Below, piece after piece: positions 1 through 64,000 of a stretch of 64,000 bases of DNA. The DNA comes from Candidatus Kaiserbacteria bacterium (GTDB lineage: Bacteria > Patescibacteriota > Minisyncoccia > Phycocordibacterales > UBA2100). The position numbers and the translations under genes are program-made. The notes under the pieces are model-generated. The model made no database searches. It saw only the letters and a program-made list of their open reading frames with translations, and was not told the origin of the DNA. The stretch is from contig JACRFI010000009.1 in the NCBI GenBank assembly GCA_016217965.1, forward strand, positions 3,144 through 67,143. The letters run 5' to 3'. The stretch's first letter is position 1, and each line of letters opens with the position of its first letter.

Positions 1-2
1 AT

Positions 3-1550
3 GTTGGTGCGCCGGTTTCGATGAAGCTTGCGCGGCGCGGAGACGCCGCGCTTGCGGGCGTAATTGCGACGCAGCCGGGGCAGGTGCTCGGCGACATCAA
101 TGCGCCCGGGCAACGTCCCGTTGCTTTAGCTGGCCGCGTGCCCGTCAAGTTCTCTACAGAAAACGGCCCCGTCAAACTCGGCGACCGCATCGCCCCCTCC
201 AGTATTCCCGGCGTCGGCATGAAAGCAGGACCGTTTGATGACTCGGTCGGTATCGTTATCGGAAATATGGAAGACGGAAAGGTCATGGTCTTCCTCGATT
301 TGCAGCAGGGACTCAACATCAATGCGATTGCGCTCGGTCTTTTAAATCTTCCTGCCGCCTCCGCACATGCTTCGGCGAGCCAAGTCGATTTCGTCGGAGG
401 ATTACTTTCAGCAATCTCATCACGAATCTCAATCGCAAGTTCAACACTTTCCACTGGAAGCGCTCTAACAGCGCTCAATTCACTTACATACTTTAATCAA
501 ACAGAAGTCTCATCCGCAGAAAATACTCAGGAAGATCAAGCAAGCACCCCATTAGAGAGTCAGGGGCCTCTAACGGGGCAGGCTACGAATGCACTGTTGG
601 AATATGTCAGCGCCGTTCCATACACAGTACAAGCAATTAAAGAACTAGGAGCACAGGTCGAAGAACTTTCGACTACTTCTACTGCCACGTCAACACCATT
701 TGCCGATAATTTCTGGAATAACGTGTACTCGCGCGTAGCAGATAGGCTTGCGCTCTCCAACACAATCGTGGCAGTGAATGATCACACGGGGGCGACGACA
801 AACGCGACAGAACTCGTAACCTCTCGACCGGATTCGAATACCTCATCGCAAGCAAGCGCGGAGCAGGCGACATCAACATACATAGGGTTACCCTATGTAT
901 CTGGAACGACAACGCCATGGATAGCGTCATTCGCAGAGGCGTCTCAATCTCTCAAAGGCGCCCTTACCTCCCTTTCCGATACCGTGATTCAGGTACTTGG
1001 CAATGCTGTCTACGCAGTAACAGGAGTATTCGATCAAGTATTTACCAAAGAACTTGTCGCAGATAATGTATTTGGCGAACGCGGCACCTTTAGAGAACTC
1101 TGTGTCGGCAACGTATGCGTGTCGGAAGAGCAATTTATGAAAGTGTTTGGCGATACGGCCGAAGCGCAATCTGCTGCCGCTGCCGCAAGTGCAGTCCAAA
1201 GTCCTGAGTCAGAAGTCATCAGTGAAAATACGGCATCCTCTACCCTCCCGCATGACTTAGGACTGCAGACTAATGACTCATCCGCAACATCAACTCCAGA
1301 AATAATCCCTACCGAAAACGCATCTTCTACTCTGCCAATCGTTTCTCCATCTCTCGAACACGCTTCCTCATCGCCAGAAATTATCGATTCTACAGCAACA
1401 TCTTCACCGCCAGTTGAAACACTCTCCGCCCTGCAACAGACGGAAGAAATAATTACAGCTGAATCATCAGACCCTACCCCAGCTCCTGAACCAGAACCAA
1501 CACCTCCAACATCTTCAGCATCACAACCGGAACAAACTCCCACCCTCTAA
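3..1550 (+). CDS. Ser/Thr/Ala/Pro-rich low-complexity secreted or surface protein (5' end probably outside window; first ATG at 21)
   Basis: The frame is open from position 3 to the stop at 1550. The C-terminal half is strongly biased to S/T/A/P, with a PEPEPTPPTSS tail. No recognisable catalytic motifs. A REP-like palindrome lies inside the ORF at 878-900. Confidence 0.4.
   Translation, partial: VGAPVSMKLARRGDAALAGVIATQPGQVLGDINAPGQRPVALAGRVPVKFSTENGPVKLGDRIAPSSIPGVGMKAGPFDDSVGIVIGNMEDGKVMVFLDLQQGLNINAIALGLLNLPAASAHASASQVDFVGGLLSAISSRISIASSTLSTGSALTALNSLTYFNQTEVSSAENTQEDQASTPLESQGPLTGQATNALLEYVSAVPYTVQAIKELGAQVEELSTTSTATSTPFADNFWNNVYSRVADRLALSNTIVAVNDHTGATTNATELVTSRPDSNTSSQASAEQATSTYIGLPYVSGTTTPWIASFAEASQSLKGALTSLSDTVIQVLGNAVYAVTGVFDQVFTKELVADNVFGERGTFRELCVGNVCVSEEQFMKVFGDTAEAQSAAAAASAVQSPESEVISENTASSTLPHDLGLQTNDSSATSTPEIIPTENASSTLPIVSPSLEHASSSPEIIDSTATSSPPVETLSALQQTEEIITAESSDPTPAPEPEPTPPTSSASQPEQTPTL
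878..900. repeat. REP-like 23-bp palindrome ATACATAGGGTTACCCTATGTAT, copy 1, inside the upstream ORF
   Basis: Near-perfect palindrome, identical to the copy at 2310-2332 and the reverse-orientation version of the copy at 1591-1613. Confidence 0.8.
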
Positions 1551-1590
1551 CGACCAAAAAAGAAAAACCCTCTTTCAATCCCTATCCACA

Positions 1591-1613
1591 ATACATAGGG
1601 TAACCCTATGCAT
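1591..1613. repeat. REP-like 23-bp palindrome, copy 2, immediately 5' of rayT
   Basis: ATACATAGGGTAACCCTATGCAT. Its core CATAGGGT-A-ACCCTATG abuts the RAYT ORF start. Confidence 0.8.
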
Positions 1614-2317
1614 TGTGTGCTAGCGTTGTTGCACAGAATGTGCAAATTTCTATGGAACGCAAGATAACGTTTACCGAAGACGAGTACTATCACTTGTACA
1701 ATCGTGGCGTGGAAAAGCGATGCATATTCATGGACAAGAACGATCGCTTAAGATTCGTGCGTCTCCTCATCGCAGCCAATAGCGACCAGCGATTCGTCTT
1801 CCGCGATATCGAGCATAAGCACCTGGGTGAGATCCCGCGCGGAAACCCACTCGTGGCAATTGGTGCCTACGTTCTAATGTCGAATCATTTCCACATACTT
1901 GTGAAAGAAATACGCGATGGCGGCATTAGTGCCTTCATGGAGAAGCTGCAGACTGGCTACGCATCTTACTTTAATAGGCGGCACTCGCGAGTAGGAGCTC
2001 TTTTCCAAGGTACATTCCGTGCCCAGCATGTGGATAGTGACAGATTTCTTAAATATCTGTTCTCATACATACATCTCAATCCGATCAAGACAATCGAACC
2101 GCAATGGAAGGAGGATGGAATAAAGGACAGGCGGCGTGCTTGGAAATTCCTCAAAGAATATGCTGACTCGAGCTTTGCTGACTACTCCGGCGCCAAAAGA
2201 GATCGCAGCATCATACTCTCACCCGACGCGTTTCCAGCATATTTCTCAAGTCATTCCGACTTTACACAACACATTGATGATTGGTTTGACTACCGCAACA
2301 TCCTATACGATACATAG
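1613..2317 (+). CDS. rayT: REP-associated tyrosine transposase (RayT; COG1943, IS200-like HUH family); likely true start ATG 1652 (MERKIT...)
   Basis: Motifs YHLYNRGVEKRCIF and LMSNHFHILV (HUH), with the catalytic Tyr motif YIHLNP downstream. Length ~220 aa. Identical palindromes flank both ends, and the stop codon lies inside the 3' palindrome. Confidence 0.8.
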   Translation: MCASVVAQNVQISMERKITFTEDEYYHLYNRGVEKRCIFMDKNDRLRFVRLLIAANSDQRFVFRDIEHKHLGEIPRGNPLVAIGAYVLMSNHFHILVKEIRDGGISAFMEKLQTGYASYFNRRHSRVGALFQGTFRAQHVDSDRFLKYLFSYIHLNPIKTIEPQWKEDGIKDRRRAWKFLKEYADSSFADYSGAKRDRSIILSPDAFPAYFSSHSDFTQHIDDWFDYRNILYDT

Positions 2318-2332
2318 GGTTACCCTATGTAT
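2310..2332. repeat. REP-like 23-bp palindrome, copy 3, overlapping the rayT stop
   Basis: ATACATAGGGTTACCCTATGTAT, identical to copy 1. Confidence 0.8.
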
Positions 2333-2368
2333 TTGCCTTGGATTTCGTGCTTCAAATTTCGGATTTTT

Positions 2369-4903
2369 TTATTCGACGATTTTCCACTCACCGCTTGCAA
2401 GGAGCGCCTCTGCCCTTTTGAATTTAATTTCTTGTGTTTCCTTTCCGTTCGTTATCTTCACCTTGTCGTTGCGCCCATATTTCTTTGCGCCTACCGGGGC
2501 GGCAGATGCTGTTATTGTGGCAACATTGCGCAAGAACGAGCGGCGTGGTGCTGCGCCAGCCCCGGCTGGAGCGCCTTGGGACGAAAGAACGTTTGGAAGC
2601 GATTGGACGACATTTGCCGCGTATGTTTCTTCCATCGCCTGGAAAAGCTTGAGTCCTTCTTTCTTGTACTCGACCAAGGGGTCGCGCTGACCATATGCAC
2701 GCAGATTCACTGACGAACGCAAATATTCCATCGCCTCAAGGTGCTCGACCCAGAGAAAATCAATCGCTTGCAGAAGAAAGCGCCGCGCAATGCGGTAAAA
2801 CGCCTCCCCCATTTCTTTTTTCTTTTCCTCTATGGTACGCATCGCATCCGATTCAGGCTCGATAAGCCGTGCGACTTCCTCATCCACAACACTATCCCCT
2901 CCCGTAAGTAAGGCGCGGCGACGTTCGTAGATCGATTTGCGTTGAATATTCAATATGTCGTCATATGCAAGCACGTGTTTTCGAGCATCGAAATTCAACT
3001 CCTCGATACGCGTCTGCGCCTTTTCAAGCGACCTCGTTATCATCGAATTGTGAATCGGTTCGTCTTCGGGAATTTTAAACGTACCCATCACGCGCTTTAT
3101 TACATCGGATGCGAATATGCGCATCAAGGAATCTTCGAGAGATACGTAAAACTGCGTTGCGCCGGGATCGCCCTGGCGTCCGCTTCTTCCCCGCAACTGA
3201 TTGTCGATTCGCCTTGCTTCATGACGCTCCGTTCCCAGAACGAACAAGCCGCCAAGCGACTTCACTTCCTCATATTGTTCTGGGGTCGCTGGATTCCCAC
3301 CAAGCTTGATGTCGACGCCACGCCCGGCCATGTTTGTTGCTATCGTCACGGCGCCCTTGCGGCCCGCCTGTGCAATTATCTCTCCTTCCCTCTCATGGTT
3401 CTTTGCATTCAACAGTTCGTGAGGAATTCCTTCTTGCTTGAAATGCACCGAGAGCAATTCATTTTTCTCTACCGATACCGTTCCCACGAGAACTGGCTGA
3501 CCTTTCTCGTGCAGCTCTTTCACTCTGCGTGCGATTGCTTTCATCTTTCCGTCCTCAGTCTGTAGTATCTGATCGTCATGGTCTGCACGCGCTGGCGGCT
3601 TGTTCGTCGGAACGGCAACGGTATTGAGCCCATACACCTTATAAAACTCCTCGGACGACGTGGCAGCAGTTCCGGTCATCCCTGCCAATTTTTTATAGAG
3701 CCGGAAATAATTCTGGAATGTGATGGATGCGAACGTGCGGCTTTCCTGCTGAATAGCGACGCCCTCTTTCGCTTCTATCGCTTGGTGCAAGCCCTCGCTC
3801 CAGCGCCTACCAGGTTGCATGCGCCCAGTTAGTTCATCGACGATGACTACTTGCCCGTTCCGCACGACATATTCTTTGTCTTTCGCAAAGAGCGCCTTCG
3901 CGCGAACCGCCGTCTCCAAATGATGCACCAGTTTGATGCCCGCATCCGTATAGATATTCTCGATGCCGAGTGCTTTTTCTGCCTTCTCAATGCCGGCATC
4001 GGTAAGAGCTATCTGCCGGTGCTTCTCGTCAATCGTGTAATCTTCTTCGAGCGTAAGGCTCCTCGCGATAGTGGCGAATCTCTCGTACAAACGCTCTGCA
4101 TCCGAAACCGGCGCAGAGATGATGAGAGGCGTGCGCGCTTCGTCGATCAGGATGGAGTCTATCTCGTCGACGATGGCAAAATTGTATCCACCTCTGTCAG
4201 GAATGCGCTGTCGCAGCTTCTCCGGTTCGTGCTCCAGATTGTCGCGCAAATAATCAAAACCGAATTCATTGTTGGTGCCATACGTGATGTCGGCAGCATA
4301 TGCTTCGGTGCGTGTGCACGGGCGCAAGAATTCATGCTCGACTTTGAACGCGCCAAGCTCGTCCCGTTCCCTATCTTTTTCTGCCACATCTTTTTGCGGC
4401 ACATGCGCGGGATCGTACACATACGATGATTCGTGATTCAACACGCCGACAGAAAGCCCGAGCGCGTGATAAATCTGCCCCATCCACGCCCCATCGCGCT
4501 GCGACAGGTAGTCGTTCACAGTGACGATATGCACCCCTTTTCCTTCCAAAGCATTTAAATACGCTGGTAGCGTAGCAACAAGAGTTTTCCCCTCTCCCGT
4601 GCGCATTTCTGCGATATCGCCATTGTGGAGGATCATGCCGCCGATAAGTTGCACGTCGAAGTGGCGCTGGCCTAGGGTGCGGCGCGACGCCTCTCTCACT
4701 ACAGCGAACGCCTCGGGGGCCAGATCCTCAAGCAATTCACCCTTTACGAGTCGCGATTTGAATTCCAAAGTTTTGCTTTTCAGCGCCTCGTCCGACAGCG
4801 CTTTGACGTCAGCTTCAAGGGCATTTACACGTGCCACAATAGGCTCCGCACGCTTCAGTGCAGCAGAATTTTCATCCCCAAACAATCGCTTTAAGAAAGA
4901 CAT
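2369..4903 (-). CDS. secA: Preprotein translocase ATPase SecA (C-terminal Zn-finger absent)
   Basis: 844 aa. The N-terminus aligns to E. coli SecA (MSFLKRLFG...). Walker A MRTGEGKTLVATLPAYLNAL is present, plus the DEAD-like motor and IRA domains. The C-terminus has no CxxC...CH motif. Confidence 0.97.
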   Translation of the reverse strand: MSFLKRLFGDENSAALKRAEPIVARVNALEADVKALSDEALKSKTLEFKSRLVKGELLEDLAPEAFAVVREASRRTLGQRHFDVQLIGGMILHNGDIAEMRTGEGKTLVATLPAYLNALEGKGVHIVTVNDYLSQRDGAWMGQIYHALGLSVGVLNHESSYVYDPAHVPQKDVAEKDRERDELGAFKVEHEFLRPCTRTEAYAADITYGTNNEFGFDYLRDNLEHEPEKLRQRIPDRGGYNFAIVDEIDSILIDEARTPLIISAPVSDAERLYERFATIARSLTLEEDYTIDEKHRQIALTDAGIEKAEKALGIENIYTDAGIKLVHHLETAVRAKALFAKDKEYVVRNGQVVIVDELTGRMQPGRRWSEGLHQAIEAKEGVAIQQESRTFASITFQNYFRLYKKLAGMTGTAATSSEEFYKVYGLNTVAVPTNKPPARADHDDQILQTEDGKMKAIARRVKELHEKGQPVLVGTVSVEKNELLSVHFKQEGIPHELLNAKNHEREGEIIAQAGRKGAVTIATNMAGRGVDIKLGGNPATPEQYEEVKSLGGLFVLGTERHEARRIDNQLRGRSGRQGDPGATQFYVSLEDSLMRIFASDVIKRVMGTFKIPEDEPIHNSMITRSLEKAQTRIEELNFDARKHVLAYDDILNIQRKSIYERRRALLTGGDSVVDEEVARLIEPESDAMRTIEEKKKEMGEAFYRIARRFLLQAIDFLWVEHLEAMEYLRSSVNLRAYGQRDPLVEYKKEGLKLFQAMEETYAANVVQSLPNVLSSQGAPAGAGAAPRRSFLRNVATITASAAPVGAKKYGRNDKVKITNGKETQEIKFKRAEALLASGEWKIVE

Positions 4904-4907
4904 CTGT

Positions 4908-5038
4908 TTTTACGAAATGCTTTTCTCGGCACGTGTTTCTCGGGGTCGCTGTCTCCGCCTGCTGGCGGAGAGCTGACTCTCGGCCCGTCGGCCTGCGAGA
5001 CACCCCGAGAAACACGAGCCTTCGCGCATTTCGTAATG
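4908..5038 (-). promoter_or_regulatory. Nested stem-loop element (~130 nt) immediately upstream of the secA start; candidate structured 5' leader or cis-regulatory RNA
   Basis: Outer stem TTACGAAATGC pairs with GCATTTCGTAA. A second stem GTGTTTCTCGGGGT pairs with ACCCCGAGAAACAC. Inner hairpins are CTCCGCC-TGCTG-GCGGAG and GGCC-CGTC-GGCC. The element ends 5 nt before the secA ATG on the coding strand. Confidence 0.35.
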
Positions 5039-5040
5039 CA

Positions 5041-5081
5041 TCCTACCTCAAAACAAAAGATTCCTCCATGAGGAGGAATCT
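5041..5081 (-). terminator. Candidate intrinsic terminator on the minus strand (11-bp stem AAGATTCCTCC/GGAGGAATCTT followed by TTGTTTTG)
   Basis: Perfect 11-bp inverted repeat with a 4-nt loop, followed on the minus strand by a T-rich tract. Confidence 0.4.
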
Positions 5082-5173
5082 TTCTGCAAAACTCCGAGGC
5101 TACTGCGACTAGCGAGGAATCGAAATGAAAGCTTGCTTGCATTTCGTCCGAGCGACGGCGCAGAAAGCTCTGC

Positions 5174-5227
5174 TTATCGGCGCTTCGACTTCTTTGCCTT
5201 CTTCTTTGCTTTCTTTTTCTTGGCCAT
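5174..5227 (-). other. Polypyrimidine tract (plus strand) encoding a possible 17-aa Lys-rich micro-ORF MAKKKKAKKKAKKSKRR on the minus strand
   Basis: ATG at 5227..5225 and TAA at 5176..5174. There is no clear SD. It lies between the candidate terminator at 5041-5081 and the AT-rich region. It may be only a low-complexity tract. Confidence 0.12.
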
Positions 5228-5360
5228 ATCTTAGATTTGGTTAATGAGCGGAGCGAAATTTACCAAATCTTAGATCCGCCTAAATTTTACTCCGTAAAAT
5301 TTTGGGCGGATTAAGTGAAATATATTCGCTAGCTCATTATTTCACTAAATAAACATTCGA

Positions 5361-5400
5361 CCCGCATCAAACTTGTATACGACGGCGATGCGTTTTTTTT
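5361..5400 (+). terminator. Candidate plus-strand intrinsic terminator (CGCATC...GATGCG stem followed by T8)
   Basis: 6-bp stem with a large loop, followed by TTTTTTTT at 5393-5400. No annotated plus-strand gene upstream, so it would end a small unannotated transcript. Confidence 0.3.
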
Positions 5401-5650
5401 ATTATGTCACTCAATACCGAAGAAAAAACTTTATCGGGCATGAACTGTGGATAAGTCAGAAAAGTTTTTTCTCGGAAATTTCAATTTCAAATTTACAATT
5501 TTCAATCAAACTTCAATGAATTAATTCTCAAATGGAAATTTGAGCATATGAAAATATGTTACTCTGGAACGAGAAGGATGCGATGCGGAGGGCGGCGGCA
5601 CTCACAATGACTTTCACTTTGGAGCTCGCACCCGTCCTCCGCAACGCGTC

Positions 5651-5686
5651 TTTCCAAATAAAAACCAAACACCGCCCGAAGGGCGG
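5651..5686 (-). terminator. Candidate minus-strand intrinsic terminator downstream of the ligase-like gene
   Basis: CCGCCC-GAA-GGGCGG hairpin followed on the minus strand by TGTTTGGTTTTTATTTGG. Confidence 0.45.
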
Positions 5687-5868
5687 AGCTTGGCGACTTT
5701 CTAGAGAGACGCCATCTTTCAATGGCACTCACACCACCAATATACCATGGCGAGCGCGGGTATTGCTCTCGAGCCGTCTCTCGCAGGCGCATCTGGCGCC
5801 GAGACCGAGCGCTGGTGCAACAGCACCAGATAGCGACGGCGAAACAGCAGATACCAAGCGAGCACCTC

Positions 5869-8082
5869 TTACTGGATTTGCAAGGTTCCCGCACGTATTT
5901 CAGCAATGAGCGCATCTGCTTGCGCCGCAGATGCTGGTACGGCGAGTTTTAATTCCTGGAGCGCCTCTATCGCACGCTCCCTGTCGCCCATCTTATAGAG
6001 CGCAGCAGCATACGTGAGGCGCGGCTGCAAGTCGTTCGGATGTGTCCCAATGTACGCCGCTGCAACCTGCGCTATTTTGTCATAGCGCCCTTTCGCCGCG
6101 TATGCCGAAAGAATGCGTGGGTCCAGTGCTCCCCCTTTCTCGAGAAGGACATTCATCATCTCATTTTCAACCGCCGCATCCCCCACGTGAATCGCAACCG
6201 CAGCATAGAACACCCTCGCTTCGCCGTAGTTTGGTTCGAGTTCGTACGCGTCTTTGAAATACTGAAGTGCTTCTTCGCTCTGGTTTCGCGCAAGGGAATT
6301 CATGCCAAGTTGGAAGAAGATTGATTGCTTTGTGGGTGAAAGCTGGTGCGCCTTCTGAAGTGCTCCAGACGCATTATCGTGGCTCCCGAACGAGTCGAGA
6401 AGTATGCCAAGAAAGAATGGAAAGCGAGCGTTGAGAGGCGCTTCTTGCATCTGCTTTCCCATTTCGTCTGACGCAATCTGAAGGAATGCGAGCCTCACAT
6501 CTTGAGGCAACCCTGCATTAGCGCCGATCTGACTCGCGATCTGCGAAAGATGTTCTCTCGCCTCCTGCGTGCCATATGTGCCATAGCTGATGGCTTCTTT
6601 AAAGTATTCCAAGTTCTTCGACGGGCCTTCTTCTTGTCCCGAAAGCCCCCGAATGATCGCCTTATTCGCTGCGAGTGCGTCTGCATTCACAAACATCGCA
6701 ATGCCCCACAGAAGAACGACAGCGCCAGCAGATACAAGTGGCAGCGCATTTTCCTTTACCATACGCTGGTGCAATAACACTGACCCTTCGGACGAGCGCA
6801 CTGCGATATACCCCAAGAGAGAGACGAACAGCACGTAGCTCACGATGTTGTCGAACACGAAGAGATTATGGAAACCATACGCCGCGAAAAGCCCGGTGAG
6901 GATCGCTCGCTCATACGGTGCAAAAAAGAACGCGCCGTCCTTCCCTTTCTTCCACACGCTTATGAGTGCGGCAAAAAATATCGCCGCATATAAAATGAGG
7001 CCCACGATGCCGCCTGCAATGAGCCAGTCGAACACAATGTTGTGCACGCGGTCGAACCACGGCTCTTGTGCGTACATCTTTGGGTCATAGTACTTGTCAA
7101 AGACGACCGCATAGTTCTCCTGCCCCCATCCCAATATGGGCCGTTCTTTAAATCCTTGCCATGCCATATTGATATTGAGGTACCGAGAATTTGACTTCAC
7201 ATCCGAAAGTGAGATAGAAGCAAGGCGCTGTAAAGGCTCCACACCTTGTACGAATGCACTGTCGCGCCCCACCCAAAACACACCGATGAGCACAACAAGT
7301 GCGGCGATCAGGCTGCCCGCCCGCCACGCGACGCGCGAGCGCGGCGCAAGAATGATGAGAATGACGGCAGAAAGAAGTGCGCCTCCGATGAGCCCCAGGA
7401 TTGCGCCGCGCGTCGCAGTAAAAAAGAGAATCAGAGAATCAAGGAATATGAGGCCGCCGTACAGAAAGGCGCTCATCGGCCTTTCGTTTGGTTTTTCTAT
7501 CCACGCACGCGCAAGAAATAGCGCGGCAATAAAAATGTGGAAGAGCATGTAGACCGCGAGGTACGTTGCGTTCCCCAATGTCGCGTCGAGCCGAACGCCC
7601 CCCTGATTGATCGTGATGAATCCGGCAAGCTGGAGAAGCCCGTAAAAAGCGACGAATGCTGAGACGCCGAGCGAGACCTGCCACCACCTTTTCCATAGAC
7701 CCTCAGTCGAGAGAATGGATACAGAGGCTGTTAGATACACGAGAAGGTGTGCAAGCGTCACCCACCCTTCCATACGCTCATAGTTGCTCCAGAAACTCTT
7801 GAACGCGTTAACGCCAAACATGTCTGAAATTCCTATCGCGACAACAAACGCGGCGAACGCGAGCAATATCCACGAACGCTTCGGTCTGTACACATCTTTC
7901 ACGAACGCAAGCGCAAGCCAGGCAGTGCCGACTATCTCAACGAGAATGCGGAACGTGAAATTCTTGCCCGTGATGAAGGGAAAGAATAGAGAGCGCGAGA
8001 CTACAAGCACGATAAAAGGAAGCGCAAAAATACCAATGAGCGCTATCCATCGCAATACTTTCTCAAGCGTCATCCGCGCCAT
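5869..8082 (-). CDS. Polytopic membrane protein with O-antigen-ligase/Wzy_C-like domain and C-terminal TPR repeats (possible PglL-like O-oligosaccharyltransferase or polymerase)
   Basis: About 12 predicted TM helices. Wzy_C-like segment TATRGAILGLIGGALL, and a C-terminal ~200 aa TPR-like helical region. Confidence 0.55.
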   Translation of the reverse strand: MARMTLEKVLRWIALIGIFALPFIVLVVSRSLFFPFITGKNFTFRILVEIVGTAWLALAFVKDVYRPKRSWILLAFAAFVVAIGISDMFGVNAFKSFWSNYERMEGWVTLAHLLVYLTASVSILSTEGLWKRWWQVSLGVSAFVAFYGLLQLAGFITINQGGVRLDATLGNATYLAVYMLFHIFIAALFLARAWIEKPNERPMSAFLYGGLIFLDSLILFFTATRGAILGLIGGALLSAVILIILAPRSRVAWRAGSLIAALVVLIGVFWVGRDSAFVQGVEPLQRLASISLSDVKSNSRYLNINMAWQGFKERPILGWGQENYAVVFDKYYDPKMYAQEPWFDRVHNIVFDWLIAGGIVGLILYAAIFFAALISVWKKGKDGAFFFAPYERAILTGLFAAYGFHNLFVFDNIVSYVLFVSLLGYIAVRSSEGSVLLHQRMVKENALPLVSAGAVVLLWGIAMFVNADALAANKAIIRGLSGQEEGPSKNLEYFKEAISYGTYGTQEAREHLSQIASQIGANAGLPQDVRLAFLQIASDEMGKQMQEAPLNARFPFFLGILLDSFGSHDNASGALQKAHQLSPTKQSIFFQLGMNSLARNQSEEALQYFKDAYELEPNYGEARVFYAAVAIHVGDAAVENEMMNVLLEKGGALDPRILSAYAAKGRYDKIAQVAAAYIGTHPNDLQPRLTYAAALYKMGDRERAIEALQELKLAVPASAAQADALIAEIRAGTLQIQ

Positions 8083-8138
8083 AGTACCACACCGCCTTCC
8101 GCATAGAGAGCGATGAGAAAAAATGCTACATTCTTAAA
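8083..8138. promoter_or_regulatory. Divergent promoter region between the ligase-like gene and the C-methyltransferase operon
   Basis: 56-bp AT-richer spacer between divergent start codons (contains TAAAAT). Confidence 0.25.
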
Positions 8139-9365
8139 ATGACCGAAAGCGAATGCCGCTCGTGCAAGGAAAAAGGGTTGCTCCCTATTCTCTCGCTCGG
8201 CCACATGCCGCTCGCGAATGCGCTCCAGACCGGTGCTGATCTTGAGCGAGAGGGGGAAATGTATCCATTAGACTTGGTGTTCTGCCCCGCCTGCACGCTT
8301 GTGCAAATAACCGAAACCGTGCCACCAGAGAAACTGTTCCGCGATTATCTTTATTTCTCTTCGTTTTCCGACACTATCCTTGAGAGTGCTCGCTCTCTTA
8401 CAACCCGCGTCATCGAGGGGAGGCATCTTACCAACGAGAGCCTTGTCGTTGAGATCGCAAGCAACGATGGGTATCTCCTCAAGAATTATCTCGCGCGCGG
8501 CATTCCATGCCTTGGCATCGAACCAGCGCAAAACATCGCTAATACGGCTACGGAGCGCGGGGTCCCGACGATCGCAGAATTCTTCAACGAGGAGTTGGCC
8601 ACGAGGCTCGCAGCTGAGGGAAAGCACGCAGACGTCATACACGCGAACAATGTCATCGCGCACGTCGCAGATCTGCATGGCGCCGTCGCAGGCATCGCAA
8701 AGCTTCTAAAACCGGATGGCGTTGCGATAATAGAAAACCATTATGTGAAGGACCTCATCGATCACACTGAGTTCGACTCCATCTATCACGAACACCTTTG
8801 TTATTACTCAGCGACGTCGTTCCAGAATTTATTCAAGCAGCACGGTCTTGTTCTTTCAGATGTGGAGCGCATCCCTCTCCACGGAGGATCGCTGCGCGCG
8901 TACTTTCAGAAAGACAGCAGCGCCCACGAGACTGATGGGGCACATGCCTTCTTAGCAGCAGAACAGGCATGGGGAGTTGGCGACTATTCTTTTTACCGAG
9001 ATTTCGGGACTAACGTGGATCACTTGCGAAGTGAATTGACATCCCTCCTCAGGAAGATCAAAGGAGAAGGCGGCACAATAGCAGTCTACGGAGCTTCGGC
9101 GAAGAGCACGACGCTCCTCAATTATTTCGGCATTGGAAATGAGACCATCGAATACGTCGTTGATCGCTCAAGCGCAAAACAAGGACTCTTCACTCCAGGA
9201 ACGCATCTGCCGATCTATGCGCCGGAAAAGCTCTTAGAGACACAGCCGAGCCACACGCTTCTTCTCTCGTGGAATTTCGAGAAAGAGATACTTGCGCAGC
9301 AACAGGAGTATCGTGTGCGCGGAGGACGTTTTATTATTCCAATACCAGAGGTGCGAATGCTCTAG
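8139..9365 (+). CDS. NDP-hexose C-methyltransferase (TylCIII/NovU-like; N-terminal Zn-ribbon, class I MT core, C-terminal C-methyltransferase domain)
   Basis: N-terminal CxxC...CxxC (CRSC...CPAC). Domain order and length (408 aa) are typical of sugar C3/C5 C-methyltransferases. A paralog is at 32279-33559. Confidence 0.7.
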   Translation: MTESECRSCKEKGLLPILSLGHMPLANALQTGADLEREGEMYPLDLVFCPACTLVQITETVPPEKLFRDYLYFSSFSDTILESARSLTTRVIEGRHLTNESLVVEIASNDGYLLKNYLARGIPCLGIEPAQNIANTATERGVPTIAEFFNEELATRLAAEGKHADVIHANNVIAHVADLHGAVAGIAKLLKPDGVAIIENHYVKDLIDHTEFDSIYHEHLCYYSATSFQNLFKQHGLVLSDVERIPLHGGSLRAYFQKDSSAHETDGAHAFLAAEQAWGVGDYSFYRDFGTNVDHLRSELTSLLRKIKGEGGTIAVYGASAKSTTLLNYFGIGNETIEYVVDRSSAKQGLFTPGTHLPIYAPEKLLETQPSHTLLLSWNFEKEILAQQQEYRVRGGRFIIPIPEVRML

Positions 9366-9370
9366 GAAAT

Positions 9371-9904
9371 ATGAAATACACAAAAACAAAAATACCAGGA
9401 GTTGTGGTCATGGAATTCGAGCCCTTGGAAGATGAGCGCGGCTACTTCGCCCGCACGTGGGACGAAAAAGAAGCTGGCGAACAAAGTATCCGCCTTGCAT
9501 CCGTCCAGTGCAATACATCAGTGAGCCTCAAGCGAGGAACCCTGCGCGGCCTGCATTACCAAGAAAAACCATTCGAAGAAGGAAAATTGGTGCGCTGCAT
9601 CAGAGGCGCGATATACGATGTCGCAGTAGACCTTCGACGTGACTCAGCTTCGTACCGGCAGTGGGTGTCTGTCGAATTGAAAGGAGGTGGAAACCGGATG
9701 CTCTATATCCCGGAGGGCTGCGCGCACGGATTCCAAACGCTTGCAGACGATACCGAGGTCCTGTATCAGATGGGCGAATATTTCCATCCTGAACTGGCGC
9801 GCGGCGTGCGCTTCGATGATCCCGCATTCAATATCGAATGGCCAGAAGTCGATGAACGCACCATGTCAGAGAAAGACCGCTCATACCCGGACTGGGTCGT
9901 ATGA
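9371..9904 (+). CDS. dTDP-4-dehydro-6-deoxyhexose 3,5-epimerase family cupin (RmlC-like)
   Basis: 178 aa from the ATG at 9371. RmlC-like motifs (RGLHYQ, ...EGCAHGFQTL...). Immediately follows the C-methyltransferase. Confidence 0.8.
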   Translation: MKYTKTKIPGVVVMEFEPLEDERGYFARTWDEKEAGEQSIRLASVQCNTSVSLKRGTLRGLHYQEKPFEEGKLVRCIRGAIYDVAVDLRRDSASYRQWVSVELKGGGNRMLYIPEGCAHGFQTLADDTEVLYQMGEYFHPELARGVRFDDPAFNIEWPEVDERTMSEKDRSYPDWVV

Positions 9905-10818
9905 CGAAACGAGTCCTCGTGACCGGTGCCACTGGTTTCATCGGGCGCCACACACTCCAACCTCTTCTAGAGCGTGGATATGAAGTACACGCGGTATATC
10001 ATGCGCACGCCATAGAAAGCGATCCACAGATCGCATGGCACCGAGCTGACCTCTTGGATGCAAAAGACATCGAGCGCGTAGCTGCTGCAGTACAAGCGAC
10101 ACATCTCCTCCATTTTGCATGGATCGCGGCACCAGGGATCTACTGGACTTCTCCCGAGAATTTACTCTGGAAGGAGAGAACGCTTCTCCTACTTCGAGAG
10201 TTTGCGAAGAGCGGCGGCACGCGTGCAGTGATCGCGGGAACGTGTGCCGAGTATGACTGGACGATCTCACAAGATGTTTTAACCGAAAGCACTTCTCCTC
10301 TGCAACCCGCAACACCATATGGCATCTCAAAACACGAAGGGCGCCTCGCCACGGAATCGTACGCAGAAGGAAGCGGCCTCAGCCTTGCCTGGGGACGTAT
10401 CTTTTTTCTCTATGGCCCACATGAGGCAAAGACGCGCCTCGTTCCTTACATCATCACCTCCCTACTAAAAGACGAGGTTGCCGAATGCACTCCCGGAGAA
10501 CAGATCCGCGATTTCCTGCACGTGCAAGATGCTGCACACGCATTCGTATCACTCCTCGAAAGCAACGCCGAAGGTGCCGTGAACATTGGATCGGGAAAGC
10601 CAGTCGCAATCAAAGACATCATCGATGCCATCGCGCGGCAGCTTGGAAAAGAAGATCTTGTTCGTCTCGGCGCAAAACCGATTCCCCAAGGAGAGCCAGC
10701 GCGACTTGTTGCGGATATCACGCGGCTTTCGAAGGAAGTCGGCTGGTCACCAATACTCAACTTGCATGAAGGCCTCAAGGAAACTATTGCATGGTGGAAA
10801 CATCAGGGCAGCTCGTAG
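9901..10818 (+). CDS. NAD(P)-dependent sugar-nucleotide 4-ketoreductase/epimerase (SDR; RmlD-like)
   Basis: N-terminal TGATGFIGRH Rossmann motif and YGISK (YxxxK). ATGA overlap with the upstream epimerase. Confidence 0.7.
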   Translation: MTKRVLVTGATGFIGRHTLQPLLERGYEVHAVYHAHAIESDPQIAWHRADLLDAKDIERVAAAVQATHLLHFAWIAAPGIYWTSPENLLWKERTLLLLREFAKSGGTRAVIAGTCAEYDWTISQDVLTESTSPLQPATPYGISKHEGRLATESYAEGSGLSLAWGRIFFLYGPHEAKTRLVPYIITSLLKDEVAECTPGEQIRDFLHVQDAAHAFVSLLESNAEGAVNIGSGKPVAIKDIIDAIARQLGKEDLVRLGAKPIPQGEPARLVADITRLSKEVGWSPILNLHEGLKETIAWWKHQGSS

Positions 10819-12626
10819 AGTTTGATGTCTGTTGACGTCGCGATAATAGTGAGCGTTCGGAGCACCGAGAAATCTAATTCCGGCCGCTCACGCGTATCAT
10901 GTAACACATAGCGTACTCCCTGCTCTTTCAAAAAAGAGCTCACGGCAAGAGGAGAGGACGTGAATACACGATACTTCTCGCCAAGTTCTTCCAAAAATGC
11001 TGGGCGTGCTGCGAGCATATCCGGGTCATCGTACGGCATTCCCGCACGATACTTCCGCAGCGAGATGCCACTTTTATACCCCTCAAGCTCTCCATACATG
11101 TCCGTAATAAAAGAGGACGTGGTGGACGCGAGTGCCCCCGAAAGGTACGCGGCGGGATCTTGCCGCGCGTCTTTATGTAAATAAAGATATGTGAGAAGGA
11201 CATTCTCGTAATATTCCATCGAGACGAGGGAGGTAACCATGCCAGGCGTCCAAACAATATCATTATCCGTAAGTATGGTAACGAGAAGAGGATATGCGGC
11301 GCCACCTGGATCTCCCAAGACGACACCGTACGGGCGTTCATTCAGTGCTTGGAGAATGGGGGCGAAATCTTGCTCGCGCATTTTCCACTCGACAGTCGTG
11401 AAGAACGACCGGTATTGGCTTGCTGCTGCGTACAATAATGAGACGACAACGACACAACACAGGAACAGGTTTCGAAGCACGTTCCACTTCGGAGGAAATA
11501 AGTTCGCGGCCATATAGGTGCCAACTAGAATTGAGTTTGGCACGATAAAATACCAATAGAAGTGGCCATACTCCACTGTAACGCCTGTGATGACTTGCTG
11601 CTCAAGCGCAACCCAGCCAGTAAGAACGAGTGCGAACAGAAAGAAATTGTTGCGGTCGTCTCGTCTCAGATACAGGTAGAGTGCAAAAAAAAGCGAGAGG
11701 GCAATGCCGGTCTTACTCAATATAAGATCGTGGCTGCGATACGTGTGGAAAAAATACGTCAGCTGCTCCCCCATCTCTGATGTGTAGAACGAGAAAAGGC
11801 CATAGAGTTTGGGAGCACCTATCAACAATCCCGTTATCCCGATACAGAGGACAGCGGGAATTGCGTGCCATTTTCGAAAGATAAGCGCCGAAAGGAAAAG
11901 GGACCCAAGGAACGCGAGAGAGAAAGTCCACCCGTAGAACGCGATGTAAAAAAGGAGACCGAACAGAGCGCCCGCGGTTAGCGCATATGCGCACAGAGTG
12001 CGGGTGGGAGCAGCGGAAAGGGAGGCGAGAGATGCTCGATATGACAAAACCAACAATCCAAAGAAAGGAACAAGAATGGTGTACGGGTATATGGAACGGC
12101 CTAACAAATTAAAATGGGAGTGGATAAGCTCCCGCCCAGAAAGAAATGCGCCGATAATGGTCCCGTACTCGATAAGCATGTATGCGCCGCCCGCAAAAAG
12201 AGTTGCGCTCACCGAGAGCAATGGGTCACGCGAAAATCCGTAGAGGAAAAAATACATGAGAAGTAACAGCGCGAGAACGCCGATACTGTTGAGAATGTTG
12301 TAAACTGTCACTGGGTTAACGTTGTCTCCAAGACCAAAGAGGGCGCTAGGAAACAAGAGTATCTGCTCGATGTTCGTCTGAAAAGGATCGGGCTTCTCCT
12401 TCCCTTCCTTGAGGTGCGGAGCACCAAGTCCGTGCCCTTCGAGCACTTCCTTGGCACGAGTGAGGTAGTAGTGTTCGTCGTTCCCGTAGTGGGCTATGTT
12501 AATTCCTCTATACTGCTCGCCTGCATAAAATGGGAACACGATGAGGGGTCCCTCTATCAACAGTACGAGCACGACCAAAAGCCCGAGTACCCTCCAAGGG
12601 ATGTGCGCAAAAAATATTCGTATCAT
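10803..12626 (-). CDS. Large polytopic membrane protein, function unknown (possible GT-C glycosyltransferase)
   Basis: 607 aa with many hydrophobic helices. Adjacent to a GT2 gene with no intergenic gap. Confidence 0.35.
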   Translation of the reverse strand: MIRIFFAHIPWRVLGLLVVLVLLIEGPLIVFPFYAGEQYRGINIAHYGNDEHYYLTRAKEVLEGHGLGAPHLKEGKEKPDPFQTNIEQILLFPSALFGLGDNVNPVTVYNILNSIGVLALLLLMYFFLYGFSRDPLLSVSATLFAGGAYMLIEYGTIIGAFLSGRELIHSHFNLLGRSIYPYTILVPFFGLLVLSYRASLASLSAAPTRTLCAYALTAGALFGLLFYIAFYGWTFSLAFLGSLFLSALIFRKWHAIPAVLCIGITGLLIGAPKLYGLFSFYTSEMGEQLTYFFHTYRSHDLILSKTGIALSLFFALYLYLRRDDRNNFFLFALVLTGWVALEQQVITGVTVEYGHFYWYFIVPNSILVGTYMAANLFPPKWNVLRNLFLCCVVVVSLLYAAASQYRSFFTTVEWKMREQDFAPILQALNERPYGVVLGDPGGAAYPLLVTILTDNDIVWTPGMVTSLVSMEYYENVLLTYLYLHKDARQDPAAYLSGALASTTSSFITDMYGELEGYKSGISLRKYRAGMPYDDPDMLAARPAFLEELGEKYRVFTSSPLAVSSFLKEQGVRYVLHDTRERPELDFSVLRTLTIIATSTDIKLYELP

Positions 12627-12630
12627 GCGC

Positions 12631-13323
12631 TCATTTTATGCCGAGCCTGTACAAGATCATATTCTTCAGAAACTCGAGCCCTGTCCATAGCCGCGCGCGG
12701 GTAAACCCGCTTTGCCTTGAGTACCATACAGTCTCCACTTCGTAGATAGGTATCCTGTATCGCACACTTTTGATGATGAACTCCGGCTCTAGGAACCAAT
12801 CGCGAGAAGTGAGCCTCAGTTTCTCAGCGGCCTGTTTTGTCATGAGGCGTGGCGTTCCGTTGATGTCGCGATAGGGACTTTGGAACAAAGTTTGGAATAT
12901 CACGTAATACGTTGTGCTCTGAATTAACCGGAACACCGATTCGTGACGGATATTCCTCACAGCTTTTGCGAGCTGAAAATTTCCCTCTTTCATCCCCCGA
13001 TACATGCGCACGATGTCATGCGGGTCGACTTGCCCATCAGCATGTGACCAGCCAAGCACCGTGGCATCTGCATTTTTCAGGCCCTCAAGGATTCCATTGC
13101 TATAGCCGATATTCTTATCCAATGTGATCGCGGTGATTCGAGGGTATTGCGCCGCAAGCCCCTTCAATACTTCACCTGAATTATCTCGCGAGCCATTGTC
13201 GACAATGCGTATCTCATAATCGATCCCTGAGGCGTCAAGTTCCGAGACCATCCGCACGGCAACGTCCCGCAAGTTCCTCCCTTCGTTGTACGCCGGCACG
13301 ACAATGGAGAGCTCCCGCGTCAT
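12631..13323 (-). CDS. GT2 glycosyltransferase, polyprenol-phosphate sugar synthase-like (DPM1/ArnC-like)
   Basis: IVVPAYNEGRNL..., DNGSRDNS and DxD-type motifs; 230 aa. Confidence 0.8.
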   Translation of the reverse strand: MTRELSIVVPAYNEGRNLRDVAVRMVSELDASGIDYEIRIVDNGSRDNSGEVLKGLAAQYPRITAITLDKNIGYSNGILEGLKNADATVLGWSHADGQVDPHDIVRMYRGMKEGNFQLAKAVRNIRHESVFRLIQSTTYYVIFQTLFQSPYRDINGTPRLMTKQAAEKLRLTSRDWFLEPEFIIKSVRYRIPIYEVETVWYSRQSGFTRARLWTGLEFLKNMILYRLGIK

Positions 13324-13334
13324 ACAAATTACGC

Positions 13335-13377
13335 GAAGTATACCCCCACACCTTTTAGAATAAAAGGTGTGGGGGTA
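13335..13377. repeat. 43-bp hairpin repeat GAAGTATACCCCCACACCTTTTAGAATAAAAGGTGTGGGGGTA (copy 1 of 2)
   Basis: 17-bp perfect stem with a 3-nt loop. Identical to 45380-45422. Intergenic between same-strand genes. Confidence 0.85.
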
Positions 13378-13408
13378 TATCCTACTCGCCTCGAATCTGA
13401 AACCGCGC

Positions 13409-14446
13409 TCACGCCCAATACAGGCTGTCCGTGAGCTTTCCTTTTTCCCGCAAATCTTTCAAGACCTTGAGCCTAATGTATTCTGAAGAGCGAAAATTTG
13501 TATCGGAAAAGCCGCATGAGCGTAGTTTTTCTGCTATCTCCTTCACCGCAGAGTGAAGCGTCTCTCGTGGCTGATGCATCGGCGCTAACCTTTTGAAAAG
13601 GCTAAAGTCTACGCGATACGAGCGCTTGTCAGGCGCTGCATTCTCATTAATGGAAAGCGTTGTATTCCCTATCTCTTGCTGCACGGCCGCAGCGAGCTGC
13701 CGCACTTGGTAGTTCCACTCGTCAGACCCAACGTTCAAGACAAGGAACGCTTCCCCTTTTTGCCTCAGAATAGCCCACTCGATAGCTCGCGCCATGTCCT
13801 TCACATGTATGAGTGGCCGCCAGGGCGTGCCGTCGGAGAGTATCTCGATGCGCCCCGTCGCCAGCGCCGAAGCAACAAAATCATTGAGAACGAGATCAAA
13901 CCGCATGCGCGGCGAGAAACCGCATGCAGTAGCGAATCGCAAGCAGGTCACGACAAACTCTTTATCCGCAATATTCTTGAGCTCTTTTTCTGCCTCAACT
14001 TTGGAACGCGCGTATGCCGTCAACGGATCGAGAGCGGATTCTTCGTTTTTTGCGCTTTCGCCACCGGCCCCATACACGGAACAGCTTGAAGCAAAAATGA
14101 ATTGCCGCACGCCCGCGCGCTTTGCCTCCTTTGCTAGCTGGACGCTTGCATCCGCGTTGATCTCTTTGGTTGGGCGCTCAAATTCCTTACCCATTGGATC
14201 ATTAGAGATGGCCGCCAATTGGACGACAACATCCACGCCTACGAGCGCTTCAGAGGAAATGCGGCGCACATCACCGATCTGTTGTTCGTCGATGCGTTCA
14301 TCAGGAAACTTCTCCCTATCAATAAGATTCTCCTTGAAAAATCCACTGTCGAATCCAATGAGTGTCGCGCCGCGAAACACGTCCCGAAGGTGCCGTACGA
14401 CAACAGGGCCTATATACCCAAGGTTCCCTGTTATCAAGATCTTCAT
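13409..14446 (-). CDS. NAD-dependent nucleotide-sugar epimerase/dehydratase (GalE-like; likely CDP-sugar epimerase)
   Basis: GNLGYIGP Rossmann motif, YARSK catalytic motif, and the DGTPWRPLIHVKD epimerase signature. Start taken as the internal ATG (MKILITG). Confidence 0.7.
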   Translation of the reverse strand: MKILITGNLGYIGPVVVRHLRDVFRGATLIGFDSGFFKENLIDREKFPDERIDEQQIGDVRRISSEALVGVDVVVQLAAISNDPMGKEFERPTKEINADASVQLAKEAKRAGVRQFIFASSCSVYGAGGESAKNEESALDPLTAYARSKVEAEKELKNIADKEFVVTCLRFATACGFSPRMRFDLVLNDFVASALATGRIEILSDGTPWRPLIHVKDMARAIEWAILRQKGEAFLVLNVGSDEWNYQVRQLAAAVQQEIGNTTLSINENAAPDKRSYRVDFSLFKRLAPMHQPRETLHSAVKEIAEKLRSCGFSDTNFRSSEYIRLKVLKDLREKGKLTDSLYWA

Positions 14447-14450
14447 GGCA

Positions 14451-15305
14451 TCACTTCCAGACTTTCCACGGAGCTTTTCCGCTTTTCCACGCCTCATTCA
14501 AAACTTCGGTGTCTCGTATCGTGTCCATGCACTGCCAGTATCCTCTGTGCGGGAGCGCTGCAAGCTCCCCATCATCCGCAAGCTTCGTGAGGACATCTTT
14601 TTCAAATACGAGATCCTGTTTGTCCGGCATACGGCGAAAGATTCGGGAATCGATAACGAAATATCCTCCGTTGATAAGATGTTCGGTGCGATGCGCTATG
14701 GGGTCCGGTTTTTCGCGAAACGCCCTCACGTCGCCATTTTCGAACACCACCTCACCGAACCTGACAGGCGGATGCACGGCGGTCATAGTCGCAATGCGGC
14801 CCTTTTTTTTGTGAAAATCAAGCAAAGCACTGAGATCAATATTCCCGACGCCATCGCCATACGTGAGCATGAAGAAAGGCGCCTTCACTAACGCTTTTGC
14901 TTTTTTGAGGCGGCCCCCGGTCTGAGTATCGAGCCCGGTGTCGAGGCATGTTATCTCCCAATCCTCCGCAACCCCTTTTTGCTCCAGAGTGCTTCCCTTC
15001 CGCTTGTGCTTTAGCGTAAAATCATTCGCATACAACGGGTAATTACGTACGTACTCCTTAATTTTGTCGCCCTTGTACCCAAGCAGCAAAATGAATTTTC
15101 GAAATCCCTGCGCGTGATAGATCTTCATGATGTGCCACAGGATGGGTTTCCCTCCTACCGACACCATAGGCTTTGGTATCACTTCCGTCTCTTCCTTAAG
15201 GCGTGTTCCCCTCCCACCGCAAAATATGACGACAGGGATATCCCGTATCCGCCGATCGTTTGCGCCGCCTCTTTTCTGTTTCCGCATGGCGCGAGTATAC
15301 CCCAT
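14451..15305 (-). CDS. rfbF: Glucose-1-phosphate cytidylyltransferase (RfbF)
   Basis: The alignment to Salmonella RfbF is strong (GGRGTRLKEET..KPMV..GGKPILWHIMK..., C-terminal GKAPWKVWK). The N-terminal extension suggests a start downstream of 15305. Confidence 0.85.
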   Translation of the reverse strand: MGYTRAMRKQKRGGANDRRIRDIPVVIFCGGRGTRLKEETEVIPKPMVSVGGKPILWHIMKIYHAQGFRKFILLLGYKGDKIKEYVRNYPLYANDFTLKHKRKGSTLEQKGVAEDWEITCLDTGLDTQTGGRLKKAKALVKAPFFMLTYGDGVGNIDLSALLDFHKKKGRIATMTAVHPPVRFGEVVFENGDVRAFREKPDPIAHRTEHLINGGYFVIDSRIFRRMPDKQDLVFEKDVLTKLADDGELAALPHRGYWQCMDTIRDTEVLNEAWKSGKAPWKVWK

Positions 15306-15408
15306 GAGATATTAACTTGCATTGATAATGCGACACTTGAGATATCTGAGACCACGAAGTCTGTAAACGTCGTACACGTTCCAATTATCTCACGGGGTAT
15401 ACAGCGTT

Positions 15409-15882
15409 TTATGAATTTCCAGAATCGGATTGAAGATCGGTCGGATTCTCCGGCGTACGGAAGATGACAAAGTGATACACAAGGAAATTCTGGCACGCGA
15501 TGATGGCGGACGACAAGAGTTGCGCCACAACGGGCATAAGCCCTCCGAATTCAACCATCAGATACACTAAAAGAGTGTTTGTGCCCGCATTAATGATTAG
15601 GAGCACAAAATACATCGACATCTGGCGCGCAATGACATCGCGCCGCGTATCACGAAACGCCCAGAATTTTTGGAGCGTAAAACTGACGAAAAATCCCGCA
15701 AAAAATCCCAGGATGGAGCCCGTGATATACCACAAGCCAAAATAGCTAATAGAGGTGTGAAGAACTACGGCGCTCACCGCAGTCGCCATGCCTCCCGCAA
15801 ATACGAAGCGCGCGATGCGCCAAAAGAATTCGCTACTCAGTAGCGCCGAGAACATCCGCCGCGCACGTCCTAGTAAGTTCAT
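15409..15882 (-). CDS. gtrA: GtrA-family membrane protein (polyprenol-P-sugar flippase-like)
   Basis: 157 aa with 4 TM helices. Has the GtrA signature ...FVFAGGMATAV...KFWAF. Confidence 0.7.
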   Translation of the reverse strand: MNLLGRARRMFSALLSSEFFWRIARFVFAGGMATAVSAVVLHTSISYFGLWYITGSILGFFAGFFVSFTLQKFWAFRDTRRDVIARQMSMYFVLLIINAGTNTLLVYLMVEFGGLMPVVAQLLSSAIIACQNFLVYHFVIFRTPENPTDLQSDSGNS

Positions 15883-17470
15883 ACAATTTTAGATTCTTTC
15901 CAAGGCGCGATAGACGCCAGAAATCCACATGAAGATAGTGCCCAAGATTATACTCTACATCCGCATACGTTCCATCTGAGGAACCGCCCCGAAAACTGAT
16001 CGTCGGCTTGGGTGCACATGCCTCATCCGGCACCTTGTCCGTCACGAGGAGCACACGGCTATATTGAGAAAGGTCCACTGAACCTCTTTCACCTAATTTG
16101 GTAAGCACGGCAGAAGTGAAATCGGCATCTTCCACGGAAGCTCGCCAATACTGGCACTTACTCTCACACACTTCGTCGTGCAAGAGATTTGCCGTGCGTT
16201 TGTTGAGAGGCAGATCCAGTTCCACGACATCATTGATGATGAGAGCATCATCCTGATTGAAATCCTGCACAACATAACGCGCCGCTACATTATATGTAGT
16301 GGGAACGCTCAAAAGATACAATATATATACGAGTGCGATAGTTTGCACGCAGCAAAATCCCCAGAGCACCAAGCGCATCTTCGTAAAAGTGATGGATACA
16401 ATCGCGCCGGAAAAGAAGAACGCCAGAGGAAACAGATAGTGCAATACTCTGCCCGTATCGGAGACGTGCGGTACGACCATGGCTATCGTTAGAAAATAAA
16501 GGCTGGCATACCCGATGGAGAAAAAAAACAAACGTTTGTTTTCTATCGCGCGCGCCGCGGCGGCCATCGCAAGAACAAGGATAACAAGTGGAAATGCCAC
16601 GAACACTTGCTGGGCATGGAAGCCAAGCGACGTGAAAAACGAGAAAGTGTCAGCACCCGAAACTTCGCTACCCCAGCTCCGAAATATTTCGTTTGTGAGA
16701 GTAGAAACTACTAATGCGTATATGTTCTCAATATTGGCAGCCAAGACCGCCAGGAACAGTAGCCCGCCTCCCAATAGACCGGTGAGGAGAGCACGCTTTT
16801 GAAGCGCGTCATGCCGCGACGCAATGAAGAGGATCGGTATGTTAATAAGAAAAATGCCATAGAGCGGGAAATTCGCGAACGCGGCGAACGCAAGCACTAT
16901 CGCAAAGAATATCGGCCCGAATCTCGGCACAGGCACACTCTCAGCCGAGTGCTTCAGGGCAACATACGTACAGAGCGCAGAGGCTGCTGCCAGTGCTGTT
17001 GAAAGCACCCACATTTTCCCCGTATGGAGCGTTACCGTCGATACCACTGTGGCGAAGATAACGGAAAGCGATGCAAAACGATGTGCCACGGAGAGGCCCT
17101 CTGACCGGAGAAAACGATCATACAGAATGGCAATGCCCGTGGCGACGCAAGCGCTCAGAAGCCGTGGGACAAAATACGCCACTTCTGGGTGGATGATAAG
17201 ATACGTTTTAAGGTCAATTGCACTAAAGCCGTGCCAAACTAGCAGTATGAAAAGATATGGAAGCTGCAGAACATAATTCAGATAGAACGTGATCGTGCCA
17301 TACGGCAGATCTCCTGGAAGTGGAACGATGCTTTTCATCTCTATCGCGCGCAAAACACCGCCCACAAAATATTGCTCGTCGAAAACGACGCTGAGGAGTG
17401 GGAGGGCGTGCCATATACCAACAAAAGAGCAGATGACAAAAAAGGCGGGCACGAGGCGCAGATGCGACAT
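15833..17470 (-). CDS. Polytopic membrane glycosyltransferase, GT-C fold-like (GtrB-partner/ArnT/PMT-like)
   Basis: About 545 aa with 10 or more TM helices. Operonic with gtrA and GT2. The start was chosen at the internal Met. Confidence 0.4.
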   Translation of the reverse strand: MSHLRLVPAFFVICSFVGIWHALPLLSVVFDEQYFVGGVLRAIEMKSIVPLPGDLPYGTITFYLNYVLQLPYLFILLVWHGFSAIDLKTYLIIHPEVAYFVPRLLSACVATGIAILYDRFLRSEGLSVAHRFASLSVIFATVVSTVTLHTGKMWVLSTALAAASALCTYVALKHSAESVPVPRFGPIFFAIVLAFAAFANFPLYGIFLINIPILFIASRHDALQKRALLTGLLGGGLLFLAVLAANIENIYALVVSTLTNEIFRSWGSEVSGADTFSFFTSLGFHAQQVFVAFPLVILVLAMAAAARAIENKRLFFFSIGYASLYFLTIAMVVPHVSDTGRVLHYLFPLAFFFSGAIVSITFTKMRLVLWGFCCVQTIALVYILYLLSVPTTYNVAARYVVQDFNQDDALIINDVVELDLPLNKRTANLLHDEVCESKCQYWRASVEDADFTSAVLTKLGERGSVDLSQYSRVLLVTDKVPDEACAPKPTISFRGGSSDGTYADVEYNLGHYLHVDFWRLSRLGKNLKLYELTRTCAADVLGATE

Positions 17471-17483
17471 GCGCACAATGGTA

Positions 17484-18212
17484 CTATATTCGAAAACCCA
17501 CGCGATACATGATGAGAGCGAAGAGAAACGCGACAATGGCCCGCACATTCACGAACGATGAGCGCCCTTTCTGCTTGAGGAACACACTCGGCACTTGTGC
17601 GACGCGGAAATTCTTGTAACACGCCTGAATTACCATCTCGGCATCAATGAACCAATCATCCGCTTCGAGCGTAAGGAGACTGAGCGCGTTACGAGTAAAT
17701 ATTTTTGGTTTGGCGTTTGCATCGTAAATCGTTACTCGAGGAAACAACACGCGCAACAACGTATTGTATATTCGCGAAATCAATATGCGCTCAAGGCCAT
17801 CGTGCCGCTTCACCCGGTACGTAAGCGCCATATCACTCGCATCTTCCATAAGCGCATCATAGACGCGCACAACATCTTGGATAGGATTCTGCCCATCGCC
17901 GTCGATGAACGCGATCGTTCTGCCCTCTGCTTCCTTAAGCCCCGTCTTCACATCCCATCCGAACATCCCTTTTTTCTCAAGCGTCACGGCGATTATGCGC
18001 TCCTCGCGCGAGGCAATGTCCCGAACGATGCCAGGCGTCGCATCACTCTCCTTTTCATCTGCATTGTAATTTCCCACAAGGACTAATCTGTAGGTAAGAT
18101 TTCTAGAGTCGAGACATTGCTTTGCCTGCTGCACAAATTCCCGCACTCGTTCACCGCCCTTATAACAGAGAATGACCAGCGTCAGGTCAACATCCTTTCC
18201 CCCTTCCGTCAT
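17484..18212 (-). CDS. GT2 polyprenol-phosphate glycosyltransferase (GtrB/DPM1-like)
   Basis: LVILCYKGGERV..., DGDGQN, C-terminal TM helix; 242 aa. Confidence 0.8.
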   Translation of the reverse strand: MTEGGKDVDLTLVILCYKGGERVREFVQQAKQCLDSRNLTYRLVLVGNYNADEKESDATPGIVRDIASREERIIAVTLEKKGMFGWDVKTGLKEAEGRTIAFIDGDGQNPIQDVVRVYDALMEDASDMALTYRVKRHDGLERILISRIYNTLLRVLFPRVTIYDANAKPKIFTRNALSLLTLEADDWFIDAEMVIQACYKNFRVAQVPSVFLKQKGRSSFVNVRAIVAFLFALIMYRVGFRI

Positions 18213-19039
18213 GCTGCTTTTTTATGGCGGCCAAAGTCGTCCTGCAGCCGCACGATATCTGCTTCATTGAATTTCCCGTACGCAACTTCTACGACAATAC
18301 CTCCACGTTTTGATCCCAGCCGATGAACTTGCCTCTTTTCAACTCGCAACACTTCTCCTTTGCGCAGAGAGATGGTATGTTCCCCTTTTTTATCGTGGAT
18401 AACGGCATACGCATCGCCCGAAACTAACAACCACCATTCTTCGCGATTGCGATGGTATTGAAGAGACACGCGTTTCTTCGGTTGAAGATAAATCGTTTTC
18501 AAATTCCACCCCTTTCCGCTATCCCAACCGTAATATTCACCCCATGGACGGACACTCCGCGATGCAGGCCGCCGCGCCGCCCCAATCATCCACGATGAAG
18601 ATTGGACCTTCCCGCCTCGCCCCACGTTCAACACTTCCTTGCAGCCGATCCGCTCACACACAACAGCTTCTATGGGACGTAAGTTGCCTGGCTTCCGGTC
18701 TCCTCCGTTTGCGAACACGGTCGGCCGCAATTCGGCAAGCTCTCGAGCAACGCTCATATCCTTGGGATTCTTGCTGTGTTTTGTGTACACAACCCTATCG
18801 ACAGGCGCGAGGGCCTCGATGAGCTCTTTCCGTTCTTTCTGCGGCATGAAGACGAAACCTTTTTTCGCGCGGAGCCAATTATCATTATTAAGGATGACGA
18901 CAAGTTTGTCGCCAAGCTTTTTCGCTGCCTGCATCATCCGCACGTGCCCGATGTGAATAGGATCAAACCCTCCAGAAACTGCGACCCATCGCGGTCTCTG
19001 GTGTGCATTCGTTTGCTTTTGCGGCTGTCCCTTAGCCAT
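18209..19039 (-). CDS. Fusion of a cytidylyltransferase-like nucleotidyltransferase (RfaE-domain-II/TagD-like) with a C-terminal mannose-6-P-isomerase type II cupin
   Basis: N-terminal GGFDPIHIGHVRMM (HxGH). C-terminal RPWGEY...SLQYHRNREEWWLLVSGDA...VEVAYG matches the ManC C-terminal cupin. Start set at ATG 19039 (MAKGQ). Confidence 0.65.
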   Translation of the reverse strand: MAKGQPQKQTNAHQRPRWVAVSGGFDPIHIGHVRMMQAAKKLGDKLVVILNNDNWLRAKKGFVFMPQKERKELIEALAPVDRVVYTKHSKNPKDMSVARELAELRPTVFANGGDRKPGNLRPIEAVVCERIGCKEVLNVGRGGKVQSSSWMIGAARRPASRSVRPWGEYYGWDSGKGWNLKTIYLQPKKRVSLQYHRNREEWWLLVSGDAYAVIHDKKGEHTISLRKGEVLRVEKRQVHRLGSKRGGIVVEVAYGKFNEADIVRLQDDFGRHKKAA

Positions 19040-19100
19040 ATTGAACGCAACACTACCATTAAAAGTGCGTCCATCATATAGTAATGCAGAAGCTATCCCT
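19040..19100. promoter_or_regulatory. Divergent promoter spacer between the nucleotidyltransferase-cupin fusion (minus) and the GT4 gene (plus)
   Basis: 61 bp between divergent start codons. Confidence 0.2.
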
Positions 19101-20312
19101 ATGAGAAAACCCAGTGTCCTTGTCGTGCTGCCATACGGCTTCAATGAGCGCATGGTGAACTTCATCGAGTTTGTTGTGAGCCGAATGCTTGCACAGAATG
19201 GGTGGCGCGTCATAGGAATTGCCCGGAGCGAACAAGGGCTTCCGCAAAACCACACTGTGCGGGACATAGAAGTGCATAGGTACAAAAGCACTCTTTCAGG
19301 ATTATTTCTTGTCCTAAAAATCTTCTTGAGGGATCGTCCCGACATTGTGCACGTCCATACGCTCCGCAACAACCGCGTTGGCATCTTTGTGTCCATCCTC
19401 TCCAAACTGAGCGCGACTCCTCTCGCATTCACAGAAAGCGGATTATTGCACGACCACTATCTCGTCGCCGATCGCGATGACCCGCTTCAAAAACCAATAG
19501 CCTACAATAATTTCGTCCGCCGGTTTGCAGATATTTTTACGAGCGGACAGGTGCTTTTCCGTTTCAAAAGCTACCTCTTCCACTTTGCGCTCTCACATGC
19601 GGATGCTGTTATTTTCCACTCCCATCACAATCTGCCGATTGCCGAAAAGCTAGGGCTAAAAAACGCACACTTACTCCCGCAAATATTGGACGAATCCAGG
19701 TGGAGTGATTCTGCGCACAGCGCGCACAAGGAAGAAGCCGCGAGTGCGATTGCAGGAATAAAGGAACCCTGCGCACTCTTCGTGGGGCAGATCAAGATGC
19801 GCAAGGGCTGGGACATTCTTCTCCGGTCCATTCCACACGTTCCCAAAGAGATAATCCACACGTTCATCATGGTAACGTCCTCCTCCGCGAGAGAAACCGA
19901 GGATGTTATAGCGCTGATCGATGAGCTTAAGGTGCGCGGCCGCGTGCTATTCCTCGGGCAGATATCGAATGCACTGCTGCGCCTGGCGTTCGAAAAGAGC
20001 ACACTTGTCGCCGTACCTTCACGCTATGAAGGTTTCGGGCTCGTACCACTTGAAGCGTTTGAAATGAAGCGGCCAGTCATCGCTTCGCGGGTGGAAGCCA
20101 TGACTGATTTTCTTGTTAACGGAAAAAACTCATACCTTGTTCCGCCAAAAGATCCGATAGCGCTTGCAAAAGGGGTCGTAGAGCTCGCACGAGACGAGGA
20201 ACTGCAGAACCGCCTCATTGCGGGCGGCCTCGCCACACTTGAGGAGATGCGGAGCGACGCCAATAGAAAAAAGTGGCTCGAGTTCTACAATGCGCTCCGC
20301 ACCCGTCTTTGA
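19101..20312 (+). CDS. GT4 (GT-B) glycosyltransferase
   Basis: C-terminal E-x7-E region (RYEGFGLVPLEAFEMKRPVIAS). Confidence 0.8.
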   Translation: MRKPSVLVVLPYGFNERMVNFIEFVVSRMLAQNGWRVIGIARSEQGLPQNHTVRDIEVHRYKSTLSGLFLVLKIFLRDRPDIVHVHTLRNNRVGIFVSILSKLSATPLAFTESGLLHDHYLVADRDDPLQKPIAYNNFVRRFADIFTSGQVLFRFKSYLFHFALSHADAVIFHSHHNLPIAEKLGLKNAHLLPQILDESRWSDSAHSAHKEEAASAIAGIKEPCALFVGQIKMRKGWDILLRSIPHVPKEIIHTFIMVTSSSARETEDVIALIDELKVRGRVLFLGQISNALLRLAFEKSTLVAVPSRYEGFGLVPLEAFEMKRPVIASRVEAMTDFLVNGKNSYLVPPKDPIALAKGVVELARDEELQNRLIAGGLATLEEMRSDANRKKWLEFYNALRTRL

Positions 20313-21835
20313 GGCGCATCCTCGCCTTCTACTACAAGGCGGATTTTCTTTGCGATAAAACCGGCAAACTCCTCGAGCGCAGCACGGCGCTTTTCACGGT
20401 CAGTCTCAAATTCCCAGATGTATATGAGGTCGCACACTGCGCTCTCTTCGAGAAGTGCCACAAAAAACCTGGTCACATCTTCAAGCCGAGCTTCTACAGT
20501 AAGCTGGCGCAATACCAACTCCGGCAACTCTTCCGGAACAGAAGAATGCGCGACAGAGGGCAGAGCATTGTAGAAGATGTGCCCAAACGTAATGACTGGT
20601 TTCCCTAGGAGCGTTGCTTCCCACCCGGCACCTCCTGAAATGATGGCGACAAGTTTCGACGCCCGTATGATATCGAAGCTCGATAGTTCCGGCCGTATCA
20701 GCCGCACATTCGGTATCTTCTTCAACTCCTTATAGTAGGCGCGAGGCCGAAAGGGCACCATTTGCGGATGCTCCTTTACGTACACATACATCCCCGCGGG
20801 AAGCGAGCGCGCGAGGCGGCGCACGATAGAAAGCTGATCCGTATCAAATGGAGCGAGGAGAAGAACCGTGAGCTCCGGCTCGTAATGAAGTGGGTAGAAG
20901 ACAAACGGCTTAGAGGGATCGTATGCATCGTACAAATCGTCAGCGCCGACAAGATTGCGCACCTTCCTGCGTACGCGGTCGACGACATAGTTGATAGGAT
21001 GCACGGTTATGTAATCGTCGCGCCTCTCCGACTCGCGAAGCCATTCGCGAACCATCTTTAGTATCCATCGCACGGATCGAAGAAGGTTATTCGGGAGCAA
21101 GAATTTAAAATACTTTCTCCTGCCGTGGTGAATCAACGACGCGTACGCTGCCGAATACATTGCTGGACGGGAGCGAAACTCTTCAATATGCCTGCGCGCT
21201 TGTTCATACCTAGGAATTGCCTCGAGCGCCGTGTTCTTATTCCTTTCGACCGCCTTCTCGACCCACGTCAGGCGGTCATACTCTAGAGAGAGTGATATAC
21301 GGTCCCGAGTCAAAGGATGCACGATAAAGATGACGGGAATGCCTCGCTTTTTAGCGATCGCATTCAAGAGAACCATCCACAAACCCCCCGGCAAATACGT
21401 AAAAACGAAATCAGGCCGCTCGCGGTCGAGGAACGCAGATATGTTCTTTGCATACACCTGCACAATGCGGAGCATCTCCTCATACGTGTATGGAGGCGTG
21501 TCGTACGGGTACTCGCGCACAAGCTGGCCCAAGCGGATCACGCGGTCAACATTGATGAACGACCAGAGGTTGCCGTGTTCTTTCTCGAACGCTTCCAGGT
21601 ATGGGAGATCCAGCAATTCGGTGCGATATTGCTTGTGGATGTCCTCATCAAGCATGATGCTCGTGTACTCAATATCCTTTTGCGATACGAGAAAGTCGTA
21701 GCTACCCCGCTGGTTTGCAAAAACACAGAACTCTCCGATCCCGTGCTTTTCTTTCAAGAGGACTGCGAGCTCATGCCCGACGTAGGCAAACTGCCGCTGC
21801 AACACGAGGCATCCTTTCATAGCGATGAGAGCCAA
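20285..21835 (-). CDS. Capsule_synth family protein (KpsS/KpsC-like GT-B; paralog of 45435-46850)
   Basis: Shares KPFVFYPLHYEPE, KEHPQ and GGAGWEATLLGKPVITFGHIFY with the paralog. Resembles the KpsS/KpsC (G-F/V-E-A-L..GKPV..G..Y) core. Confidence 0.5.
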   Translation of the reverse strand: MALIAMKGCLVLQRQFAYVGHELAVLLKEKHGIGEFCVFANQRGSYDFLVSQKDIEYTSIMLDEDIHKQYRTELLDLPYLEAFEKEHGNLWSFINVDRVIRLGQLVREYPYDTPPYTYEEMLRIVQVYAKNISAFLDRERPDFVFTYLPGGLWMVLLNAIAKKRGIPVIFIVHPLTRDRISLSLEYDRLTWVEKAVERNKNTALEAIPRYEQARRHIEEFRSRPAMYSAAYASLIHHGRRKYFKFLLPNNLLRSVRWILKMVREWLRESERRDDYITVHPINYVVDRVRRKVRNLVGADDLYDAYDPSKPFVFYPLHYEPELTVLLLAPFDTDQLSIVRRLARSLPAGMYVYVKEHPQMVPFRPRAYYKELKKIPNVRLIRPELSSFDIIRASKLVAIISGGAGWEATLLGKPVITFGHIFYNALPSVAHSSVPEELPELVLRQLTVEARLEDVTRFFVALLEESAVCDLIYIWEFETDREKRRAALEEFAGFIAKKIRLVVEGEDAPQRRVRSAL

Positions 21836-21860
21836 TATACAATAGATAGCGCGAACCGCT

Positions 21861-22655
21861 ATGGCACACTCTTTTTTCGACGGCGCGTACGTATCATATT
21901 GGAAAGAAAGGGTGGGAAACGCGGCCGACGGATCGAAAGTCTCTGATGAGAGCGTCGTTTCTTTCTTTCTTCAGAAACTGCCACTTGCAAAAAATAGCAG
22001 CGTTCTCGACCTCGGATGCGGGCACGGAAGGCTCTTTCCACTCCTCCATGAGAAAAGCGACCATATCGAAGGCGCTGATGTGACCGATGAAGCTGTAGCT
22101 GAATGCGCAAAGCTTCCGTACAAAAACGTGGTAAAAGGATCCGCAGAAAACACAACGCTCCCCTCAAACTATTTCGATGCGGTAGTTGCGTGGGCAACCT
22201 ACGACGTTGTGGAACAGGAAGCCGCGCTTGTTGAAGAAAATAGGATATTAAAAAAGGGTGGATACCTGCTTATTACCGGAAAAAACAAAGGATACGAGCC
22301 GACGGATGATCTGGCGTTCATCGCCGAGAGAAATGCGAAATTGAAAGATTTCCCGAACCACTTCACGGATGTATATGGACTCATCAAAGAGAGCTCGCTC
22401 TACGGATTCAGCGTGCGTGCCGGAGTTGGATTCCCGAGGCGAGGCGATTTCGGCAACCTGCAATTTTTCGACCTGCAGGCCGAAGAGCGCCCATGCTACG
22501 AATTCCTGCTGATACTTGAAAAAGAGGGAGCGCCCGCGCACGAGCGGCCCCTGATATGTTATGAATACAGCGACGTCGCAAAAGAGCAGGCGAAAGAGCA
22601 TCAGTTTGATGATGTACGCCAGTTCTTTCAGTGGCATGCACAGAACCATGGCTAA
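21861..22655 (+). CDS. Class I SAM-dependent methyltransferase
   Basis: LDLGCGHGR motif I and later MT motifs. Confidence 0.7.
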   Translation: MAHSFFDGAYVSYWKERVGNAADGSKVSDESVVSFFLQKLPLAKNSSVLDLGCGHGRLFPLLHEKSDHIEGADVTDEAVAECAKLPYKNVVKGSAENTTLPSNYFDAVVAWATYDVVEQEAALVEENRILKKGGYLLITGKNKGYEPTDDLAFIAERNAKLKDFPNHFTDVYGLIKESSLYGFSVRAGVGFPRRGDFGNLQFFDLQAEERPCYEFLLILEKEGAPAHERPLICYEYSDVAKEQAKEHQFDDVRQFFQWHAQNHG

Positions 22656-24018
22656 ACCAGGCATCGTCCACATTGTCCACCACGTTGATGCCGAGGGCCC
22701 ACTTTTCGAGGAGCCTGCGGAGACCCTTAAACGCATCGAAACAACATTCGGCACCAAACTTCCCTTTCCAAAAACTGGTCCCACGCTGCAAAAACTGCAG
22801 AGGGGAGAGCTTACCGTAGATGGAATACACGCTGCAAAGATGCAGGCTATGCTTGATCCGCACACGCTTCACACGCTCGGAACATGGAAACAGGTGCGCG
22901 CAATGTTGAAAAGAGTGACTGCGCGCGAGTTCCGCATGGAGGAGAAGGATAGTTTCGGCGGTGGATGGGTGTTCAACTGGCACGTGATGGACCATGTTGG
23001 ATTCAAAACAAATGAAAGGGGGAGAGATCTTGGATACCTGAAGATATTCAACGTATACGAGAAGATGCTTGCCGAGGACGAATCAAGGCGCGACGCTATC
23101 CATTGGCACTTTCACCCGATATCGCATTACAAGGAAGCGCATATCCCGGCAACCTCATACGATAATTCCTACCGCGAGATCCATGAAGTACTGTGCCGAC
23201 GCCTGATTGAAAAGAAATGGTTCCCGAGAGTCAATCGCGCTGGGTTCCATTCCGAACGGCCCGATTCAAATTGGTTTTTGGAACAATGGATTCCCTTTGA
23301 CGCATCGAACCAATCGATAGAAATGAGTGGCGAGGAGCAGCGGGATGCGATCAACGGCAGGTTCGGCGATTGGGCGGGTGCGCCAAGCGACTGGAGCATG
23401 TATCATCCCGATCTCTACGATTGGAGAAAAAAAGGAAACGCCCGGCGCGTTATCGCCCGCGCCCTGAACATGAGGTCACGCTTTAGGAACATCAACGAGC
23501 ACGAGTTGAAAAAAGCGTTCTCGAGAGCAGAAAAAGGCGAGAACATATACGTCGGCATCACGAATCACGATTGGCGTGATATGGAAGTTGAGATACGCGA
23601 TTTTAGAAAACTGCTCATTTCTACGCGTGCAGAGTTCCCCACCGTGGAATACAAATTCTCTGAATCGGTCGATGCGTTCAGAAGCGCCCTTGGACTGGCC
23701 CCCGATGTTATACAAGGAGCACGCATTGATCTTGATTGCACGCTCCAAGACGATGTCTTAGTTGTAAAGGTAACAAACGGAGAACCGTTTGGGCCACAAC
23801 CATACCTCGCAATAAAGACAAAAAAGGGAGAGTATTTCCACGACAACTTTGATTTTGGAGTGTTCAAGAAAACCTACATGTACACGCTGGATAGGTATAC
23901 GGTAGAGACAAAGGACATCGACACAATTGCGATTGCCTCGAATGATCTATACGGAAATACGTGCATATGCAACATTCGGTTCCACAAAAATTCCCCGAGC
24001 ACAAAGCATTTTCTTTGA
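22648..24018 (+). CDS. Hypothetical protein, possibly glycoside-hydrolase/deacetylase superfamily (GH38/GH57-like HxHxD N-terminus)
   Basis: HIVHHVDAEGP near the N-terminus plus additional His-rich motifs (WHFHP). No confident family assignment. ATG 22648 overlaps the upstream stop. Confidence 0.35.
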   Translation: MAKPGIVHIVHHVDAEGPLFEEPAETLKRIETTFGTKLPFPKTGPTLQKLQRGELTVDGIHAAKMQAMLDPHTLHTLGTWKQVRAMLKRVTAREFRMEEKDSFGGGWVFNWHVMDHVGFKTNERGRDLGYLKIFNVYEKMLAEDESRRDAIHWHFHPISHYKEAHIPATSYDNSYREIHEVLCRRLIEKKWFPRVNRAGFHSERPDSNWFLEQWIPFDASNQSIEMSGEEQRDAINGRFGDWAGAPSDWSMYHPDLYDWRKKGNARRVIARALNMRSRFRNINEHELKKAFSRAEKGENIYVGITNHDWRDMEVEIRDFRKLLISTRAEFPTVEYKFSESVDAFRSALGLAPDVIQGARIDLDCTLQDDVLVVKVTNGEPFGPQPYLAIKTKKGEYFHDNFDFGVFKKTYMYTLDRYTVETKDIDTIAIASNDLYGNTCICNIRFHKNSPSTKHFL

Positions 24019-24082
24019 GCCACCCCACTCTCTTGCGTTTCTGCGTATAGACAAGACTGAGATTTCGTGGCAAAATCACGGC

Positions 24083-24829
24083 GTGAAAAATCCTAGTGTT
24101 CTGACAGTAATACCTGCGAGAAGCGGTTCGAAGAGGATACCGAGCAAGAATATTCGCCTGTTCGCAGGGAAACCCCTTATCGTGCATACGATCAGGCAAG
24201 CAAAAAAGATCCCATTCATAGGACGAATTATTGTAGACACAGACTCAAAACAAATCGCCACGCTTGCGAGACACGAGAGCGCTGAAGTTCCCTTCCTCCG
24301 GCCTAAGCGCCTCGCAGGTGACACTTCGCAAGTGGCAGACAGCCTGCGGCACCTCCTTATGAGACTTAAATCAAACGAGGGATACGTCCCCGACTACGTG
24401 CTCATTCTCCAGGCAACATCCCCGCTCCGGAAACTTTCAGACATTACGGCCTGCTGGAGAGCGATGAAAAAAGGCGGAGCAACAACCGTACTCACTGTTA
24501 CCCCTACACATCCGCGTCTCTACCACATACGTCGCGGATTCATCGCGCTTGTGAATGGTTCCGAGAAAGACTCGACGAATATGCAGGCATGGGAAAGTGC
24601 GTACATACTAAATGGCTGCTTTGCCTACATCGTGAAGACTGCTGCATTTCTAAAAGAGGGCCGCATCATCACGAAAAAGACACGGCCAGTCATCTGCCCC
24701 AAATGGCGTTCCGTTGACCTCGACACCCCGGAGGATTGGGCGCTTGCGGAGCACCTCTTCAAGAACCGTGGTGCGATCGAAACCGCGATTCGGAAGATAG
24801 GGCGGGCTCATGCTATAAAAACAATATGA
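24083..24829 (+). CDS. CMP-nonulosonic acid synthetase (acylneuraminate cytidylyltransferase family, CTP_transf_3; NeuA/PseF/LegF-like), GTG start
   Basis: VIPARSGSKRIPSKN, P-loop-like N-terminus, about 248 aa. Confidence 0.8.
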   Translation: MKNPSVLTVIPARSGSKRIPSKNIRLFAGKPLIVHTIRQAKKIPFIGRIIVDTDSKQIATLARHESAEVPFLRPKRLAGDTSQVADSLRHLLMRLKSNEGYVPDYVLILQATSPLRKLSDITACWRAMKKGGATTVLTVTPTHPRLYHIRRGFIALVNGSEKDSTNMQAWESAYILNGCFAYIVKTAAFLKEGRIITKKTRPVICPKWRSVDLDTPEDWALAEHLFKNRGAIETAIRKIGRAHAIKTI

Positions 24830-25611
24830 ACCCTCACGGATTTGATGTTGCTGGCCGCACATACGTAGTGATCGGAGGGGCAGGACTCATTGGCAGCGCA
24901 TTCTCTCGCGCTCTTGGAGAAGCGGGATGCAACGTTGTTATCGCTGACGCGAACAAAAAGAGAGGTGCGGAGCTCCTTCAGAGCATCCGCAGAAGTGGCG
25001 GGAAAGCCCATTTCGAGCGTGTCGATATCGGAAGCGCGTCTTCCATCGAGAAACTCTCGAAAAAGGTCGTCAAGATGTTCGGCAGCGTACATGGCGTTGT
25101 AAACGCTGCATATCCGCGGACTCCGAAGTACCCGCAGGCTTTTGAGAAAACGCCGCAAAAGGAGACGGAGAAAAACCTTGCGCTCATGCTCGGCAGCAAT
25201 TTTTCTATCGTCCGCGCATTTTCTGGGCCCATGAAGAAACAAAAACATGGTTCCATAGTGCTCCTCGGTTCCATCTACGGCATAGCGGCTCCCCGCTTCA
25301 GCATTTACAAAGGAACGGACATGATAAACCCTCCCGAGTATGCTGCGGCAAAAGGTGGCACCATCATGCTCGCAAAGTACTTCGCATCTCTTCTCGGGCC
25401 GTACAACATCCGCGTGAATTCTATTTCCCCCGGGGGCGTTCTCAATAACCAGCCCAAACCGTTTTTGAAGGAATACGCGAAGCACGCGAAGCTCGCGCCC
25501 GGAATGCTTGTGCCAGAAGATCTTGCAGGCGCACTCATCTTTCTTTTCGGAGATGCGTCAAAAAAGGTCACAGGGCAGAACATCGTAGTTGACGGCGGCT
25601 GGACGATATGA
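24826..25611 (+). CDS. Short-chain dehydrogenase/reductase (SDR)
   Basis: GGAGLIGSA, a YAAAK-type catalytic motif, and ATGA overlap with neuA-like. Confidence 0.8.
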   Translation: MNPHGFDVAGRTYVVIGGAGLIGSAFSRALGEAGCNVVIADANKKRGAELLQSIRRSGGKAHFERVDIGSASSIEKLSKKVVKMFGSVHGVVNAAYPRTPKYPQAFEKTPQKETEKNLALMLGSNFSIVRAFSGPMKKQKHGSIVLLGSIYGIAAPRFSIYKGTDMINPPEYAAAKGGTIMLAKYFASLLGPYNIRVNSISPGGVLNNQPKPFLKEYAKHAKLAPGMLVPEDLAGALIFLFGDASKKVTGQNIVVDGGWTI

Positions 25612-26651
25612 AAACGCTGAAGATCGGAAAACACGCCATAGGAAAAGGCGTCTTTATAATCGCAGAAGCCGGGGTTAACCATAACGGAAGACTTGATCTT
25701 GCCCTAAAACTTGTTGATGCCGCAGCTGAGTGCGGTGCGGACGCTATCAAGTTCCAGACCTTCAGAGCACCAGAACTCGTAACGAGTGCTGGAAAAATGG
25801 CAGCATATCAAAAAAGAAACACAGGAAAAAATGAGAGCCAACTCTCGATGCTGCGCAAACTCGAACTCCGCGAGTCATTGTATGCGCCGATCATCGCACG
25901 GTGCAAAAAGCGCAACATACTGTTTCTTTCTGCCGCGCATGGCGGATTTGCCAGCGTTGACCTTCTTGCCGCTCTCGGAGTCCCCGCATTTAAATTCAGC
26001 TCAGCCGACCTCACCAATCTTCCGGTCCTATCCCACGCTGCCAGATACAAAAAGCCGATGATAATCTCGACTGGCATGGCAACAATGCAAGAGATAGAAG
26101 AGGCAGTGCGCGCGATCAAAAAGGAGGGCAACGACAAGATCATCATCTTGCAATGCACGACGGATTACCCGACTGATCCTAAAGAAGTGAACCTCCGCGC
26201 AATGCAAACGATCGCCCGCCGATTAGGAACTCATGTCGGTTTCTCAGACCACACCTCTGGCATGCAAGCTGCCATTATGGCGGCAACGCTCGGCGCGTGT
26301 GTGATAGAGAAACATCTGACACTCGATAAACATATGCAGGGCCCCGACCACGCAGCATCAGAAAATCCTCGGGAGTTCCGAAAGTTTGTGGATGCCATCC
26401 GGCTTGTCGAGCCTCTGCTCGGCTCCCGCACGAAAAAACCAACAGTCTCAGAGAAAAAATATATCCCGCTGGTCAGAAAGAGCATTGTCGCAAACTGTTC
26501 TATAAAAAAGGGAGAACTGTTCACTCGCGATTCAATCGCGATAAAGCGCCCAGGAACCGGGCTCCATCCGCGCTTTTTCTCCAGATTCCTTGGGAAAAAA
26601 GCGAAACGGAACATAGAGAAGGACGCGCCCCTCTTGAGAAGCGACATATGA
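25608..26651 (+). CDS. neuB: Nonulosonic acid synthase (NeuB/PseI/LegI family, with SAF domain)
   Basis: FIIAEAGVNHNG, KFQT, C-terminal SAF-like domain; 347 aa. Confidence 0.9.
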   Translation: MKTLKIGKHAIGKGVFIIAEAGVNHNGRLDLALKLVDAAAECGADAIKFQTFRAPELVTSAGKMAAYQKRNTGKNESQLSMLRKLELRESLYAPIIARCKKRNILFLSAAHGGFASVDLLAALGVPAFKFSSADLTNLPVLSHAARYKKPMIISTGMATMQEIEEAVRAIKKEGNDKIIILQCTTDYPTDPKEVNLRAMQTIARRLGTHVGFSDHTSGMQAAIMAATLGACVIEKHLTLDKHMQGPDHAASENPREFRKFVDAIRLVEPLLGSRTKKPTVSEKKYIPLVRKSIVANCSIKKGELFTRDSIAIKRPGTGLHPRFFSRFLGKKAKRNIEKDAPLLRSDI

Positions 26652-27796
26652 AAAAGAAATCGATCCTTGTGATTACTGGCACGCGAGCCGAGTATGGCCT
26701 CTTGTATGAGACGATACAGGCGCTTCAGAAGAGCCAACGGCTTTCGATGCGACTTCTCGTTACCGGCATGCATACGGTACGGAAGTACGGGTATACGTTG
26801 CAGGGCATACGGCGCGATAACATTCCGATCGCCTGCGTGGTGCCGATTCACGAACACGACACAATGCTTCAGGCCTTCGCCAAAGAAGTGCTCGGGATTG
26901 ACGCATATTGCGTTAAAACTCGCCCCGACATGATCCTCGTTCTCGGCGATCGGGGCGAACCGCTCGCCGGCGCGGTCGTGGCGGCTAACCTCAATATCCC
27001 CGTCGCACATATTCACGGAGGCGACACGAGCGGCATAACAACAGCAGACGAACTTGTGAGGCACAGCATCACCAAACTTTCGCACTTACACTTCCCCGTC
27101 TCGCCTGCGAGCGCGAAACGGCTTCGTGCGCTGGGTGAAGAATCGTGGCGCATCCACATGCTGGGAGCGCCTGGGATCGAACACATCGCAAGCGCCCGCT
27201 TCCCTTCTCGCGCTGCCGTGGCCAGAAAGCACGGGCTCGACCCGCAGAAACAATGGATACTAGTCGTGCACCACCCGACGCCGTTTGAGAAGGTGCCAAT
27301 GGAAAAACAAATACGCCCTCTTCTTTCCTCACTCACATCGCAGCAAAGACATGAAGAAAAGATCATCGTCTATCCCAATACTGATACGGGATCCGCTGTT
27401 TTTATTCGCGAGATCGATCGTGTTAGAAATGAACCGCGCGTGCACGTGTATCCCAATTTGGAGCGTGATGAATATCTACACCTTTTCCGCCATAGCGCAT
27501 GCATAATTGGAAATTCAAGTTCAGGAATTATTGAATCAACGCCACTCCACGTGCCTTCAATAACCATCGGCAGCAGGCAGGACGGGCGATCTCGCGGCAA
27601 AAACGTAATCAGTGCATCGTACGACGCATCATCGATCGAACGAGCGCTTAGGAAGGCGCTTGGTGCCACATTTGCGTCGCGGACGAAGAACGCAAAAAGC
27701 CCATACGGGTCGGGAAATGTGGGCAGTTCTATCGTGAAGCGACTTGAGAAATACGTGTGCGATCCACGGTTGTTCCATAAGCGAGTCGCCTCGTAA
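26648..27796 (+). CDS. neuC: UDP-N-acetylglucosamine 2-epimerase (hydrolysing), NeuC/LegG-like
   Basis: Typical N-terminus ILVITGTRAEYGLL, plus HIHGGD. Confidence 0.9.
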   Translation: MKKKSILVITGTRAEYGLLYETIQALQKSQRLSMRLLVTGMHTVRKYGYTLQGIRRDNIPIACVVPIHEHDTMLQAFAKEVLGIDAYCVKTRPDMILVLGDRGEPLAGAVVAANLNIPVAHIHGGDTSGITTADELVRHSITKLSHLHFPVSPASAKRLRALGEESWRIHMLGAPGIEHIASARFPSRAAVARKHGLDPQKQWILVVHHPTPFEKVPMEKQIRPLLSSLTSQQRHEEKIIVYPNTDTGSAVFIREIDRVRNEPRVHVYPNLERDEYLHLFRHSACIIGNSSSGIIESTPLHVPSITIGSRQDGRSRGKNVISASYDASSIERALRKALGATFASRTKNAKSPYGSGNVGSSIVKRLEKYVCDPRLFHKRVAS

Positions 27797-27797
27797 T

Positions 27798-28595
27798 ATG
27801 CAAAAAAAACAAACTCTACAAAGCGCCATATTTCTAGGCCGAAAGGAGGGCGCGCTCGGCGCGCTCCAATATCTTTTACAGCAAAAGGTCGCGATCAAGA
27901 TGGTGGTGAATCCAGGGGGCACAGACCTATCACTCCGCTCTTTCGCGCAAAAGCACAAGATCCGATTCCTCACCGACGACAGGATGCTGTACCGCACGAT
28001 AGAAAGAAAAGATGCATCAATTCGCGCAGACCTCGTCATCTCATACTTGTACCCAAAAAAGATCCGCCGTCCGCTTATCGAACATGCAAAACTCGGCTGC
28101 ATTAACTTTCACCCCGCTCCTCTTCCCGAGTATAGGGGCCGCGCGGGCTACAACACCGCGATCCTAGAAAAAAAGAAACGATTCGGGGTAAGCGCCCACG
28201 TTATCGATTCGGAGACATTTGATAGCGGCCCCATCATAGAGGTTCTTCGCTTCCGCATTGACCCTTCACACGAAAGCGTTCTTTCTCTCGAAAGACTCAC
28301 TCAGAAAAAACTGCTCGAGCTGTTCAAGATCGTTATCGCACGTTATAAAAAAGGCGCAGCTATTAAAACGAAGCAAAATCGGGGCGGCCTCTACTTGACC
28401 GCAGAGGGCCTTGAATCCATGAAACGCATCCTGCCGTCAGATTCCGCAAAAGACATACACCGAAAGATCCGCGCATTTTTCTTCCCGCCATATCGCGGCG
28501 CGACCATTGAAATTAAAGGAGAGACATTTACACTGGTCGACGACGAGATGCTTTCCGAACTTGGGAAACTTCTCAAAACACAGCGACACGTATGA
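27798..28595 (+). CDS. Formyltransferase (Fmt/ArnA-N-terminal-like sugar N-formyltransferase)
   Basis: Formyl_trans_N fold with the HPAPLPEYRG motif; 266 aa. Sits where N-acetyltransferases sit in canonical Pse/Leg operons. A8 tract at codons 2-4. Confidence 0.75.
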   Translation: MQKKQTLQSAIFLGRKEGALGALQYLLQQKVAIKMVVNPGGTDLSLRSFAQKHKIRFLTDDRMLYRTIERKDASIRADLVISYLYPKKIRRPLIEHAKLGCINFHPAPLPEYRGRAGYNTAILEKKKRFGVSAHVIDSETFDSGPIIEVLRFRIDPSHESVLSLERLTQKKLLELFKIVIARYKKGAAIKTKQNRGGLYLTAEGLESMKRILPSDSAKDIHRKIRAFFFPPYRGATIEIKGETFTLVDDEMLSELGKLLKTQRHV

Positions 28596-29725
28596 AGATC
28601 TACCCTACGGCGCGGCCATATATTGGAGTACGTGAAGAAAGATATGTGCTTCAGGCACTTCGCTCCGGAGTTCTCAGCATTGGGCCGTTCATCGAAAGAT
28701 TCGAGAAAGCGTTCGCAAAACGCTACGGCGTAAAATATGCCTGCGCGGTTTCGAGCGGTACGGCAGCTCTCCACCTCGCGCTCCTTGCGGCAGGAATACG
28801 TGAAGGCGACGAAGTGATCACGTCCCCGTATTCATTCGTTGCCTCCGCAAACGCGATCCTCTACGTCGGCGCAAAGCCGATATTCGCCGATATAGATGCG
28901 CGAACCTACAACATCGATCCGCGCGATATCGAAAGGCGAATTACGAAAAAAACAAAAGCCATTATGCCGATCCACATTTTCGGCCAACCCGCAGACATGT
29001 CAGCTATTATGAGGATCGCAAAGAAGCATAAGCTCCTCGTCATCGAGGACGCGTGCGAATCACTGCTATCAGAATGGAAAGGAAAGAAGGTAGGAACGTT
29101 CGGAAAAGCCGGCACATTCGCATTTTATCCGAACAAACAAATGACGACCGGAGAGGGTGGCATGATCGTGACGAACGACGCGTCTATGGATGCGCTGTGC
29201 CGTAGTATGCGCAATCAGGGGCGTGGGGAGGATGCGGCTTGGCTTGACCACCCGCGCCTCGGATTCAACTACCGCATGGATGAACTCTCAGCTGCTGTGG
29301 GGTTAGCCCAAATAGAGAATATACACTTCCTTCTGAAGGAGCGCGCAAAGATTGCCGCGTGGTATACCGAATTCTTCAAGGCGCTTGCTGATGATATCGA
29401 CGTGCCGTATATTGCGCCGCACGCCTCGCATACCTGGTTTGTATACGTGCTTCGCCTCAAGAATGGAGGCATAGACCGCGATGCATTCATTCAGGACTTA
29501 GCCCGTAGGGGCGTGCGATGCCGGCCGTATTTGCCTTCGATCCACCTCTTTCAGTTCTATCGAAAGAGATTCGGTTTTGCAAAAGGCGACTTGCCTGTTT
29601 CAGAAGCAGTAAGCGCGGGGACATTTGCGATCCCCTTTTACATCGGGCTCAAAAAGAGCGATGTACGCAGCATCGTACGGACCATAGAGCAAACACTTGC
29701 GATCCATGAAAAAAAACACGTTTAA
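28592..29725 (+). CDS. DegT/DnrJ/EryC1/StrS-family PLP aminotransferase (PseC/LegC-like)
   Basis: SSGTAALHLAL; the PLP-binding Lys lies in the ...FYPNKQMTTGEGG... region. Confidence 0.9.
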   Translation: MKIYPTARPYIGVREERYVLQALRSGVLSIGPFIERFEKAFAKRYGVKYACAVSSGTAALHLALLAAGIREGDEVITSPYSFVASANAILYVGAKPIFADIDARTYNIDPRDIERRITKKTKAIMPIHIFGQPADMSAIMRIAKKHKLLVIEDACESLLSEWKGKKVGTFGKAGTFAFYPNKQMTTGEGGMIVTNDASMDALCRSMRNQGRGEDAAWLDHPRLGFNYRMDELSAAVGLAQIENIHFLLKERAKIAAWYTEFFKALADDIDVPYIAPHASHTWFVYVLRLKNGGIDRDAFIQDLARRGVRCRPYLPSIHLFQFYRKRFGFAKGDLPVSEAVSAGTFAIPFYIGLKKSDVRSIVRTIEQTLAIHEKKHV

Positions 29726-30662
29726 AAACAAAACAGTGGTGGTGACGGGAGGCACGGGAAGTGTCGGCAGTGAAATAGTGCGCCAACTTTTGAGGACAAA
29801 CGTCCGGCAGGTGCGCATCTTTAGCCGCGACGAGCACAAACAGCACGAGTTGAAACATGAGATAGGCGGCGACAAACGAGTTCGATTCCTCATCGGCGAC
29901 GTTCGAGACAAAGAACGAATGGACTTTGCATTCAAAGGCGTCGACATCTGCTTCCATGCTGCAGCCCTAAAACACCTGCCAATGTGCGAGTACAACCCGT
30001 TCGAAGCAGTAAAAACCAACATCATCGGTACGCAGAACGTGATAGAAGTTGCCATTCGCAATAATGTCGAGAAGGTACTGGCGATCTCCACCGATAAGGC
30101 AGCGGACCCGGCATCAGTCCTCGGCGCGTCAAAACTGATGATGGAGCGCCTCGTTACAGCCGCGAACGCCACAGTCGGAAAAACCCGCACGCGATTCGCG
30201 TCGGTGCGGTTCGGGAACGTCCTCAATTCCCGCGGCTCGGTCGTACCTATTTGGCATAAGCAACTTGAAGCGGGAAAGAATATCACCGTAACCGACCCGA
30301 GCGCCACGCGCTTTCTCATGGAAATATCGGATGCGGCTGGACTCGTATTCCAGGCACTCGACGTCATGCGTGGCGGAGAAATATTCGTGCTCAAGATGAA
30401 GCCGGCAGCACGCATCATTGATCTTGCAAAAGAGTTCTTGAAGAAGCATCCAAAAGGCGCCAAGAGAAAGATCGATATCATCGGCCTCCGCCCCGGCGAG
30501 AAACTGCACGAAGTCTTGATGACGGAAGATGAATCGGGACACGCCGTTGAGATCAAGGGGATGTTCGTCATTTTGCCGCAAAGCGCGGATCCCCACAGCA
30601 TGCCGAAACTAGACTACAAAAAAGCGAAACGCGCGCCCCGTGGCGCATATAAGTCTAACTAG
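29706..30662 (+). CDS. UDP-GlcNAc 4,6-dehydratase (PseB/FlaA1/CapD-type, Polysacc_synt_2)
   Basis: VVVTGGTGSVGSEIV, the FlaA1-like TDKAADP motif, and YGASKLMMER. An upstream in-frame TTG at 29697 is possible. Confidence 0.85.
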   Translation: MKKNTFKNKTVVVTGGTGSVGSEIVRQLLRTNVRQVRIFSRDEHKQHELKHEIGGDKRVRFLIGDVRDKERMDFAFKGVDICFHAAALKHLPMCEYNPFEAVKTNIIGTQNVIEVAIRNNVEKVLAISTDKAADPASVLGASKLMMERLVTAANATVGKTRTRFASVRFGNVLNSRGSVVPIWHKQLEAGKNITVTDPSATRFLMEISDAAGLVFQALDVMRGGEIFVLKMKPAARIIDLAKEFLKKHPKGAKRKIDIIGLRPGEKLHEVLMTEDESGHAVEIKGMFVILPQSADPHSMPKLDYKKAKRAPRGAYKSN

Positions 30663-31552
30663 AGCGCACTCCATTTTGAGGGATCAACAACCTCCTCGGG
30701 AACACTTACAAATTCCCTCTCAAGATCGTTCATCCATTGCTCCCCGTGGAGCGTATGGACAGATGCAAGGATCTCTCCGAGCTCTCGTAGGCTCTGCACG
30801 CCAAAGACAACATGTTGTATCCTCTCGCGGGAGAGCGCGTATTGAAATGCAGCCGAAAGTGGCGTGAGGCCAGCACTCTTTGCTATGTCATGAAATCGCT
30901 CGATGAAGGGGCGGGCAAGCGATACGCGTGCCGGAATTTTCTCTTTGTCCATGGCAAGTAACCCTTGAAGAAGCACGCTGCGTGCAAATACTCGCGCGTG
31001 AGTGATGGCTGCTTCTTTGAAAAAACCCGCCGTATCGAGCCTTCTATCGAGTGCGTTGTACGGGACCTGGATGTATTCAAGTCCTGCTCGTGCCGCATGA
31101 AGTGCATCCCTTACTTGATAGATCGAAACGCCGACATGCCGGGTAAGCTCTGCTCGCCGTACACTCTCAAGGGCTTCGATAGTGCCAGCGTCATACATGC
31201 TCTCTGGTGCGTGCAAAAGATATCCATCTAAGACTTCTATACGAAGCCGCTTGAGAGACGCTTCGAGCTCTGAACGGATCTGAGACGCAGCTGACGCAGC
31301 GCGCAATTTGGAAATGACAAACACTACATCCTTGAGGCGGCGGCTCTCGATCCACTCGCCGAGCACGCTCTCCGCCTCCCCATATGAGGCTGCCGTATCG
31401 AATGTGTTGATGCCGCCATCATATGCCGCATCCAAAATTAGAAACGCGTCCTCTTTTGTCGGCTGCGCATTGCCCGAAACCCCATACGGCATTCCAAGCT
31501 GCACCGTCCCAAGAACAAGCCGCGAGCGCTCCATTTTGGAACTATACCCCAT
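30659..31552 (-). CDS. Aldo/keto reductase family oxidoreductase
   Basis: AKR (beta/alpha)8 motifs. Its stop overlaps the converging pseB-like stop (CTAG). Confidence 0.7.
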   Translation of the reverse strand: MGYSSKMERSRLVLGTVQLGMPYGVSGNAQPTKEDAFLILDAAYDGGINTFDTAASYGEAESVLGEWIESRRLKDVVFVISKLRAASAASQIRSELEASLKRLRIEVLDGYLLHAPESMYDAGTIEALESVRRAELTRHVGVSIYQVRDALHAARAGLEYIQVPYNALDRRLDTAGFFKEAAITHARVFARSVLLQGLLAMDKEKIPARVSLARPFIERFHDIAKSAGLTPLSAAFQYALSRERIQHVVFGVQSLRELGEILASVHTLHGEQWMNDLEREFVSVPEEVVDPSKWSAL

Positions 31553-31592
31553 GAGATATGCGTGCGCTCCGTTGATGTGAGGTGATAACCAT

Positions 31593-32177
31593 CTATCTCA
31601 CAGGGTATGCTACAGGCCGCAGGATCCATTCGGTTGCATCCAAAATATCGGCAGCGACGTACGAGGGCTTAAAGTCCTCTTTCCATGTCTTCCATTCCTT
31701 GTCGCCATAGCCCGTTTTAACCAAAATTGTCGTGCATCCTACCGACACGCCGGCAGCGATGTCACTCACTTTGTCGCCCACGAGGGCGCAGCGCCTTAGG
31801 TCTAGATGCATGTCCTTTGCCGCCCTGTGCAAGAGCCCGGGTTTCGGTTTTCTGCAATCGCAGTCGACGAGGTATTCATTCTTGCCATGTTCCGGATGGT
31901 GCGGGCAATGGTAGTAGCGATCGATATGCGCGCCTTCTTTCTCTAGCTCTTTCGAGAGTGCTGTATGAAGAACGTGTATCTGTGATTCAGGATAGTAGCC
32001 TCGCGCCACGCCCGCCTGATTTGTAATGACAACAACAGGAATATGCCTCTCGTTCAACAAACGTACCGCGCGTACAACACCCGGTATGAGCACCAGATCT
32101 TTTGGATCGTGAAGATACTCGACTTCTTCATTGATGACGCCGTCTCGATCGAGAAAGACAACATCGATTGTATTCAT
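31593..32177 (-). CDS. gmhB: D,D-heptose 1,7-bisphosphate phosphatase (GmhB; HAD-like)
   Basis: FLDRDGVIN (DxDGT-type), CxHxxxxxC...CxCRKP zinc motif. Confidence 0.85.
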   Translation of the reverse strand: MNTIDVVFLDRDGVINEEVEYLHDPKDLVLIPGVVRAVRLLNERHIPVVVITNQAGVARGYYPESQIHVLHTALSKELEKEGAHIDRYYHCPHHPEHGKNEYLVDCDCRKPKPGLLHRAAKDMHLDLRRCALVGDKVSDIAAGVSVGCTTILVKTGYGDKEWKTWKEDFKPSYVAADILDATEWILRPVAYPVR

Positions 32178-32278
32178 ACCAATATTACGAAACTCGTCGA
32201 AGGCACACGTATTTTTGGCGGTATGAGCAACTCCTCCGTCAAAAATACGTGTGCCGAGAAAGAGTTTCGTAGTTCATA

Positions 32279-33559
32279 TTACTCCGCCCCTATCACTTCC
32301 ACCCGAGGCAGCGGCATGATGAATTTCCCGCCTGATTGCAAGAATTCTTTTTCCCGCTCCTTAAATTCCTCCAGGAAATGCCACGGTAAGAGGAGGAAAT
32401 AATCGGGCTTCTCCTTGCGTGCCTGCTCTTCGGAGATGATTGGAATATGGGAGCCGACGGTCTTCAGCCCCCATTTGTCCGGATTTCTCTCTGCGGCAGC
32501 CTTGATAGTAGGATAGCCCAAATTGCAGAACTGCAATGTGGTATTGCCTTTTGTTGATGCGCCATACACATACACTGTTTTCCCTTTCGCGACCTCACCT
32601 TTCACGAGAGAAACAAGCTGGTCCTTTAAAGACTCTGCGCGTGCGGCAAATTCATCGTAGATCTTTTTCTCGTACAGACCTAGGTTTTTTTCGTCGTCCC
32701 GCATCTTTTGCACACGCTCCTTAGCACCTGAGGCAAGTTGTATGCTCTTCCCTTTCCCTTTGTGCCGTGCGTATACGCGAAAACTGCCGCCGTTTATCTC
32801 ATTCAGTTCCGCATCGCATATTTCGAGGCCATTTTTCTCGAAAAGATATTCCAAGGGGCCAAGCGCATAGTACTCAAGGTGCTCGTGGCCGATATTGTCG
32901 TAATCAGTCTGCGTAAGCATCGACGGCAGATACATTTGCTGCACGATGAAAACTCCTTCGTCATCCAGGCACTCTTTAATATCTTTCATGAACGCATTCG
33001 GGTCTTCGAGATCATAGAACATCGCAATTGCAGTGATTGCTTTCGCCTTTTTCTCTCCAAATTCCTCTTTCCACGCTTTCGCATTGAAGTAATCGTTAAT
33101 GAGATGAATGCCAGGATCGTTGATATATTCCACGATATTCTTTGAAGGCTCGTAGGCAACTCGCTCCAACCCTTCGACTGCGTAGCTCTTCAAGAGCGTT
33201 CCGTCGTTAGCCCCGATATCGATCACATAGTCACCTGCCTTGAGGCCAGCAAGTCCTGTGGCTTTGCGCGCGATACCCTGAAGCTCTTCGGTCATCGTTC
33301 TGTTGACCCCGGACCGGTACCAATACTGTCTATAGAGCGCATCATGCGAGAGCGTGTGCTTCAGCTGCAATAGCCCGCACCCACCTTTCGATTTGTCGCA
33401 GAGGACAAGTTCGAGCGGATATTTCCCCCACTCTTTCTCGATCGCCTCATCCTTGATGAAATCAGAAACATACACTTCTCCGAGTGAGAGAATCGGGATC
33501 AAGGGCGATGTGCCGCACACGCGGCATGATTCTCGTACGGCAATGACTTCTTGTTTCAT
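32279..33559 (-). CDS. NDP-sugar C-methyltransferase, second paralog (Zn-ribbon + MT + C-methyltransferase C-terminal domain)
   Basis: CRVCG...CDKSKGGCGLLQL N-terminus; same architecture as 8139-9365. Confidence 0.7.
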   Translation of the reverse strand: MKQEVIAVRESCRVCGTSPLIPILSLGEVYVSDFIKDEAIEKEWGKYPLELVLCDKSKGGCGLLQLKHTLSHDALYRQYWYRSGVNRTMTEELQGIARKATGLAGLKAGDYVIDIGANDGTLLKSYAVEGLERVAYEPSKNIVEYINDPGIHLINDYFNAKAWKEEFGEKKAKAITAIAMFYDLEDPNAFMKDIKECLDDEGVFIVQQMYLPSMLTQTDYDNIGHEHLEYYALGPLEYLFEKNGLEICDAELNEINGGSFRVYARHKGKGKSIQLASGAKERVQKMRDDEKNLGLYEKKIYDEFAARAESLKDQLVSLVKGEVAKGKTVYVYGASTKGNTTLQFCNLGYPTIKAAAERNPDKWGLKTVGSHIPIISEEQARKEKPDYFLLLPWHFLEEFKEREKEFLQSGGKFIMPLPRVEVIGAE

Positions 33560-33562
33560 ACT

Positions 33563-34153
33563 CTATTTTCTTATGCCGGGCAGCGTGTCTAAATATTCGC
33601 ACCAGCCGTGATAAATAAGTTCGTGCATCTCTTGGATGCGCGCGGTTTCTTCCGAAGGAACCGCGACTACAAGATCTGCCGCGTCCGCGAGCGTCCCGCC
33701 CTTTGCTCCTGTGAGGACTATGGTAACGAGGCCTTTCTTGCGTGCCGCGCCCAAAGCGGCGAGCACATTCTTCGATCTCCCGCTGGTCGTGAGCGCGACG
33801 AGAATATCCCCCGTGGCGCCCAACGCGTCGACCTGACGAGCGAATACATCGTCAAAAGAATAATCATTTGCGATCGCCGTTAAGGCTCCAACAGGAAAAA
33901 GGAGCGATATCCCAGGAAGCGCCCTTCGATCGTCCTTGTATCTACATAGCAGTTCGCCGACGAAATGCTCTGCGTCGGCTGCGGATCCACCGTTCCCGCA
34001 CGCGAGTACCTTCTTGCCCTCTTTGAGCGCCGAAGCTAACATATCCGCGCCACGCGCTGCATGTTCGAGTATCGTGTCCGTCTTCAAAACCACGTCTTGG
34101 TGCCTCCTGAGAGCATCCTTTAATACATCTTCCGCTTTCATCGTCTGTATCAT
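33563..34153 (-). CDS. gmhA: Phosphoheptose isomerase (GmhA, SIS domain)
   Basis: Aligns to E. coli GmhA (KVLACGNGGSAADAEHF...TTSGRSKNV). Start set at the internal ATG (MIQTM). Confidence 0.85.
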   Translation of the reverse strand: MIQTMKAEDVLKDALRRHQDVVLKTDTILEHAARGADMLASALKEGKKVLACGNGGSAADAEHFVGELLCRYKDDRRALPGISLLFPVGALTAIANDYSFDDVFARQVDALGATGDILVALTTSGRSKNVLAALGAARKKGLVTIVLTGAKGGTLADAADLVVAVPSEETARIQEMHELIYHGWCEYLDTLPGIRK

Positions 34154-34154
34154 A

Positions 34155-35165
34155 TCAGGCTTCGAAGACTTCGTACTTTTCAGAGGGTCTAGTAAAAATG
34201 ATCTGGCTCCCCTTTGTTTCAAACCGAAAAGGAACGCATAGAAGCTCCTTGAGCGCCGTACGGACTGCACTTCTTTTTTCTCTAGGAACAAAGAAAAGCA
34301 TAAATCCGCCGCCGCCTGCGCCAAGTATCTTTCCGCCAATAGCCCCTGCTGCTCGGCCTCTCTCGTAGATCGAATCAAGGTGATCATTCGTCACTACAGA
34401 GGAAAGTCCGCGCTTCAGCATCCATCCTTCGTGGAGAAGTTCGCCGAAGTCAGTGAGCCTCCCGCGAGGCTCCAAGATGCGCTTCCCCTCATCTACCATT
34501 GCCTGCATTCTTCGCAGCTCTGCTGCTTTCTTAGGGATTGCTTTAATTTGTTTCCCTGCGATGTCTGAAGCACGACGGGAAAATCCGGTAAAAAAGAGAA
34601 GAAGATGGTCCTCAAGATCGTGAACGCGTTTCTTTGAGATATCGATGGGCGATACTTTTATTCCACCCTTCCCGCCAAAAGTTATCTTGTTGAGGCCCCC
34701 GAACGCTGCCGCCACTTGGTCCTGAGAGCCTACGTTCTCTTTGATGCGCTTCTGCTCTACATAGATGGCATCGTCGGCAAGCTTTTTCTTTGTAGTGTGC
34801 TCATCGCGGAGAGCTTGGAGCCCATGCAGAAGCCCTACAGTAAATGAAGAACTTGAGCCAAGTCCTGACATCGCAGGAAGATCGGCAGTATGCATGATTT
34901 CCACGCCGTCCTTAAAATGCAGAAACTTCAAGCTCTCTCGCACTGCTGGGTGCTCAATGTCGTCGTGTACTGTTGTATTTTCGTTTATCGCATATCGTAC
35001 CCTGTACCGATATTCAAAAAAAGGCGGAAAGTGGCGAAGTATAAGGTAACAGTACTTGTCGATAGATCCAGAGAGAACAGCTCCTCCATGGTTCTGGTAC
35101 CAGGCCGGGTAATCAGTCCCTCCTCCAAAAAAGGAAATACGAAACGGGGTACGCGTGATCACCAT
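34155..35165 (-). CDS. hddA: D-glycero-alpha-D-manno-heptose 7-phosphate kinase-like GHMP kinase (HddA family)
   Basis: MVITRTPFRISFFGGGTD N-terminus and the GHMP motif GLGSSSSF. Confidence 0.8.
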   Translation of the reverse strand: MVITRTPFRISFFGGGTDYPAWYQNHGGAVLSGSIDKYCYLILRHFPPFFEYRYRVRYAINENTTVHDDIEHPAVRESLKFLHFKDGVEIMHTADLPAMSGLGSSSSFTVGLLHGLQALRDEHTTKKKLADDAIYVEQKRIKENVGSQDQVAAAFGGLNKITFGGKGGIKVSPIDISKKRVHDLEDHLLLFFTGFSRRASDIAGKQIKAIPKKAAELRRMQAMVDEGKRILEPRGRLTDFGELLHEGWMLKRGLSSVVTNDHLDSIYERGRAAGAIGGKILGAGGGGFMLFFVPREKRSAVRTALKELLCVPFRFETKGSQIIFTRPSEKYEVFEA

Positions 35166-35168
35166 AGG

Positions 35169-36185
35169 TCAATCGCGCGTGAAGTGGTCACGCCAATAGT
35201 TGAGCGTATCTTCAATTGTCTTTGAGAAAGGAATGGTTGATTTCCAGCCGGTCGCCTTTTCAAATTTCTTGTTGGAAGGAATCTGGAGCGTAACGTCGGA
35301 CGGGCGCAGCCGGGCAGGATCAACTTGCACTTTGATGTTCTTAACCTTTGAGAGCGCAAGTAATTTTTTTACCATTTCGCCTATGGTCATCGTCTCGTTG
35401 CCTCCGATGTTATACACCTCGCCTGGTGGACACGTGTGCACCATTGTCCAATATGCCTCGACAGCGTTTCGCACGTCCATGAATGTCCGGATACTGTCCA
35501 GATTCCCGACTTTAAGGACCGGCTTCTGCTTGCCCGCTTCGATCGCTGCTACTTGCTTCGCGAAATTTGAGAGCGCGAACACTTCTCCGCGACGCGGACC
35601 AGTGTGTGTGAACATCCGCGTGCGGATCGTCTTTATCTTCCAGGATAACCAGTACTGCAGTCCTAACATATCCTCCGCAACCTTCGAGACTGCATAGGGA
35701 GAGGCAGGACGGAAAGAATTGTTTTCTGTAATGGGAACCTCGTCCTTCCGCACTTGGCCGTACACTTCGGAAGAAGAGCAAATATGGATTGTGGGATCGT
35801 ACCAAGTCTCAGCTTTTAATGCCCGCACTGCCTCAAGGAGTGTTGCGGTGCCGATGACATTTGTTTGGAGTGTTGCAAGAGGCGCAGCAAAGCTAAAGTC
35901 CACATATGATTGTGCCGCGAGATGAAAAATAAATTCCGGCCTATGTTTTGCGAGCACTGCATGAACTGACGGAAAATCGGTAAGGTCCCCGTACTCGATG
36001 GTGACTTTATCGAGGATATGTTTGATGTTGTCCTTGGGCGATCTCCAACGCGCAAAACCTACAATGGTATATTCCGGCGCCTTCGCGAGAATATAGTCCG
36101 CTAAATGGCTGCCCACAAATCCTGTGAGCCCTGTTATCACGACCGTACGCTTCTTGCTACCTGCCTTTTTACGCATCGCCCACAC
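35169..36185 (-). CDS. GDP-mannose 4,6-dehydratase family enzyme (Gmd/DmhA-like; likely GDP-heptose 4,6-dehydratase)
   Basis: ITGLTGFVGSHL and PRRGEVFALSNFAKQ...GNLDSIRTFMDV match conserved Gmd blocks. Confidence 0.7.
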   Translation of the reverse strand: MWAMRKKAGSKKRTVVITGLTGFVGSHLADYILAKAPEYTIVGFARWRSPKDNIKHILDKVTIEYGDLTDFPSVHAVLAKHRPEFIFHLAAQSYVDFSFAAPLATLQTNVIGTATLLEAVRALKAETWYDPTIHICSSSEVYGQVRKDEVPITENNSFRPASPYAVSKVAEDMLGLQYWLSWKIKTIRTRMFTHTGPRRGEVFALSNFAKQVAAIEAGKQKPVLKVGNLDSIRTFMDVRNAVEAYWTMVHTCPPGEVYNIGGNETMTIGEMVKKLLALSKVKNIKVQVDPARLRPSDVTLQIPSNKKFEKATGWKSTIPFSKTIEDTLNYWRDHFTRD

Positions 36186-36209
36186 TATACATACGATGGC
36201 ATGTTCTGT

Positions 36210-37121
36210 CTAAACATGCCTTTCGTGCCACGCAATCGTCGCGCGAAGGCCTGTTTCGAGATCAACAAGCGGAGTCCATCCAAGTTCCTTTTTTGCGCGG
36301 CGTATGTCCGCAACGACCCTATCAGGCCGCTCTGCAACACTTTCAAATTGCATCACCCCCTCATACCCAATGATCTTACCGATAAGAAGCGCAAGGTCAC
36401 GGATGGAGACTTCAATCCCTGAGGCTATATTAAGCGGCGTATCGGAATCGTAGCTCTCAGCTGCAGCAAGGATAGCCCTTGCCGCGTCTTCAACGAAGAG
36501 AAAATCTCGCGTTGACGCACCCCCTTGTTCGAGGAGTTGCGGCTTGTCCTCACGTTTTGCGGCTGCGATTTTCTTTATGAGTTTGGGGATCACGAAATCA
36601 TCCCTCTCTCCTGGGCCATACATGCTTGCAAGGAGTAGATGTGCGCTCTCTAATCCCTGCGCGCGTTGCTTTTTCGCTTCGAGAAGGATTTCCCGTTTCG
36701 CGCGGGCATATGCCGCGTGCTGGGGCTTTGGGTCTCCGCTCCACAAAGAATCTTCAGAGAGGGGCAACGCAGCATCCATCCCGTACTCTGTAAGGCTCCC
36801 TGCCATAACAAACTTCTCGGCTCCGCTTTCCCGCGCAGCACCGAGCATATTCATTCCCATCAGAAAATTGTCTTCATAGATGCGATTGGCGTTATCGCGA
36901 TGAAAAAGAATGCCACCTGTAATGCCGGCAAGATGAATAATGATGTGCGCTCCGCGAACCGCTTCCCTCGCTGCTTCTTTTGTCCGCAGGTCTCCTTTCT
37001 CACTCGAGTGCAATGCGATATTTTTTTCAGGAACGCCAATGGACTGCAAGCGCGCACATACGGCACGCCCTACAAATCCGCGTGCGCCTGTGAGGAGGAT
37101 TTTTTTATCACGCAGTTCCAT
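36210..37121 (-). CDS. GDP-sugar 3,5-epimerase/4-reductase (GDP-L-fucose synthase Fcl/WcaG-like)
   Basis: LLTGARGFVG and Fcl-like architecture. Start at the internal ATG (MELRDKK). Confidence 0.65.
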   Translation of the reverse strand: MELRDKKILLTGARGFVGRAVCARLQSIGVPEKNIALHSSEKGDLRTKEAAREAVRGAHIIIHLAGITGGILFHRDNANRIYEDNFLMGMNMLGAARESGAEKFVMAGSLTEYGMDAALPLSEDSLWSGDPKPQHAAYARAKREILLEAKKQRAQGLESAHLLLASMYGPGERDDFVIPKLIKKIAAAKREDKPQLLEQGGASTRDFLFVEDAARAILAAAESYDSDTPLNIASGIEVSIRDLALLIGKIIGYEGVMQFESVAERPDRVVADIRRAKKELGWTPLVDLETGLRATIAWHERHV

Positions 37122-37131
37122 GTCTTCTATG

Positions 37132-37959
37132 CTATATAGCGCGGAGAAAATATCGTGCGAGTCCCACGAAACGCATCGTGCCGTGCAACATAAAGAATGG
37201 AGCCGCGTATGCTTTCCCCGCACGGATCGCTCTCCACGAATACAGAAAGGGATAACGGATAAGGAGATGGAAAAGCATCGACGGCGCCCGATTCGGGTGC
37301 TTTCTGCAAAATTCACCATCTCCTTTGCCGTACATCTGGAATTTCTTTAGGTAAATGCCAAGATCGGCAAAGTGGTGCTGGACCACTTTCGTTTTGCCCA
37401 CGCCAACTCGAAGTTCCGGAAATTTTGAGAGCCGATACATGAAATCGGTGTCATCAACGGTCGATGTTAGGCTGTCGTTAAATCGTACTTTTTTGAATAC
37501 GCTCTTTTTATAGATGGATGGCGCCGTGCTTATCATCGTTCGCGGCCCGGGCGCATTCTGCGTCAATTCCCACAACGCACCTTCTGCTCTGTGCCAATAT
37601 CCAGTATCAGAAGATGATACGAGGCCGGCCTGCACAATATCCAAATCGTATTCCACCATATCTTTGTACAACGCCTCCAAGTCCTCCTTTTTTAAGCGAT
37701 GGTCTCCATCGATCATCGCAACAAGCTCATTTCTAGCCGCATCAATACCGATCTGCCTATCGCGCGTGAGATTTGAGTTCTTGCTTACGATGGTGTGGAT
37801 GCCGGGGAATTCTCGCGCAATTGCAACCGTCTTGTCGGAAGAATTCCCATCAACAAGGATAACCTCGTCAGGGTTATTTGCATATACGCCAACGAGGCAA
37901 TCGCGTATGCGCTTCTCTTCATTGCGCACGCACACGACAACAGATAGTTTCTCTCCCAT
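37132..37959 (-). CDS. GT2 glycosyltransferase
   Basis: LSVVVCVRNEEKRI, DGNSSD, DGD motifs. Confidence 0.75.
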   Translation of the reverse strand: MGEKLSVVVCVRNEEKRIRDCLVGVYANNPDEVILVDGNSSDKTVAIAREFPGIHTIVSKNSNLTRDRQIGIDAARNELVAMIDGDHRLKKEDLEALYKDMVEYDLDIVQAGLVSSSDTGYWHRAEGALWELTQNAPGPRTMISTAPSIYKKSVFKKVRFNDSLTSTVDDTDFMYRLSKFPELRVGVGKTKVVQHHFADLGIYLKKFQMYGKGDGEFCRKHPNRAPSMLFHLLIRYPFLYSWRAIRAGKAYAAPFFMLHGTMRFVGLARYFLRAI

Positions 37960-37960
37960 A

Positions 37961-38728
37961 TTAGATTCCCTTTGAATCATGATCAGGAGGCCTCTGCACA
38001 ATATTTTTATTTATGAGAACGATGTCCGGGCGCGTTCGTAGGAATGTCACAACGTCGAGCGTAGAAAAATCGGGGTTTGTCGGATACAGCGCTTCGTATA
38101 CCGATCTAATCATGTCGTAATCCTCTTTCGTATCGAGCGTGACCCGAAGGTCCGGCCATACGAGAGTAGCCGTAGCCTGTATCGAGCCCACTTTAAATTT
38201 TTCTCGCTGAGAACGAATGGAATACCCTGCGTGTTCGCGGAGTGCCCTTTCGGTATCAACTTCTGCGGCCTTCACCAAGACGGGGAAGGCATACACGCGC
38301 ATCCCAATGCCTATAGGAAATGTCTTATCCAGTTCGCTGTCGGTACAATCGTAACCACCCTCCTCTAGAAGCTCGACGAGTTGGTCTACAAAACGCCAGT
38401 CGATCAAGGGATCGTCAGACATGCCCTGCACGAGAATATCGGCGCCGTGTTCTTTGCCCGCTGCGACGATGCGGCCGAGCACATCTTCCTCGCTGCCACG
38501 GAATACCGAGCAGCCTATTCTTTTGCAGAGTTCTTCGATCGCGTCGTCGGCAGCATTTGTGGTCGTCGCAACAACAACTTCGTCAGTCAATCTACTCCTC
38601 CGATGCCGTTCTACCACATGCTCGAGGACCGGCTTCCCTGCCATGGGAAGCAGCACTTTTCCGGGCAGCCGCGTCGATGTCATGCGTGCCTCGATGGTTG
38701 CAACGACTTTTTTGCCGTTACTTACCAT
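37961..38728 (-). CDS. Cytidylyltransferase of the CTP_transf_3 family (SpsF/CMP-NulO synthetase-like)
   Basis: VATIEARMTSTRLPGKVL, ~255 aa; resembles B. subtilis SpsF and PseF. Confidence 0.7.
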   Translation of the reverse strand: MVSNGKKVVATIEARMTSTRLPGKVLLPMAGKPVLEHVVERHRRSRLTDEVVVATTTNAADDAIEELCKRIGCSVFRGSEEDVLGRIVAAGKEHGADILVQGMSDDPLIDWRFVDQLVELLEEGGYDCTDSELDKTFPIGIGMRVYAFPVLVKAAEVDTERALREHAGYSIRSQREKFKVGSIQATATLVWPDLRVTLDTKEDYDMIRSVYEALYPTNPDFSTLDVVTFLRTRPDIVLINKNIVQRPPDHDSKGI

Positions 38729-39935
38729 AGAACGCTATCGTGTTTTTCAGAATCTTCGCCTGCCTTTCTGCCCTCGCCCAATCCCAGTAGTTCGTTTTAA
38801 ACGCGAGGATTTGGGGCTGTATTTTTTCGGCAACGGGGCACAAGCCGATCTGCCACGGCTGGTGCTTGTGTTTGTATATTTCTCCAAGAACTTTCTCCTT
38901 CCCCCCGAGATTTCTCGTTGGTTTTTGGAACATGGGCTCAAGGTAGGAGAGTTTCCACGTCGCATAAATGCCATCGCCGCCAAGCTCCATGAACTTTTTT
39001 CGAAACAGGACCCATTCTATCGAAGGATCAACAAGCCGCACCGGAAAGGCCCAATAGGAATGCGTCGCGTACGCTGGTGTCTCTTGGACCTTCAGCCACG
39101 AACAATCCCCGATCGCCTCCATAAACAGCTCCGCAACATCGATGCGCCGATCTGCAAGTTCATCGAGGTGTTCGAGCTGCCCTAGCGCGACGGCGGCACA
39201 CAGCTCTGGCATGCGATAGTTGAAACCCATCTGGACATGCCGGTTATAATTCGGATTTTGTATATCATCTTTTTTCACAATACCCTTCGCGCGCGATAAG
39301 CTCGCATAGCCGAGTCCTCCGAAGCGGCGCACCGCATCAGCGAGCTTTGGGTCGTTCGTGCACACGACCCCTCCTTCACCCCCCGTCATATGCTTTGTCG
39401 ACTGCAAGCTGAAGCTGGACATCTGTCCTATGGTCCCCACCATGCGTCCCTTGTATTTTGCCAAATAACATTGCGCATCGTCCTCAATGACAACTAGATT
39501 ATGCTTCTTGGCGATAGCCATGATCTTGCCGATATCTGGAGAAAGGCCATATAAAGCAACCGGCATGATTGCTTTTGTGCGGGGCGTAATGCATTTCTCA
39601 ATTGAAGCGGGGTCGATTTGAAATGTTCCCTCCACGACATCGGCAAATACGGGCATCGCATCTGCTTGAAGTATCGCCATGCATGTCGCCGACATTGTAA
39701 GAGGAGTTGTTATGACTTCATCCCCGGCGCGCACGCCTGCGGCAAAAAGCGCAGAATGGAGAGATGCCGTTCCGTTCACCTGAGCAACGGCATACTTGGT
39801 GCCTACCTTTTTTGCGAATTCCTTTTCAAATCGTCCGAGTATCCCGCTGTTCTTCGAATTAGAGAAATCTGTCGCGAGGACTTCCTCGACATACCTACGC
39901 TCCGCTTTGCCGATACGGCGGATCTTTTTCTTCAT
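38718..39935 (-). CDS. DegT/DnrJ/EryC1/StrS-family aminotransferase (SpsC-like)
   Basis: NGTASLHSAL and ...LQSTKHMTGGEGG. Confidence 0.85.
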   Translation of the reverse strand: MKKKIRRIGKAERRYVEEVLATDFSNSKNSGILGRFEKEFAKKVGTKYAVAQVNGTASLHSALFAAGVRAGDEVITTPLTMSATCMAILQADAMPVFADVVEGTFQIDPASIEKCITPRTKAIMPVALYGLSPDIGKIMAIAKKHNLVVIEDDAQCYLAKYKGRMVGTIGQMSSFSLQSTKHMTGGEGGVVCTNDPKLADAVRRFGGLGYASLSRAKGIVKKDDIQNPNYNRHVQMGFNYRMPELCAAVALGQLEHLDELADRRIDVAELFMEAIGDCSWLKVQETPAYATHSYWAFPVRLVDPSIEWVLFRKKFMELGGDGIYATWKLSYLEPMFQKPTRNLGGKEKVLGEIYKHKHQPWQIGLCPVAEKIQPQILAFKTNYWDWARAERQAKILKNTIAFYGK

Positions 39936-39971
39936 TGCTGCAGGATACCATCGGCCTTCCCTCCCTGCCAC

Positions 39972-41024
39972 TCAAGCGCGTATGCCGTACATTGACCGCA
40001 ATTTCTTAAGTTGCGGCAAGAACTTCTTTGTGTTTTTTAAAAGGGATCCCCTCCCATCCGCAATACCGATAATGGCACGTGGTTTTCGTATGTCATCAAC
40101 AATTATTTCTCCGTATCCGCCGAGGAGACCGAGAGAAACGAGCCGTATGTTATGCCCTTTGATGGAACGGCGGCCAAGTGATTTTCCATAGTGTGCAGCC
40201 GTTTCGAGCAATGCAGAGAAGTTGTGTTTCTGGACCATTGATACGTCGATGCGATACACCACGTACTGCCCCCCTTTCGTTACGTCGCTTCGAAAACATC
40301 CCTTTCCGACATCGATGAGAATGGGCGCAGCGCTTCTATCCAATTCCTTGAGATGCTCACCTCCAATAATGCCGCGCGAATCCGCTGCTGCGATAACTGC
40401 GTTTGCCCCCTTACAGGCGTCTTTGATGCTTTTCGCTGCGCTGATTGGGGAAATTGTGTGTTCCGATTTAATGAGATTGAGGCCGGCTACAATAGTTTTT
40501 AACTTTTTCTGGTCGCGGCGATAGCCTCGCACATATGCACCGCGCTCCACGAGCTTCAACGCGATCTTGGCGCCGATGTTGCCAAACCCTATGACCGCGA
40601 TGTTCTTTCCCCCAACATCACCCGGTATCTGCCCCAAAAGAAAATCAATAGCCTCGACCGTGAGGTCATTGCCTTTGTACGTGACGATAGTCGATTTGCC
40701 CACTGCTTGCCGGACATGCCGCTCAATATTGCCGACATCATTTCTCCCATAATATAATTTCTCGACCTTCTTTTCTGAATCCAGAATGATGTAATCAACC
40801 TTGCCATCCACCATTCTCGCTATCCGGACTGCCGTAGAAACATCGCGGACGATAACCCCGCCATATACAAGCGTGTGTGTTTCCCGTAGCGGCGTCTCGT
40901 AATATCTGCCGCGCTCGAAGAGCCCGGAGGTGTTGCCTATCACAAATCCAGTTGGCCGCCTTCCTGCCCGCGCCTTCACATTTTTTACTATTCTCTCTAC
41001 CTTTTTCTGCATACCAGGCTGCAC
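39972..41024 (-). CDS. NAD(P)-binding Rossmann-fold oxidoreductase, function unknown
   Basis: GxGxxG motif IAVIGFGNIGAKIALKL. No further family assignment possible. Confidence 0.45.
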   Translation of the reverse strand: MQPGMQKKVERIVKNVKARAGRRPTGFVIGNTSGLFERGRYYETPLRETHTLVYGGVIVRDVSTAVRIARMVDGKVDYIILDSEKKVEKLYYGRNDVGNIERHVRQAVGKSTIVTYKGNDLTVEAIDFLLGQIPGDVGGKNIAVIGFGNIGAKIALKLVERGAYVRGYRRDQKKLKTIVAGLNLIKSEHTISPISAAKSIKDACKGANAVIAAADSRGIIGGEHLKELDRSAAPILIDVGKGCFRSDVTKGGQYVVYRIDVSMVQKHNFSALLETAAHYGKSLGRRSIKGHNIRLVSLGLLGGYGEIIVDDIRKPRAIIGIADGRGSLLKNTKKFLPQLKKLRSMYGIRA

Positions 41025-41025
41025 G

Positions 41026-43440
41026 CTAGATACTATCCCACTCTATTGGATGGTCTTTTTGTATCGCCCTCTTTGCGCGCCTGCCGATGACTATATCAAT
41101 ATATTTTGGGAGCACCCCACCACCCGGCCCTTTCACGGCAAGCATGTTCCTCGTTATTTTCTCTTCTTTTTTAATATCAACGGCAGCATACAAGCTCTTC
41201 TTGAAACGATTGATCGTCTCGCGCTCGCTCCCAAGTATCACCTTTTGAGGAGATCCTTTGATAGCAGGAATAAGATTGCTAAGCCGTACGAGTTCCTTCA
41301 TCTCTTCCGGGTCCGACGAAAGTATATGGTCCGGCCCCTCCATGAACCTATCCAATGTAAAATGGCGCTCTATGACTCGGGCGCCGAGGGCGAGGGCAAC
41401 CGATGCTGCGGTAAGTCCTATAGAATGGTCCGAGAATCCAACCGGAACTCCAAATGCCTTTCGGAGAGTTCCCATCACTTCCAAATTCATGTCCTGTGGC
41501 GCCGCAGGGTAGCTTGAGACGCAGTGGAGCAATATGAGATTTTTGTTCCCCGAATCTCGGACGACGTTCACCGCATCTTCAATTTGCCCGAACGTCGACA
41601 TGCCGGTCGAGATAATGAGCGGCTTCCCGGTCTTTGCAACTTTTTTGATGAGCGGCAGATTCACAAGGTCCATTGATGAGATCTTGTAGAACTGGACGCC
41701 GAGAGATTCGAGGAGGTCCACGCTCTTCTCATCGAAAGGCGTCGAGAAGATCTCGATGCCTTTTTTCTTCGCGTGCGCAAACATCGCCTCGTGGTCTTCT
41801 TTGCGCAGCTCGAGCCGAGATAGCATGCTGTGCGTCGACTCTTCGAGCTCTATTAATTCCTCCGCATACCGATTGCCCTTCACTTTCTTAGAAACCCGGC
41901 CGCTTGCTTCGTAGGTTTGGAACTTGACCGCACTGCAGCCAACCTCTTTTGCCTTGTCTATAAGTTCGAGCGCCAAGGCAAGGCTTCCATTATGGTTAAG
42001 CCCGGCTTCCGCAATAATGAACGCAGGATTCTCCGACGATACGACGTGCTTCCCGAGCCTGACCGATTGGTTAAATGAGAATGCCGTGTCCTCCTTGATA
42101 AGCTCGCGACTCTCCTCTCTCTCTTCCGAGGCGAGCCTTTCTGCGAGATCAGTCCCGCGAATATAAAGGATCTGCAAGTCGTCATATCGAAAGTCGCCCC
42201 CTGTCCCGATGCAGTAAAGCTGCTTGAAGCTGGCCAGGCGGCTACGCACCTCGACAAGCTCCGGCTCGCTTCCTCGCACAAGAAGCGGATATACGTACGG
42301 CAGCGAGACTACTGTTGCAGCTTCTAGTTCATCTTCCTTAGCGAGCCCAACTTTGACGATGTCCCGCATCGCGCGCTCTTGTATTTTTTTCGAATCAGAG
42401 GCATCGAGCGAATCTCCCTTTGTGTATGCTATCTCACAGGTAAGGACCGTCTTGTCCTTGGGAAATCCGTTAGCACAGAATTTCTTTTGCTCGCTCACAC
42501 GGTGGAAGAGTATGTCCGGTGCATCGTAGTAGAGGAAATTTGCTTTGCCGGGGATTGCTTCGCGCTTCTTAAGGGCAACAAACACCAATTTCGCACCTCG
42601 ATACCCGAGCGTATTTCTGATGCCAAGCTGTTTTGTGAGTTGCGGAATTGGGATGGTCGAGACGATCGTGTCATGAGGCGAGAGGGCGATCTTTTTTTTG
42701 CCCATCTCTACCCTGCTGATGATGCCATTTGAATGCGTAAAACCCGTCACTGCTGTTTTTAGAAGAAGTGTTCCACCGGCTTTCTTGAATTTCTCTGCCA
42801 TGCGCTCTAACACCTTGCCCGAGCCGTATTTTCCGACGGCACTCCACTGCCCCGCGTGAAAATGTTCATCACTTGTCCTAAATGTCACGCGCTTTGGAGC
42901 CCAGTTTGCGGTCATTTTTCCTATCGGCACGCCCCACAACTTCTGCGGATACCGAATAAAGAAATATTCCATGAGGGTCGGGCCCACCAACTCGCGGACA
43001 TATTCAGCATAGCTTTTTGCCCGCGCCCGGCGAGATTCGTCTAGGCGAGATAGCTCATGCACTATCTTTTTGCGCATCTCCGATGGGAATTTCTTTAAAG
43101 ACTCGAATGAAAGTGGGTAGTCGAAATACTGGTCGAATTTCTCGCCCTTAACATTCTTTCCCCAGAATTCGTTCTTGTGGAACAGGTCGCCATATTCTCT
43201 CTCCCATATTTCTTCCATCTTTTTGTCGGGAGTGTGGTAAATGTGCGGGCCGTAGTCGAGGTGTTTGAATTCCCTCCACGAGAAACTCCCCGCGAGCCCG
43301 CCGACCGCGGCCTCCTTTTCAATGAGGGTGGTTTTGACACCCAACTCCGCGAGCCGAAGTGCCGTTGCAAGCCCACTCATGCCCGCCCCAAGTACATACA
43401 CTTTTTTGGCCTGAGGAGAGTCCGCTTTCCGGCGATTCAT
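41026..43440 (-). CDS. Fusion protein: N-terminal UDP-galactopyranose mutase-like FAD enzyme (~430 aa) + C-terminal NeuB/SpsE-like nonulosonic acid synthase (~370 aa)
   Basis: N-terminus: VYVLGAGMSGLA (FAD GxGxxG), YGPHIYHT (compare Glf YGAHIFHT), C-terminal GGDFRYDDLQ (compare Glf GRLAEYKYYDMDQ). C-terminus: FIIAEAGLNHNGS, KFQT and SAF domain. Single uninterrupted 804-aa ORF. Confidence 0.75.
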   Translation of the reverse strand: MNRRKADSPQAKKVYVLGAGMSGLATALRLAELGVKTTLIEKEAAVGGLAGSFSWREFKHLDYGPHIYHTPDKKMEEIWEREYGDLFHKNEFWGKNVKGEKFDQYFDYPLSFESLKKFPSEMRKKIVHELSRLDESRRARAKSYAEYVRELVGPTLMEYFFIRYPQKLWGVPIGKMTANWAPKRVTFRTSDEHFHAGQWSAVGKYGSGKVLERMAEKFKKAGGTLLLKTAVTGFTHSNGIISRVEMGKKKIALSPHDTIVSTIPIPQLTKQLGIRNTLGYRGAKLVFVALKKREAIPGKANFLYYDAPDILFHRVSEQKKFCANGFPKDKTVLTCEIAYTKGDSLDASDSKKIQERAMRDIVKVGLAKEDELEAATVVSLPYVYPLLVRGSEPELVEVRSRLASFKQLYCIGTGGDFRYDDLQILYIRGTDLAERLASEEREESRELIKEDTAFSFNQSVRLGKHVVSSENPAFIIAEAGLNHNGSLALALELIDKAKEVGCSAVKFQTYEASGRVSKKVKGNRYAEELIELEESTHSMLSRLELRKEDHEAMFAHAKKKGIEIFSTPFDEKSVDLLESLGVQFYKISSMDLVNLPLIKKVAKTGKPLIISTGMSTFGQIEDAVNVVRDSGNKNLILLHCVSSYPAAPQDMNLEVMGTLRKAFGVPVGFSDHSIGLTAASVALALGARVIERHFTLDRFMEGPDHILSSDPEEMKELVRLSNLIPAIKGSPQKVILGSERETINRFKKSLYAAVDIKKEEKITRNMLAVKGPGGGVLPKYIDIVIGRRAKRAIQKDHPIEWDSI

Positions 43441-43521
43441 CTGCCATTTTTTACATTAAAAATCAGGCCACGTCAATGGAAATGAACCGCTTGATATATT
43501 CTCAAGAATAGCCGACGGACC
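43441..43521. promoter_or_regulatory. Divergent promoter spacer
   Basis: 81 bp between the divergent fusion gene and the methyltransferase. Confidence 0.2.
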
Positions 43522-44544
43522 ATGAAATTCATCAGATACAATGAGGTTTATATGACCGACCAAGGAACAGCGAAATTCGACAGAGGTTACGCGAAGCAAT
43601 ATGACGCGCTTTCAGGAGATATACGCGCGTATGAGGCGTTTGCCAAGACGCTCGCAGGAAGACTCCTCGATCATATGCCCAACGCCAAAGAAGTATTGGA
43701 GATTGGGACCGGGACCGGAAACTCTGCACTTGTACTTCTGGAGTCAGCTCCCTTTCTCGAACAAGTCTACGGCATGGAAATCGAGGATTTTATTTTGCTT
43801 GCGCGCGCAAAGCAAAAGAATGCGGTGAGTAGGCTCTTTTCCCCCCAACGATCACCTGCCTACAGCCGCGAAGTTCAGGAACGCTTGCAGGCGCACAAAC
43901 ACAAGCTTCATCTTATAAAGGCAAGGGGAGAAGCAATACCGATCAAGGACGGAACCGTGGATGCCGTATTCATGAATCAAGTCTTTCATTGGCTCAACGC
44001 TGAAGAAGCACTGAGAGAGATTGGCAGAGTACTGAAACCGGATGGGCTTCTTGTTTTTGATGAAAGCGAGTTTCAGTTTGACTTTGGCGATACAGTTGAA
44101 GGGCGGCAGATTAAAAAAGAGCAGATCGTTGATCACCCGTTCATAAAACTGTTTCAAAAAATATTTAACCAAGAACTGGAACAGCAGGGTATAGTTGTGG
44201 ACGTCAAGCCATTCCAATATCTTTTTACACTCGACACACTTCGGGCTCTGTTGGAAAAGAATGGGTTCGAAATTGTGCCAAACTCGGCAGGGGATCCGTA
44301 CACAATCACAACTGTTCGTTACAATCTCACGCAGGTAATGAGTTTCGCCGAAAAAGGTGCACGGATGAGAATCATGAGGCAAATGCCAGACCTTCTCAAG
44401 ATGCCTGGTCTTGTCGACAAAATTGTTGCCGCAGCCATGCGAAAAACAAAACGTGAGTGGAGCAAATTGCCGCATCGTGACGAAGGCTTGTACGGACCGA
44501 GCCAAGCAGCATTCGTGGCGCGGAAAATTGTCCACACCGCTTAA
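43522..44544 (+). CDS. Class I SAM-dependent methyltransferase
   Basis: EIGTGTGNS motif I, Methyltransf_11/12-like. Confidence 0.65.
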   Translation: MKFIRYNEVYMTDQGTAKFDRGYAKQYDALSGDIRAYEAFAKTLAGRLLDHMPNAKEVLEIGTGTGNSALVLLESAPFLEQVYGMEIEDFILLARAKQKNAVSRLFSPQRSPAYSREVQERLQAHKHKLHLIKARGEAIPIKDGTVDAVFMNQVFHWLNAEEALREIGRVLKPDGLLVFDESEFQFDFGDTVEGRQIKKEQIVDHPFIKLFQKIFNQELEQQGIVVDVKPFQYLFTLDTLRALLEKNGFEIVPNSAGDPYTITTVRYNLTQVMSFAEKGARMRIMRQMPDLLKMPGLVDKIVAAAMRKTKREWSKLPHRDEGLYGPSQAAFVARKIVHTA

Positions 44545-44562
44545 CATCTCGATTTGCCAGAA

Positions 44563-45375
44563 TTATTTCTTAGCCAGCGCACAGAGCGCGAGGCCTGCGC
44601 CGGAAGCGTCCTCCGTCTCCGATACATCAGCTAGTTCTTTGGGAGATGAGACACGAGTCCAGCCCTCCGGCGTGTTCTTGAAAAAGAGTTCTTCTGCGAC
44701 ACTGAAGCGCGCGTCCCCCACAAGCTCATTCCAACTCTTCTCCTCGTATTCCCACTCAGAAAAATAAAATCCGAGGCTGTCTTTCATGATTATTGGCCCA
44801 CCCTTTCCCATCGGGACCGTGATGAGCGCCTTTCCGCCCTTCCTCAGCGCTACATGGAAATTGTTCAGCACCTTTCTATTCACTTCCGTGTCACGAGATG
44901 TGTGCACGTCCTCCTTCTTCCGAGGCCTTTCGAACGCGCTTCCCTCTACACTCGTCGAGGGCGCATCGTATCCAATGTGCTCTATGGTTGATATGCACGT
45001 CACGACATCATACTTCTCGTTGGGCAGCTGCATCGAACGTATATCTCCTATCATGATGGGAACCGAAAGAATATCTTCTAACCATTCAGTCGGATACCGA
45101 GATTGAACGCTCTCCGGCTTGATAATGTCCGCAGCTTCGAGCATTACGCCATATTTCTTTTTCGCCTCAAGCAGCATGCCAAGACAGTCTTTGCTCCCGA
45201 GGCTGATGCCAATATCAAGGAGTGTGTCTCCCTTTTTTATGTGAGACGCTATCCAAGGAACTTCGATAGAACGTGACGTCCATCCTTTTCCTCGGAAGCC
45301 AGATGATTCAAACTTTCTCTTCCCACCCAATATCTCCTTTGCCTCTTCAAGGCTCGCTGTTTCTTCTGGATTCAT
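44563..45375 (-). CDS. Putative methyltransferase-like protein (divergent class I MT fold)
   Basis: LLDIGISLGS, D-x-x-x-x-T-C-I-S-T-I-E-H. Start placed at the internal Met so the gene does not overlap the conserved hairpin repeat. Confidence 0.4.
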   Translation of the reverse strand: MNPEETASLEEAKEILGGKRKFESSGFRGKGWTSRSIEVPWIASHIKKGDTLLDIGISLGSKDCLGMLLEAKKKYGVMLEAADIIKPESVQSRYPTEWLEDILSVPIMIGDIRSMQLPNEKYDVVTCISTIEHIGYDAPSTSVEGSAFERPRKKEDVHTSRDTEVNRKVLNNFHVALRKGGKALITVPMGKGGPIIMKDSLGFYFSEWEYEEKSWNELVGDARFSVAEELFFKNTPEGWTRVSSPKELADVSETEDASGAGLALCALAKK

Positions 45376-45379
45376 CGCG

Positions 45380-45422
45380 GAAGTATACCCCCACACCTTT
45401 TAGAATAAAAGGTGTGGGGGTA
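45380..45422. repeat. 43-bp hairpin repeat (copy 2 of 2), identical to 13335-13377
   Basis: GAAGTATACCCCCACACCTTTTAGAATAAAAGGTGTGGGGGTA. Confidence 0.85.
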
Positions 45423-45434
45423 GCCTCGCGCTTG

Positions 45435-46850
45435 CTATTCCTTTCCTATACGCTCAAGCGCCGATCGCGCAAATGCTTTCATTTCCTCCTCCAGGCTCAT
45501 GCGCAGCACCTTATCACCCACGTTCGTGCGCACCCCAACAGTTTCGAGTGCCTTTAGAAATGCAAGTGCGCCCTCTTTCGTGACTTTTTTTCCCGCCTTC
45601 ACCTCTTCAAAGATCCGCTCGCAATCCTCGACGCTCTGCACTCGCACGACTCCCGGGCAGTCCCGGTACCACACAGCACCGAAGATGAGCGCATGCTTCC
45701 CCCGCACCACTGCCTCCACACCAACGCTGCCCGTGATCGTCGCGACTGCCAGGGACGCTTCGACAAGTTGCCGCACTGGCATATTCGTCGGAACCAGGCG
45801 TACGCGAGGAATGGCAGCAAGGCGACGATAGTAACCTCTGTAACGCGCGCTGCTGTAACGTGTTTTAGTGCGCAAGAGCCACTGCGACGGATGCTCCTTT
45901 ATGTAGAGCTCCCATCCTTCAGGCAGAGCTGCTGCAAGAGTCTCAGCTGCCAATATTTGGTCATGGAATACTCCTCCTTGCGGAGAAGAGCTTCTCTCTG
46001 GCTGGAAGTTGAGCGCAAAAAAGACGAACGGCTTCGTCAGGTCTGCCGGCCGCACCACGTCTCGATATTCACTGCGAAGATCTTTCACGACTGATCGGCT
46101 CACGAAATTCCAAACGAGCGGAAGAAGCGTGCCATTGCGGAGCGCCCGCAAGGCAGCAAAAAAACGGATGCGTGCCAGCGTAAAACCGGCTGCTCGGGCT
46201 TTTTGGTCTTGTATATACCAAATAGGCGTGTCCCCGCGAGATACGATTTCGTTCCAATACGTGTGCATTTCTTCGCCCAAGTCATCCACTGTAATGTTCT
46301 TCTTGAGATTCTCTCGCACCGCAGAAGTAAGTTCTGTATTTCCTTCCCACACATCGCTGTACCCCACGACGCGACCTGCGGCTAACGTCCCCTCAAACAT
46401 CACGCTCCGTATGCCACGAACTTTTGCAAGTTCCCACACCACATTGCTGTAAAGCGAATGGGGCACGTCGTTAAAAACGAGTGCATCAGGCTTCAATCTA
46501 TCGAGAACAGCGCTCCAGTAACTGAGCATCGTGTAGTAGACGTGTTTTCTTTCATCGACAGGCGCACCGTCGTAGTGTTTGTTCATCATCGTCAGGATTT
46601 CTGACTCTAGCCGATACATCGAGGCAATATCGTGCGCGTTCGGAGGAAAAAATACCTCATCCTTGTATGCCTCCGCTGGCTTCGCGTCCCACGCATCGTA
46701 GTGGTCATGGAACACAGTGCCTTTTGGTGTGAGGTGCGACACGGAATGCTCGCCCACCCAGTACACGATCTCGTGTCCGGCGTTCTCGATCTCGTCAAGC
46801 AGAACTTTTATTTCAGGGAGAGAGGTCGGCCAAACGAGCAGTATCTTCAT
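45435..46850 (-). CDS. Capsule_synth family protein (KpsS/KpsC-like), paralog 2
   Basis: ITGSVGVEAVVRGKHALIFGAVWYRDC, KEHPSQ, KPFVFFALNFQPE. Confidence 0.5.
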   Translation of the reverse strand: MKILLVWPTSLPEIKVLLDEIENAGHEIVYWVGEHSVSHLTPKGTVFHDHYDAWDAKPAEAYKDEVFFPPNAHDIASMYRLESEILTMMNKHYDGAPVDERKHVYYTMLSYWSAVLDRLKPDALVFNDVPHSLYSNVVWELAKVRGIRSVMFEGTLAAGRVVGYSDVWEGNTELTSAVRENLKKNITVDDLGEEMHTYWNEIVSRGDTPIWYIQDQKARAAGFTLARIRFFAALRALRNGTLLPLVWNFVSRSVVKDLRSEYRDVVRPADLTKPFVFFALNFQPERSSSPQGGVFHDQILAAETLAAALPEGWELYIKEHPSQWLLRTKTRYSSARYRGYYRRLAAIPRVRLVPTNMPVRQLVEASLAVATITGSVGVEAVVRGKHALIFGAVWYRDCPGVVRVQSVEDCERIFEEVKAGKKVTKEGALAFLKALETVGVRTNVGDKVLRMSLEEEMKAFARSALERIGKE

Positions 46851-46852
46851 GG

Positions 46853-48670
46853 CTATTGGTTGATAGAATAGACTTTGAAAAAGTACGACGCGGGATCTGC
46901 AAGAAGTTTTGATGGCGCTCCAGTTTCTACTACACGCCCATCCTTGAGGACAATGAGCTCGTCAGAATCCATGATCGTGGAAAGGCGGTGCGCGATCGCA
47001 ATAATAGTAAGGTGACCTTTCAGCTCCTCGATAACTCGCTTGATGTGGGCTTCCGCTTCGTTGTCGAGCGCACTCGTCGCCTCGTCGAGTATGAGAAGCT
47101 TGGGTTTCCGCGCCAACGCCCTTGCGATAACAATACGTTGGCGTTCGCCGGCAGAGAGCTTTATGCCGCGCTCGCCGACCAGAGTTTCAAGGCCGTCTTT
47201 GCAGCGCGAGATAAAATCATCAATGTGCGCCAGGCGTGCTGCCTCCCAAATATCTTCATCTGACACCGACTCGTCGTAGAAACAGATATTGTTGCGGATC
47301 GTGTCCTGAATGAGGAACAACTCTTGCGATACGTACGCGATATGCCGGCGCCAATCGTCAAGCGCTATCGTGCGGCTATCAACGCCGTCGAGCGTCACGG
47401 CGCCACTCGTGGGTAGGAGGAGCCGCAAGATGAGATCCACTGTCGTCGTTTTTCCAGAGCCCGATGGCCCCACGATGCCTACCATGCTTCCTTTTTTGAT
47501 CTCGAAGGAGGTGTCTTTCAGAACTTCTCGTCCCGATTCGTACGAAAAAGTAACGTGTTCGAATGCAAGCGCTCTCTCGAAAGAGAAAGGTGCGTCCCCG
47601 CTCGAGGGCTCGGGTGATCGCTGGGCAGTTTGTTCGTACTCAATGATGCGCGAAAGATGTGGGGCCAGCTCGCTCATATACTGCAGGTTGTTCTGCATCT
47701 GCTGCACATAGGTGAAAATGCGATAAATGAGATAGAGGACTGCGGGAAGCGCTGCAAACGTGATGAACGGAGTCTTGAATGCGAGAGCGAGGATGAGCGC
47801 AATATAGATGACTCCGATAGGCGCAACTATCTGCGATGCAACTTGCTGGAACATCTGGATGCGGAGCGAGTGAGCACGTATTTCTTCGAACAATCCCTCC
47901 CCCTTTTGTATCGCGCTCGCTTCCGCGCCGTATGCCTTCACTGTCTTAAGCCCGCCGACATGCTCGGTGACATGGTGCAAGGTGTCGCGGAAAACAACGG
48001 TGCGCAGCGTGGACGCTCGGTGTACCCGGTCCATAAGAGGCCTCAGTGTTACAAACGTGAGAAGCCCGAGAACGATGGTCGAGAGCGTTACGACCGGCGA
48101 GATAGAGAACGCAACGATAAGGTACATGATGAGGCTCGTGACGAGGGTGATAGAGAATACTATCTTTGTGAGAAGCGCGGTCGCGGACGGCACATCTATC
48201 ATGAGCGCCGTCTCAAGGTTGCCAAGCTTCTGTTTGAGAAGGTATGGCCACGAGGCCGAGAGGACCATCCCGAATAATTTCGAACGTGTCGTCCGCTCAT
48301 ATTCCATAGTGATGACCGCTTGTATGTACGTGAGAAGCAGCATCACGGCAGACTTGCCAATGAATAGAATGACGATAAGTGCAAGCATGTACCGTGGCAC
48401 GAACGGGACATGTATGAATGCAAAGAAATCTTTCAAGAGGAGCGACAGCGAATCCGTCGCCGCATTTTGCATGCCAAGAGCCGAGCTGAGAAGTGGGATG
48501 ACGGCGTTGATGCCAATGCCCTCCAAAATACCGCTGAGGAACCCCAGAAGCGTTAGAACTACTATCTGCGTCCGATACGGCCTGTACGCCTTCATCGCGA
48601 GGCGAAGGATCGACAACATCTGCCGGTATATATGGGCTGGTTCCGCCTTCATTGGAGTAAACCCTAGCAC
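46853..48670 (-). CDS. ABC exporter, fused permease + ATPase (MsbA/lipid or glycan exporter type)
   Basis: 6-TM N-terminal domain, Walker A GPSGSGKTT, signature LSAGERQRIVIARAL, Walker B ILDEATSALD. Confidence 0.9.
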   Translation of the reverse strand: MLGFTPMKAEPAHIYRQMLSILRLAMKAYRPYRTQIVVLTLLGFLSGILEGIGINAVIPLLSSALGMQNAATDSLSLLLKDFFAFIHVPFVPRYMLALIVILFIGKSAVMLLLTYIQAVITMEYERTTRSKLFGMVLSASWPYLLKQKLGNLETALMIDVPSATALLTKIVFSITLVTSLIMYLIVAFSISPVVTLSTIVLGLLTFVTLRPLMDRVHRASTLRTVVFRDTLHHVTEHVGGLKTVKAYGAEASAIQKGEGLFEEIRAHSLRIQMFQQVASQIVAPIGVIYIALILALAFKTPFITFAALPAVLYLIYRIFTYVQQMQNNLQYMSELAPHLSRIIEYEQTAQRSPEPSSGDAPFSFERALAFEHVTFSYESGREVLKDTSFEIKKGSMVGIVGPSGSGKTTTVDLILRLLLPTSGAVTLDGVDSRTIALDDWRRHIAYVSQELFLIQDTIRNNICFYDESVSDEDIWEAARLAHIDDFISRCKDGLETLVGERGIKLSAGERQRIVIARALARKPKLLILDEATSALDNEAEAHIKRVIEELKGHLTIIAIAHRLSTIMDSDELIVLKDGRVVETGAPSKLLADPASYFFKVYSINQ

Positions 48671-48774
48671 ACTGAAGCACGTTCAAAAAACTTGAGAATT
48701 GCTAATACCTTATCTGGTTTTCCGCGAAATGATAGACTGCGAACGACCCCCATTGCGAACCCATACTTTGCACT

Positions 48775-49503
48775 ATGATCCAGCCAGGCACAGTAACGAC
48801 CATTGTGATGCTCCCGACCTTTGACGAGGCTGGAAACATCGAAAAGTTGCTCCGAGAAATTCTGAGCCTCAATGATTCCATTGGTACTGTAGTTGTGGAC
48901 GACAACTCGCCTGATGGCACGAGCAGTATTGTTGCGAAACTCGAAAAAGAATTTCCTCAGCAGATTACTCTCATCACCCGAACTTCGGAACGAGGCAGAG
49001 CAACAGCAGGCATCAGAGGCCACCTCGAGGCCATACGGCTGAAGCCCGCATTCATCACCGAGATGGATGCAGATTTTTCCCACGACCCGAGATACATTTC
49101 GACATTCTTAAAAGAAATACAAGATTGTGACGTTGTCCTAGGGTCACGTTTCGTTCCCGGAGGAAAAGATTCTGACCGAAGCCCATTTCGAACGCTCCTC
49201 AGCGTCCTATCCGGCATTGTGTTCCGAACAATACTCGGCCTCCAGGTTCGAGACATCGGAAGCGGATTCAAGCTGTACAAGCGCGAAGTCCTCGAATCCC
49301 TTCCGTGGAACGAATTTTTCTCCTATGGCATTGCGATCTCGATGGAGGAGTGTTTCCGGATCGTGAAAAAAGGCTATCGCGTCAAGGAAGTTCCAATTAT
49401 TTTCGTCGACCGCCGTGCCGGGTACTCAAAATTGAAATGGAAAGATTTCTTCGAACCTGTGTGGGTCAGCATCAAACTTGCCGCAACATTCGGCAGGGCC
49501 TAA
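48775..49503 (+). CDS. GT2 polyprenol-phosphate glycosyltransferase (DPM1/ArnC-like)
   Basis: VMLPTFDEAGNI, DDNSPDGT, EMDADFSH. Confidence 0.8.
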   Translation: MIQPGTVTTIVMLPTFDEAGNIEKLLREILSLNDSIGTVVVDDNSPDGTSSIVAKLEKEFPQQITLITRTSERGRATAGIRGHLEAIRLKPAFITEMDADFSHDPRYISTFLKEIQDCDVVLGSRFVPGGKDSDRSPFRTLLSVLSGIVFRTILGLQVRDIGSGFKLYKREVLESLPWNEFFSYGIAISMEECFRIVKKGYRVKEVPIIFVDRRAGYSKLKWKDFFEPVWVSIKLAATFGRA

Positions 49504-49513
49504 GCCTGACTCC

Positions 49514-49636
49514 GCCGCACAGACTATTTTGGCGGCAGCTCGCAGTAGCGACTGCACTTGGATTTTCTACGACGGAGTACCGTCAAGAAAATCTCGGCGG
49601 AGGAGTGGCTCATACCGCCAAAATAGTCTGTGCGGC
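49514..49636. repeat. 22-bp perfect inverted repeat (CCGCCGCACAGACTATTTTGGC / GCCAAAATAGTCTGTGCGGCGG) enclosing a 79-nt segment with its own nested hairpins; between convergent genes
   Basis: Arms at 49514-49535 and 49615-49636. Inner stems GATTTTCT/AGAAAATC and GACGG/CCGTC. Confidence 0.7.
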
Positions 49637-49640
49637 TCCG

Positions 49641-50750
49641 TCAAGCCAAAGATGCGAGTATCTTTTTTGCCCGCCCTTCCCATGAATATTGAAGGACTTT
49701 CTCGTAGGCACGTGCGGCTCGAGCGCCCGCACTTCGGTCAGAAAGCGCGGTTTCGATAGCGCGCGTGAGATCTGTGGGATCGTCGGCGCGAAAAAAGAAC
49801 GCTTCTTCATCAGAAAGAATTTCGCGCATGCTCGGCAGATCCGAGACAACTATCGGTATGCGCGATGCCATGTAGGTGAAGAGCTTGAGAGGAGACGTGT
49901 AACGCTTGGATATTTCCTCGCTGCCTGAATTGGGAAGAACAAGGACGTCTGCCGCAGCCTGGTTATCAGCTATCTCTCGATACGGCCTGAAGCCCACAAA
50001 CATGACCTGCGGATGGTGTTTCTTTAGGACGGAAATCTCTTCTGGCCCATTACCTATTGCAACAATTTGGACATCTCGGAGTAATTCTGCTGCTTTGAAG
50101 AGAGTATCTGTTCCCTTCCACGCATCTATGCGGCCAATGTACAACGCGATCTTTTTTCCCGGCGGGAGCTGAAGCCGTTCGCGAGCCGCATCTTTTTGCA
50201 CGACTCTCCGAAACATGGAAAGGTCGACGGCATCTGGCGCCACGATAATTTTGCCTGCATCAAGCCCGAGCGCAACGAGATCATCTTTAAGGCCATTGGT
50301 AATGGCAACAATGCGGGACGCACGCATGAGAGCTCTCACGAAAAGACGTTTCCACCCGTAGATGTGGTGCACTTCGATAATGAGCCTGTTCCTTCGCGGA
50401 GAAAATGCGAAGAGAAGCGGGAAATCGCGAAAGTAGAGCACGTCACCCTCCGATGCGATGCGGGCAAATTTTAGATTGAGAATGAACGCAAGCGTGTCGA
50501 GCCACATGATGAGCGTTGGAAACACCTCCGACCTGCTTCCAATGTCGGGAATCTTGAGAGTCCGTATAGTGAAATTCTTTTTTACGCCGTAGTACGCGAA
50601 TGGATCGGTATCTAAAAATATGCGCTTTTGTGGCACAACAAGCTGCACGTCGTGCCCAAGAGAGGCGAAAGCGCCGCACATGCTCATTATCTGGACGCCG
50701 TGCGCTTTCTCGGTGGGAATCCTAGCATTGGAAATGTATCGCACTCTCAT
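49641..50750 (-). CDS. GT4 glycosyltransferase
   Basis: GT-B fold and C-terminal E-x7-E region. Confidence 0.75.
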   Translation of the reverse strand: MRVRYISNARIPTEKAHGVQIMSMCGAFASLGHDVQLVVPQKRIFLDTDPFAYYGVKKNFTIRTLKIPDIGSRSEVFPTLIMWLDTLAFILNLKFARIASEGDVLYFRDFPLLFAFSPRRNRLIIEVHHIYGWKRLFVRALMRASRIVAITNGLKDDLVALGLDAGKIIVAPDAVDLSMFRRVVQKDAARERLQLPPGKKIALYIGRIDAWKGTDTLFKAAELLRDVQIVAIGNGPEEISVLKKHHPQVMFVGFRPYREIADNQAAADVLVLPNSGSEEISKRYTSPLKLFTYMASRIPIVVSDLPSMREILSDEEAFFFRADDPTDLTRAIETALSDRSAGARAARAYEKVLQYSWEGRAKKILASLA

Positions 50751-51886
50751 ACCCTATGTTCATTCCGAATGAGATGCAGCAGCGCCTCTGCACTTTTTCT
50801 CCATGAAAAATCACGAGCTCGAGCAAGCCCTTTTGCGGCAATGCGCTCGCGTAAGGCAAAATCATTGACGAGCTGTCTCATGCGGGATTGTATCGCATCG
50901 ACATCTAACGGATCAGTTAAAACTGCAGCACCGCCTGCTATCTCCGGCATACATGAGATGTTTGATGTGAGAACAGGCGTACCGCATTGCATAGCCTCCA
51001 CGATAGGAAGGCCGAACCCCTCGACAAGGGAAGGGAACACGAGCATCTCTGCACAATTATAGAGCGCTGGCATATCTTCGTTCGCAACATACTTCTCTAC
51101 GTGCACGCTGCCCTCCGGCGCCTGGCGAATTTTCTCTTCGACCTCTCTTGAGTAGTCCGCGGCATGCGCGCCACCTATGCATACGAGGGTGTGTGGCACG
51201 CCTTCCTTCCTTAACCCGATAAATGCCTCCACAATGCGCGTGTTATTTTTGTGCGGGTCGAACCTCGCAACTGAGAGAATATAGGGTGGGCGAATGCCGT
51301 ACGTTTTCAGGAGTCTCTCCCGTGCAACGATGCGCTCTTCTTCTGAATACCGCCGGTATGCTTTTTCGGCTGCATTATAAATCGTGTGCACTTTCGAAGG
51401 AGGAAGTGCGTAGTACGAAATGATCCATTTTTTGGCATCCTCTGATACGGCTATCGCGGAAGTGAAGAAATATTGCCCAACAAAGCGAAGGAAATACTCA
51501 AACGCAAGATTCACGAGCGATCGAGGTGAACGGTACACTTCGCTCCGGGACGCATCATGGATAAATACGACTTTCTTCTTTGCGCTCAGCATCCAAAAGA
51601 GCGGATAGACAACACGATTAAAAATTACGGCATCGTATGTCTCCCGATGCGTAAGGAAAAAAAATGCATAGGAGAGCAAGGTCGAGGCGAAACGCTTAAT
51701 GATGACCGTCCGAGCTTTCTCGCACAGGGGACTATTACATTTCCCTTCCGGCCGCAGCAATGAAAGGTCTACGTCATCCCGGATTGCGAGTTCTTCTGCG
51801 ATCTTTTGAATAACGAGCGCGGTCCCCTTCCCGCCACGAGCGAAATCATCGCCGAAAAATGCGATGCGAAGTTTACTGCTTTGCAT
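50747..51886 (-). CDS. GT4 glycosyltransferase
   Basis: FPSLVEGFGLPIVEAMQCGTPVL. Start set at the internal ATG 51886 (MQSSKLRIAFFG). Confidence 0.8.
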   Translation of the reverse strand: MQSSKLRIAFFGDDFARGGKGTALVIQKIAEELAIRDDVDLSLLRPEGKCNSPLCEKARTVIIKRFASTLLSYAFFFLTHRETYDAVIFNRVVYPLFWMLSAKKKVVFIHDASRSEVYRSPRSLVNLAFEYFLRFVGQYFFTSAIAVSEDAKKWIISYYALPPSKVHTIYNAAEKAYRRYSEEERIVARERLLKTYGIRPPYILSVARFDPHKNNTRIVEAFIGLRKEGVPHTLVCIGGAHAADYSREVEEKIRQAPEGSVHVEKYVANEDMPALYNCAEMLVFPSLVEGFGLPIVEAMQCGTPVLTSNISCMPEIAGGAAVLTDPLDVDAIQSRMRQLVNDFALRERIAAKGLARARDFSWRKSAEALLHLIRNEHRV

Positions 51887-53042
51887 GGGTGAAAATATCC
51901 TTGATGGCGTGAATGACATCCGAGACATCGTCGTCAGTAAGCTTTGCAGAAAATGGGATAGAAACGGTACGGTCACCGATCCATTCCGCATTCGGCAGAT
52001 CGCCTTCTTTGTGCCCAAGCAATTTCCGATAATACGGCTGCAAGTGAAGTGCGCGGAAATGAACACCCGTGCCGATGTTGCGCTTTGTCATTCCGTCCAG
52101 GAATTCGTCCCTCGTTATTCCAGCCTTCTTAGTGTCAATGATGACAGTGAAAAGATGGTACGCATGGCGCTCATGCTCCCGGATAGGAGCAGGGAGTATA
52201 AGCGGCAAACCGGCAAGCTCTCTCATGTAGCGCTGCCACAGTTCTTCTCGGCGTTCCCTGTGCACTTCGATCCGAGCAAGCTGGTGAAAGCCAAGAGATG
52301 CCTGCAGGTCAGTCATGTTGTACTTGTAACCGGCTTCGACGACATCGTAATGCTTGTACCCTTCTTCGCCGTACCTCTTCCACGCATCTGCACTAAGGCC
52401 ATGCAACGACAGTACGCGCATGTTCTGTGCATACGCATCGTTTTCCGTCGTCGCCATTCCACCCTCTGCTGTGACAAGATTCTTCGTCACATAAAAACTG
52501 AAGCACCCTATGTCTCCTATCGTGCCAGCCTTCCTCCCTTTATATTCGGTTTCTATCGCGTGGGCGGCGTCCTCAATGACTTTCAGATCATGTCTCTTTG
52601 CGATCTTCAGTATCTCATCCATCTCGCACGGCCGCCCTGCCATATGGACTACGACAATGGCTTTCGTCTTTTGCGTTATTCTCCGCTCAATATCTTCAGG
52701 CAAAATGTTCTGAGTCTCTCTGTCACAATCTGCAAAGACAGGGCGCGCACCGCAGTGCACAACAGTGTTGGCTGTCGCAGCAAAGGTCATCGAAGGCACG
52801 ATAATCTCATCTCCCTCACTCACGCCGATTGCCCGCAGGGCAAGATGCAGAGCGGCGGTACACGAAGAAAGCGCTATCGCATGTTTGGTTCCAGTATGGG
52901 CCTTGAACGCGTCCTCAAACTTGTGCGTTTTCGGCCCTGTGCCGATCCAACCGCTCTTCAGGGTAGCCACAACCTCATCGATCTCCGGCTGTTCGATGAG
53001 AGGGGACCCAAAGACGAGAAAATCCTTCCGCATTAGTGACAC
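51873..53042 (-). CDS. DegT/DnrJ/EryC1/StrS-family aminotransferase (ArnB/WecE-like)
   Basis: SSCTAALHLAL and ...FYVTKNLVTAEGG. Confidence 0.85.
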   Translation of the reverse strand: MSLMRKDFLVFGSPLIEQPEIDEVVATLKSGWIGTGPKTHKFEDAFKAHTGTKHAIALSSCTAALHLALRAIGVSEGDEIIVPSMTFAATANTVVHCGARPVFADCDRETQNILPEDIERRITQKTKAIVVVHMAGRPCEMDEILKIAKRHDLKVIEDAAHAIETEYKGRKAGTIGDIGCFSFYVTKNLVTAEGGMATTENDAYAQNMRVLSLHGLSADAWKRYGEEGYKHYDVVEAGYKYNMTDLQASLGFHQLARIEVHRERREELWQRYMRELAGLPLILPAPIREHERHAYHLFTVIIDTKKAGITRDEFLDGMTKRNIGTGVHFRALHLQPYYRKLLGHKEGDLPNAEWIGDRTVSIPFSAKLTDDDVSDVIHAIKDIFTHAKQ

Positions 53043-53075
53043 TATACATCGCCTCTAGATTTCGGCGAGCCGTGG

Positions 53076-54737
53076 CTATAGAGCATAAATGATTATCGTC
53101 GGGCCAAAGTAACGCTCATCAAAGAATTCAAGAAAAGAGTTCGTGAACGAACTGTCAGCAATGGACATCAAGACTCCCCTGCCCTCGAAACGTTGCAACT
53201 CTTTCGCGCCTTTAGTGAGACGGGAGAACGCCTCGGCAGTCGACGTTGCTTCAGTGGCGTATTCCGGAGCGAATATAAGATGCGTATATCCATTATTCTT
53301 TGCATACGCCGAAATATCGCGGATGAACACGCTGTCTTTCTTCATCGAAAACAGATAATTAAGAACGTGTGGCACGTCTTTGCGGTCGAGCACGACATCG
53401 GCGCCATCGACTTGCCTCACAACATTCGAATCGACAGCGCGAAGTTCCTCTACCGCATCCGCTGTCGTCGGCAATCTCATATGCGCGACATAGACAAGGA
53501 CTTTGTCAGAAGCGTCAAGATTCAGCAGCGCCCACTCGCGCGCCATGTCCCGCGTATCGCTCTCATATGCCAAGTATTCCACTCTGGCTGCGATTACAAG
53601 CGGGACGAGCAACAACAAAATGAGAGCAAAACGCGCCCAAGTATTCCACCAACGATCGACAACATAGCCGCCCGCGAGTGCATAGAATGGAACGAGGGCG
53701 AGCGCAAACCGCGGGTCGAACCGGAATACAATGTAAAAAACGGCAGTGTACGCGAGAAACCACCCAAATAGGAGAAATCCAATAGAGCGCCGCTCTTTCA
53801 GAAGAAGTGCAACGCCGATAAGAAAAAAGCCAATAAGAATTGGTTCCGAGTAAACGCTCATCGAGAGCATGGTCCACGGGCTTTCAAGAAATGCTGCAAG
53901 AGACTTGTCATTCAACAGAGTTATTGCACCAAAAAAAGCGTTGCCGTTCTTGTAGAGAAGAAATGGTATCGCCGCGAGCGCCACAAAAATGGCGCTACAC
54001 TGTGCGATGAGAGGAATATCCGTTACAACATCTCTCCACTTTTCCTTGTCGAAAATAACGTAGTAAAGCGCCATAAGCACCGCCGAGAGTATTGAGAGAG
54101 TCGAAAAACCCATGCCAATGCCAGCGATGAGCGACGCATAAAGATATCTCCTCTTTTTGGGAAGATCTCGCGATAGCGTGTAAAGCACTAACACAAATAC
54201 AAATGACGACGGCATCCAGTGCCTCCCGACCATAGAAAGCGCCTGATGTAGAATACTGGTCGCAACAAGATATGCGGAAACAAATGCCGCCACGGGAGAG
54301 TGGAACAGAGACTGCGCGACCCGATACACGAGATACACCATCAAGATCCCAAGGAGAATGTTGAGGCACCGTGCAGCAATAAAAAAAGGCGAGAGGTCCG
54401 TAAGAAGCGTTGCTTCAAAGAGCTCTCGCGAACCATCCCACGCAAGATACTTAACGCCGAGGATCAGGACAAACGGAATAAGGAGGACGTACGAGAGGTA
54501 CAAAGGGTACAAAAGGATGGACGAGAACGCCTCGGGTTGAAGTGCAGGAATAAGCGTCTGCGTCTCTATCATTTTGAGGGCGACGACGGTAAATGGAGGT
54601 TCATCGGAAACAAGAGTGAGCGGTAGGCCAAAACCGATACCAAAGATGCGGAGAAATAATGTAAGGAGGAGAACGGAGGCGAGCGCCCATTCGTTCCGCA
54701 CTATGTGTTTAATTCTTTCTTTGATCATACAGTTCAA
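53076..54737 (-). CDS. GT-C membrane glycosyltransferase of the ArnT/PMT (GT39/83-like) family
   Basis: 553 aa, about 12 TM helices. N-terminal ...LRIFGIGFGLP...DEPPF loop typical of ArnT/PMT_2. Confidence 0.6.
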   Translation of the reverse strand: MNCMIKERIKHIVRNEWALASVLLLTLFLRIFGIGFGLPLTLVSDEPPFTVVALKMIETQTLIPALQPEAFSSILLYPLYLSYVLLIPFVLILGVKYLAWDGSRELFEATLLTDLSPFFIAARCLNILLGILMVYLVYRVAQSLFHSPVAAFVSAYLVATSILHQALSMVGRHWMPSSFVFVLVLYTLSRDLPKKRRYLYASLIAGIGMGFSTLSILSAVLMALYYVIFDKEKWRDVVTDIPLIAQCSAIFVALAAIPFLLYKNGNAFFGAITLLNDKSLAAFLESPWTMLSMSVYSEPILIGFFLIGVALLLKERRSIGFLLFGWFLAYTAVFYIVFRFDPRFALALVPFYALAGGYVVDRWWNTWARFALILLLLVPLVIAARVEYLAYESDTRDMAREWALLNLDASDKVLVYVAHMRLPTTADAVEELRAVDSNVVRQVDGADVVLDRKDVPHVLNYLFSMKKDSVFIRDISAYAKNNGYTHLIFAPEYATEATSTAEAFSRLTKGAKELQRFEGRGVLMSIADSSFTNSFLEFFDERYFGPTIIIYAL

Positions 54738-55821
54738 GGATAAGCGCCTCGAATTCTTTCATATATTCTGGCATCGAGTATTTTTTAACTCTCTCGCGCG
54801 CCGCATTCCCCAACTGTTCACGGCGCGAAGCATCAGCAAGAAGCGCCGTTATGTGGCTCGCAAGCCCGTGCGGGTCGCGAGGCTCTGCAATGAGGCCTGT
54901 CACGCCGTGTCCAACAAACAAGGGGATGTCTCCCACATTCGTCGATACTATTGCACGCCCTTCCCTCATCGCTTCCATTATCGCAATGGGAAGATCAGTC
55001 GAAACGGCAGGATCAACGTAGACATCCGCAAGCGGCAACACATCCTGTATATCGAGCTGTCCAGGAAAAAGCACCCTATCCTCGATACGAAGGCGCGCCG
55101 CTTCCTCTCGCAACTCCTGTTGGAGAGGTCCCCATCCCACTACCAGAAACGTCGTGTGTGGATGCTGCTGTAGCACCTGCTGCGCAGCTTTCACAAGATA
55201 CGTGTGCCCTTTCTCTTCAACAAGGCGGCTCACCGTGAGAACGATGCGATCCGATCCTGGTATACCGAGCTCCCGCCGAAGTTCTGAGTTGGGGCGGCTC
55301 ACTTTCTCTTTCAGAAGTGGAGGGATATGGAGCGTGAGGAATTTCTCAATTGGAATTTTTTCCTGCCCCGCGGTAAAGTCGCGCGCAACATTAGAATCGA
55401 CGATGATGCGCGCAGTCTTCTTTGAAAGAAGCTTGTCCATGAATATCTGCCACTGACGTTTATTCGGGTATATATTGTGTTCGTAACTGATGATGCACGG
55501 GACACCAGCGAGAATGGCAGCGCCTCGAACCAGCAAATTCGCTGAGAAAAGATGTGTGACAACAACATCGAATCGCCCACGCCGCACATAGGAAACAAGG
55601 CGGAAAAACGCGACGATGTCCCACGTTCGGCGGAAGCGGAAACAGCGATCGATCCGCGCACTGCCCGCCAATGTCTCTTTCTGCTCATCGAAAAGCGTGA
55701 TAAAGAAAGGCTCGAAGCGCACCCGGTCCAGGGCTTCGAGCTGCCGGACGAGAAGTTTCTCCGCGCCGCCAACGCTGCATCGCGGTATCGCGAAGAGGAC
55801 CTTAACCCTCTTTGCTGTCAT
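54709..55821 (-). CDS. GT4 glycosyltransferase
   Basis: GT-B fold and EX7E motif. Confidence 0.75.
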   Translation of the reverse strand: MTAKRVKVLFAIPRCSVGGAEKLLVRQLEALDRVRFEPFFITLFDEQKETLAGSARIDRCFRFRRTWDIVAFFRLVSYVRRGRFDVVVTHLFSANLLVRGAAILAGVPCIISYEHNIYPNKRQWQIFMDKLLSKKTARIIVDSNVARDFTAGQEKIPIEKFLTLHIPPLLKEKVSRPNSELRRELGIPGSDRIVLTVSRLVEEKGHTYLVKAAQQVLQQHPHTTFLVVGWGPLQQELREEAARLRIEDRVLFPGQLDIQDVLPLADVYVDPAVSTDLPIAIMEAMREGRAIVSTNVGDIPLFVGHGVTGLIAEPRDPHGLASHITALLADASRREQLGNAARERVKKYSMPEYMKEFEALILELYDQRKN

Positions 55822-56690
55822 AGGTATGTTTCCTTTGCGATCTGTATCAAATACTCCCCATAGCCACTTTTTCGCAGTGGCTCGGCGAGCGAGTACAATT
55901 TCTCCCTCGAGATGTATCCCATGCGGTATGCCACTTCTTCAATGCTTCCGACAAGAAATCCTTGCCGCTTCTCGATGACCTGCACAAATTGCGCGGCCTC
56001 CATGAGGGCAGCAAATGTGCCGGTGTCGAGCCAGATCGTGCCGCGGTCAAGCTCTAAGACCTTCAACTTCCCCTGGCTCAGGTAGTGCTTATTTATATCC
56101 GTCACTTCGTATTCCCCACGGCCACCTCGTTTGAGGCTTTTTGCTATAGCAACCACAGAATTGTCGTAAAAATATAAGCCGGGAACAGCATATTTAGACC
56201 GAGGCAGTGCTGGTTTTTCCTCTATTGATATGGCCGTATTGTTTTTGTCGAATTCAATCACACCGTACGCAGATGGGTCTGACACATGGTGCGCAAAAAC
56301 GATGCCACCTTTTGGATCTTTGCATTTCTCGAACAACTTGCGGAGCCCCGAGCTAAAAAAGAAGTTGTCGCCTAAAATAAGTGCAACGTCATCCTCGCCA
56401 ACAAACTTCTCCCCGATGACAAACGCATGCGCCACTCCCTCTGGTTTCTCCTGGATCGCGTATGAGAATGAGCATCCCACCTGAGAACCATCTCCCAGGA
56501 GGCGTTCGAATGCTGGTGCATCTTCGGGCGTTGTGATCACCAAAATGTCCCTTATCCCAGCAAGCATCAATGTCGAGAGCGGATAGTAGACCATCGGCTT
56601 GTTGTAAAGAGGTATCAGCTGCTTACTCGCAGCCTTTGTGATTGGGTACAGACGCGTGCCAGAGCCACCCGCGAGTATGATGCCTTTCAT
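55818..56690 (-). CDS. rmlA: Glucose-1-phosphate thymidylyltransferase (RmlA)
   Basis: MKGIILAGGSGTRLYPIT, and the YGVIEFD region. Confidence 0.92.
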   Translation of the reverse strand: MKGIILAGGSGTRLYPITKAASKQLIPLYNKPMVYYPLSTLMLAGIRDILVITTPEDAPAFERLLGDGSQVGCSFSYAIQEKPEGVAHAFVIGEKFVGEDDVALILGDNFFFSSGLRKLFEKCKDPKGGIVFAHHVSDPSAYGVIEFDKNNTAISIEEKPALPRSKYAVPGLYFYDNSVVAIAKSLKRGGRGEYEVTDINKHYLSQGKLKVLELDRGTIWLDTGTFAALMEAAQFVQVIEKRQGFLVGSIEEVAYRMGYISREKLYSLAEPLRKSGYGEYLIQIAKETYL

Positions 56691-56711
56691 GGCACAATAG
56701 TATTCTTTTTT

Positions 56712-57359
56712 CTACTTCCTTGCCACCGCGATAAGTTTCGCCCGCATCCATTCGAACGGGAGCGTTCGGGGAGATTCCTGAAAGTACGAATATTGTACAG
56801 ACGCCCAAGGAACTGTTCCGAGAAGTTTCTTAAGCGAACGCGAGCTGTAAAGCCATCTTGCAGTATTATCGTATTTAAAGCGGCGGCCCTTGAAGCGCGC
56901 TGCGAGATAAGAGAACCACACATAGAGTTTGTTAGGCGTAAGTATCATGAGGCTTCCGCCGGGCTTTAATATCCGGAATGCTTCACCTATGCCAGATATT
57001 CCATCTTCGAAGTGCGCGATGACATGCAAGCAAAATATTTTGTCGAACGAATCGTCTTCAAATGGCATAGAGGTCATGGAACAACGAACGAAGCTCCCTC
57101 GAATATACTTGCGAGCCTCGTCGGTCACGTCACTGGAAACCATATCAACACTCGGCTCAAGAGCTGTGAGCAGCTGCTCCAGGCGCCCCTTTCCACATCC
57201 TATGTCCAGAATCCTGTCCCCTTTTTTCGGGGACATGAGACGCAAAATGAGCGCGTGTTCTTCTTGTAAGCGATCGTGCAACTCGTGACTATCGCGTTTC
57301 AGGACTTCAAAATACGCTGGACCGAATTGCTCATTCTGCCCCCCCAACTTCTCGCTCAT
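56712..57359 (-). CDS. Class I SAM-dependent methyltransferase
   Basis: ILDIGCGKGR, Methyltransf_11-like. Confidence 0.7.
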   Translation of the reverse strand: MSEKLGGQNEQFGPAYFEVLKRDSHELHDRLQEEHALILRLMSPKKGDRILDIGCGKGRLEQLLTALEPSVDMVSSDVTDEARKYIRGSFVRCSMTSMPFEDDSFDKIFCLHVIAHFEDGISGIGEAFRILKPGGSLMILTPNKLYVWFSYLAARFKGRRFKYDNTARWLYSSRSLKKLLGTVPWASVQYSYFQESPRTLPFEWMRAKLIAVARK

Positions 57360-58363
57360 ACAATATGCGCGTTTGCGTGTACACGCACCTGTGGATTAGC
57401 CTTGAACCATTCCACGGTTTCCGACAACTTCTCTTCGAGCGTACACTTTGGTTTCCAGCCAAAACCTCGAAGCTTTGAGGAATCAACTGCGTACTTCTGA
57501 TCATGGGCAGGCCTATCCTCAACATGCGTGGTAAGAGACAGAGGCTTCCCGAGTATTTTGAGAATATTCTCAGCAATATATTTGTTCGAATACTCCTTCT
57601 GCTGCGATACGTTATACACATCACCAACGGTGCCCTTTTCAAGGACCGCGAGAATCGCTTCCGAGTGGTCATCAACATACAGCCAGTCGCGCATATTTTC
57701 TCCCGTGCCATACAGAGGAAGAGGCTCATTATTCAAAGCGCACATCGTAAAGAAAGGAATGAGCTTTTCAGGGAACTGCCGAGGCCCGTAATTATTGACA
57801 GAGTGAGTGACAATGACCGGCAGCTTGTGTGTTTTTGCATACGAACGAACCAAGAGATCTCCTGCAGCCTTTGACGCCGCATAGGGCGAATTCGGGCGAA
57901 ATGGCGAATCTTCTGTGAAGCGCTCCTTCGAATCGAGCGGGAGATCTCCCCACACCTCGTCTGTCGATATATGCACCATTCGGCTGACATGCGGGCTCTG
58001 ACGAAGCGCCTCGAGAAGCGAGTAGACGCCAACAACATTCGTGTGTATGAAAGGGGCAGCGCCTTCGTGTATTGACCTGTCGACATGCGTCTCAGCCGCA
58101 AAATTCACTACCGCATCTGCATCGCGCATCTGCTCTAACATAAGCGGCGTATCAGAGATATCCCCTTTTACGAACACGTATCTCGCCTCATCAACTCCAT
58201 CAAGGTTACGAGGATTCCCCGCGTATGTAAGCGCGTCCACATTGGCAACACGCACATCAGGAAAACGTTCAAGGAGCATCCGGATGAAATTAGAGCCCAT
58301 GAACCCACAGCCGCCCGTGACGACGATCTTTTTATTCCGGAGAGTGAATGTTCCTTGGTCCAT
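57356..58363 (-). CDS. rmlB: dTDP-glucose 4,6-dehydratase (RmlB)
   Basis: VVTGGCGFMGSN, HISTDEVWG, YAASKAAGD. Confidence 0.92.
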   Translation of the reverse strand: MDQGTFTLRNKKIVVTGGCGFMGSNFIRMLLERFPDVRVANVDALTYAGNPRNLDGVDEARYVFVKGDISDTPLMLEQMRDADAVVNFAAETHVDRSIHEGAAPFIHTNVVGVYSLLEALRQSPHVSRMVHISTDEVWGDLPLDSKERFTEDSPFRPNSPYAASKAAGDLLVRSYAKTHKLPVIVTHSVNNYGPRQFPEKLIPFFTMCALNNEPLPLYGTGENMRDWLYVDDHSEAILAVLEKGTVGDVYNVSQQKEYSNKYIAENILKILGKPLSLTTHVEDRPAHDQKYAVDSSKLRGFGWKPKCTLEEKLSETVEWFKANPQVRVHANAHIV

Positions 58364-58396
58364 ACAGAGTAGAGTTCGCAGAGAGATTACAACATT

Positions 58397-59185
58397 CTAT
58401 ATCGGTTTCTTTTCCAAAACGACCATAACGGTACGCAGGATCGCGCTGTGATGAATCCCAAAAGCCGCAAGAAGCCATTTGGCATAGTGTCGAAATCCTG
58501 AACCTGCGTCTTCATACAGAACGCGAAAACCTGCTTTGCGCGCCATCCGCTTCATCTTCCAGAAACTGATGAAGTGCAAGTTAATTTCCTCAATGGTATT
58601 TTGATGCCACGCCGCGCGCAGCAACACTGCAGCAAGCGATCGAGGCATGTAGCTAAGGCCCCAAACACCAGTGTGTGTCTCTTTTGGTGCAAGCCGGTTC
58701 GGAAACGCTAGGTAGAACCTTCCTCCCTCCTTCAGGACACGCGCAGCCTCGCGGAGCATGAGACCAGGATCCGAAACATGTTCCAGAACGCTTACAGAGA
58801 ATGCGTAATCAAACGATCCGCTTGCGTGGGGAAAAATGCCGCCGTCGTAGAGGCGAAGATCGATCTTGGCGCGCGCATTCTTAGCATTCTGGACCGCAAT
58901 CCGCCAAAGGACCTCATTAACCTCAAGCCCAGAAGCTAGGGCACCCGCCTCTCCGAACGCAACCGCATACAAGCCATTTCCGAAACCGATGTCCAGAACT
59001 GATTTACCGCCTACCGGTCCGGCACGTTTTTCGAAATCATTCACAACATTCTTCGCAACACCCCCCTTCTTTTCCCAATCCCGTACTAATTTCTCATGCT
59101 CGTAGACATCCGTGTATTCCGTACATTCAGCCAAGTACTGTTCAGCCTGTTTCCGAACCTGCTCTGCAGAAATTCCTTGATTCAT
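58397..59185 (-). CDS. Class I SAM-dependent methyltransferase
   Basis: VLDIGFGNGL, ...VLEHV. Confidence 0.7.
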   Translation of the reverse strand: MNQGISAEQVRKQAEQYLAECTEYTDVYEHEKLVRDWEKKGGVAKNVVNDFEKRAGPVGGKSVLDIGFGNGLYAVAFGEAGALASGLEVNEVLWRIAVQNAKNARAKIDLRLYDGGIFPHASGSFDYAFSVSVLEHVSDPGLMLREAARVLKEGGRFYLAFPNRLAPKETHTGVWGLSYMPRSLAAVLLRAAWHQNTIEEINLHFISFWKMKRMARKAGFRVLYEDAGSGFRHYAKWLLAAFGIHHSAILRTVMVVLEKKPI

Positions 59186-60201
59186 AGGTTCATTTCCTTC
59201 GCGAGAGAGTGAACAAGTGACGGGAGCGAATGGGTGTCCGCCATATGGGATAGTTGCTCAATCAACACTCGACGCTCCCCATCTCTAAGCGATAGCAGTC
59301 CCTTAAGCTTCTCTGCGAGGGTCTCTGCAGAGCCGTCGAAGCTAAGCCGTGCGTCGGCACTCTCCGCAAAATCCTTGCTCGCTGCAAGAACGAGGCACCC
59401 GCACGCTGCCGCCTCAAAGATGGTTTTGTTATACATCCCGCTCTCTGACAGGTCGACGAATATCTCATATTCGCTAAAAACGCTTGGGGCCGCAGCGTGC
59501 GGGACGCCTTCAAAAAATCGCGCGTTTTCAAGCGAGTAGCTATCGGCCTGTACTGATGCCTTGTACGCCGCATCGCGCGCCAAGGCAGAGCCAAAGAACG
59601 TAACCGAACATGGAATATTCTGCGCATGCAACATGCGAACAGCGGAAACTAACACATCAGGCCTCTTCGATGGCGCAAATCTCCCAAAAAAAAGTAGAGA
59701 ACCTGGGACACGTCTGATTTCCCGGAGAGGCTGGAATAGCGCAGTATCGATACCGATGGGCATCAACACTGTCTTTTTATATTTTGCAGTGTATGAGAAT
59801 TTCGACGTGCAAAATACTTTCTCGCAAAAAAACGCCGCGATGTCGGTTGCGAGACTGCCTTCATAGTGGTTTCGCCAGAGATACACTTTTTTTCCAAGAA
59901 GCTTCCATAGCCATCCGGCTAAGAGCGCATATTCCTCGTTCATATGCACAAACACGGCATCGTATTCACGTCGCAATTTCCATACGTGCAGTAAAAAACG
60001 GATGGAGTAGCGTAGCCGCCCTTGCGAGCCACGTTCCTTGCCAAGCGAGTGCACCTGGCTTTTCAGATCATACTGCCCTACTTGGAGGGCAATGATATTC
60101 ATAGTGCCGAATGTTTTTTCGAATGCCTTAAGCCACCCGACAAAAAAACCGAGCACTAAATCTTCGGTATCCACTGACTGAGTGCAAACCAGGAGCTTCA
60201 T
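59182..60201 (-). CDS. GT4-like (GT-B) glycosyltransferase
   Basis: C-terminal EYEIFVDLSESGMYNKTIFEAAACGCLV. ATGA overlap with the upstream gene. Confidence 0.6.
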   Translation of the reverse strand: MKLLVCTQSVDTEDLVLGFFVGWLKAFEKTFGTMNIIALQVGQYDLKSQVHSLGKERGSQGRLRYSIRFLLHVWKLRREYDAVFVHMNEEYALLAGWLWKLLGKKVYLWRNHYEGSLATDIAAFFCEKVFCTSKFSYTAKYKKTVLMPIGIDTALFQPLREIRRVPGSLLFFGRFAPSKRPDVLVSAVRMLHAQNIPCSVTFFGSALARDAAYKASVQADSYSLENARFFEGVPHAAAPSVFSEYEIFVDLSESGMYNKTIFEAAACGCLVLAASKDFAESADARLSFDGSAETLAEKLKGLLSLRDGERRVLIEQLSHMADTHSLPSLVHSLAKEMNL

Positions 60202-60202
60202 G

Positions 60203-62164
60203 TCACGATAGAAGGAGATCGCGCGCCTCTTCCGGCTTGTCGCCATATACCCCCTTCACAAGGTCCATATCTTTTTCACTGGAGAGAAGAAGGTCGAGAT
60301 TTTTCGCAGCAGCGGCATCGAGGAATTTTGCGCCGTATTCGTCTTGGAGAAGATCGGCATACAAGCGGCGAGTAACTTCAAAATCCTTGATGAAGCAATG
60401 TCCGCCTGCGCCGCGGCCCGGCTTGCCACCATGGCCGCTCTGATGCACAGGATCAAGGTGCGACCGGCCGATGCGCGGGTCGCCAGCAAGCGCGTCGCGG
60501 ATTATTTCGTAGCGTGCGCCACTTTTTTTAGCGAGATCATGCAGAAGATTGATGTACACAACTTTCACATACAGCCAGCTGTTGCCCGCATATTTAATGA
60601 GTTCGGCTTCAAGCGCGCTGCACACGAGCTCAAATGGCGCCGACGGTAATATCGCGAGCACCTGTTTTGCTCGTCTTTGCATTTCCTCAGTATCTTCCGG
60701 AATGCCGGCTATATTCCTATCGGGATGGCTGGCATCGTATGCGGCAGTTGCTTCGCGCAAGAATTCTGGCGAGTGCATAACAAAAATATCCGGATTTTCT
60801 TTCTGAAGTTGTTCAGTCGTGCCAGGAAGTAGCGTCGATTTTATGACCGCAGTCTTTCCTTTGCCGACAAGCCGAAGTGCACTTTTTACTATCGAAACGT
60901 CAAAACCTTCCGGCGTCGTAGGCGTAGGAACAGCGATGAACACAATATCGCAGCCCTGTATCTTGTCTTTGTTCTGCCGATACGGCTCTTCGAGCGCATA
61001 CCGAACGACCGTGAATCCGCGCCGCTCAAAATCATCTGCATAATTCTTGCCAATCCACCCTTGTCCCACATATCCGATAGTCGGCCTGTCTTCTTTTTTT
61101 GCAGGCGCGAAAGGCGCAGTGCCAAGCGCCGACCCAATTTCCGCGCGCCACATATCCCGATACTCAGTCTCCGTCGGAAGTGGAAATGATAATTTCCCTT
61201 TCTTTCCCTCGGAAAGTACCGCCGCGACGGTACGTGGAAATTCGGTTTTGTCAGCTATCAACGCGCCAGCTTCCTTCGCCACACCAACATCATAGGAAAC
61301 AACTGCGCACCCCGCGGCAAGCGCCTCGACGATGACCATCCCGTATCCTTCGAAATCCGAGGTAACAAGAAGTACATCTGCCGATTTGTAATACGAATTC
61401 GGATTGTGAGAACCAGCAAAAACAACCCATTGTGTGAGGCCAAGTTTCTCCACAAGCAATTCAAGTTTTTTTCTCTCACTCCCGTCTCCCAGGATAACGA
61501 GGCCGGTTTCCGCCCGTACCTTCTGTACCTCTGGAAGTGCACGAATCGCTGCGGCAACATTCTTCTCCGGCTCGAGCCGTGCGACAACAAGCGCAATTTT
61601 CTTGAACTTCGGGTACTGATGCTTAAGATCGGCTGGTTGCGCTGCTTTCAAGGCATCCAAGTCAACAAACACCGGAAGCACTGATACGCGAGTTTTAATG
61701 CCACGCTTTTCCATCGAGAGTTTTATTTTTTCTGAAACAACGCGGATAGCATCTGCGCGAGAAATAAGAAAACGTGCGAGAAGAACGCGAAGCCTGTTCG
61801 CAAACGAATGCCGCCTGAAATTGGCATCAAACAGATCGGTATGCACCTGGAGATGCAACCTCGCCCCTCGTACACGAGCAATGATGTATCCGAGAAGCCC
61901 TATGAGGAACGGGTCCTGCGCAGAGACAACATCGGGACGCGGGATCCGAACGGCTCGCGGAAGCATCCTCAGAGTTCCTCTGATCTGTCCCGGCCCAAAG
62001 CCGCGCATCGTGGCGTTCCCCGCGAGGTTCACTATTTGGTTCGGCCCATGGGGCACGAACACATCAAGCCGCTCCACAGTGGATGCTTGCATGCGCATTC
62101 GGCGTGCAACCGCGCTGTCTTCATTGAAGACGTTCCAATCAGTGGAAATGCTAAGGACCCGCAT
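60203..62164 (-). CDS. Fusion: N-terminal GT4 glycosyltransferase + C-terminal UDP-glucose/nucleotide-sugar 6-dehydrogenase-like NAD-binding and catalytic domains (no C-terminal UDP-binding domain)
   Basis: GT4 EX7E SDFEGYGMVIVEALAAGCAVVS. Then IGYVGQGWIG, IVFIAVPTP, SPEFLREATA and the catalytic-Cys motif GGHCFIKD. A7 tract exactly at the inter-domain linker (61094-61100). Confidence 0.65.
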   Translation of the reverse strand: MRVLSISTDWNVFNEDSAVARRMRMQASTVERLDVFVPHGPNQIVNLAGNATMRGFGPGQIRGTLRMLPRAVRIPRPDVVSAQDPFLIGLLGYIIARVRGARLHLQVHTDLFDANFRRHSFANRLRVLLARFLISRADAIRVVSEKIKLSMEKRGIKTRVSVLPVFVDLDALKAAQPADLKHQYPKFKKIALVVARLEPEKNVAAAIRALPEVQKVRAETGLVILGDGSERKKLELLVEKLGLTQWVVFAGSHNPNSYYKSADVLLVTSDFEGYGMVIVEALAAGCAVVSYDVGVAKEAGALIADKTEFPRTVAAVLSEGKKGKLSFPLPTETEYRDMWRAEIGSALGTAPFAPAKKEDRPTIGYVGQGWIGKNYADDFERRGFTVVRYALEEPYRQNKDKIQGCDIVFIAVPTPTTPEGFDVSIVKSALRLVGKGKTAVIKSTLLPGTTEQLQKENPDIFVMHSPEFLREATAAYDASHPDRNIAGIPEDTEEMQRRAKQVLAILPSAPFELVCSALEAELIKYAGNSWLYVKVVYINLLHDLAKKSGARYEIIRDALAGDPRIGRSHLDPVHQSGHGGKPGRGAGGHCFIKDFEVTRRLYADLLQDEYGAKFLDAAAAKNLDLLLSSEKDMDLVKGVYGDKPEEARDLLLS

Positions 62165-62200
62165 GAGTTTTGCCCACTGTACGCGGTTTTAGACCGTTTC

Positions 62201-62338
62201 TCAACCCCGTTAGAAATAGCCCGCCCAAGCCCTCTAGGGCGCGCTTGCCCCGTTAGAAGCTTTGCGGTTAGAAGAATGTGTCCAGCGTTGGTTTGGCTTC
62301 TAACGGGGCTTGCGCGCGGGCGCGATTTCTAACGGGGT
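62201..62338. repeat. Nested palindrome built from four copies of CCCCGTTAGAA (two direct, two inverted)
   Basis: Outer arms 62201-62215 / 62325-62338 (14 bp), inner arms 62245-62257 / 62297-62309 (13 bp). The right outer arm overlaps the stop of the GT4 gene at 62338. Confidence 0.75.
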
Positions 62339-63465
62339 CAATGCGCCGTAAATTTCCTGAAGAGCGCCATATGTTCTTGCAACACGGCGTCCCAACTATG
62401 CTCGAACCTGACTTTTCGGCACTTCGCAACGAATTCCCCATACCGTTTCTCGTCGGCAAGCATTTCCAGCTTCGATGCAATATCCTCAACGGAGCGCGGA
62501 TCAAGCATCTCCGGCAACTGATCCTTGATAGGAAGAAAATTCTCCTTCGTCACGAGGACAGGTACGCCGAGCGCAAGTGCTTCAGTAACCTGATTGGGAG
62601 AAATATCACTCCAGCTCGGCAAGACAAGAGCGCGGCAATTTTTTATTCTCTCGCATAACTCTTCCTGCCGCATCGTGGGAAGCATGGTCACTTCTCCAAC
62701 TATTCTCAGCTCTTGCATTGCATTGCGAATGCGGTGCTCTTCAGGGCCGCTACCGATGAGAACGAGGCGGTATGAGTCCGGCAGTTGCGCCTTCGCAAAT
62801 GCCCACACCAAGGACGTCACATTTTTCATAGCAACGAAACGCCCCGCGAATAGTATCTCCTCGCTCGCCTTCCCTCTGCTCACGGTAGATATTTTTGGCA
62901 AAGGATTATAGATGACAGAGGTCTTTCTGGGATCAAGACTGTAATATTGGTGATACATCTTCTGCTGCGCATCACTATTGAATACGACATGAGCCCGCCT
63001 GAGTACGAAACGGATGACTCGGTATAACATTCGGAAATTTCTATCTAACTTCTTTTCGTAAAAATCCGTAAGGGGCATCGGGTCGTTCGTGTTCTCCAAA
63101 TAACGCTCCCAGATATAATCGCCGCCAACACGGATGATAATGGGTGTTGGTTTCAGCATTGCCGCTAGCACAACGGGAAACCCCGCGGCAATCCAGTCCA
63201 GGCTATAGATCAGATCCGCATTTCCTATCTCTTTCCGAACCGCTCGAAAAAACGTGAGGTAATTTGCTATGCGGCTTCCCTTTCGAACGACGCGAACAAG
63301 TTTGAACGAATACTTGGAATCAAAATCGTATCTATCTTTATGCGAGTACGTAATGACAGTTACATCATGCCCCGCACCGACAAGCATCGATGCGATCTTC
63401 GGCGTGTAAATAGCGGGACCTCCTGCTTCGGGTTCGAAGATGCCTGTCGTTATCAGAATGTGCAT
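62338..63465 (-). CDS. GT4 glycosyltransferase
   Basis: GT-B fold, EX7E (SWSDISPNQVTEALALGVPVLV). Confidence 0.8.
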   Translation of the reverse strand: MHILITTGIFEPEAGGPAIYTPKIASMLVGAGHDVTVITYSHKDRYDFDSKYSFKLVRVVRKGSRIANYLTFFRAVRKEIGNADLIYSLDWIAAGFPVVLAAMLKPTPIIIRVGGDYIWERYLENTNDPMPLTDFYEKKLDRNFRMLYRVIRFVLRRAHVVFNSDAQQKMYHQYYSLDPRKTSVIYNPLPKISTVSRGKASEEILFAGRFVAMKNVTSLVWAFAKAQLPDSYRLVLIGSGPEEHRIRNAMQELRIVGEVTMLPTMRQEELCERIKNCRALVLPSWSDISPNQVTEALALGVPVLVTKENFLPIKDQLPEMLDPRSVEDIASKLEMLADEKRYGEFVAKCRKVRFEHSWDAVLQEHMALFRKFTAH

Positions 63466-63705
63466 GCGAGAACTGTATCAGATATGTCTCCAAATCGACG
63501 AGCCCCAGTTGTCGGGGGCTCGCCAGAAGTTGTCTCACCGCGAGGTGGGACGTGGTTTCTCCCATTTCTTGAGCTCGTCGTCGCATACCTTGAGGAAGGC
63601 AAGGTACGCAGCTGCGTTCTTAAGAAAGAAATACTGCCACAGGTTCATAGGCTTTCACTCCCAGAAAAGCCCCCCACCGCACAAGACACCCGCATTGCTG
63701 TCCCG

Positions 63706-64000
63706 TCAAGCGGGGCGGGTAAATAGTCTGTTGAATACTTTTTCTCGCATCGTTCTCGCAATGATATCCCAATCGTATTTCTCCTCCACCATTTTCTTCG
63801 CAGTTGCGACCACAGCGCGAACTTTTTCTGGTCGAGACATCACTTCGCGTATCGCAAACGCAATTTGCTCGGGTGAATCCTTGTCCACCGCCCACCCGGT
63901 TATCGGCTTATCAGGATCCTTTCTTTCATCAAAAAGAAAATCCGCAATGCCGCCCTCTTGTGTGGCAATGACCGGAAGCCCCGCCGCCATCGCCTCGACG
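63706..64000 (-). CDS. GT4 glycosyltransferase, C-terminal fragment (gene continues beyond window end)
   Basis: MAAGLPVIATQEGGIADF... C-terminal GT4 region. The ORF is open to the window edge. Confidence 0.6.
   Translation of the reverse strand, partial: VEAMAAGLPVIATQEGGIADFLFDERKDPDKPITGWAVDKDSPEQIAFAIREVMSRPEKVRAVVATAKKMVEEKYDWDIIARTMREKVFNRLFTRPA

Follow-up and report, generated by a model that had tools for sequence, protein, structure and literature searches.

KpsS1-like GT-B proteins beside a fused ABC exporter in a nonulosonic acid locus of Candidatus Kaiserbacteria

Organization of the locus

The window analyzed here, a stretch of 64,000 nucleotides from a tiny, uncultured Candidatus Kaiserbacteria bacterium, encodes two related GT-B proteins, designated A and B, together with a fused ABC exporter and two gene modules for the biosynthesis of nonulosonic acids (NulO), nine-carbon sugars resembling sialic acid (Table 1). 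Protein A is 100% identical to NCBI HY969_01645, from a Candidatus Kaiserbacteria MAG. The ORF of protein B spans 20285-21835 when read from a TTG codon; the NCBI start is the ATG at 21820, which yields 511 aa (HY969_01525). The exporter measures 605 aa as an ORF and 599 aa from the ATG at 48652. Its stop codon is separated by 2 nt from the start of A (TAG-CC-ATG) and the two genes are co-transcribed in an operon structure. The earlier note had placed A directly upstream of the exporter; the adjacency is real, but the order is the reverse, with A downstream.

Table 1. Features of the window, with positions counted from its first nucleotide.
Feature	Position	Strand	Description
Wzy_C (O-antigen ligase / PglL-like) protein with C-terminal TPR	5869..8082	-	PF04932, 73 bits; polytopic, 14 TM-like segments
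CTP_transf_like gene	18209-19432		Pfam
Protein B	20285..21820	-	511 aa; paralogous PF05159 / KpsS1-like GT-B; predicted second CMP-nonulosonic acid transferase
K349-E350-H351-P352 of B	20765..20776	-	(K/R)XHP motif
E314-P315-E316 of B	20873..20881	-	at QXXXD / H-P-E position
NulO module 1	23927..30662	+	product probably a legionaminic-type 5,7-diamino sugar, from Pfam and NCBIfam assignments
Module 1 cytidylyltransferase	23927-24829	+
Module 1 SDR	24736-25611	+
Module 1 NeuB-type synthase	25608-26651	+	NCBIfam NeuB, 423.7 bits (cut-off 399.65)
Module 1 NeuC-type hydrolysing 2-epimerase	26648-27796	+	NCBIfam NeuC, 370 bits (cut-off 235.9)
Module 1 formyltransferase	27744-28595	+
Module 1 PseC/LegC-type aminotransferase	28592-29725	+
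Module 1 PseB/LegB-type 4,6-dehydratase	29697-30662	+
NulO module 2	37961..43440	-	downstream of A, same strand; no NeuC
Module 2 cytidylyltransferase	37961-38728	-	best subfamily models KdsB, 74 bits against a cut-off of 255
Module 2 aminotransferase	38718-39971	-
Module 2 NAD-binding oxidoreductase	39972-41024	-
Module 2 FAD-oxidase/GLF-like domain fused to NeuB	41026-43440	-
Protein A	45435..46850	-	471 aa; soluble GT-B, PF05159 / KpsS1 (GT118)-like superfamily; predicted CMP-nonulosonic acid transferase
K318-E319-H320-P321 of A	45888..45899	-	(K/R)XHP CMP-binding motif, predicted
Q283-P284-E285 of A	45996..46004	-	at the alignment position of QXXXD, the nucleophile motif in beta-Kdo transferases, and of the invariant H-P-E of KpsS1
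Fused TMD-NBD ABC exporter	46853..48670	-	ABCB/MsbA/HepA/PglK-like; PF00664 and PF00005; predicted flippase/exporter of lipid-linked glycan
GT4 glycosyltransferase	49641..50750	-	Pfam; recurrent upstream neighbor of the ABC-A pair

The exporter has the architecture of a type IV exporter half-transporter and its best PDB matches are ABCB1 and ABCB4, while its best NCBIfam matches (HepA, 350 bits against a cut-off of 725; MsbA, 304 against 602; PglK, 202 against 1000) leave it below every equivalog cut-off. This fused ABC_membrane and ABC_tran protein is the sole ABC transporter among the scanned window ORFs, which contained none of the KpsM, KpsT, KpsE and KpsD partners and no ABC2_membrane, Poly_export or Wzz domain.

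Between them, the two modules hold two NeuB-family synthases, two CTP_transf_3 cytidylyltransferases and one NeuC-type epimerase. A Pfam scan of the submitted window ORFs returned no KdsA-type (DAHP_synth_1) match, in agreement with the earlier remark that CMP-nonulosonic acid genes occur here without Kdo genes; a Parcubacterium has been reported to lack kdsA and lpxC (PMC5220378). The locus comprises at least eight GT4 and at least four GT2 glycosyltransferases. The window revealed neither an initiating phosphoglycosyltransferase nor a gene related to polyprenol, and at least one Parcubacterium is without isoprenoid synthesis (PMC5220378).

Family, fold and motifs of proteins A and B

Both proteins match the Capsule_synth family PF05159 above its curated gathering cut-off of 20 bits (A, 33.2 bits, E 4.9e-8; B, 34.1 bits, E 2.6e-8), the match being confined to the C-terminal, nucleotide-binding half (profile positions ~126-278 of 310). 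The family assignment made earlier is thus upheld, and the blocks on which it was based, KPFVF..P, KEHP and G-x-EA...GK..I.FG..(W/F)Y, are all present in A and B. The paralogy of the pair is equally well founded: BLASTP aligns them at 30% identity over 317 aa (E 2e-24) and comparison of their family profiles gives E 1.9e-44 over 407 columns. Judged from these alignments, A and B are ancient paralogs. Only KpsC chains were matched among PDB sequences at E <0.1, B reaching E 5e-8. The AF2 model of A (pLDDT 92.9) adopts a GT-B fold with KpsC 8fux giving the best TM-score among the matches listed, and that of B (pLDDT 91.4) is a high-confidence GT-B as well; in the Foldseek E-value ranking of both models, UDP-GlcNAc 2-epimerases stand slightly above KpsC. 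Secondary-structure prediction gives each protein two alpha/beta domains, one at the N-terminus and one at the C-terminus, with a helical insert between them, and a search for TM segments found none in either. The NCBIfam BFO_1060 model had no significant match to A and a weak one to B (27 bits against a cut-off of 200).

The closest characterized relative is KpsS1 (GT118) of Acinetobacter baumannii, to which the Gtr59/KpsS2 proteins are related. In hhalign comparisons, the A family aligns with the KpsS1 family over 441 columns (99.9% probability, E 9.4e-36) and the B family over 452 columns (99.95%, E 9.7e-38); B also matches KpsS1 by BLASTP (37% identity over 118 aa, E 6e-24). Overall identity to KpsS1 in the profile alignments is low, 17-20%. 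Both proteins lie nearer to KpsS1 than to KpsC, with 79 versus 35 bits for B and 49 versus 24 bits for A. These alignments make both proteins homologs of KpsS1 over their full length. In the Acinetobacter locus L088, the gene order after the psaA-F-like genes, which we take to be KL2-like, supports the assignment of KpsS1, and from the same presumed order the 410-aa ORF beside it is taken to be wzx. KpsS1 itself was picked out in L088 by its PF05159 match and the YE motif at residues 131-132 (cf. PMC12887879). Its biochemical characterization as a retaining Pse5Ac7Ac transferase dates from 2024 (Walklett et al., as cited in PMC12887879), and NulO transferases of the PF05159 family had been predicted in 2014-15 (PMC4487303). 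It adds one residue per repeat unit (PMC4487303) and belongs to a Gram-negative, Wzx/Wzy-dependent capsule locus (PMC10320297). Situated in such a locus beside a putative wzx, KpsS1 presumably decorates a lipid-linked repeat unit. PF05159 transferases adjoin NulO modules in L088 and in other bacteria (see also PMC4487303).

The motifs point in the same direction. In beta-Kdo transferases, the Asp of the QXXXD motif is the nucleophile and the Gln binds the Kdo carboxylate. This motif is not conserved in A (N-F-Q-P-E) or B (H-Y-E-P-E), where Glu replaces Asp and no Gln is found at -4; KpsC PGQVESD aligns with PLHYEPE of B. Q283-P284-E285 is invariant in 51 members of the A family, as are P315 and E316 in the B family, and the x-P-E position aligns across A, KpsS1 and a Rhizobium homolog discussed below. 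The KpsS1 family has H301, P302, E303, K336, H338 and E132 as invariants. From 30 KpsS1 homologs we derived a signature consisting of H-P-E (x-P-E) with K-x-H about 35 residues later, and it is present in both A (QPE, K318, H320) and B (EPE, K349, H351). The invariant Glu of x-P-E may stand in for the Asp nucleophile of the retaining Kdo transferases. Within KEHP, the A family shows no variation at K318, E319 or P321 and at least 90% conservation of H320; the motif aligns with VKVHP of KpsC. The (K/R)XHP motif serves in CMP binding (PMC12887879, PMC10148158), and its His in A and B would bind or protonate the CMP phosphate. Glu132 of the YE motif, the proposed catalytic base of KpsS1 (PMC12887879), is not conserved, its place being taken by F126-N127 in A and Thr-Tyr in B. 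Full-length homology to KpsS1 combined with x-P-E and KEHP makes a NulO donor well supported for both proteins. In view also of the NulO modules of the window and of about 80 CPR loci, the donors of A and B are most probably CMP-nonulosonic acids and not CMP-Kdo, as the earlier note had proposed.

Synteny in CPR loci and possible functions

A set of 84 A-locus records from CPR genomes, corresponding to 81 distinct loci, was compared, direct neighbors being counted over 71 loci (upstream) and 67 loci (downstream). An ABC gene directly precedes the A ortholog in 52 of the 71 loci and lies within 3.6 kb in 10 more. This adjacency persists across lineages down to 33% identity, which argues for a functional link and bears out the suspected tie between A and the exporter. 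On the other side of A, a NulO gene follows directly in 39 of 67 loci. NeuB or a CMP-synthetase is found within 10 kb in 62/81; a cytidylyltransferase of the module 2 type is downstream of A in 41/81 loci and upstream in 5, and NeuC is downstream in a single locus and upstream in 17. B is near the ABC-A pair in 15/81 loci. Two B-centered loci are devoid of both A and the ABC gene, and there Wzx adjoins B; no Wzx-like ORF was seen in the 84 A-locus records or in the window. By analogy with these two B-only loci, the exporter may replace Wzx in the same role. GT4 genes of the type found next to the exporter account for 15 same-strand upstream ORFs in about 11 of the 81 loci, and a homolog of the Wzy_C protein occurs within 10 kb of A in nine.

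Together, these observations favor, with a probability of about 0.6, a reading in which NulO residues are attached by A and B to a lipid-linked glycan and the ABC exporter then flips this glycan. As soluble cytoplasmic GT-B enzymes, they would draw CMP-nonulosonic acids from the two modules of the locus; gene order suggests that module 2, without NeuC, is the probable donor supply of A, and proximity that the legionaminic-type module 1 is the probable supply of B. The acceptor would be a lipid-linked glycan assembled by the neighboring GT4 and GT2 enzymes, the GT4 glycosyltransferase at 49641..50750 being probably one of its builders. The ABCB/MsbA/PglK-type half-transporter would carry the NulO-bearing glycan across the single CPR membrane. 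Outside, a Wzy_C/PglL-like or GT-C enzyme might move it onto a surface protein or wall polymer, and the Wzy_C protein of the window may tentatively be proposed for this transfer to the final acceptor.

Alternative functions differ mainly in what leaves the cytoplasm. A, alone or with B, might carry out a cytoplasmic polymerization that yields a NulO homopolymer or a polymer rich in NulO, the finished chain being exported by the ABC protein, as in the poly-legionaminic acid O-antigen and rhizobial Pse K-antigens. The tight ABC-A coupling (2 nt; 52/71 loci), the tandem copies of A in 10/81 loci and a relative of A in Rhizobium sp. WL3, whose Wzm/Wzt(+Wzt_C) ABC-dependent locus holds NeuB, NeuC and a CMP-synthetase, would all suit such a polymerase. 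The exporter is nevertheless of the ABCB type and not Wzm/Wzt, the numerous GT4 and GT2 enzymes imply a heteroglycan, and KpsS1 transfers just one residue to each repeat unit (PMC4487303), which renders polymerization unlikely. The model of the earlier note, in which A and B make a NulO glycolipid primer or linker on a membrane lipid that is extended into a polymer for ABC-dependent export, appears slightly more doubtful. KpsS and KpsC add beta-Kdo on lyso-phosphatidylglycerol, and a comparable activity would agree with the superfamily membership (PF05159, KpsC PDB matches), with a paralog pair recalling KpsS and KpsC and found together near the exporter in 15/81 loci, with the glycolipid and lipid transport of the exporter relatives MsbA and ABCB4, and with the lack of a detected phosphoglycosyltransferase in the window. 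Against it stand an ABCB-type fused exporter with no Kps partner among the scanned window ORFs, the single-module build and greater proximity of A and B to KpsS1, the non-conservation of QXXXD, and the presence of Wzx flippases, whose substrates are polyprenol-linked units, beside relatives of B. What survives of that interpretation is the KpsS/KpsC superfamily and the NulO donor, not the KpsS/KpsC-type primer for a KpsMT capsule.

The remaining alternatives fit the data less well. Maf and FlmG transfer NulO onto flagellins before secretion, and A and/or B could likewise modify a pilin or S-layer protein in the cytoplasm, the exporter being unrelated. Surface proteins often bear NulO sugars (PMC5420450) and CPR cells depend on type IV pili (PMC5220378), but A and B show no similarity to the Maf or FlmG families, the neighborhood contains no conserved candidate acceptor gene and the ABC-A adjacency across divergent lineages also speaks against direct protein glycosylation, which we regard as improbable. 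Conventional retaining beta-Kdo transferases of the KpsS/KpsC kind using CMP-Kdo would account for the PF05159 and KpsC matches and for the KdsB-like affinity of the module 2 cytidylyltransferase, with SIS and HAD genes nearby. That enzyme scores far under the KdsB cut-off, the paired synthases are of the NeuB family with no KdsA in the scanned window ORFs, neither Asp nor Gln of QXXXD is kept and the Parcubacterium mentioned above was reported to be without kdsA and lpxC (PMC5220378); a Kdo donor is thus very improbable. Just as improbable is the possibility of TagF/TagB-like glycerophosphotransferases or of a GT-B protein that is no transferase (epimerase or hydrolase). It could draw on the Foldseek ranking, on the CTP_transf_like gene and on some Bacillus homologs of the C-terminal region of B annotated in the CDP-glycerol glycerophosphotransferase family. 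The Pfam scan of A and B, however, gave no PF04464 (TagF, Glyphos_transf) match at E<=0.01 and an Epimerase_2 score for B of 16.9 bits against a cut-off of 30.6, while KEHP, x-P-E and the homology over their whole length with a demonstrated transferase indicate otherwise.

Comparison with known systems

A and B share PF05159, the (K/R)XHP motif and the GT-B fold with KpsC/KpsS (GT107) and WbbB (GT99). The spacing is also similar, a carboxylate preceding the His by 34-35 residues in KpsC (D160...H194) and A (E285...H320). KpsC is nonetheless a dual-module protein, whereas A and B have a single module, and the scanned ORFs of their window, in a host without outer membrane, include neither a CMP-Kdo pathway nor the KpsMTED partners of these systems. 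The likeness to KpsS1 goes further and includes length class (about 470-510 aa), the invariant x-P-E(S/R)(S/T) at the nucleophile position, a Lys-x-His motif, the TAG(W/Y)EA..GKP..FG..(W/F)Y blocks and an adjoining NulO biosynthesis module. A and B differ from it by the missing YE motif (Glu132) and by keeping the Pro of the HP motif, where KpsS1 has K-D-H-K/x. The genomic setting differs too: KpsS1 belongs to a Gram-negative locus described as Wzx/Wzy-dependent, whereas A, in a CPR host, is tightly linked to an exporter of the ABCB type.

A second parallel is offered by Tanf_01245 and TFUB4_00887 of Tannerella forsythia (BFO_1060 family), NulO transferases for Pse/Leg that bear an HP motif and belong to the general O-glycosylation system, where they cap a glycan that is assembled on a lipid and subsequently moved to surface proteins (PMC5420450). 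The Tannerella proteins differ in being described as TagB-like and in having a DXD motif, and the BFO_1060 score of B is far under 200. The closest non-CPR relative of A that we found is WP_147885253.1, encoded by a plasmid of Rhizobium sp. WL3 (39.5% identity, 193 bits). It carries HYQPE and KEHP, and the NulO locus that encodes it also has an ABC transporter; in contrast to the exporter next to A, this transporter is Wzm/Wzt (ABC-2 with a Wzt_C carbohydrate-binding domain), as in classical Gram-negative O-antigen export.

The exporter itself resembles PglK (Campylobacter), Wzk (Helicobacter), MsbA and HepA, ABCB-type proteins that export or flip lipid-linked glycans, as a fused half-transporter in a glycan assembly operon, but its scores fall under every equivalog cut-off. 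To our knowledge, none of these systems has been described as conserving a head-to-tail arrangement with a gene for a NulO transferase. A and B represent a known kind of enzyme and not a new capsule pathway: the undescribed variant proposed earlier was anticipated by the predictions of 2014-15 (PMC4487303) and by the KpsS1 work of 2024, as cited in PMC12887879. The novelty lies in the synteny, with the ABC gene directly upstream of A and the NulO biosynthesis genes after it.

Homology and motifs of proteins A and B

Proteins A and B, the two Capsule_synth (PF05159) members of a locus on a contig from a Candidatus Kaiserbacteria (CPR) metagenome-assembled genome, score 33.2 and 34.1 bits respectively against a gathering cut-off of 20, the match covering in both cases the C-terminal half of the model only. 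The sequence blocks that the earlier note had read as common to the pair and to KpsS/KpsC (KPFVF..P, KEHP and G-x-EA..GK..I.FG..(W/F)Y) were all recovered in both proteins. Their paralogy was established by BLASTP (30% identity, E 2e-24) and by comparison of their family profiles (E 1.9e-44 over 407 columns), and the homology spans nearly the full length of both. Since A and B each have orthologs of their own across many lineages of the Patescibacteria (CPR), frequently encoded on one contig, the two are ancient paralogs. The NCBIfam scan returned no match for A and only sub-threshold matches to BFO_1060 and TIGR04396 for B, and neither a taxonomic nor a functional name was encountered among the cluster members of ten distant relatives. 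The superfamily is extensive: searches with the family A profile recovered 10,188 clusters at 50% identity with E<=1e-3, and 3,201 with E<=1e-30.

AlphaFold2 models computed from the family alignments reached high confidence (pLDDT 92.9 for A, 91.4 for B) and display an N-terminal alpha/beta domain followed by a helical insert of ~90 residues, then a C-terminal alpha/beta domain, with helices at the termini; neither protein carries TM-like segments. Foldseek searches of the PDB matched both to generic GT-B proteins with E around 1e-8. Among the matches listed, KpsC (8fux) had the highest TM-score for A, and KpsC chains were the only solved structures matched by sequence at E below 0.1 for either protein.

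The defining features of retaining beta-Kdo transferases are a QXXXD motif carrying the Asp nucleophile, a (K/R)XHP motif in which the His donates a proton to the CMP phosphate, and a Glu base (PMC10148158, PMC12887879). K-E-H-P is kept in A and B: in family A, K318, E319 and P321 never vary and H320 is conserved to at least 90%; in family B, K349 and H351 are invariant. The QXXXD position reads N-F-Q-P-E in A and H-Y-E-P-E in B, the P-E pair being invariant in both families, and 35 residues separate the carboxylate from the His, versus 34 in KpsC.

KpsS1 is described as a retaining Pse5Ac7Ac pseudaminyltransferase and the founder of CAZy family GT118 (Walklett et al. 2024, as cited in PMC12887879), with a YE motif at residue 132 (PMC12887879). 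Its sequence was obtained by tblastn of a plasmid collection, from two Acinetobacter baumannii chromosomes of 3.7-4.1 Mb filed in PLSDB as plasmids (NZ_CP077849.1 and NZ_CP104448.1); the gene table of the record examined is nearly empty (45 features). The 480-aa protein encoded at 8125-9567 of the retrieved locus L088 is a PF05159 member (53.5 bits) that carries Y131-E132, and it was identified as KpsS1 by its Pfam match, by its gene order and by the residue number and YE motif, which are exactly those published (PMC12887879). Its gene comes after psaA-F-like genes and one 410-aa ORF that gave no identification. We take this ORF to be wzx, the order fitting that of the KL2 cluster.

Protein B shares 37% identity with KpsS1 over 118 aa (E 6e-24), and a profile of 30 KpsS1 family members aligned with family A over 441 columns (E 9.4e-36) and with family B over 452 columns (E 9.7e-38). 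The H-P-E-S-T-S stretch, invariant in the KpsS1 family, aligns with Q-P-E-R-(S/T)-(S/T)-S in A and with E-P-E in B. From these alignments and the P-E motif, A, B and KpsS1 represent three branches of a single family, related over their full length and about equally distant from one another, in which, by the aligned sequences, Glu replaces Asp at the presumed nucleophile position. Bit scores against KpsS1 (79 for B, 49 for A) exceed those against KpsC (35 and 24), placing both proteins nearer to KpsS1. They differ from it in lacking the proposed base Glu132, whose column holds Asn in A and Tyr in B, in keeping with a report that the base is mobile among such families (PMC12887879).

The ABC exporter and the gene neighbourhood of A

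The observation of PF05159 paralogs with an ABC neighbour was confirmed as a whole, gene order excepted: A had been placed upstream of the exporter gene, and the order is the reverse. The exporter is translationally coupled to A, with TAG-CC-ATG at the junction. Its highest-scoring NCBIfam models are HepA, MsbA and, further down the list, PglK, none of them reaching its cut-off, and its best PDB matches are ABCB1 and ABCB4, which together define a type IV exporter. This class includes glycolipid and lipid-linked oligosaccharide flippases, and ABCB-type flippases such as PglK, Wzk and MsbA are already known in glycan pathways. KpsMT and Wzm/Wzt, in contrast, use the ABC-2 class, to which the exporter of the window does not belong.

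In a survey with a single genome for each species, 114 relatives of A were recovered, and the best 80 loci seem without exception to be patescibacterial; the several loci titled 'uncultured Saccharibacteria' or 'Gammaproteobacteria' are probably mislabelled Patescibacteria bins. ORFs were called in 81 non-redundant loci with flanks of 10 kb on either side and searched with the proteins of the window. Where enough upstream sequence was available, the ABC exporter gene immediately precedes A on the same strand (<=200 nt) in 52 of 71 loci, lies farther upstream within 3.6 kb in 10 and beyond that distance in 3, and was not found upstream in 6. A nonulosonic acid (NulO) biosynthesis gene follows A directly in 39/67 loci, and NeuB or a CMP-synthetase occurs within 10 kb in 62/81. 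Cytidylyltransferases of the type found in module 2, one of the two NulO gene sets of the window, are located downstream of A in 41/81 loci and upstream in 5/81; NeuC is upstream in 17/81 and downstream in 1/81. Ten of the 81 loci carry tandem copies of A downstream of the exporter (L031, L032, L034, L040, L045, L047, L050, L051, L062 and L079). This synteny recurs in the precomputed annotations of a Parcubacterium, of a further Kaiserbacterium and of a complete Niyogibacteria genome.

Protein B is encoded in 15 of the 81 loci, in 13 of them divergently and upstream, about 8 of these 13 copies abutting the ABC gene. Among three B-centred loci devoid of A and of the exporter, two have a Wzx (Polysacc_synt) gene adjoining B. 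No Wzx-like ORF was detected in any of the 81 A loci or in the window, and the apparent replacement of the ABC exporter by Wzx is a pattern drawn from two loci. In the Niyogibacteria genome (CP066691.1, locus L004, 4659-7824), an ATP-sulfurylase/kinase fusion and a sulfotransferase gene lie directly upstream of the ABC-A pair, and their predicted products suggest sulfated surface glycans in that lineage.

The closest relative of A found outside the CPR is encoded by a plasmid of Rhizobium sp. WL3 (NZ_CP042825.1, locus L089; 39.5% identity, motif HYQPE). Its locus, of Wzm/Wzt(+Wzt_C) type, also encodes NeuB, NeuC, a CMP-synthetase and WbuZ/HisH and may represent a proteobacterial NulO polymer system dependent on an ABC transporter; three proteins of 449-513 aa lacking a Pfam match flank the relative of A (7256-13105).

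Content of the glycan locus

Pfam and NCBIfam scans of essentially all window ORFs of at least 150 aa delineated a single glycan locus from about 5.8 kb to 63.5 kb (5869-63465). Over 50 kb of a small genome, nearly the whole window and at least 45 genes, are thus spent on one glycan locus with two NulO pathways. Besides the two modules, it encodes at least eight GT4 and four GT2 enzymes, GtrA, one GT-C enzyme (PMT_2), a Wzy_C+TPR protein, two sugar C-methyltransferases and many SAM methyltransferases. KdsA, KpsM/T/E/D, Wzx and an initiating phosphoglycosyltransferase were absent from the scanned ORFs.

Main features of the glycan locus, and B-type genes of two other loci
Feature	Position	Strand	Description
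Y1 transposase remnant	1613-2317	+	IS200-like; left edge of glycan locus, beside secA
secA	2369-4903	-
Polytopic protein	10803-12626	-	607 aa; 9 TM-like segments; no Pfam match
Polytopic protein	15833-17548	-	571 aa; 13 TM-like segments; no Pfam match
407-aa ORF	18209-19432	-	cytidylyltransferase-like domain + mannose-6-P isomerase C domain
Protein B	20285-21820	-	511 aa from annotated ATG at 21820 (20285-21835 as TTG ORF); 100% identical to HY969_01525
Module 1	23927-30662	+	cytidylyltransferase, SDR, NeuB, NeuC-type hydrolysing epimerase, formyltransferase, PseC/LegC-type aminotransferase, PseB/LegB-type dehydratase
Formyltransferase	27744-28595	+	within module 1
GDP-heptose-like set	31593-36185	-	HAD phosphatase (31593), C-methyltransferase (32279), SIS isomerase (33563), GHMP kinase (34155), GDP-mannose-dehydratase-like (35169)
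Module 2	37961-43440	-	NeuB fused to FAD oxidase/GLF-like domain, NAD-binding oxidoreductase, aminotransferase, divergent cytidylyltransferase
Module 2 cytidylyltransferase	37961-38728	-	KdsB subfamily models score highest, 74 bits (cut-off 255); PseF 30 bits
NeuB fusion	41026-43440	-	804 aa; FAD-dependent amine-oxidase/UDP-galactopyranose-mutase-like domain + NeuB synthase + SAF domain
Protein A	45435-46850	-	471 aa; 100% identical to NCBI HY969_01645
ABC exporter	46853-48670	-	fused ABC_membrane+ABC_tran half-transporter (Pfam)
GT4 fusion	60203-62164	-	653 aa; GT4 + UDP-glucose/GDP-mannose dehydrogenase
B-type transferase, L085	5167-6660		beside Wzx; locus without A and ABC exporter
B-type transferase, L086	6277-7782		beside Wzx; locus without A and ABC exporter

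Both NeuB and the NeuC-type epimerase of module 1 exceed their NCBIfam cut-offs, and the module probably encodes a legionaminic-type route. The formyltransferase hints at an N-formylated NulO; one is also found beside a NeuC-type epimerase in the complete Niyogibacteria genome (L004, 227-1042). Module 2 has no NeuC. Its fused synthase, kept as an 800-aa protein in another Parcubacterium (L002, 13442-15844), has a domain composition unusual for a NulO synthase, which suggests a non-standard product. The neighbouring GDP-heptose-like set suggests synthesis of a modified (deoxy/methyl) heptose. The two polytopic proteins are candidate GT-C, polymerase or flippase-type membrane enzymes. The 407-aa ORF overlaps a convergent GT4 ORF (19041-20312, +) by about 390 nt; as its first domain begins at residue 153, the true start probably lies much later.

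Proposed role of A and B

We propose, with a probability of about 0.6, that A and B are CMP-NulO transferases acting on a lipid-linked glycan whose export depends on the ABC exporter. Both would be soluble cytoplasmic enzymes taking CMP-nonulosonic acids, A using the product of module 2 and B that of module 1 if gene order is a guide. They would decorate a lipid-linked glycan, itself the product of the GT4 and GT2 enzymes encoded nearby; the ABCB-type exporter would flip or export the decorated product, as Wzx would do in the B-only loci, and a Wzy_C/PglL-like or GT-C enzyme would finish the transfer outside the membrane. Established here are the homology, the motifs, the fold, the operon structure and the synteny; donor, acceptor, destination and the part of the exporter as a flippase are inferred.

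The earlier note saw in A and B KpsS/KpsC-like enzymes that may install a NulO linker or repeat. Homology to KpsS1 supports the association of a Capsule_synth protein with a nine-carbon sugar; the analogy to KpsS/KpsC and KpsMT did not hold, and KpsMT-type capsule export was rejected on the class of the exporter and the lack of KpsE or KpsD in the window. A NulO glycolipid primer is accordingly quite unlikely. Polymerization of NulO by A and B followed by export, for which the Rhizobium locus offers a possible parallel and against which the numerous GT4 and GT2 enzymes of the window speak, is unlikely too. Direct glycosylation of proteins is improbable, the conserved pairing of A with an exporter arguing against it. 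Kdo transfer would agree with the PDB sequence matches to KpsC and fits poorly with the altered QXXXD position and the lack of KdsA among the scanned ORFs; kdsA, like lpxC, is reported absent in a Parcubacterium (PMC5220378), and this activity appears very improbable. The same holds for a TagF-like or non-transferase enzyme: TagF-like identity was rejected, neither protein matching PF04464 at E<=0.01 in Pfam, and an epimerase identity was rejected on a sub-threshold Epimerase_2 match and the presence of the HP motif.

The pathway had been presented as a possible undescribed variant. PF05159 proteins beside NulO modules (Gtr59, KpsS1 and KpsS2) were proposed as NulO transferases in 2014-15 (PMC4487303) and KpsS1/GT118 has since been characterized, so that the installation of a nine-carbon sugar by a Capsule_synth protein is not new and no new pathway principle is revealed. 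What is new is the existence of two large, divergent and apparently CPR-centred branches of the KpsS1-type family, the different catalytic base that these branches may use, and the conserved ABC-A-NulO operon across CPR lineages. The CPR envelope is essentially uncharacterized and described as unresolved (PMC5220378), and no paper in the library that we searched names both 'Candidate Phyla Radiation' and 'nonulosonic'. The probable assignment as NulO transferases, together with the recognition of the conserved operon, gives annotators a workable label for thousands of proteins now called 'hypothetical' and offers glycobiologists new, highly divergent sequences of the newly defined GT118-type fold, with a different candidate base. 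It also suggests that CPR episymbionts commonly decorate their surfaces with sialic-acid-like sugars, with a bearing on host attachment and on phage or immune evasion.

A more speculative extension of the transferase reading, against which the odds are considerable, is that A and a dedicated MsbA-type exporter form an obligate pair across Patescibacteria, the NulO added by A serving as a cap that ends the chain or as a handle for recognition, and thereby permitting the lipid-linked glycan to be exported. If true, this would be the main route for episymbionts to display sialic-acid-like surfaces. It would constitute a monoderm counterpart, built on a type IV ABC exporter and nine-carbon sugars, of the Kdo-capped, Wzt-recognized O-antigen and of Kdo-primed capsules.

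Follow-up and report, generated by a model that had tools for sequence, protein, structure and literature searches.

UDP-glucose dehydrogenases and their relatives (UGDH; Ugd, HasB, TuaD and AglM, grouped in TIGR03026) are textbook three-domain proteins, in which an NAD-binding Rossmann domain (PF03721) and a long-helix central domain (PF00984) are completed by a C-terminal Rossmann domain (PF03720) that holds the UDP moiety. Full-length three-domain members such as WbpO (Pseudomonas aeruginosa O6) and TviB (Vi antigen) form dehydrogenase/epimerase pairs with WbpP and TviC, respectively, for the production of N-acetylhexosaminuronic acids. ArnA offers another kind of precedent, since it is a bifunctional enzyme that performs two consecutive steps on one chain around a uronic-acid nucleotide sugar, with a formyltransferase and an SDR decarboxylase. 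On the side of the transferases, the GT4 enzymes BshA, MshA, PimA/PimB' and TuaC have in common the GT-B fold and the EX7E motif, and no solved GT4 enzyme carries a C-terminal dehydrogenase.

In the window analysed here (the whole 64-kb stretch of DNA), one gene departs from all these systems. It occupies positions 60203-62164 of the minus strand and, according to the ORF list, encodes 653 aa followed by a stop codon; the protein is 100% identical to a 'glycosyltransferase' (P0001) of a Candidatus Kaiserbacteria MAG. Three parts can be distinguished, namely a complete GT4 module (aa 1-345), a flexible linker of 17 aa and, at aa 362-653, the NAD-binding and central domains typical of UDP-glucose/GDP-mannose dehydrogenases. 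The likeness to ArnA would lie in the logic of fused consecutive steps; the domains are unrelated and here the producer would join the transferase.

Architecture of the two modules

The GT4 module (61130-62164, minus strand) matched Glyco_transf_4 (aa 55-170, 50.5 bits) and Glycos_transf_1 (aa 183-298, 96.5 bits) above the curated Pfam cut-offs, together with Glyco_trans_4_4 and Glyco_trans_1_4, and was modelled by AlphaFold with a GT-B fold. The best folds for the N-terminal half of the model were BshA, MshA and PimB', with target-normalised TM-scores of 0.64-0.69 for BshA and MshA. The EX7E motif of retaining GT4 enzymes was read in the translation as E272-GYGMVIV-E280 (61325-61351, minus strand), and over 112 orthologs E280 is invariant and E272 at least 90% conserved. 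By its fold and this motif, the module is thus predicted to be a retaining GT4 glycosyltransferase. No NCBIfam equivalog-level match was obtained for it, all equivalog scores being far below their cut-offs, including that of the best match (BshA, 75 bits).

The dehydrogenase module (60206-61081, minus strand) matched UDPG_MGDP_dh_N (PF03721; aa 399-494, 64.3 bits for a cut-off of 27, with only profile positions 71-181 aligned) and the central UDPG_MGDP_dh domain (PF00984; aa 519-621, 50.2 bits for a cut-off of 25.4), and Pfam returned no match to the UDP/GDP-binding domain PF03720 in the fusion protein at E <= 1. A first-pass annotation of this DNA had read the ORF as a complete GT4 followed by NAD-binding and catalytic-Cys dehydrogenase domains, ending before the UDP-binding C-terminal domain; both readings are borne out by the domain-HMM comparison that it had proposed, in which Glycos_transf_1, UDPG_MGDP_dh_N and the central domain all score above curated cut-offs, and the C-terminal domain is absent. 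The AlphaFold model of the dehydrogenase module is of high quality (pLDDT 95.3, pTM 0.90), and UGDH accounts for all of its best-matching PDB folds (TMq 0.69-0.77). UGDH is likewise the best match in PDB sequences (E about 1e-19 for UDP-glucose dehydrogenases, 1e-5 to 1e-8 for HexNAc dehydrogenases), so that, unlike in the WbpO and TviB pairs, the module stands closer to UDP-glucose than to HexNAc dehydrogenases. A weak Pfam NAD_binding_2 match was also observed in this module.

The UGDH motifs KST..PGT, PEFLRE, E..K...N and GG.C..KD, the last with its Cys nucleophile, are all present. On the minus strand, and with invariance counted over the 112 orthologs, they comprise the dinucleotide-binding motif GYVGQGWIGK (aa 364-373; 61046-61075; G364, G367, Q368, G369 and G372 invariant), the segment SPEFLREATA (aa 465-474; 60743-60772; P466, E467, F468 and L469 invariant), which aligns with PEFLREG of solved UGDHs and in which E467 and E471 align with the catalytic and substrate Glu residues, and the segment EAELIKYAGN (aa 519-528; 60581-60610; E521, K524, Y525 and N528 invariant), in which K524 and N528 align with the catalytic Lys and Asn. 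The catalytic loop GRGAGGHCFIKD (aa 583-594; 60383-60418), with C590 as the nucleophile, K593 and D594, aligns with G-x-G-x-GG-S-C-F-P-K-D of UGDHs and has R584, G585, A586, G587, G588, C590, I592, K593 and D594 invariant; the GGHCFIKD motif (aa 587-594) is followed by the last 59 residues of the protein. T444, E467, K524, N528, C590, K593 and D594, all aligned with catalytic motifs in solved UGDH structures, are thus invariant among the orthologs, and every residue specific to UGDH catalysis (the nucleophilic Cys, Lys, Asn, Asp, two Glu and Thr) is invariant or nearly so when about 95 stand-alone members are considered as well. The catalytic machinery of the module is intact.

Besides the missing PF03720, several features set the module apart from UGDH. 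About 25 residues are missing from its Rossmann domain (the Pfam match starts at profile position 71), and the remodelled loop DPRIGRSHLDPVHQSGHGGKP (aa 562-582; 60419-60481, minus strand) stands as a His/Gly-rich insertion before the Cys loop in alignments with PDB UGDHs, with H574 invariant and the insertion 7 residues shorter in a second fused subfamily. Arg584 replaces the usual small residue. A family-specific C-terminal tail (aa 595-653; 60206-60382, minus strand), modelled by AlphaFold as four helices and ending in KD.DL..GVYG, occupies the place where the UDP-binding domain would begin, and R599, Y602, D608, N622, L625, L626, K631, D632, Y640 and G641 are invariant in it over the 112 orthologs. 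Profile alignments to solved UGDHs stop at or soon after the Cys loop, the furthest reaching profile position 269, about 30 residues inside the tail.

This short dehydrogenase also exists as a stand-alone family of about 285 aa, about 60% identical to the module of the fusion. The 119 homologs listed (116 of them stand-alone) measure 280-362 aa, display 59-74% identity and contain PF03721 and PF00984 only; PF03720 was absent from all 119 and from the further representatives tested. At E < 1e-30 the relatives form 130 clusters (50% identity level), and at least 574 GTDB species genomes hold one, the best 80 being nearly all from Patescibacteria. No canonical UGDH was recognised among the top 150 representative matches, the longer representatives tested also being devoid of PF03720, and no separately encoded C-terminal domain was seen among the called neighbours of the short dehydrogenase. 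Since the stand-alone family is large and highly conserved, the 'truncated' form of the dehydrogenase is its native architecture and not a remnant peculiar to the fusion gene. It is apparently a widespread, hitherto undescribed short version of UGDH: our literature searches on CPR, Patescibacteria or Parcubacteria with UGDH or glucuronic acid found no reports, and nothing relevant on truncated UGDH or such fusions.

The linker and the reality of the fusion

The inter-domain linker SALGTAPFAPAKKEDRP (aa 345-361; 61082-61132, minus strand) is hypervariable in sequence and length among orthologs, whereas both modules are conserved, and its residues 349-355 are the sole low-confidence segment of the AlphaFold model (pLDDT < 50). 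As the first-pass annotation had indicated, an A7 tract (61094-61100, minus strand, T7 on the plus strand; codons A355-K356-K357) falls in this linker, at the edge of the low-confidence segment. The gene holds other homopolymers besides it, contrary to what had been claimed: two further A7 tracts lie on the same strand within the dehydrogenase module (60523-60529, about aa 546) and within the GT4 module (61466-61472, about aa 231), and an A6 run is found at 61726-61731. The window contains 30 runs of at least 7 A, T or C, a density at which about 0.9 would be expected per 1962 nt, so that an A7 falling within a Lys-Lys linker is unremarkable.

The tract raises the question, already put forward in the first-pass annotation, of whether the fusion results from faulty assembly or from phase variation, with A7 slippage joining or separating two genes. 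The position of the tract and the occurrence of separate GT4 and dehydrogenase gene pairs in other lineages would be in favour of this explanation, which we nevertheless reject as extremely improbable in view of conservation, independent assembly and frameshift simulation. Indeed, the Logan assembly of run SRR12113407, obtained with an independent assembler, yields the identical 653-aa protein, and the tract is A7 in both assemblies compared (GenBank contig and Logan). Full-length fused orthologs form more than 110 clusters (46-72% identity), and the fusion is carried by 15 GTDB species-representative genomes. In these 15 fused loci the linker never contains an A7, and in two of them it contains an A6, meaning that the repeat tract at the putative switch point is not maintained in related genomes. 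In addition, a simulated slip of +1 or -1 left the dehydrogenase frame with no ATG start and only GTG or TTG codons upstream.

The search for fused and split forms among relatives, which had also been suggested, recovered both. Split GT4 and dehydrogenase pairs were found in 14 loci, and these show true intergenic gaps, 12 of the 14 having 18-145 nt between the genes and an ATG of their own. In a crude tree, the 15 fused GTDB loci and four added fused proteins formed one clade, with the split-gene loci as neighbours. Taken with the identical protein of the independent assembly and the more than 110 fused clusters, this clade establishes that the fusion is real and old, and it is conserved in Kaiserbacteria-type bacteria.

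The gene order GT4 - GT4/dehydrogenase - GT is common to fused and split loci, and the fusion probably arose from a conserved operon ordered GT4 - GT4 - dehydrogenase - GT. In the window, the first gene of this block is a Pfam-supported GT4 glycosyltransferase of 375 aa upstream of the fusion (62338-63465, minus strand), and the last is a GT-B glycosyltransferase of 339 aa (59182-60201, minus strand), whose ATG (60199-60201) follows the stop codon of the fusion gene as TGAcATG, so that both genes are probably translationally coupled. In 16 loci the dehydrogenase is directly followed by a homolog of this downstream gene, whose family is represented in 29 of the 83 related loci.

Candidate functions of the short dehydrogenase

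The short dehydrogenase is most likely a minimal nucleotide-sugar 6-dehydrogenase that would supply uronic acid to the tethered GT4. We regard the explanation as a whole, namely that the gene specifies a true bifunctional enzyme, found in a lineage of Patescibacteria related to Kaiserbacteria and combining a GT4 and a short UGDH-family dehydrogenase for a uronic-acid glycan, as moderately probable. In it, a flexible linker tethers the retaining GT4 to the short dehydrogenase, a relative of UDP-glucose/GDP-mannose dehydrogenases that would convert a nucleotide-activated hexose or N-acetylhexosamine into a uronic acid by oxidising its C6 hydroxyl. This oxidation would consume two NAD+ and proceed via a thiohemiacetal and then a thioester on Cys590, assisted by Thr444, Glu467, Glu471, Lys524, Asn528 and Asp594. 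The phosphate contacts of the missing UDP-binding domain would be taken over by the tail and by the conserved loop insertion, rich in His and Arg, and the tethered GT4 and the flanking glycosyltransferases would then install the uronic acid into a cell-surface glycan. With the canonical UDP-binding domain absent, the supply of uronic acid to the GT4 is to be read as a prediction. Several observations weigh against this explanation: the TIGR03026 score of 127.6 bits is under the curated cut-off of 189.8, we found no precedent in PDB or in the literature for a working UGDH without a UDP-binding domain, and the full-length AlphaFold model (pTM 0.58) displays no confident inter-domain contact that would indicate channelling.

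Glycan-synthesis genes are the commonest neighbours of the short dehydrogenase. Of the 83 related loci, 30 have a WbpP/WbgU/GalE-like 4-epimerase within 5 kb and 11 have it directly adjacent, and in one locus (L031) such an SDR epimerase (WbpP 1sb8, E = 2e-56) is fused to an intact short dehydrogenase, mirroring the WbpO-WbpP and TviB-TviC pairs; among the scanned ORFs of the window itself, no WbpP-type epimerase was seen. The dehydrogenase is also fused to GT2 and, in reverse order, to GT4. These fusions, the split pairs and the adjacency or fusion of the 4-epimerase link the family to nucleotide-sugar enzymes. The glycosyltransferase link is not universal, however, since no GT4 homolog occurs within 6 kb in about 40% of the 83 loci and the dehydrogenase lies between UvrC and Ddl in eight loci, which also counts against the explanation given above.

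The absence of the domain that binds UDP in canonical enzymes leads to a different possibility, in which the short dehydrogenase would oxidise C6 of an already transferred sugar (the GT4 product, a polyprenyl-phosphate sugar or a small glycoside) instead of a nucleotide sugar, with transfer first and oxidation second in the fusion. Consistent with this possibility, the dehydrogenase is C-terminal to the GT4, and BshA and MshA, to which the GT4 is structurally closest, use small molecules as acceptors. GtrA, associated with polyprenyl-phosphate-sugar translocation, directly adjoins the dehydrogenase in 6 loci, and DPMS-like GT2 and PMT_2 (GT-C) genes are present in its clusters. Nevertheless, we consider oxidation after transfer unlikely. 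The WbpP-like epimerases, as nucleotide-sugar enzymes, fit a nucleotide-sugar product better; both domain orders of the fusion exist; Arg564 and the loop before the catalytic Cys, which contact the substrate in canonical enzymes, are retained; and no UGDH-family enzyme is known to act on non-nucleotide substrates. In a broader form, which we hold equally doubtful, the short family would work without a nucleotide handle, on C6 of an acceptor- or polyprenyl-phosphate-attached sugar, or would rely for nucleotide binding on the site of a partner, for example that of the fused GT4. If true, a UGDH-family enzyme would for the first time be seen to form uronic acid away from the pool of free nucleotide sugars, and the trait would be nearly universal in a large part of Patescibacteria.

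Note that the GT4 is unlikely to supply the missing UDP-binding function in general, as about two thirds of the 83 loci have a stand-alone dehydrogenase with no adjacent homolog of the GT4 of the fusion, in addition to the proportion lacking one within 6 kb and the pTM of the full-length model.

The dehydrogenase-like module could also act on an unrelated small alcohol, or be a non-catalytic domain for NAD(H) binding or scaffolding. Its Rossmann and helical domains resemble two-domain dehydrogenases of the 6PGDH/HIBADH type, in agreement with some annotations and with the weak NAD_binding_2 match, and a housekeeping context (UvrC - dehydrogenase - Ddl) and odd fusions to Ddl, APS kinase and HTH domains have been found. 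We judge this reading improbable, because the invariant or nearly invariant UGDH-mechanism residues argue against a non-catalytic role and for hexose-C6-type chemistry, and the prevalence of glycan-synthesis neighbours also speaks against it. Concerning the alternative raised by the first-pass annotation, a uronic acid made and transferred by one polypeptide appears better supported than a repurposed dehydrogenase module.

Across hundreds of Patescibacteria species, the two-domain form is conserved at about 60% identity and has lost none of the catalytic residues. This would mean either that the UDP-binding domain can be dispensed with, nucleotide-sugar oxidation then having a new minimal scaffold, or that the family now acts on a new class of substrates. 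In addition, the family offers a testable handle on how acidic surface glycans are built in uncultivated bacteria with reduced genomes, and its fused and split pairs point to the glycosyltransferase that probably uses the dehydrogenase product. At present, thousands of members are named 'glycosyltransferase', 'hypothetical protein' or 'UDP-glucose 6-dehydrogenase', and the distinct family is left unmarked; some sources annotate the short dehydrogenase as a 6PGDH/HIBADH-type enzyme.

Conservation of the fusion and the linker tract

The fusion gene is a single minus-strand ORF of 653 aa filling 60203-62164, on which four Pfam domains score above their curated cut-offs, namely the GT4 N-terminal domain (aa 55-170), Glycos_transf_1 (aa 183-298), UDPG_MGDP_dh_N (aa 399-494) and the UDPG_MGDP_dh central domain (aa 519-621), in agreement with the first-pass annotation, which had read a GT4, an NAD-binding and a catalytic-Cys domain in one ORF. 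The lack of a C-terminal UDP-binding domain, also proposed there, was borne out, since the Pfam scan gave no match to it on the 653-aa protein and the stop lies 59 residues beyond GGHCFIKD (aa 587-594). The assignment of the C-terminal part to the UDP-glucose 6-dehydrogenase (UGDH) family held for the Pfam N and central domains and not for TIGR03026, the general nucleotide-sugar dehydrogenase model, which reached 127.6 bits (cut-off 189.8) and aligned over model positions 71-293 of 413 only. Homology to UGDH is clear, whereas the absence of PF03720 and the low TIGR03026 score place the module outside the curated UGDH family on two criteria. The GT4 half is of the ordinary retaining kind, and none of the NCBIfam models matched it at the equivalog level. 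When the whole protein was modelled with AlphaFold (mean pLDDT 90, pTM 0.58), aa 349-355 came out as the sole low-confidence segment, and the protein is predicted to consist of two well-folded domains with a flexible tether between them.

The fusion is real and conserved. Indeed, an identical protein was already recorded from a Candidatus Kaiserbacteria MAG, and an independent Logan assembly of run SRR12113407 contains the exact fusion protein with the same neighbours. Full-length fused proteins (~640-675 aa, 46-72% identity) with the same six Pfam families made up more than 110 clusters in the protein search, and alignments of 28 and 112 orthologs showed both modules to be strongly conserved (mean column identity 63-64%), in contrast to a linker of roughly 17 residues varying freely in sequence and length. 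An A7 tract (gene strand) does lie in this linker at 61094-61100 (-), where it encodes the end of A355 and K356-K357 within APAKKEDRP; it is not the gene's only homopolymer, as had been claimed, because two more A7 runs (60523-60529 and 61466-61472) and one A6 run (61726-61731) occur in the gene. The window has 30 runs of at least 7, a density at which a gene this long should contain about one. The suggestion that slippage at the tract makes the fusion a phase-variable state or an artefact appears highly improbable in view of the conserved orthologs, the independent assembly, the linker of the 15 fused loci examined at the DNA level in GTDB species-representative genomes (A7 in none, A6 in 2) and the slip simulation, in which a -1 or +1 slip lengthened the GT4 frame or cut it short and left the dehydrogenase frame with upstream GTG or TTG codons only.

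Both fused genes and split pairs were found when 85 related loci were sorted by the position of the homolog of the window GT4 module: it is fused to the dehydrogenase in 15, encoded just upstream on the same strand as an ORF of its own in 14, represented by a GT4-like gene within 6 kb in 23, and not seen within 6 kb in 33. Of the 14 loci with separate ORFs, 12 have a gap of 18-145 nt and a dehydrogenase that starts at an ATG of its own. Fused and split loci have one gene order in common, upstream GT4 - GT4 - dehydrogenase - downstream GT. In a crude, unbootstrapped neighbour-joining tree of the dehydrogenase modules, the main fused group forms one clade, neighboured by a divergent second fused group (P0112-P0120), a split locus (L032) and a reverse-order fusion, and the remaining fusions are dispersed. 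Note that in two loci from a groundwater Patescibacteria contig (L001:2909-4345 and L002:2183-3619), the split GT4 and short dehydrogenase have directly upstream of them a diversity-generating-retroelement-like pair, bAvd accessory protein and RVT_1 reverse transcriptase.

The short dehydrogenase as a family

The truncated dehydrogenase is a family in its own right. When aa 355-653 were used as query, 7420 of the 8000 candidates scored were significant, and the best 120 of these were nearly all stand-alone proteins of 280-330 aa with 59-74% identity to the module, carrying PF03721 and PF00984 and no other domains, and originating, where the source was named, from Taylor-, Falkow- and Kaiserbacteria and other Patescibacteria. 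An exhaustive search of 50%-identity representatives gave 130 clusters at E < 1e-30, mostly of 270-310 aa, and relatives turned up in no fewer than 574 genomes when GTDB was scanned with one genome per species; the top 80 are essentially all Patescibacteria, although a few of their automated titles read Gammaproteobacteria. The clear exception is a contig titled as a Kofleriaceae MAG (L079, DASTLB010000019.1, 404 kb), on which a short dehydrogenase (6001-6843) with 60% identity to the window module lies without any of the usual neighbour families nearby; GC is 72% in the 12.8-kb stretch sampled, compared with a median of 46% for the other loci, so the short family either extends beyond Patescibacteria or was transferred. 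An ORF that seems to span 1692 aa at this locus is a high-GC artefact, the true start being MKPRIGFIGQGWI. In addition, automated TPA titles (Gammaproteobacteria, Saccharibacteria) are at odds with locus content in L015, L024, L046, L050, L057, L060, L069 and many loci titled 'uncultured Candidatus Saccharibacteria'; GC is low to moderate in these loci (34-49% in those checked) and the gene neighbourhoods are of the Paceibacteria type, which makes these taxon labels unreliable.

The module keeps the full UGDH catalytic set, with residues invariant or nearly so, in motifs that align with their counterparts in solved UGDHs: GxxGQGxIGK, AVPTP, KST(444)xxPGT, SPE(467)FLxE(471), ExExxK(524)YxxN(528) and GRGAGGHC(590)FIK(593)D(594). 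Modelled alone by AlphaFold (pLDDT 95, pTM 0.90), it retrieved only UGDHs as top PDB matches (TM-score 0.69-0.77, identity 22-27%), and this fold search of the PDB gave no counterpart of the truncated architecture among solved proteins. Compared with UGDH, the short family has a Rossmann domain ~25 residues smaller, a His/Gly-rich insertion ahead of the Cys loop, an invariant Arg584 and a conserved terminal four-helix tail (R599, Y602, D608, N622, K631-D632, Y640-G641).

Proposed function and its rivals

Human UGDH is established to oxidise a primary alcohol to the carboxylate in two NAD+-dependent steps, by way of covalent intermediates of the thiohemiacetal and thioester type (PMC3265891). 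A set of invariant residues in the module (Cys, Lys, Asn, Asp, Glu and Thr) argues for an active enzyme performing this reaction; a module that is non-catalytic or acts on an unrelated substrate, which these residues disfavour, seems quite unlikely. We lean towards the module being a minimal nucleotide-sugar 6-dehydrogenase, with the tethered GT4 transferring what it makes. The missing UDP-binding domain is a substantial weak point of this reading, since canonical enzymes bind the UDP moiety with their C-terminal Rossmann domain (PMC3184952); UDP might instead be held by the retained central-domain loop, the His/Arg-rich insertion and the tail.

Gene neighbourhoods were surveyed over 5 kb in 83 non-redundant loci, with cluster representatives verified against Pfam. 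The largest GT4 cluster was found in 44 loci (directly adjacent in 22, all upstream), a WbpP/WbgU/GalE-like SDR 4-epimerase in 30 (11), the downstream GT in 29 (20), GtrA in 9 (6), D-Ala-D-Ala ligase (Ddl) in 8 (7, each directly downstream) and UvrC in 5 (4). The short dehydrogenase is also fused to a 4-epimerase (L031, with all catalytic motifs intact; P0354; P0277, degenerate), to GT2, to GT4 in reverse order, to Ddl, APS kinase or an N-terminal HTH_3 (P0247, P0318 and P0333), or to itself in tandem (606 aa, P0111). Such recurrent adjacency and fusion with nucleotide-sugar enzymes is expected of an NDP-uronic acid producer serving its partners, and GT4, GT2 and the WbpP-type 4-epimerase would be the consumers. 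WbpO/WbpP and TviB/TviC are dehydrogenase-epimerase pairs, which the pairing with the 4-epimerase resembles. The GtrA, GT2 and GT-C neighbours are compatible with the main rival, in which the nucleotide handle was abandoned and the sugar is oxidised after transfer or on a lipid carrier, an account that we regard as possible and clearly less probable than the minimal dehydrogenase. The chemistry is probably familiar; the sources searched describe neither the two-domain architecture and how widely it is spread nor the conserved fusion, and no description of the two-domain UGDH form was found in NCBIfam models, PDB entries or the literature searched.

The surrounding glycan island

The fusion gene lies within a minus-strand run of glycan genes, given here by window coordinates, i.e., in reverse of transcription: GT4 (49641-50750), GT4 (50747-52066), a DegT-type aminotransferase, a PMT_2 GT-C enzyme (53076-54737), GT4 (54709-55821), RmlA (55818-56690), a methyltransferase, RmlB (57356-58363; 412 bits, over cut-off), a second methyltransferase, the downstream glycosyltransferase (59182-60201), the fusion gene and GT4 (62338-63465). 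The mechanically called downstream glycosyltransferase ORF (59182-60246) reaches 44 nt into the fusion gene; translation more likely begins at ATG 60199-60201, which is separated from the fusion TGA by a single base (TGAcATG), a spacing that suggests translational coupling of the two genes.

Beyond SecA (2369-4903), nearly all of the remaining window (about 5869-64000) is one glycan-biosynthesis island, containing a Wzy_C-TPR protein, two C-methyltransferases, UDP-GlcNAc 2-epimerase, a PseB-like dehydratase, heptose-pathway genes (HAD, SIS, GHMP kinase), GMD-like and Fcl-like SDRs, a CMP-sugar transferase, two DegT aminotransferases, two KpsS/C-like Capsule_synth proteins, an ABC exporter, RmlA, RmlB and at least 8 glycosyltransferases. 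Five large ORFs (277-607 aa) in or beside it (21-1550, 10803-12626, 15833-17548, 22561-24018 and 44563-45396) gave zero Pfam matches at E <= 1e-5. A dehydrogenase-like protein of 350 aa (39972-41024, -), with a weak 6PGDH-type NAD-binding match only (aa 141-212) and no matching NCBIfam family, is flanked by a DegT aminotransferase and by a second unusual fusion, an 804-aa ORF (41026-43440, -) joining an FAD/NAD(P)-binding oxidoreductase region (aa 14-367, with Amino_oxidase, DAO and UDP-galactopyranose-mutase-like matches) to a complete NeuB sialic/nonulosonic acid synthase with its SAF domain (aa 493-803).
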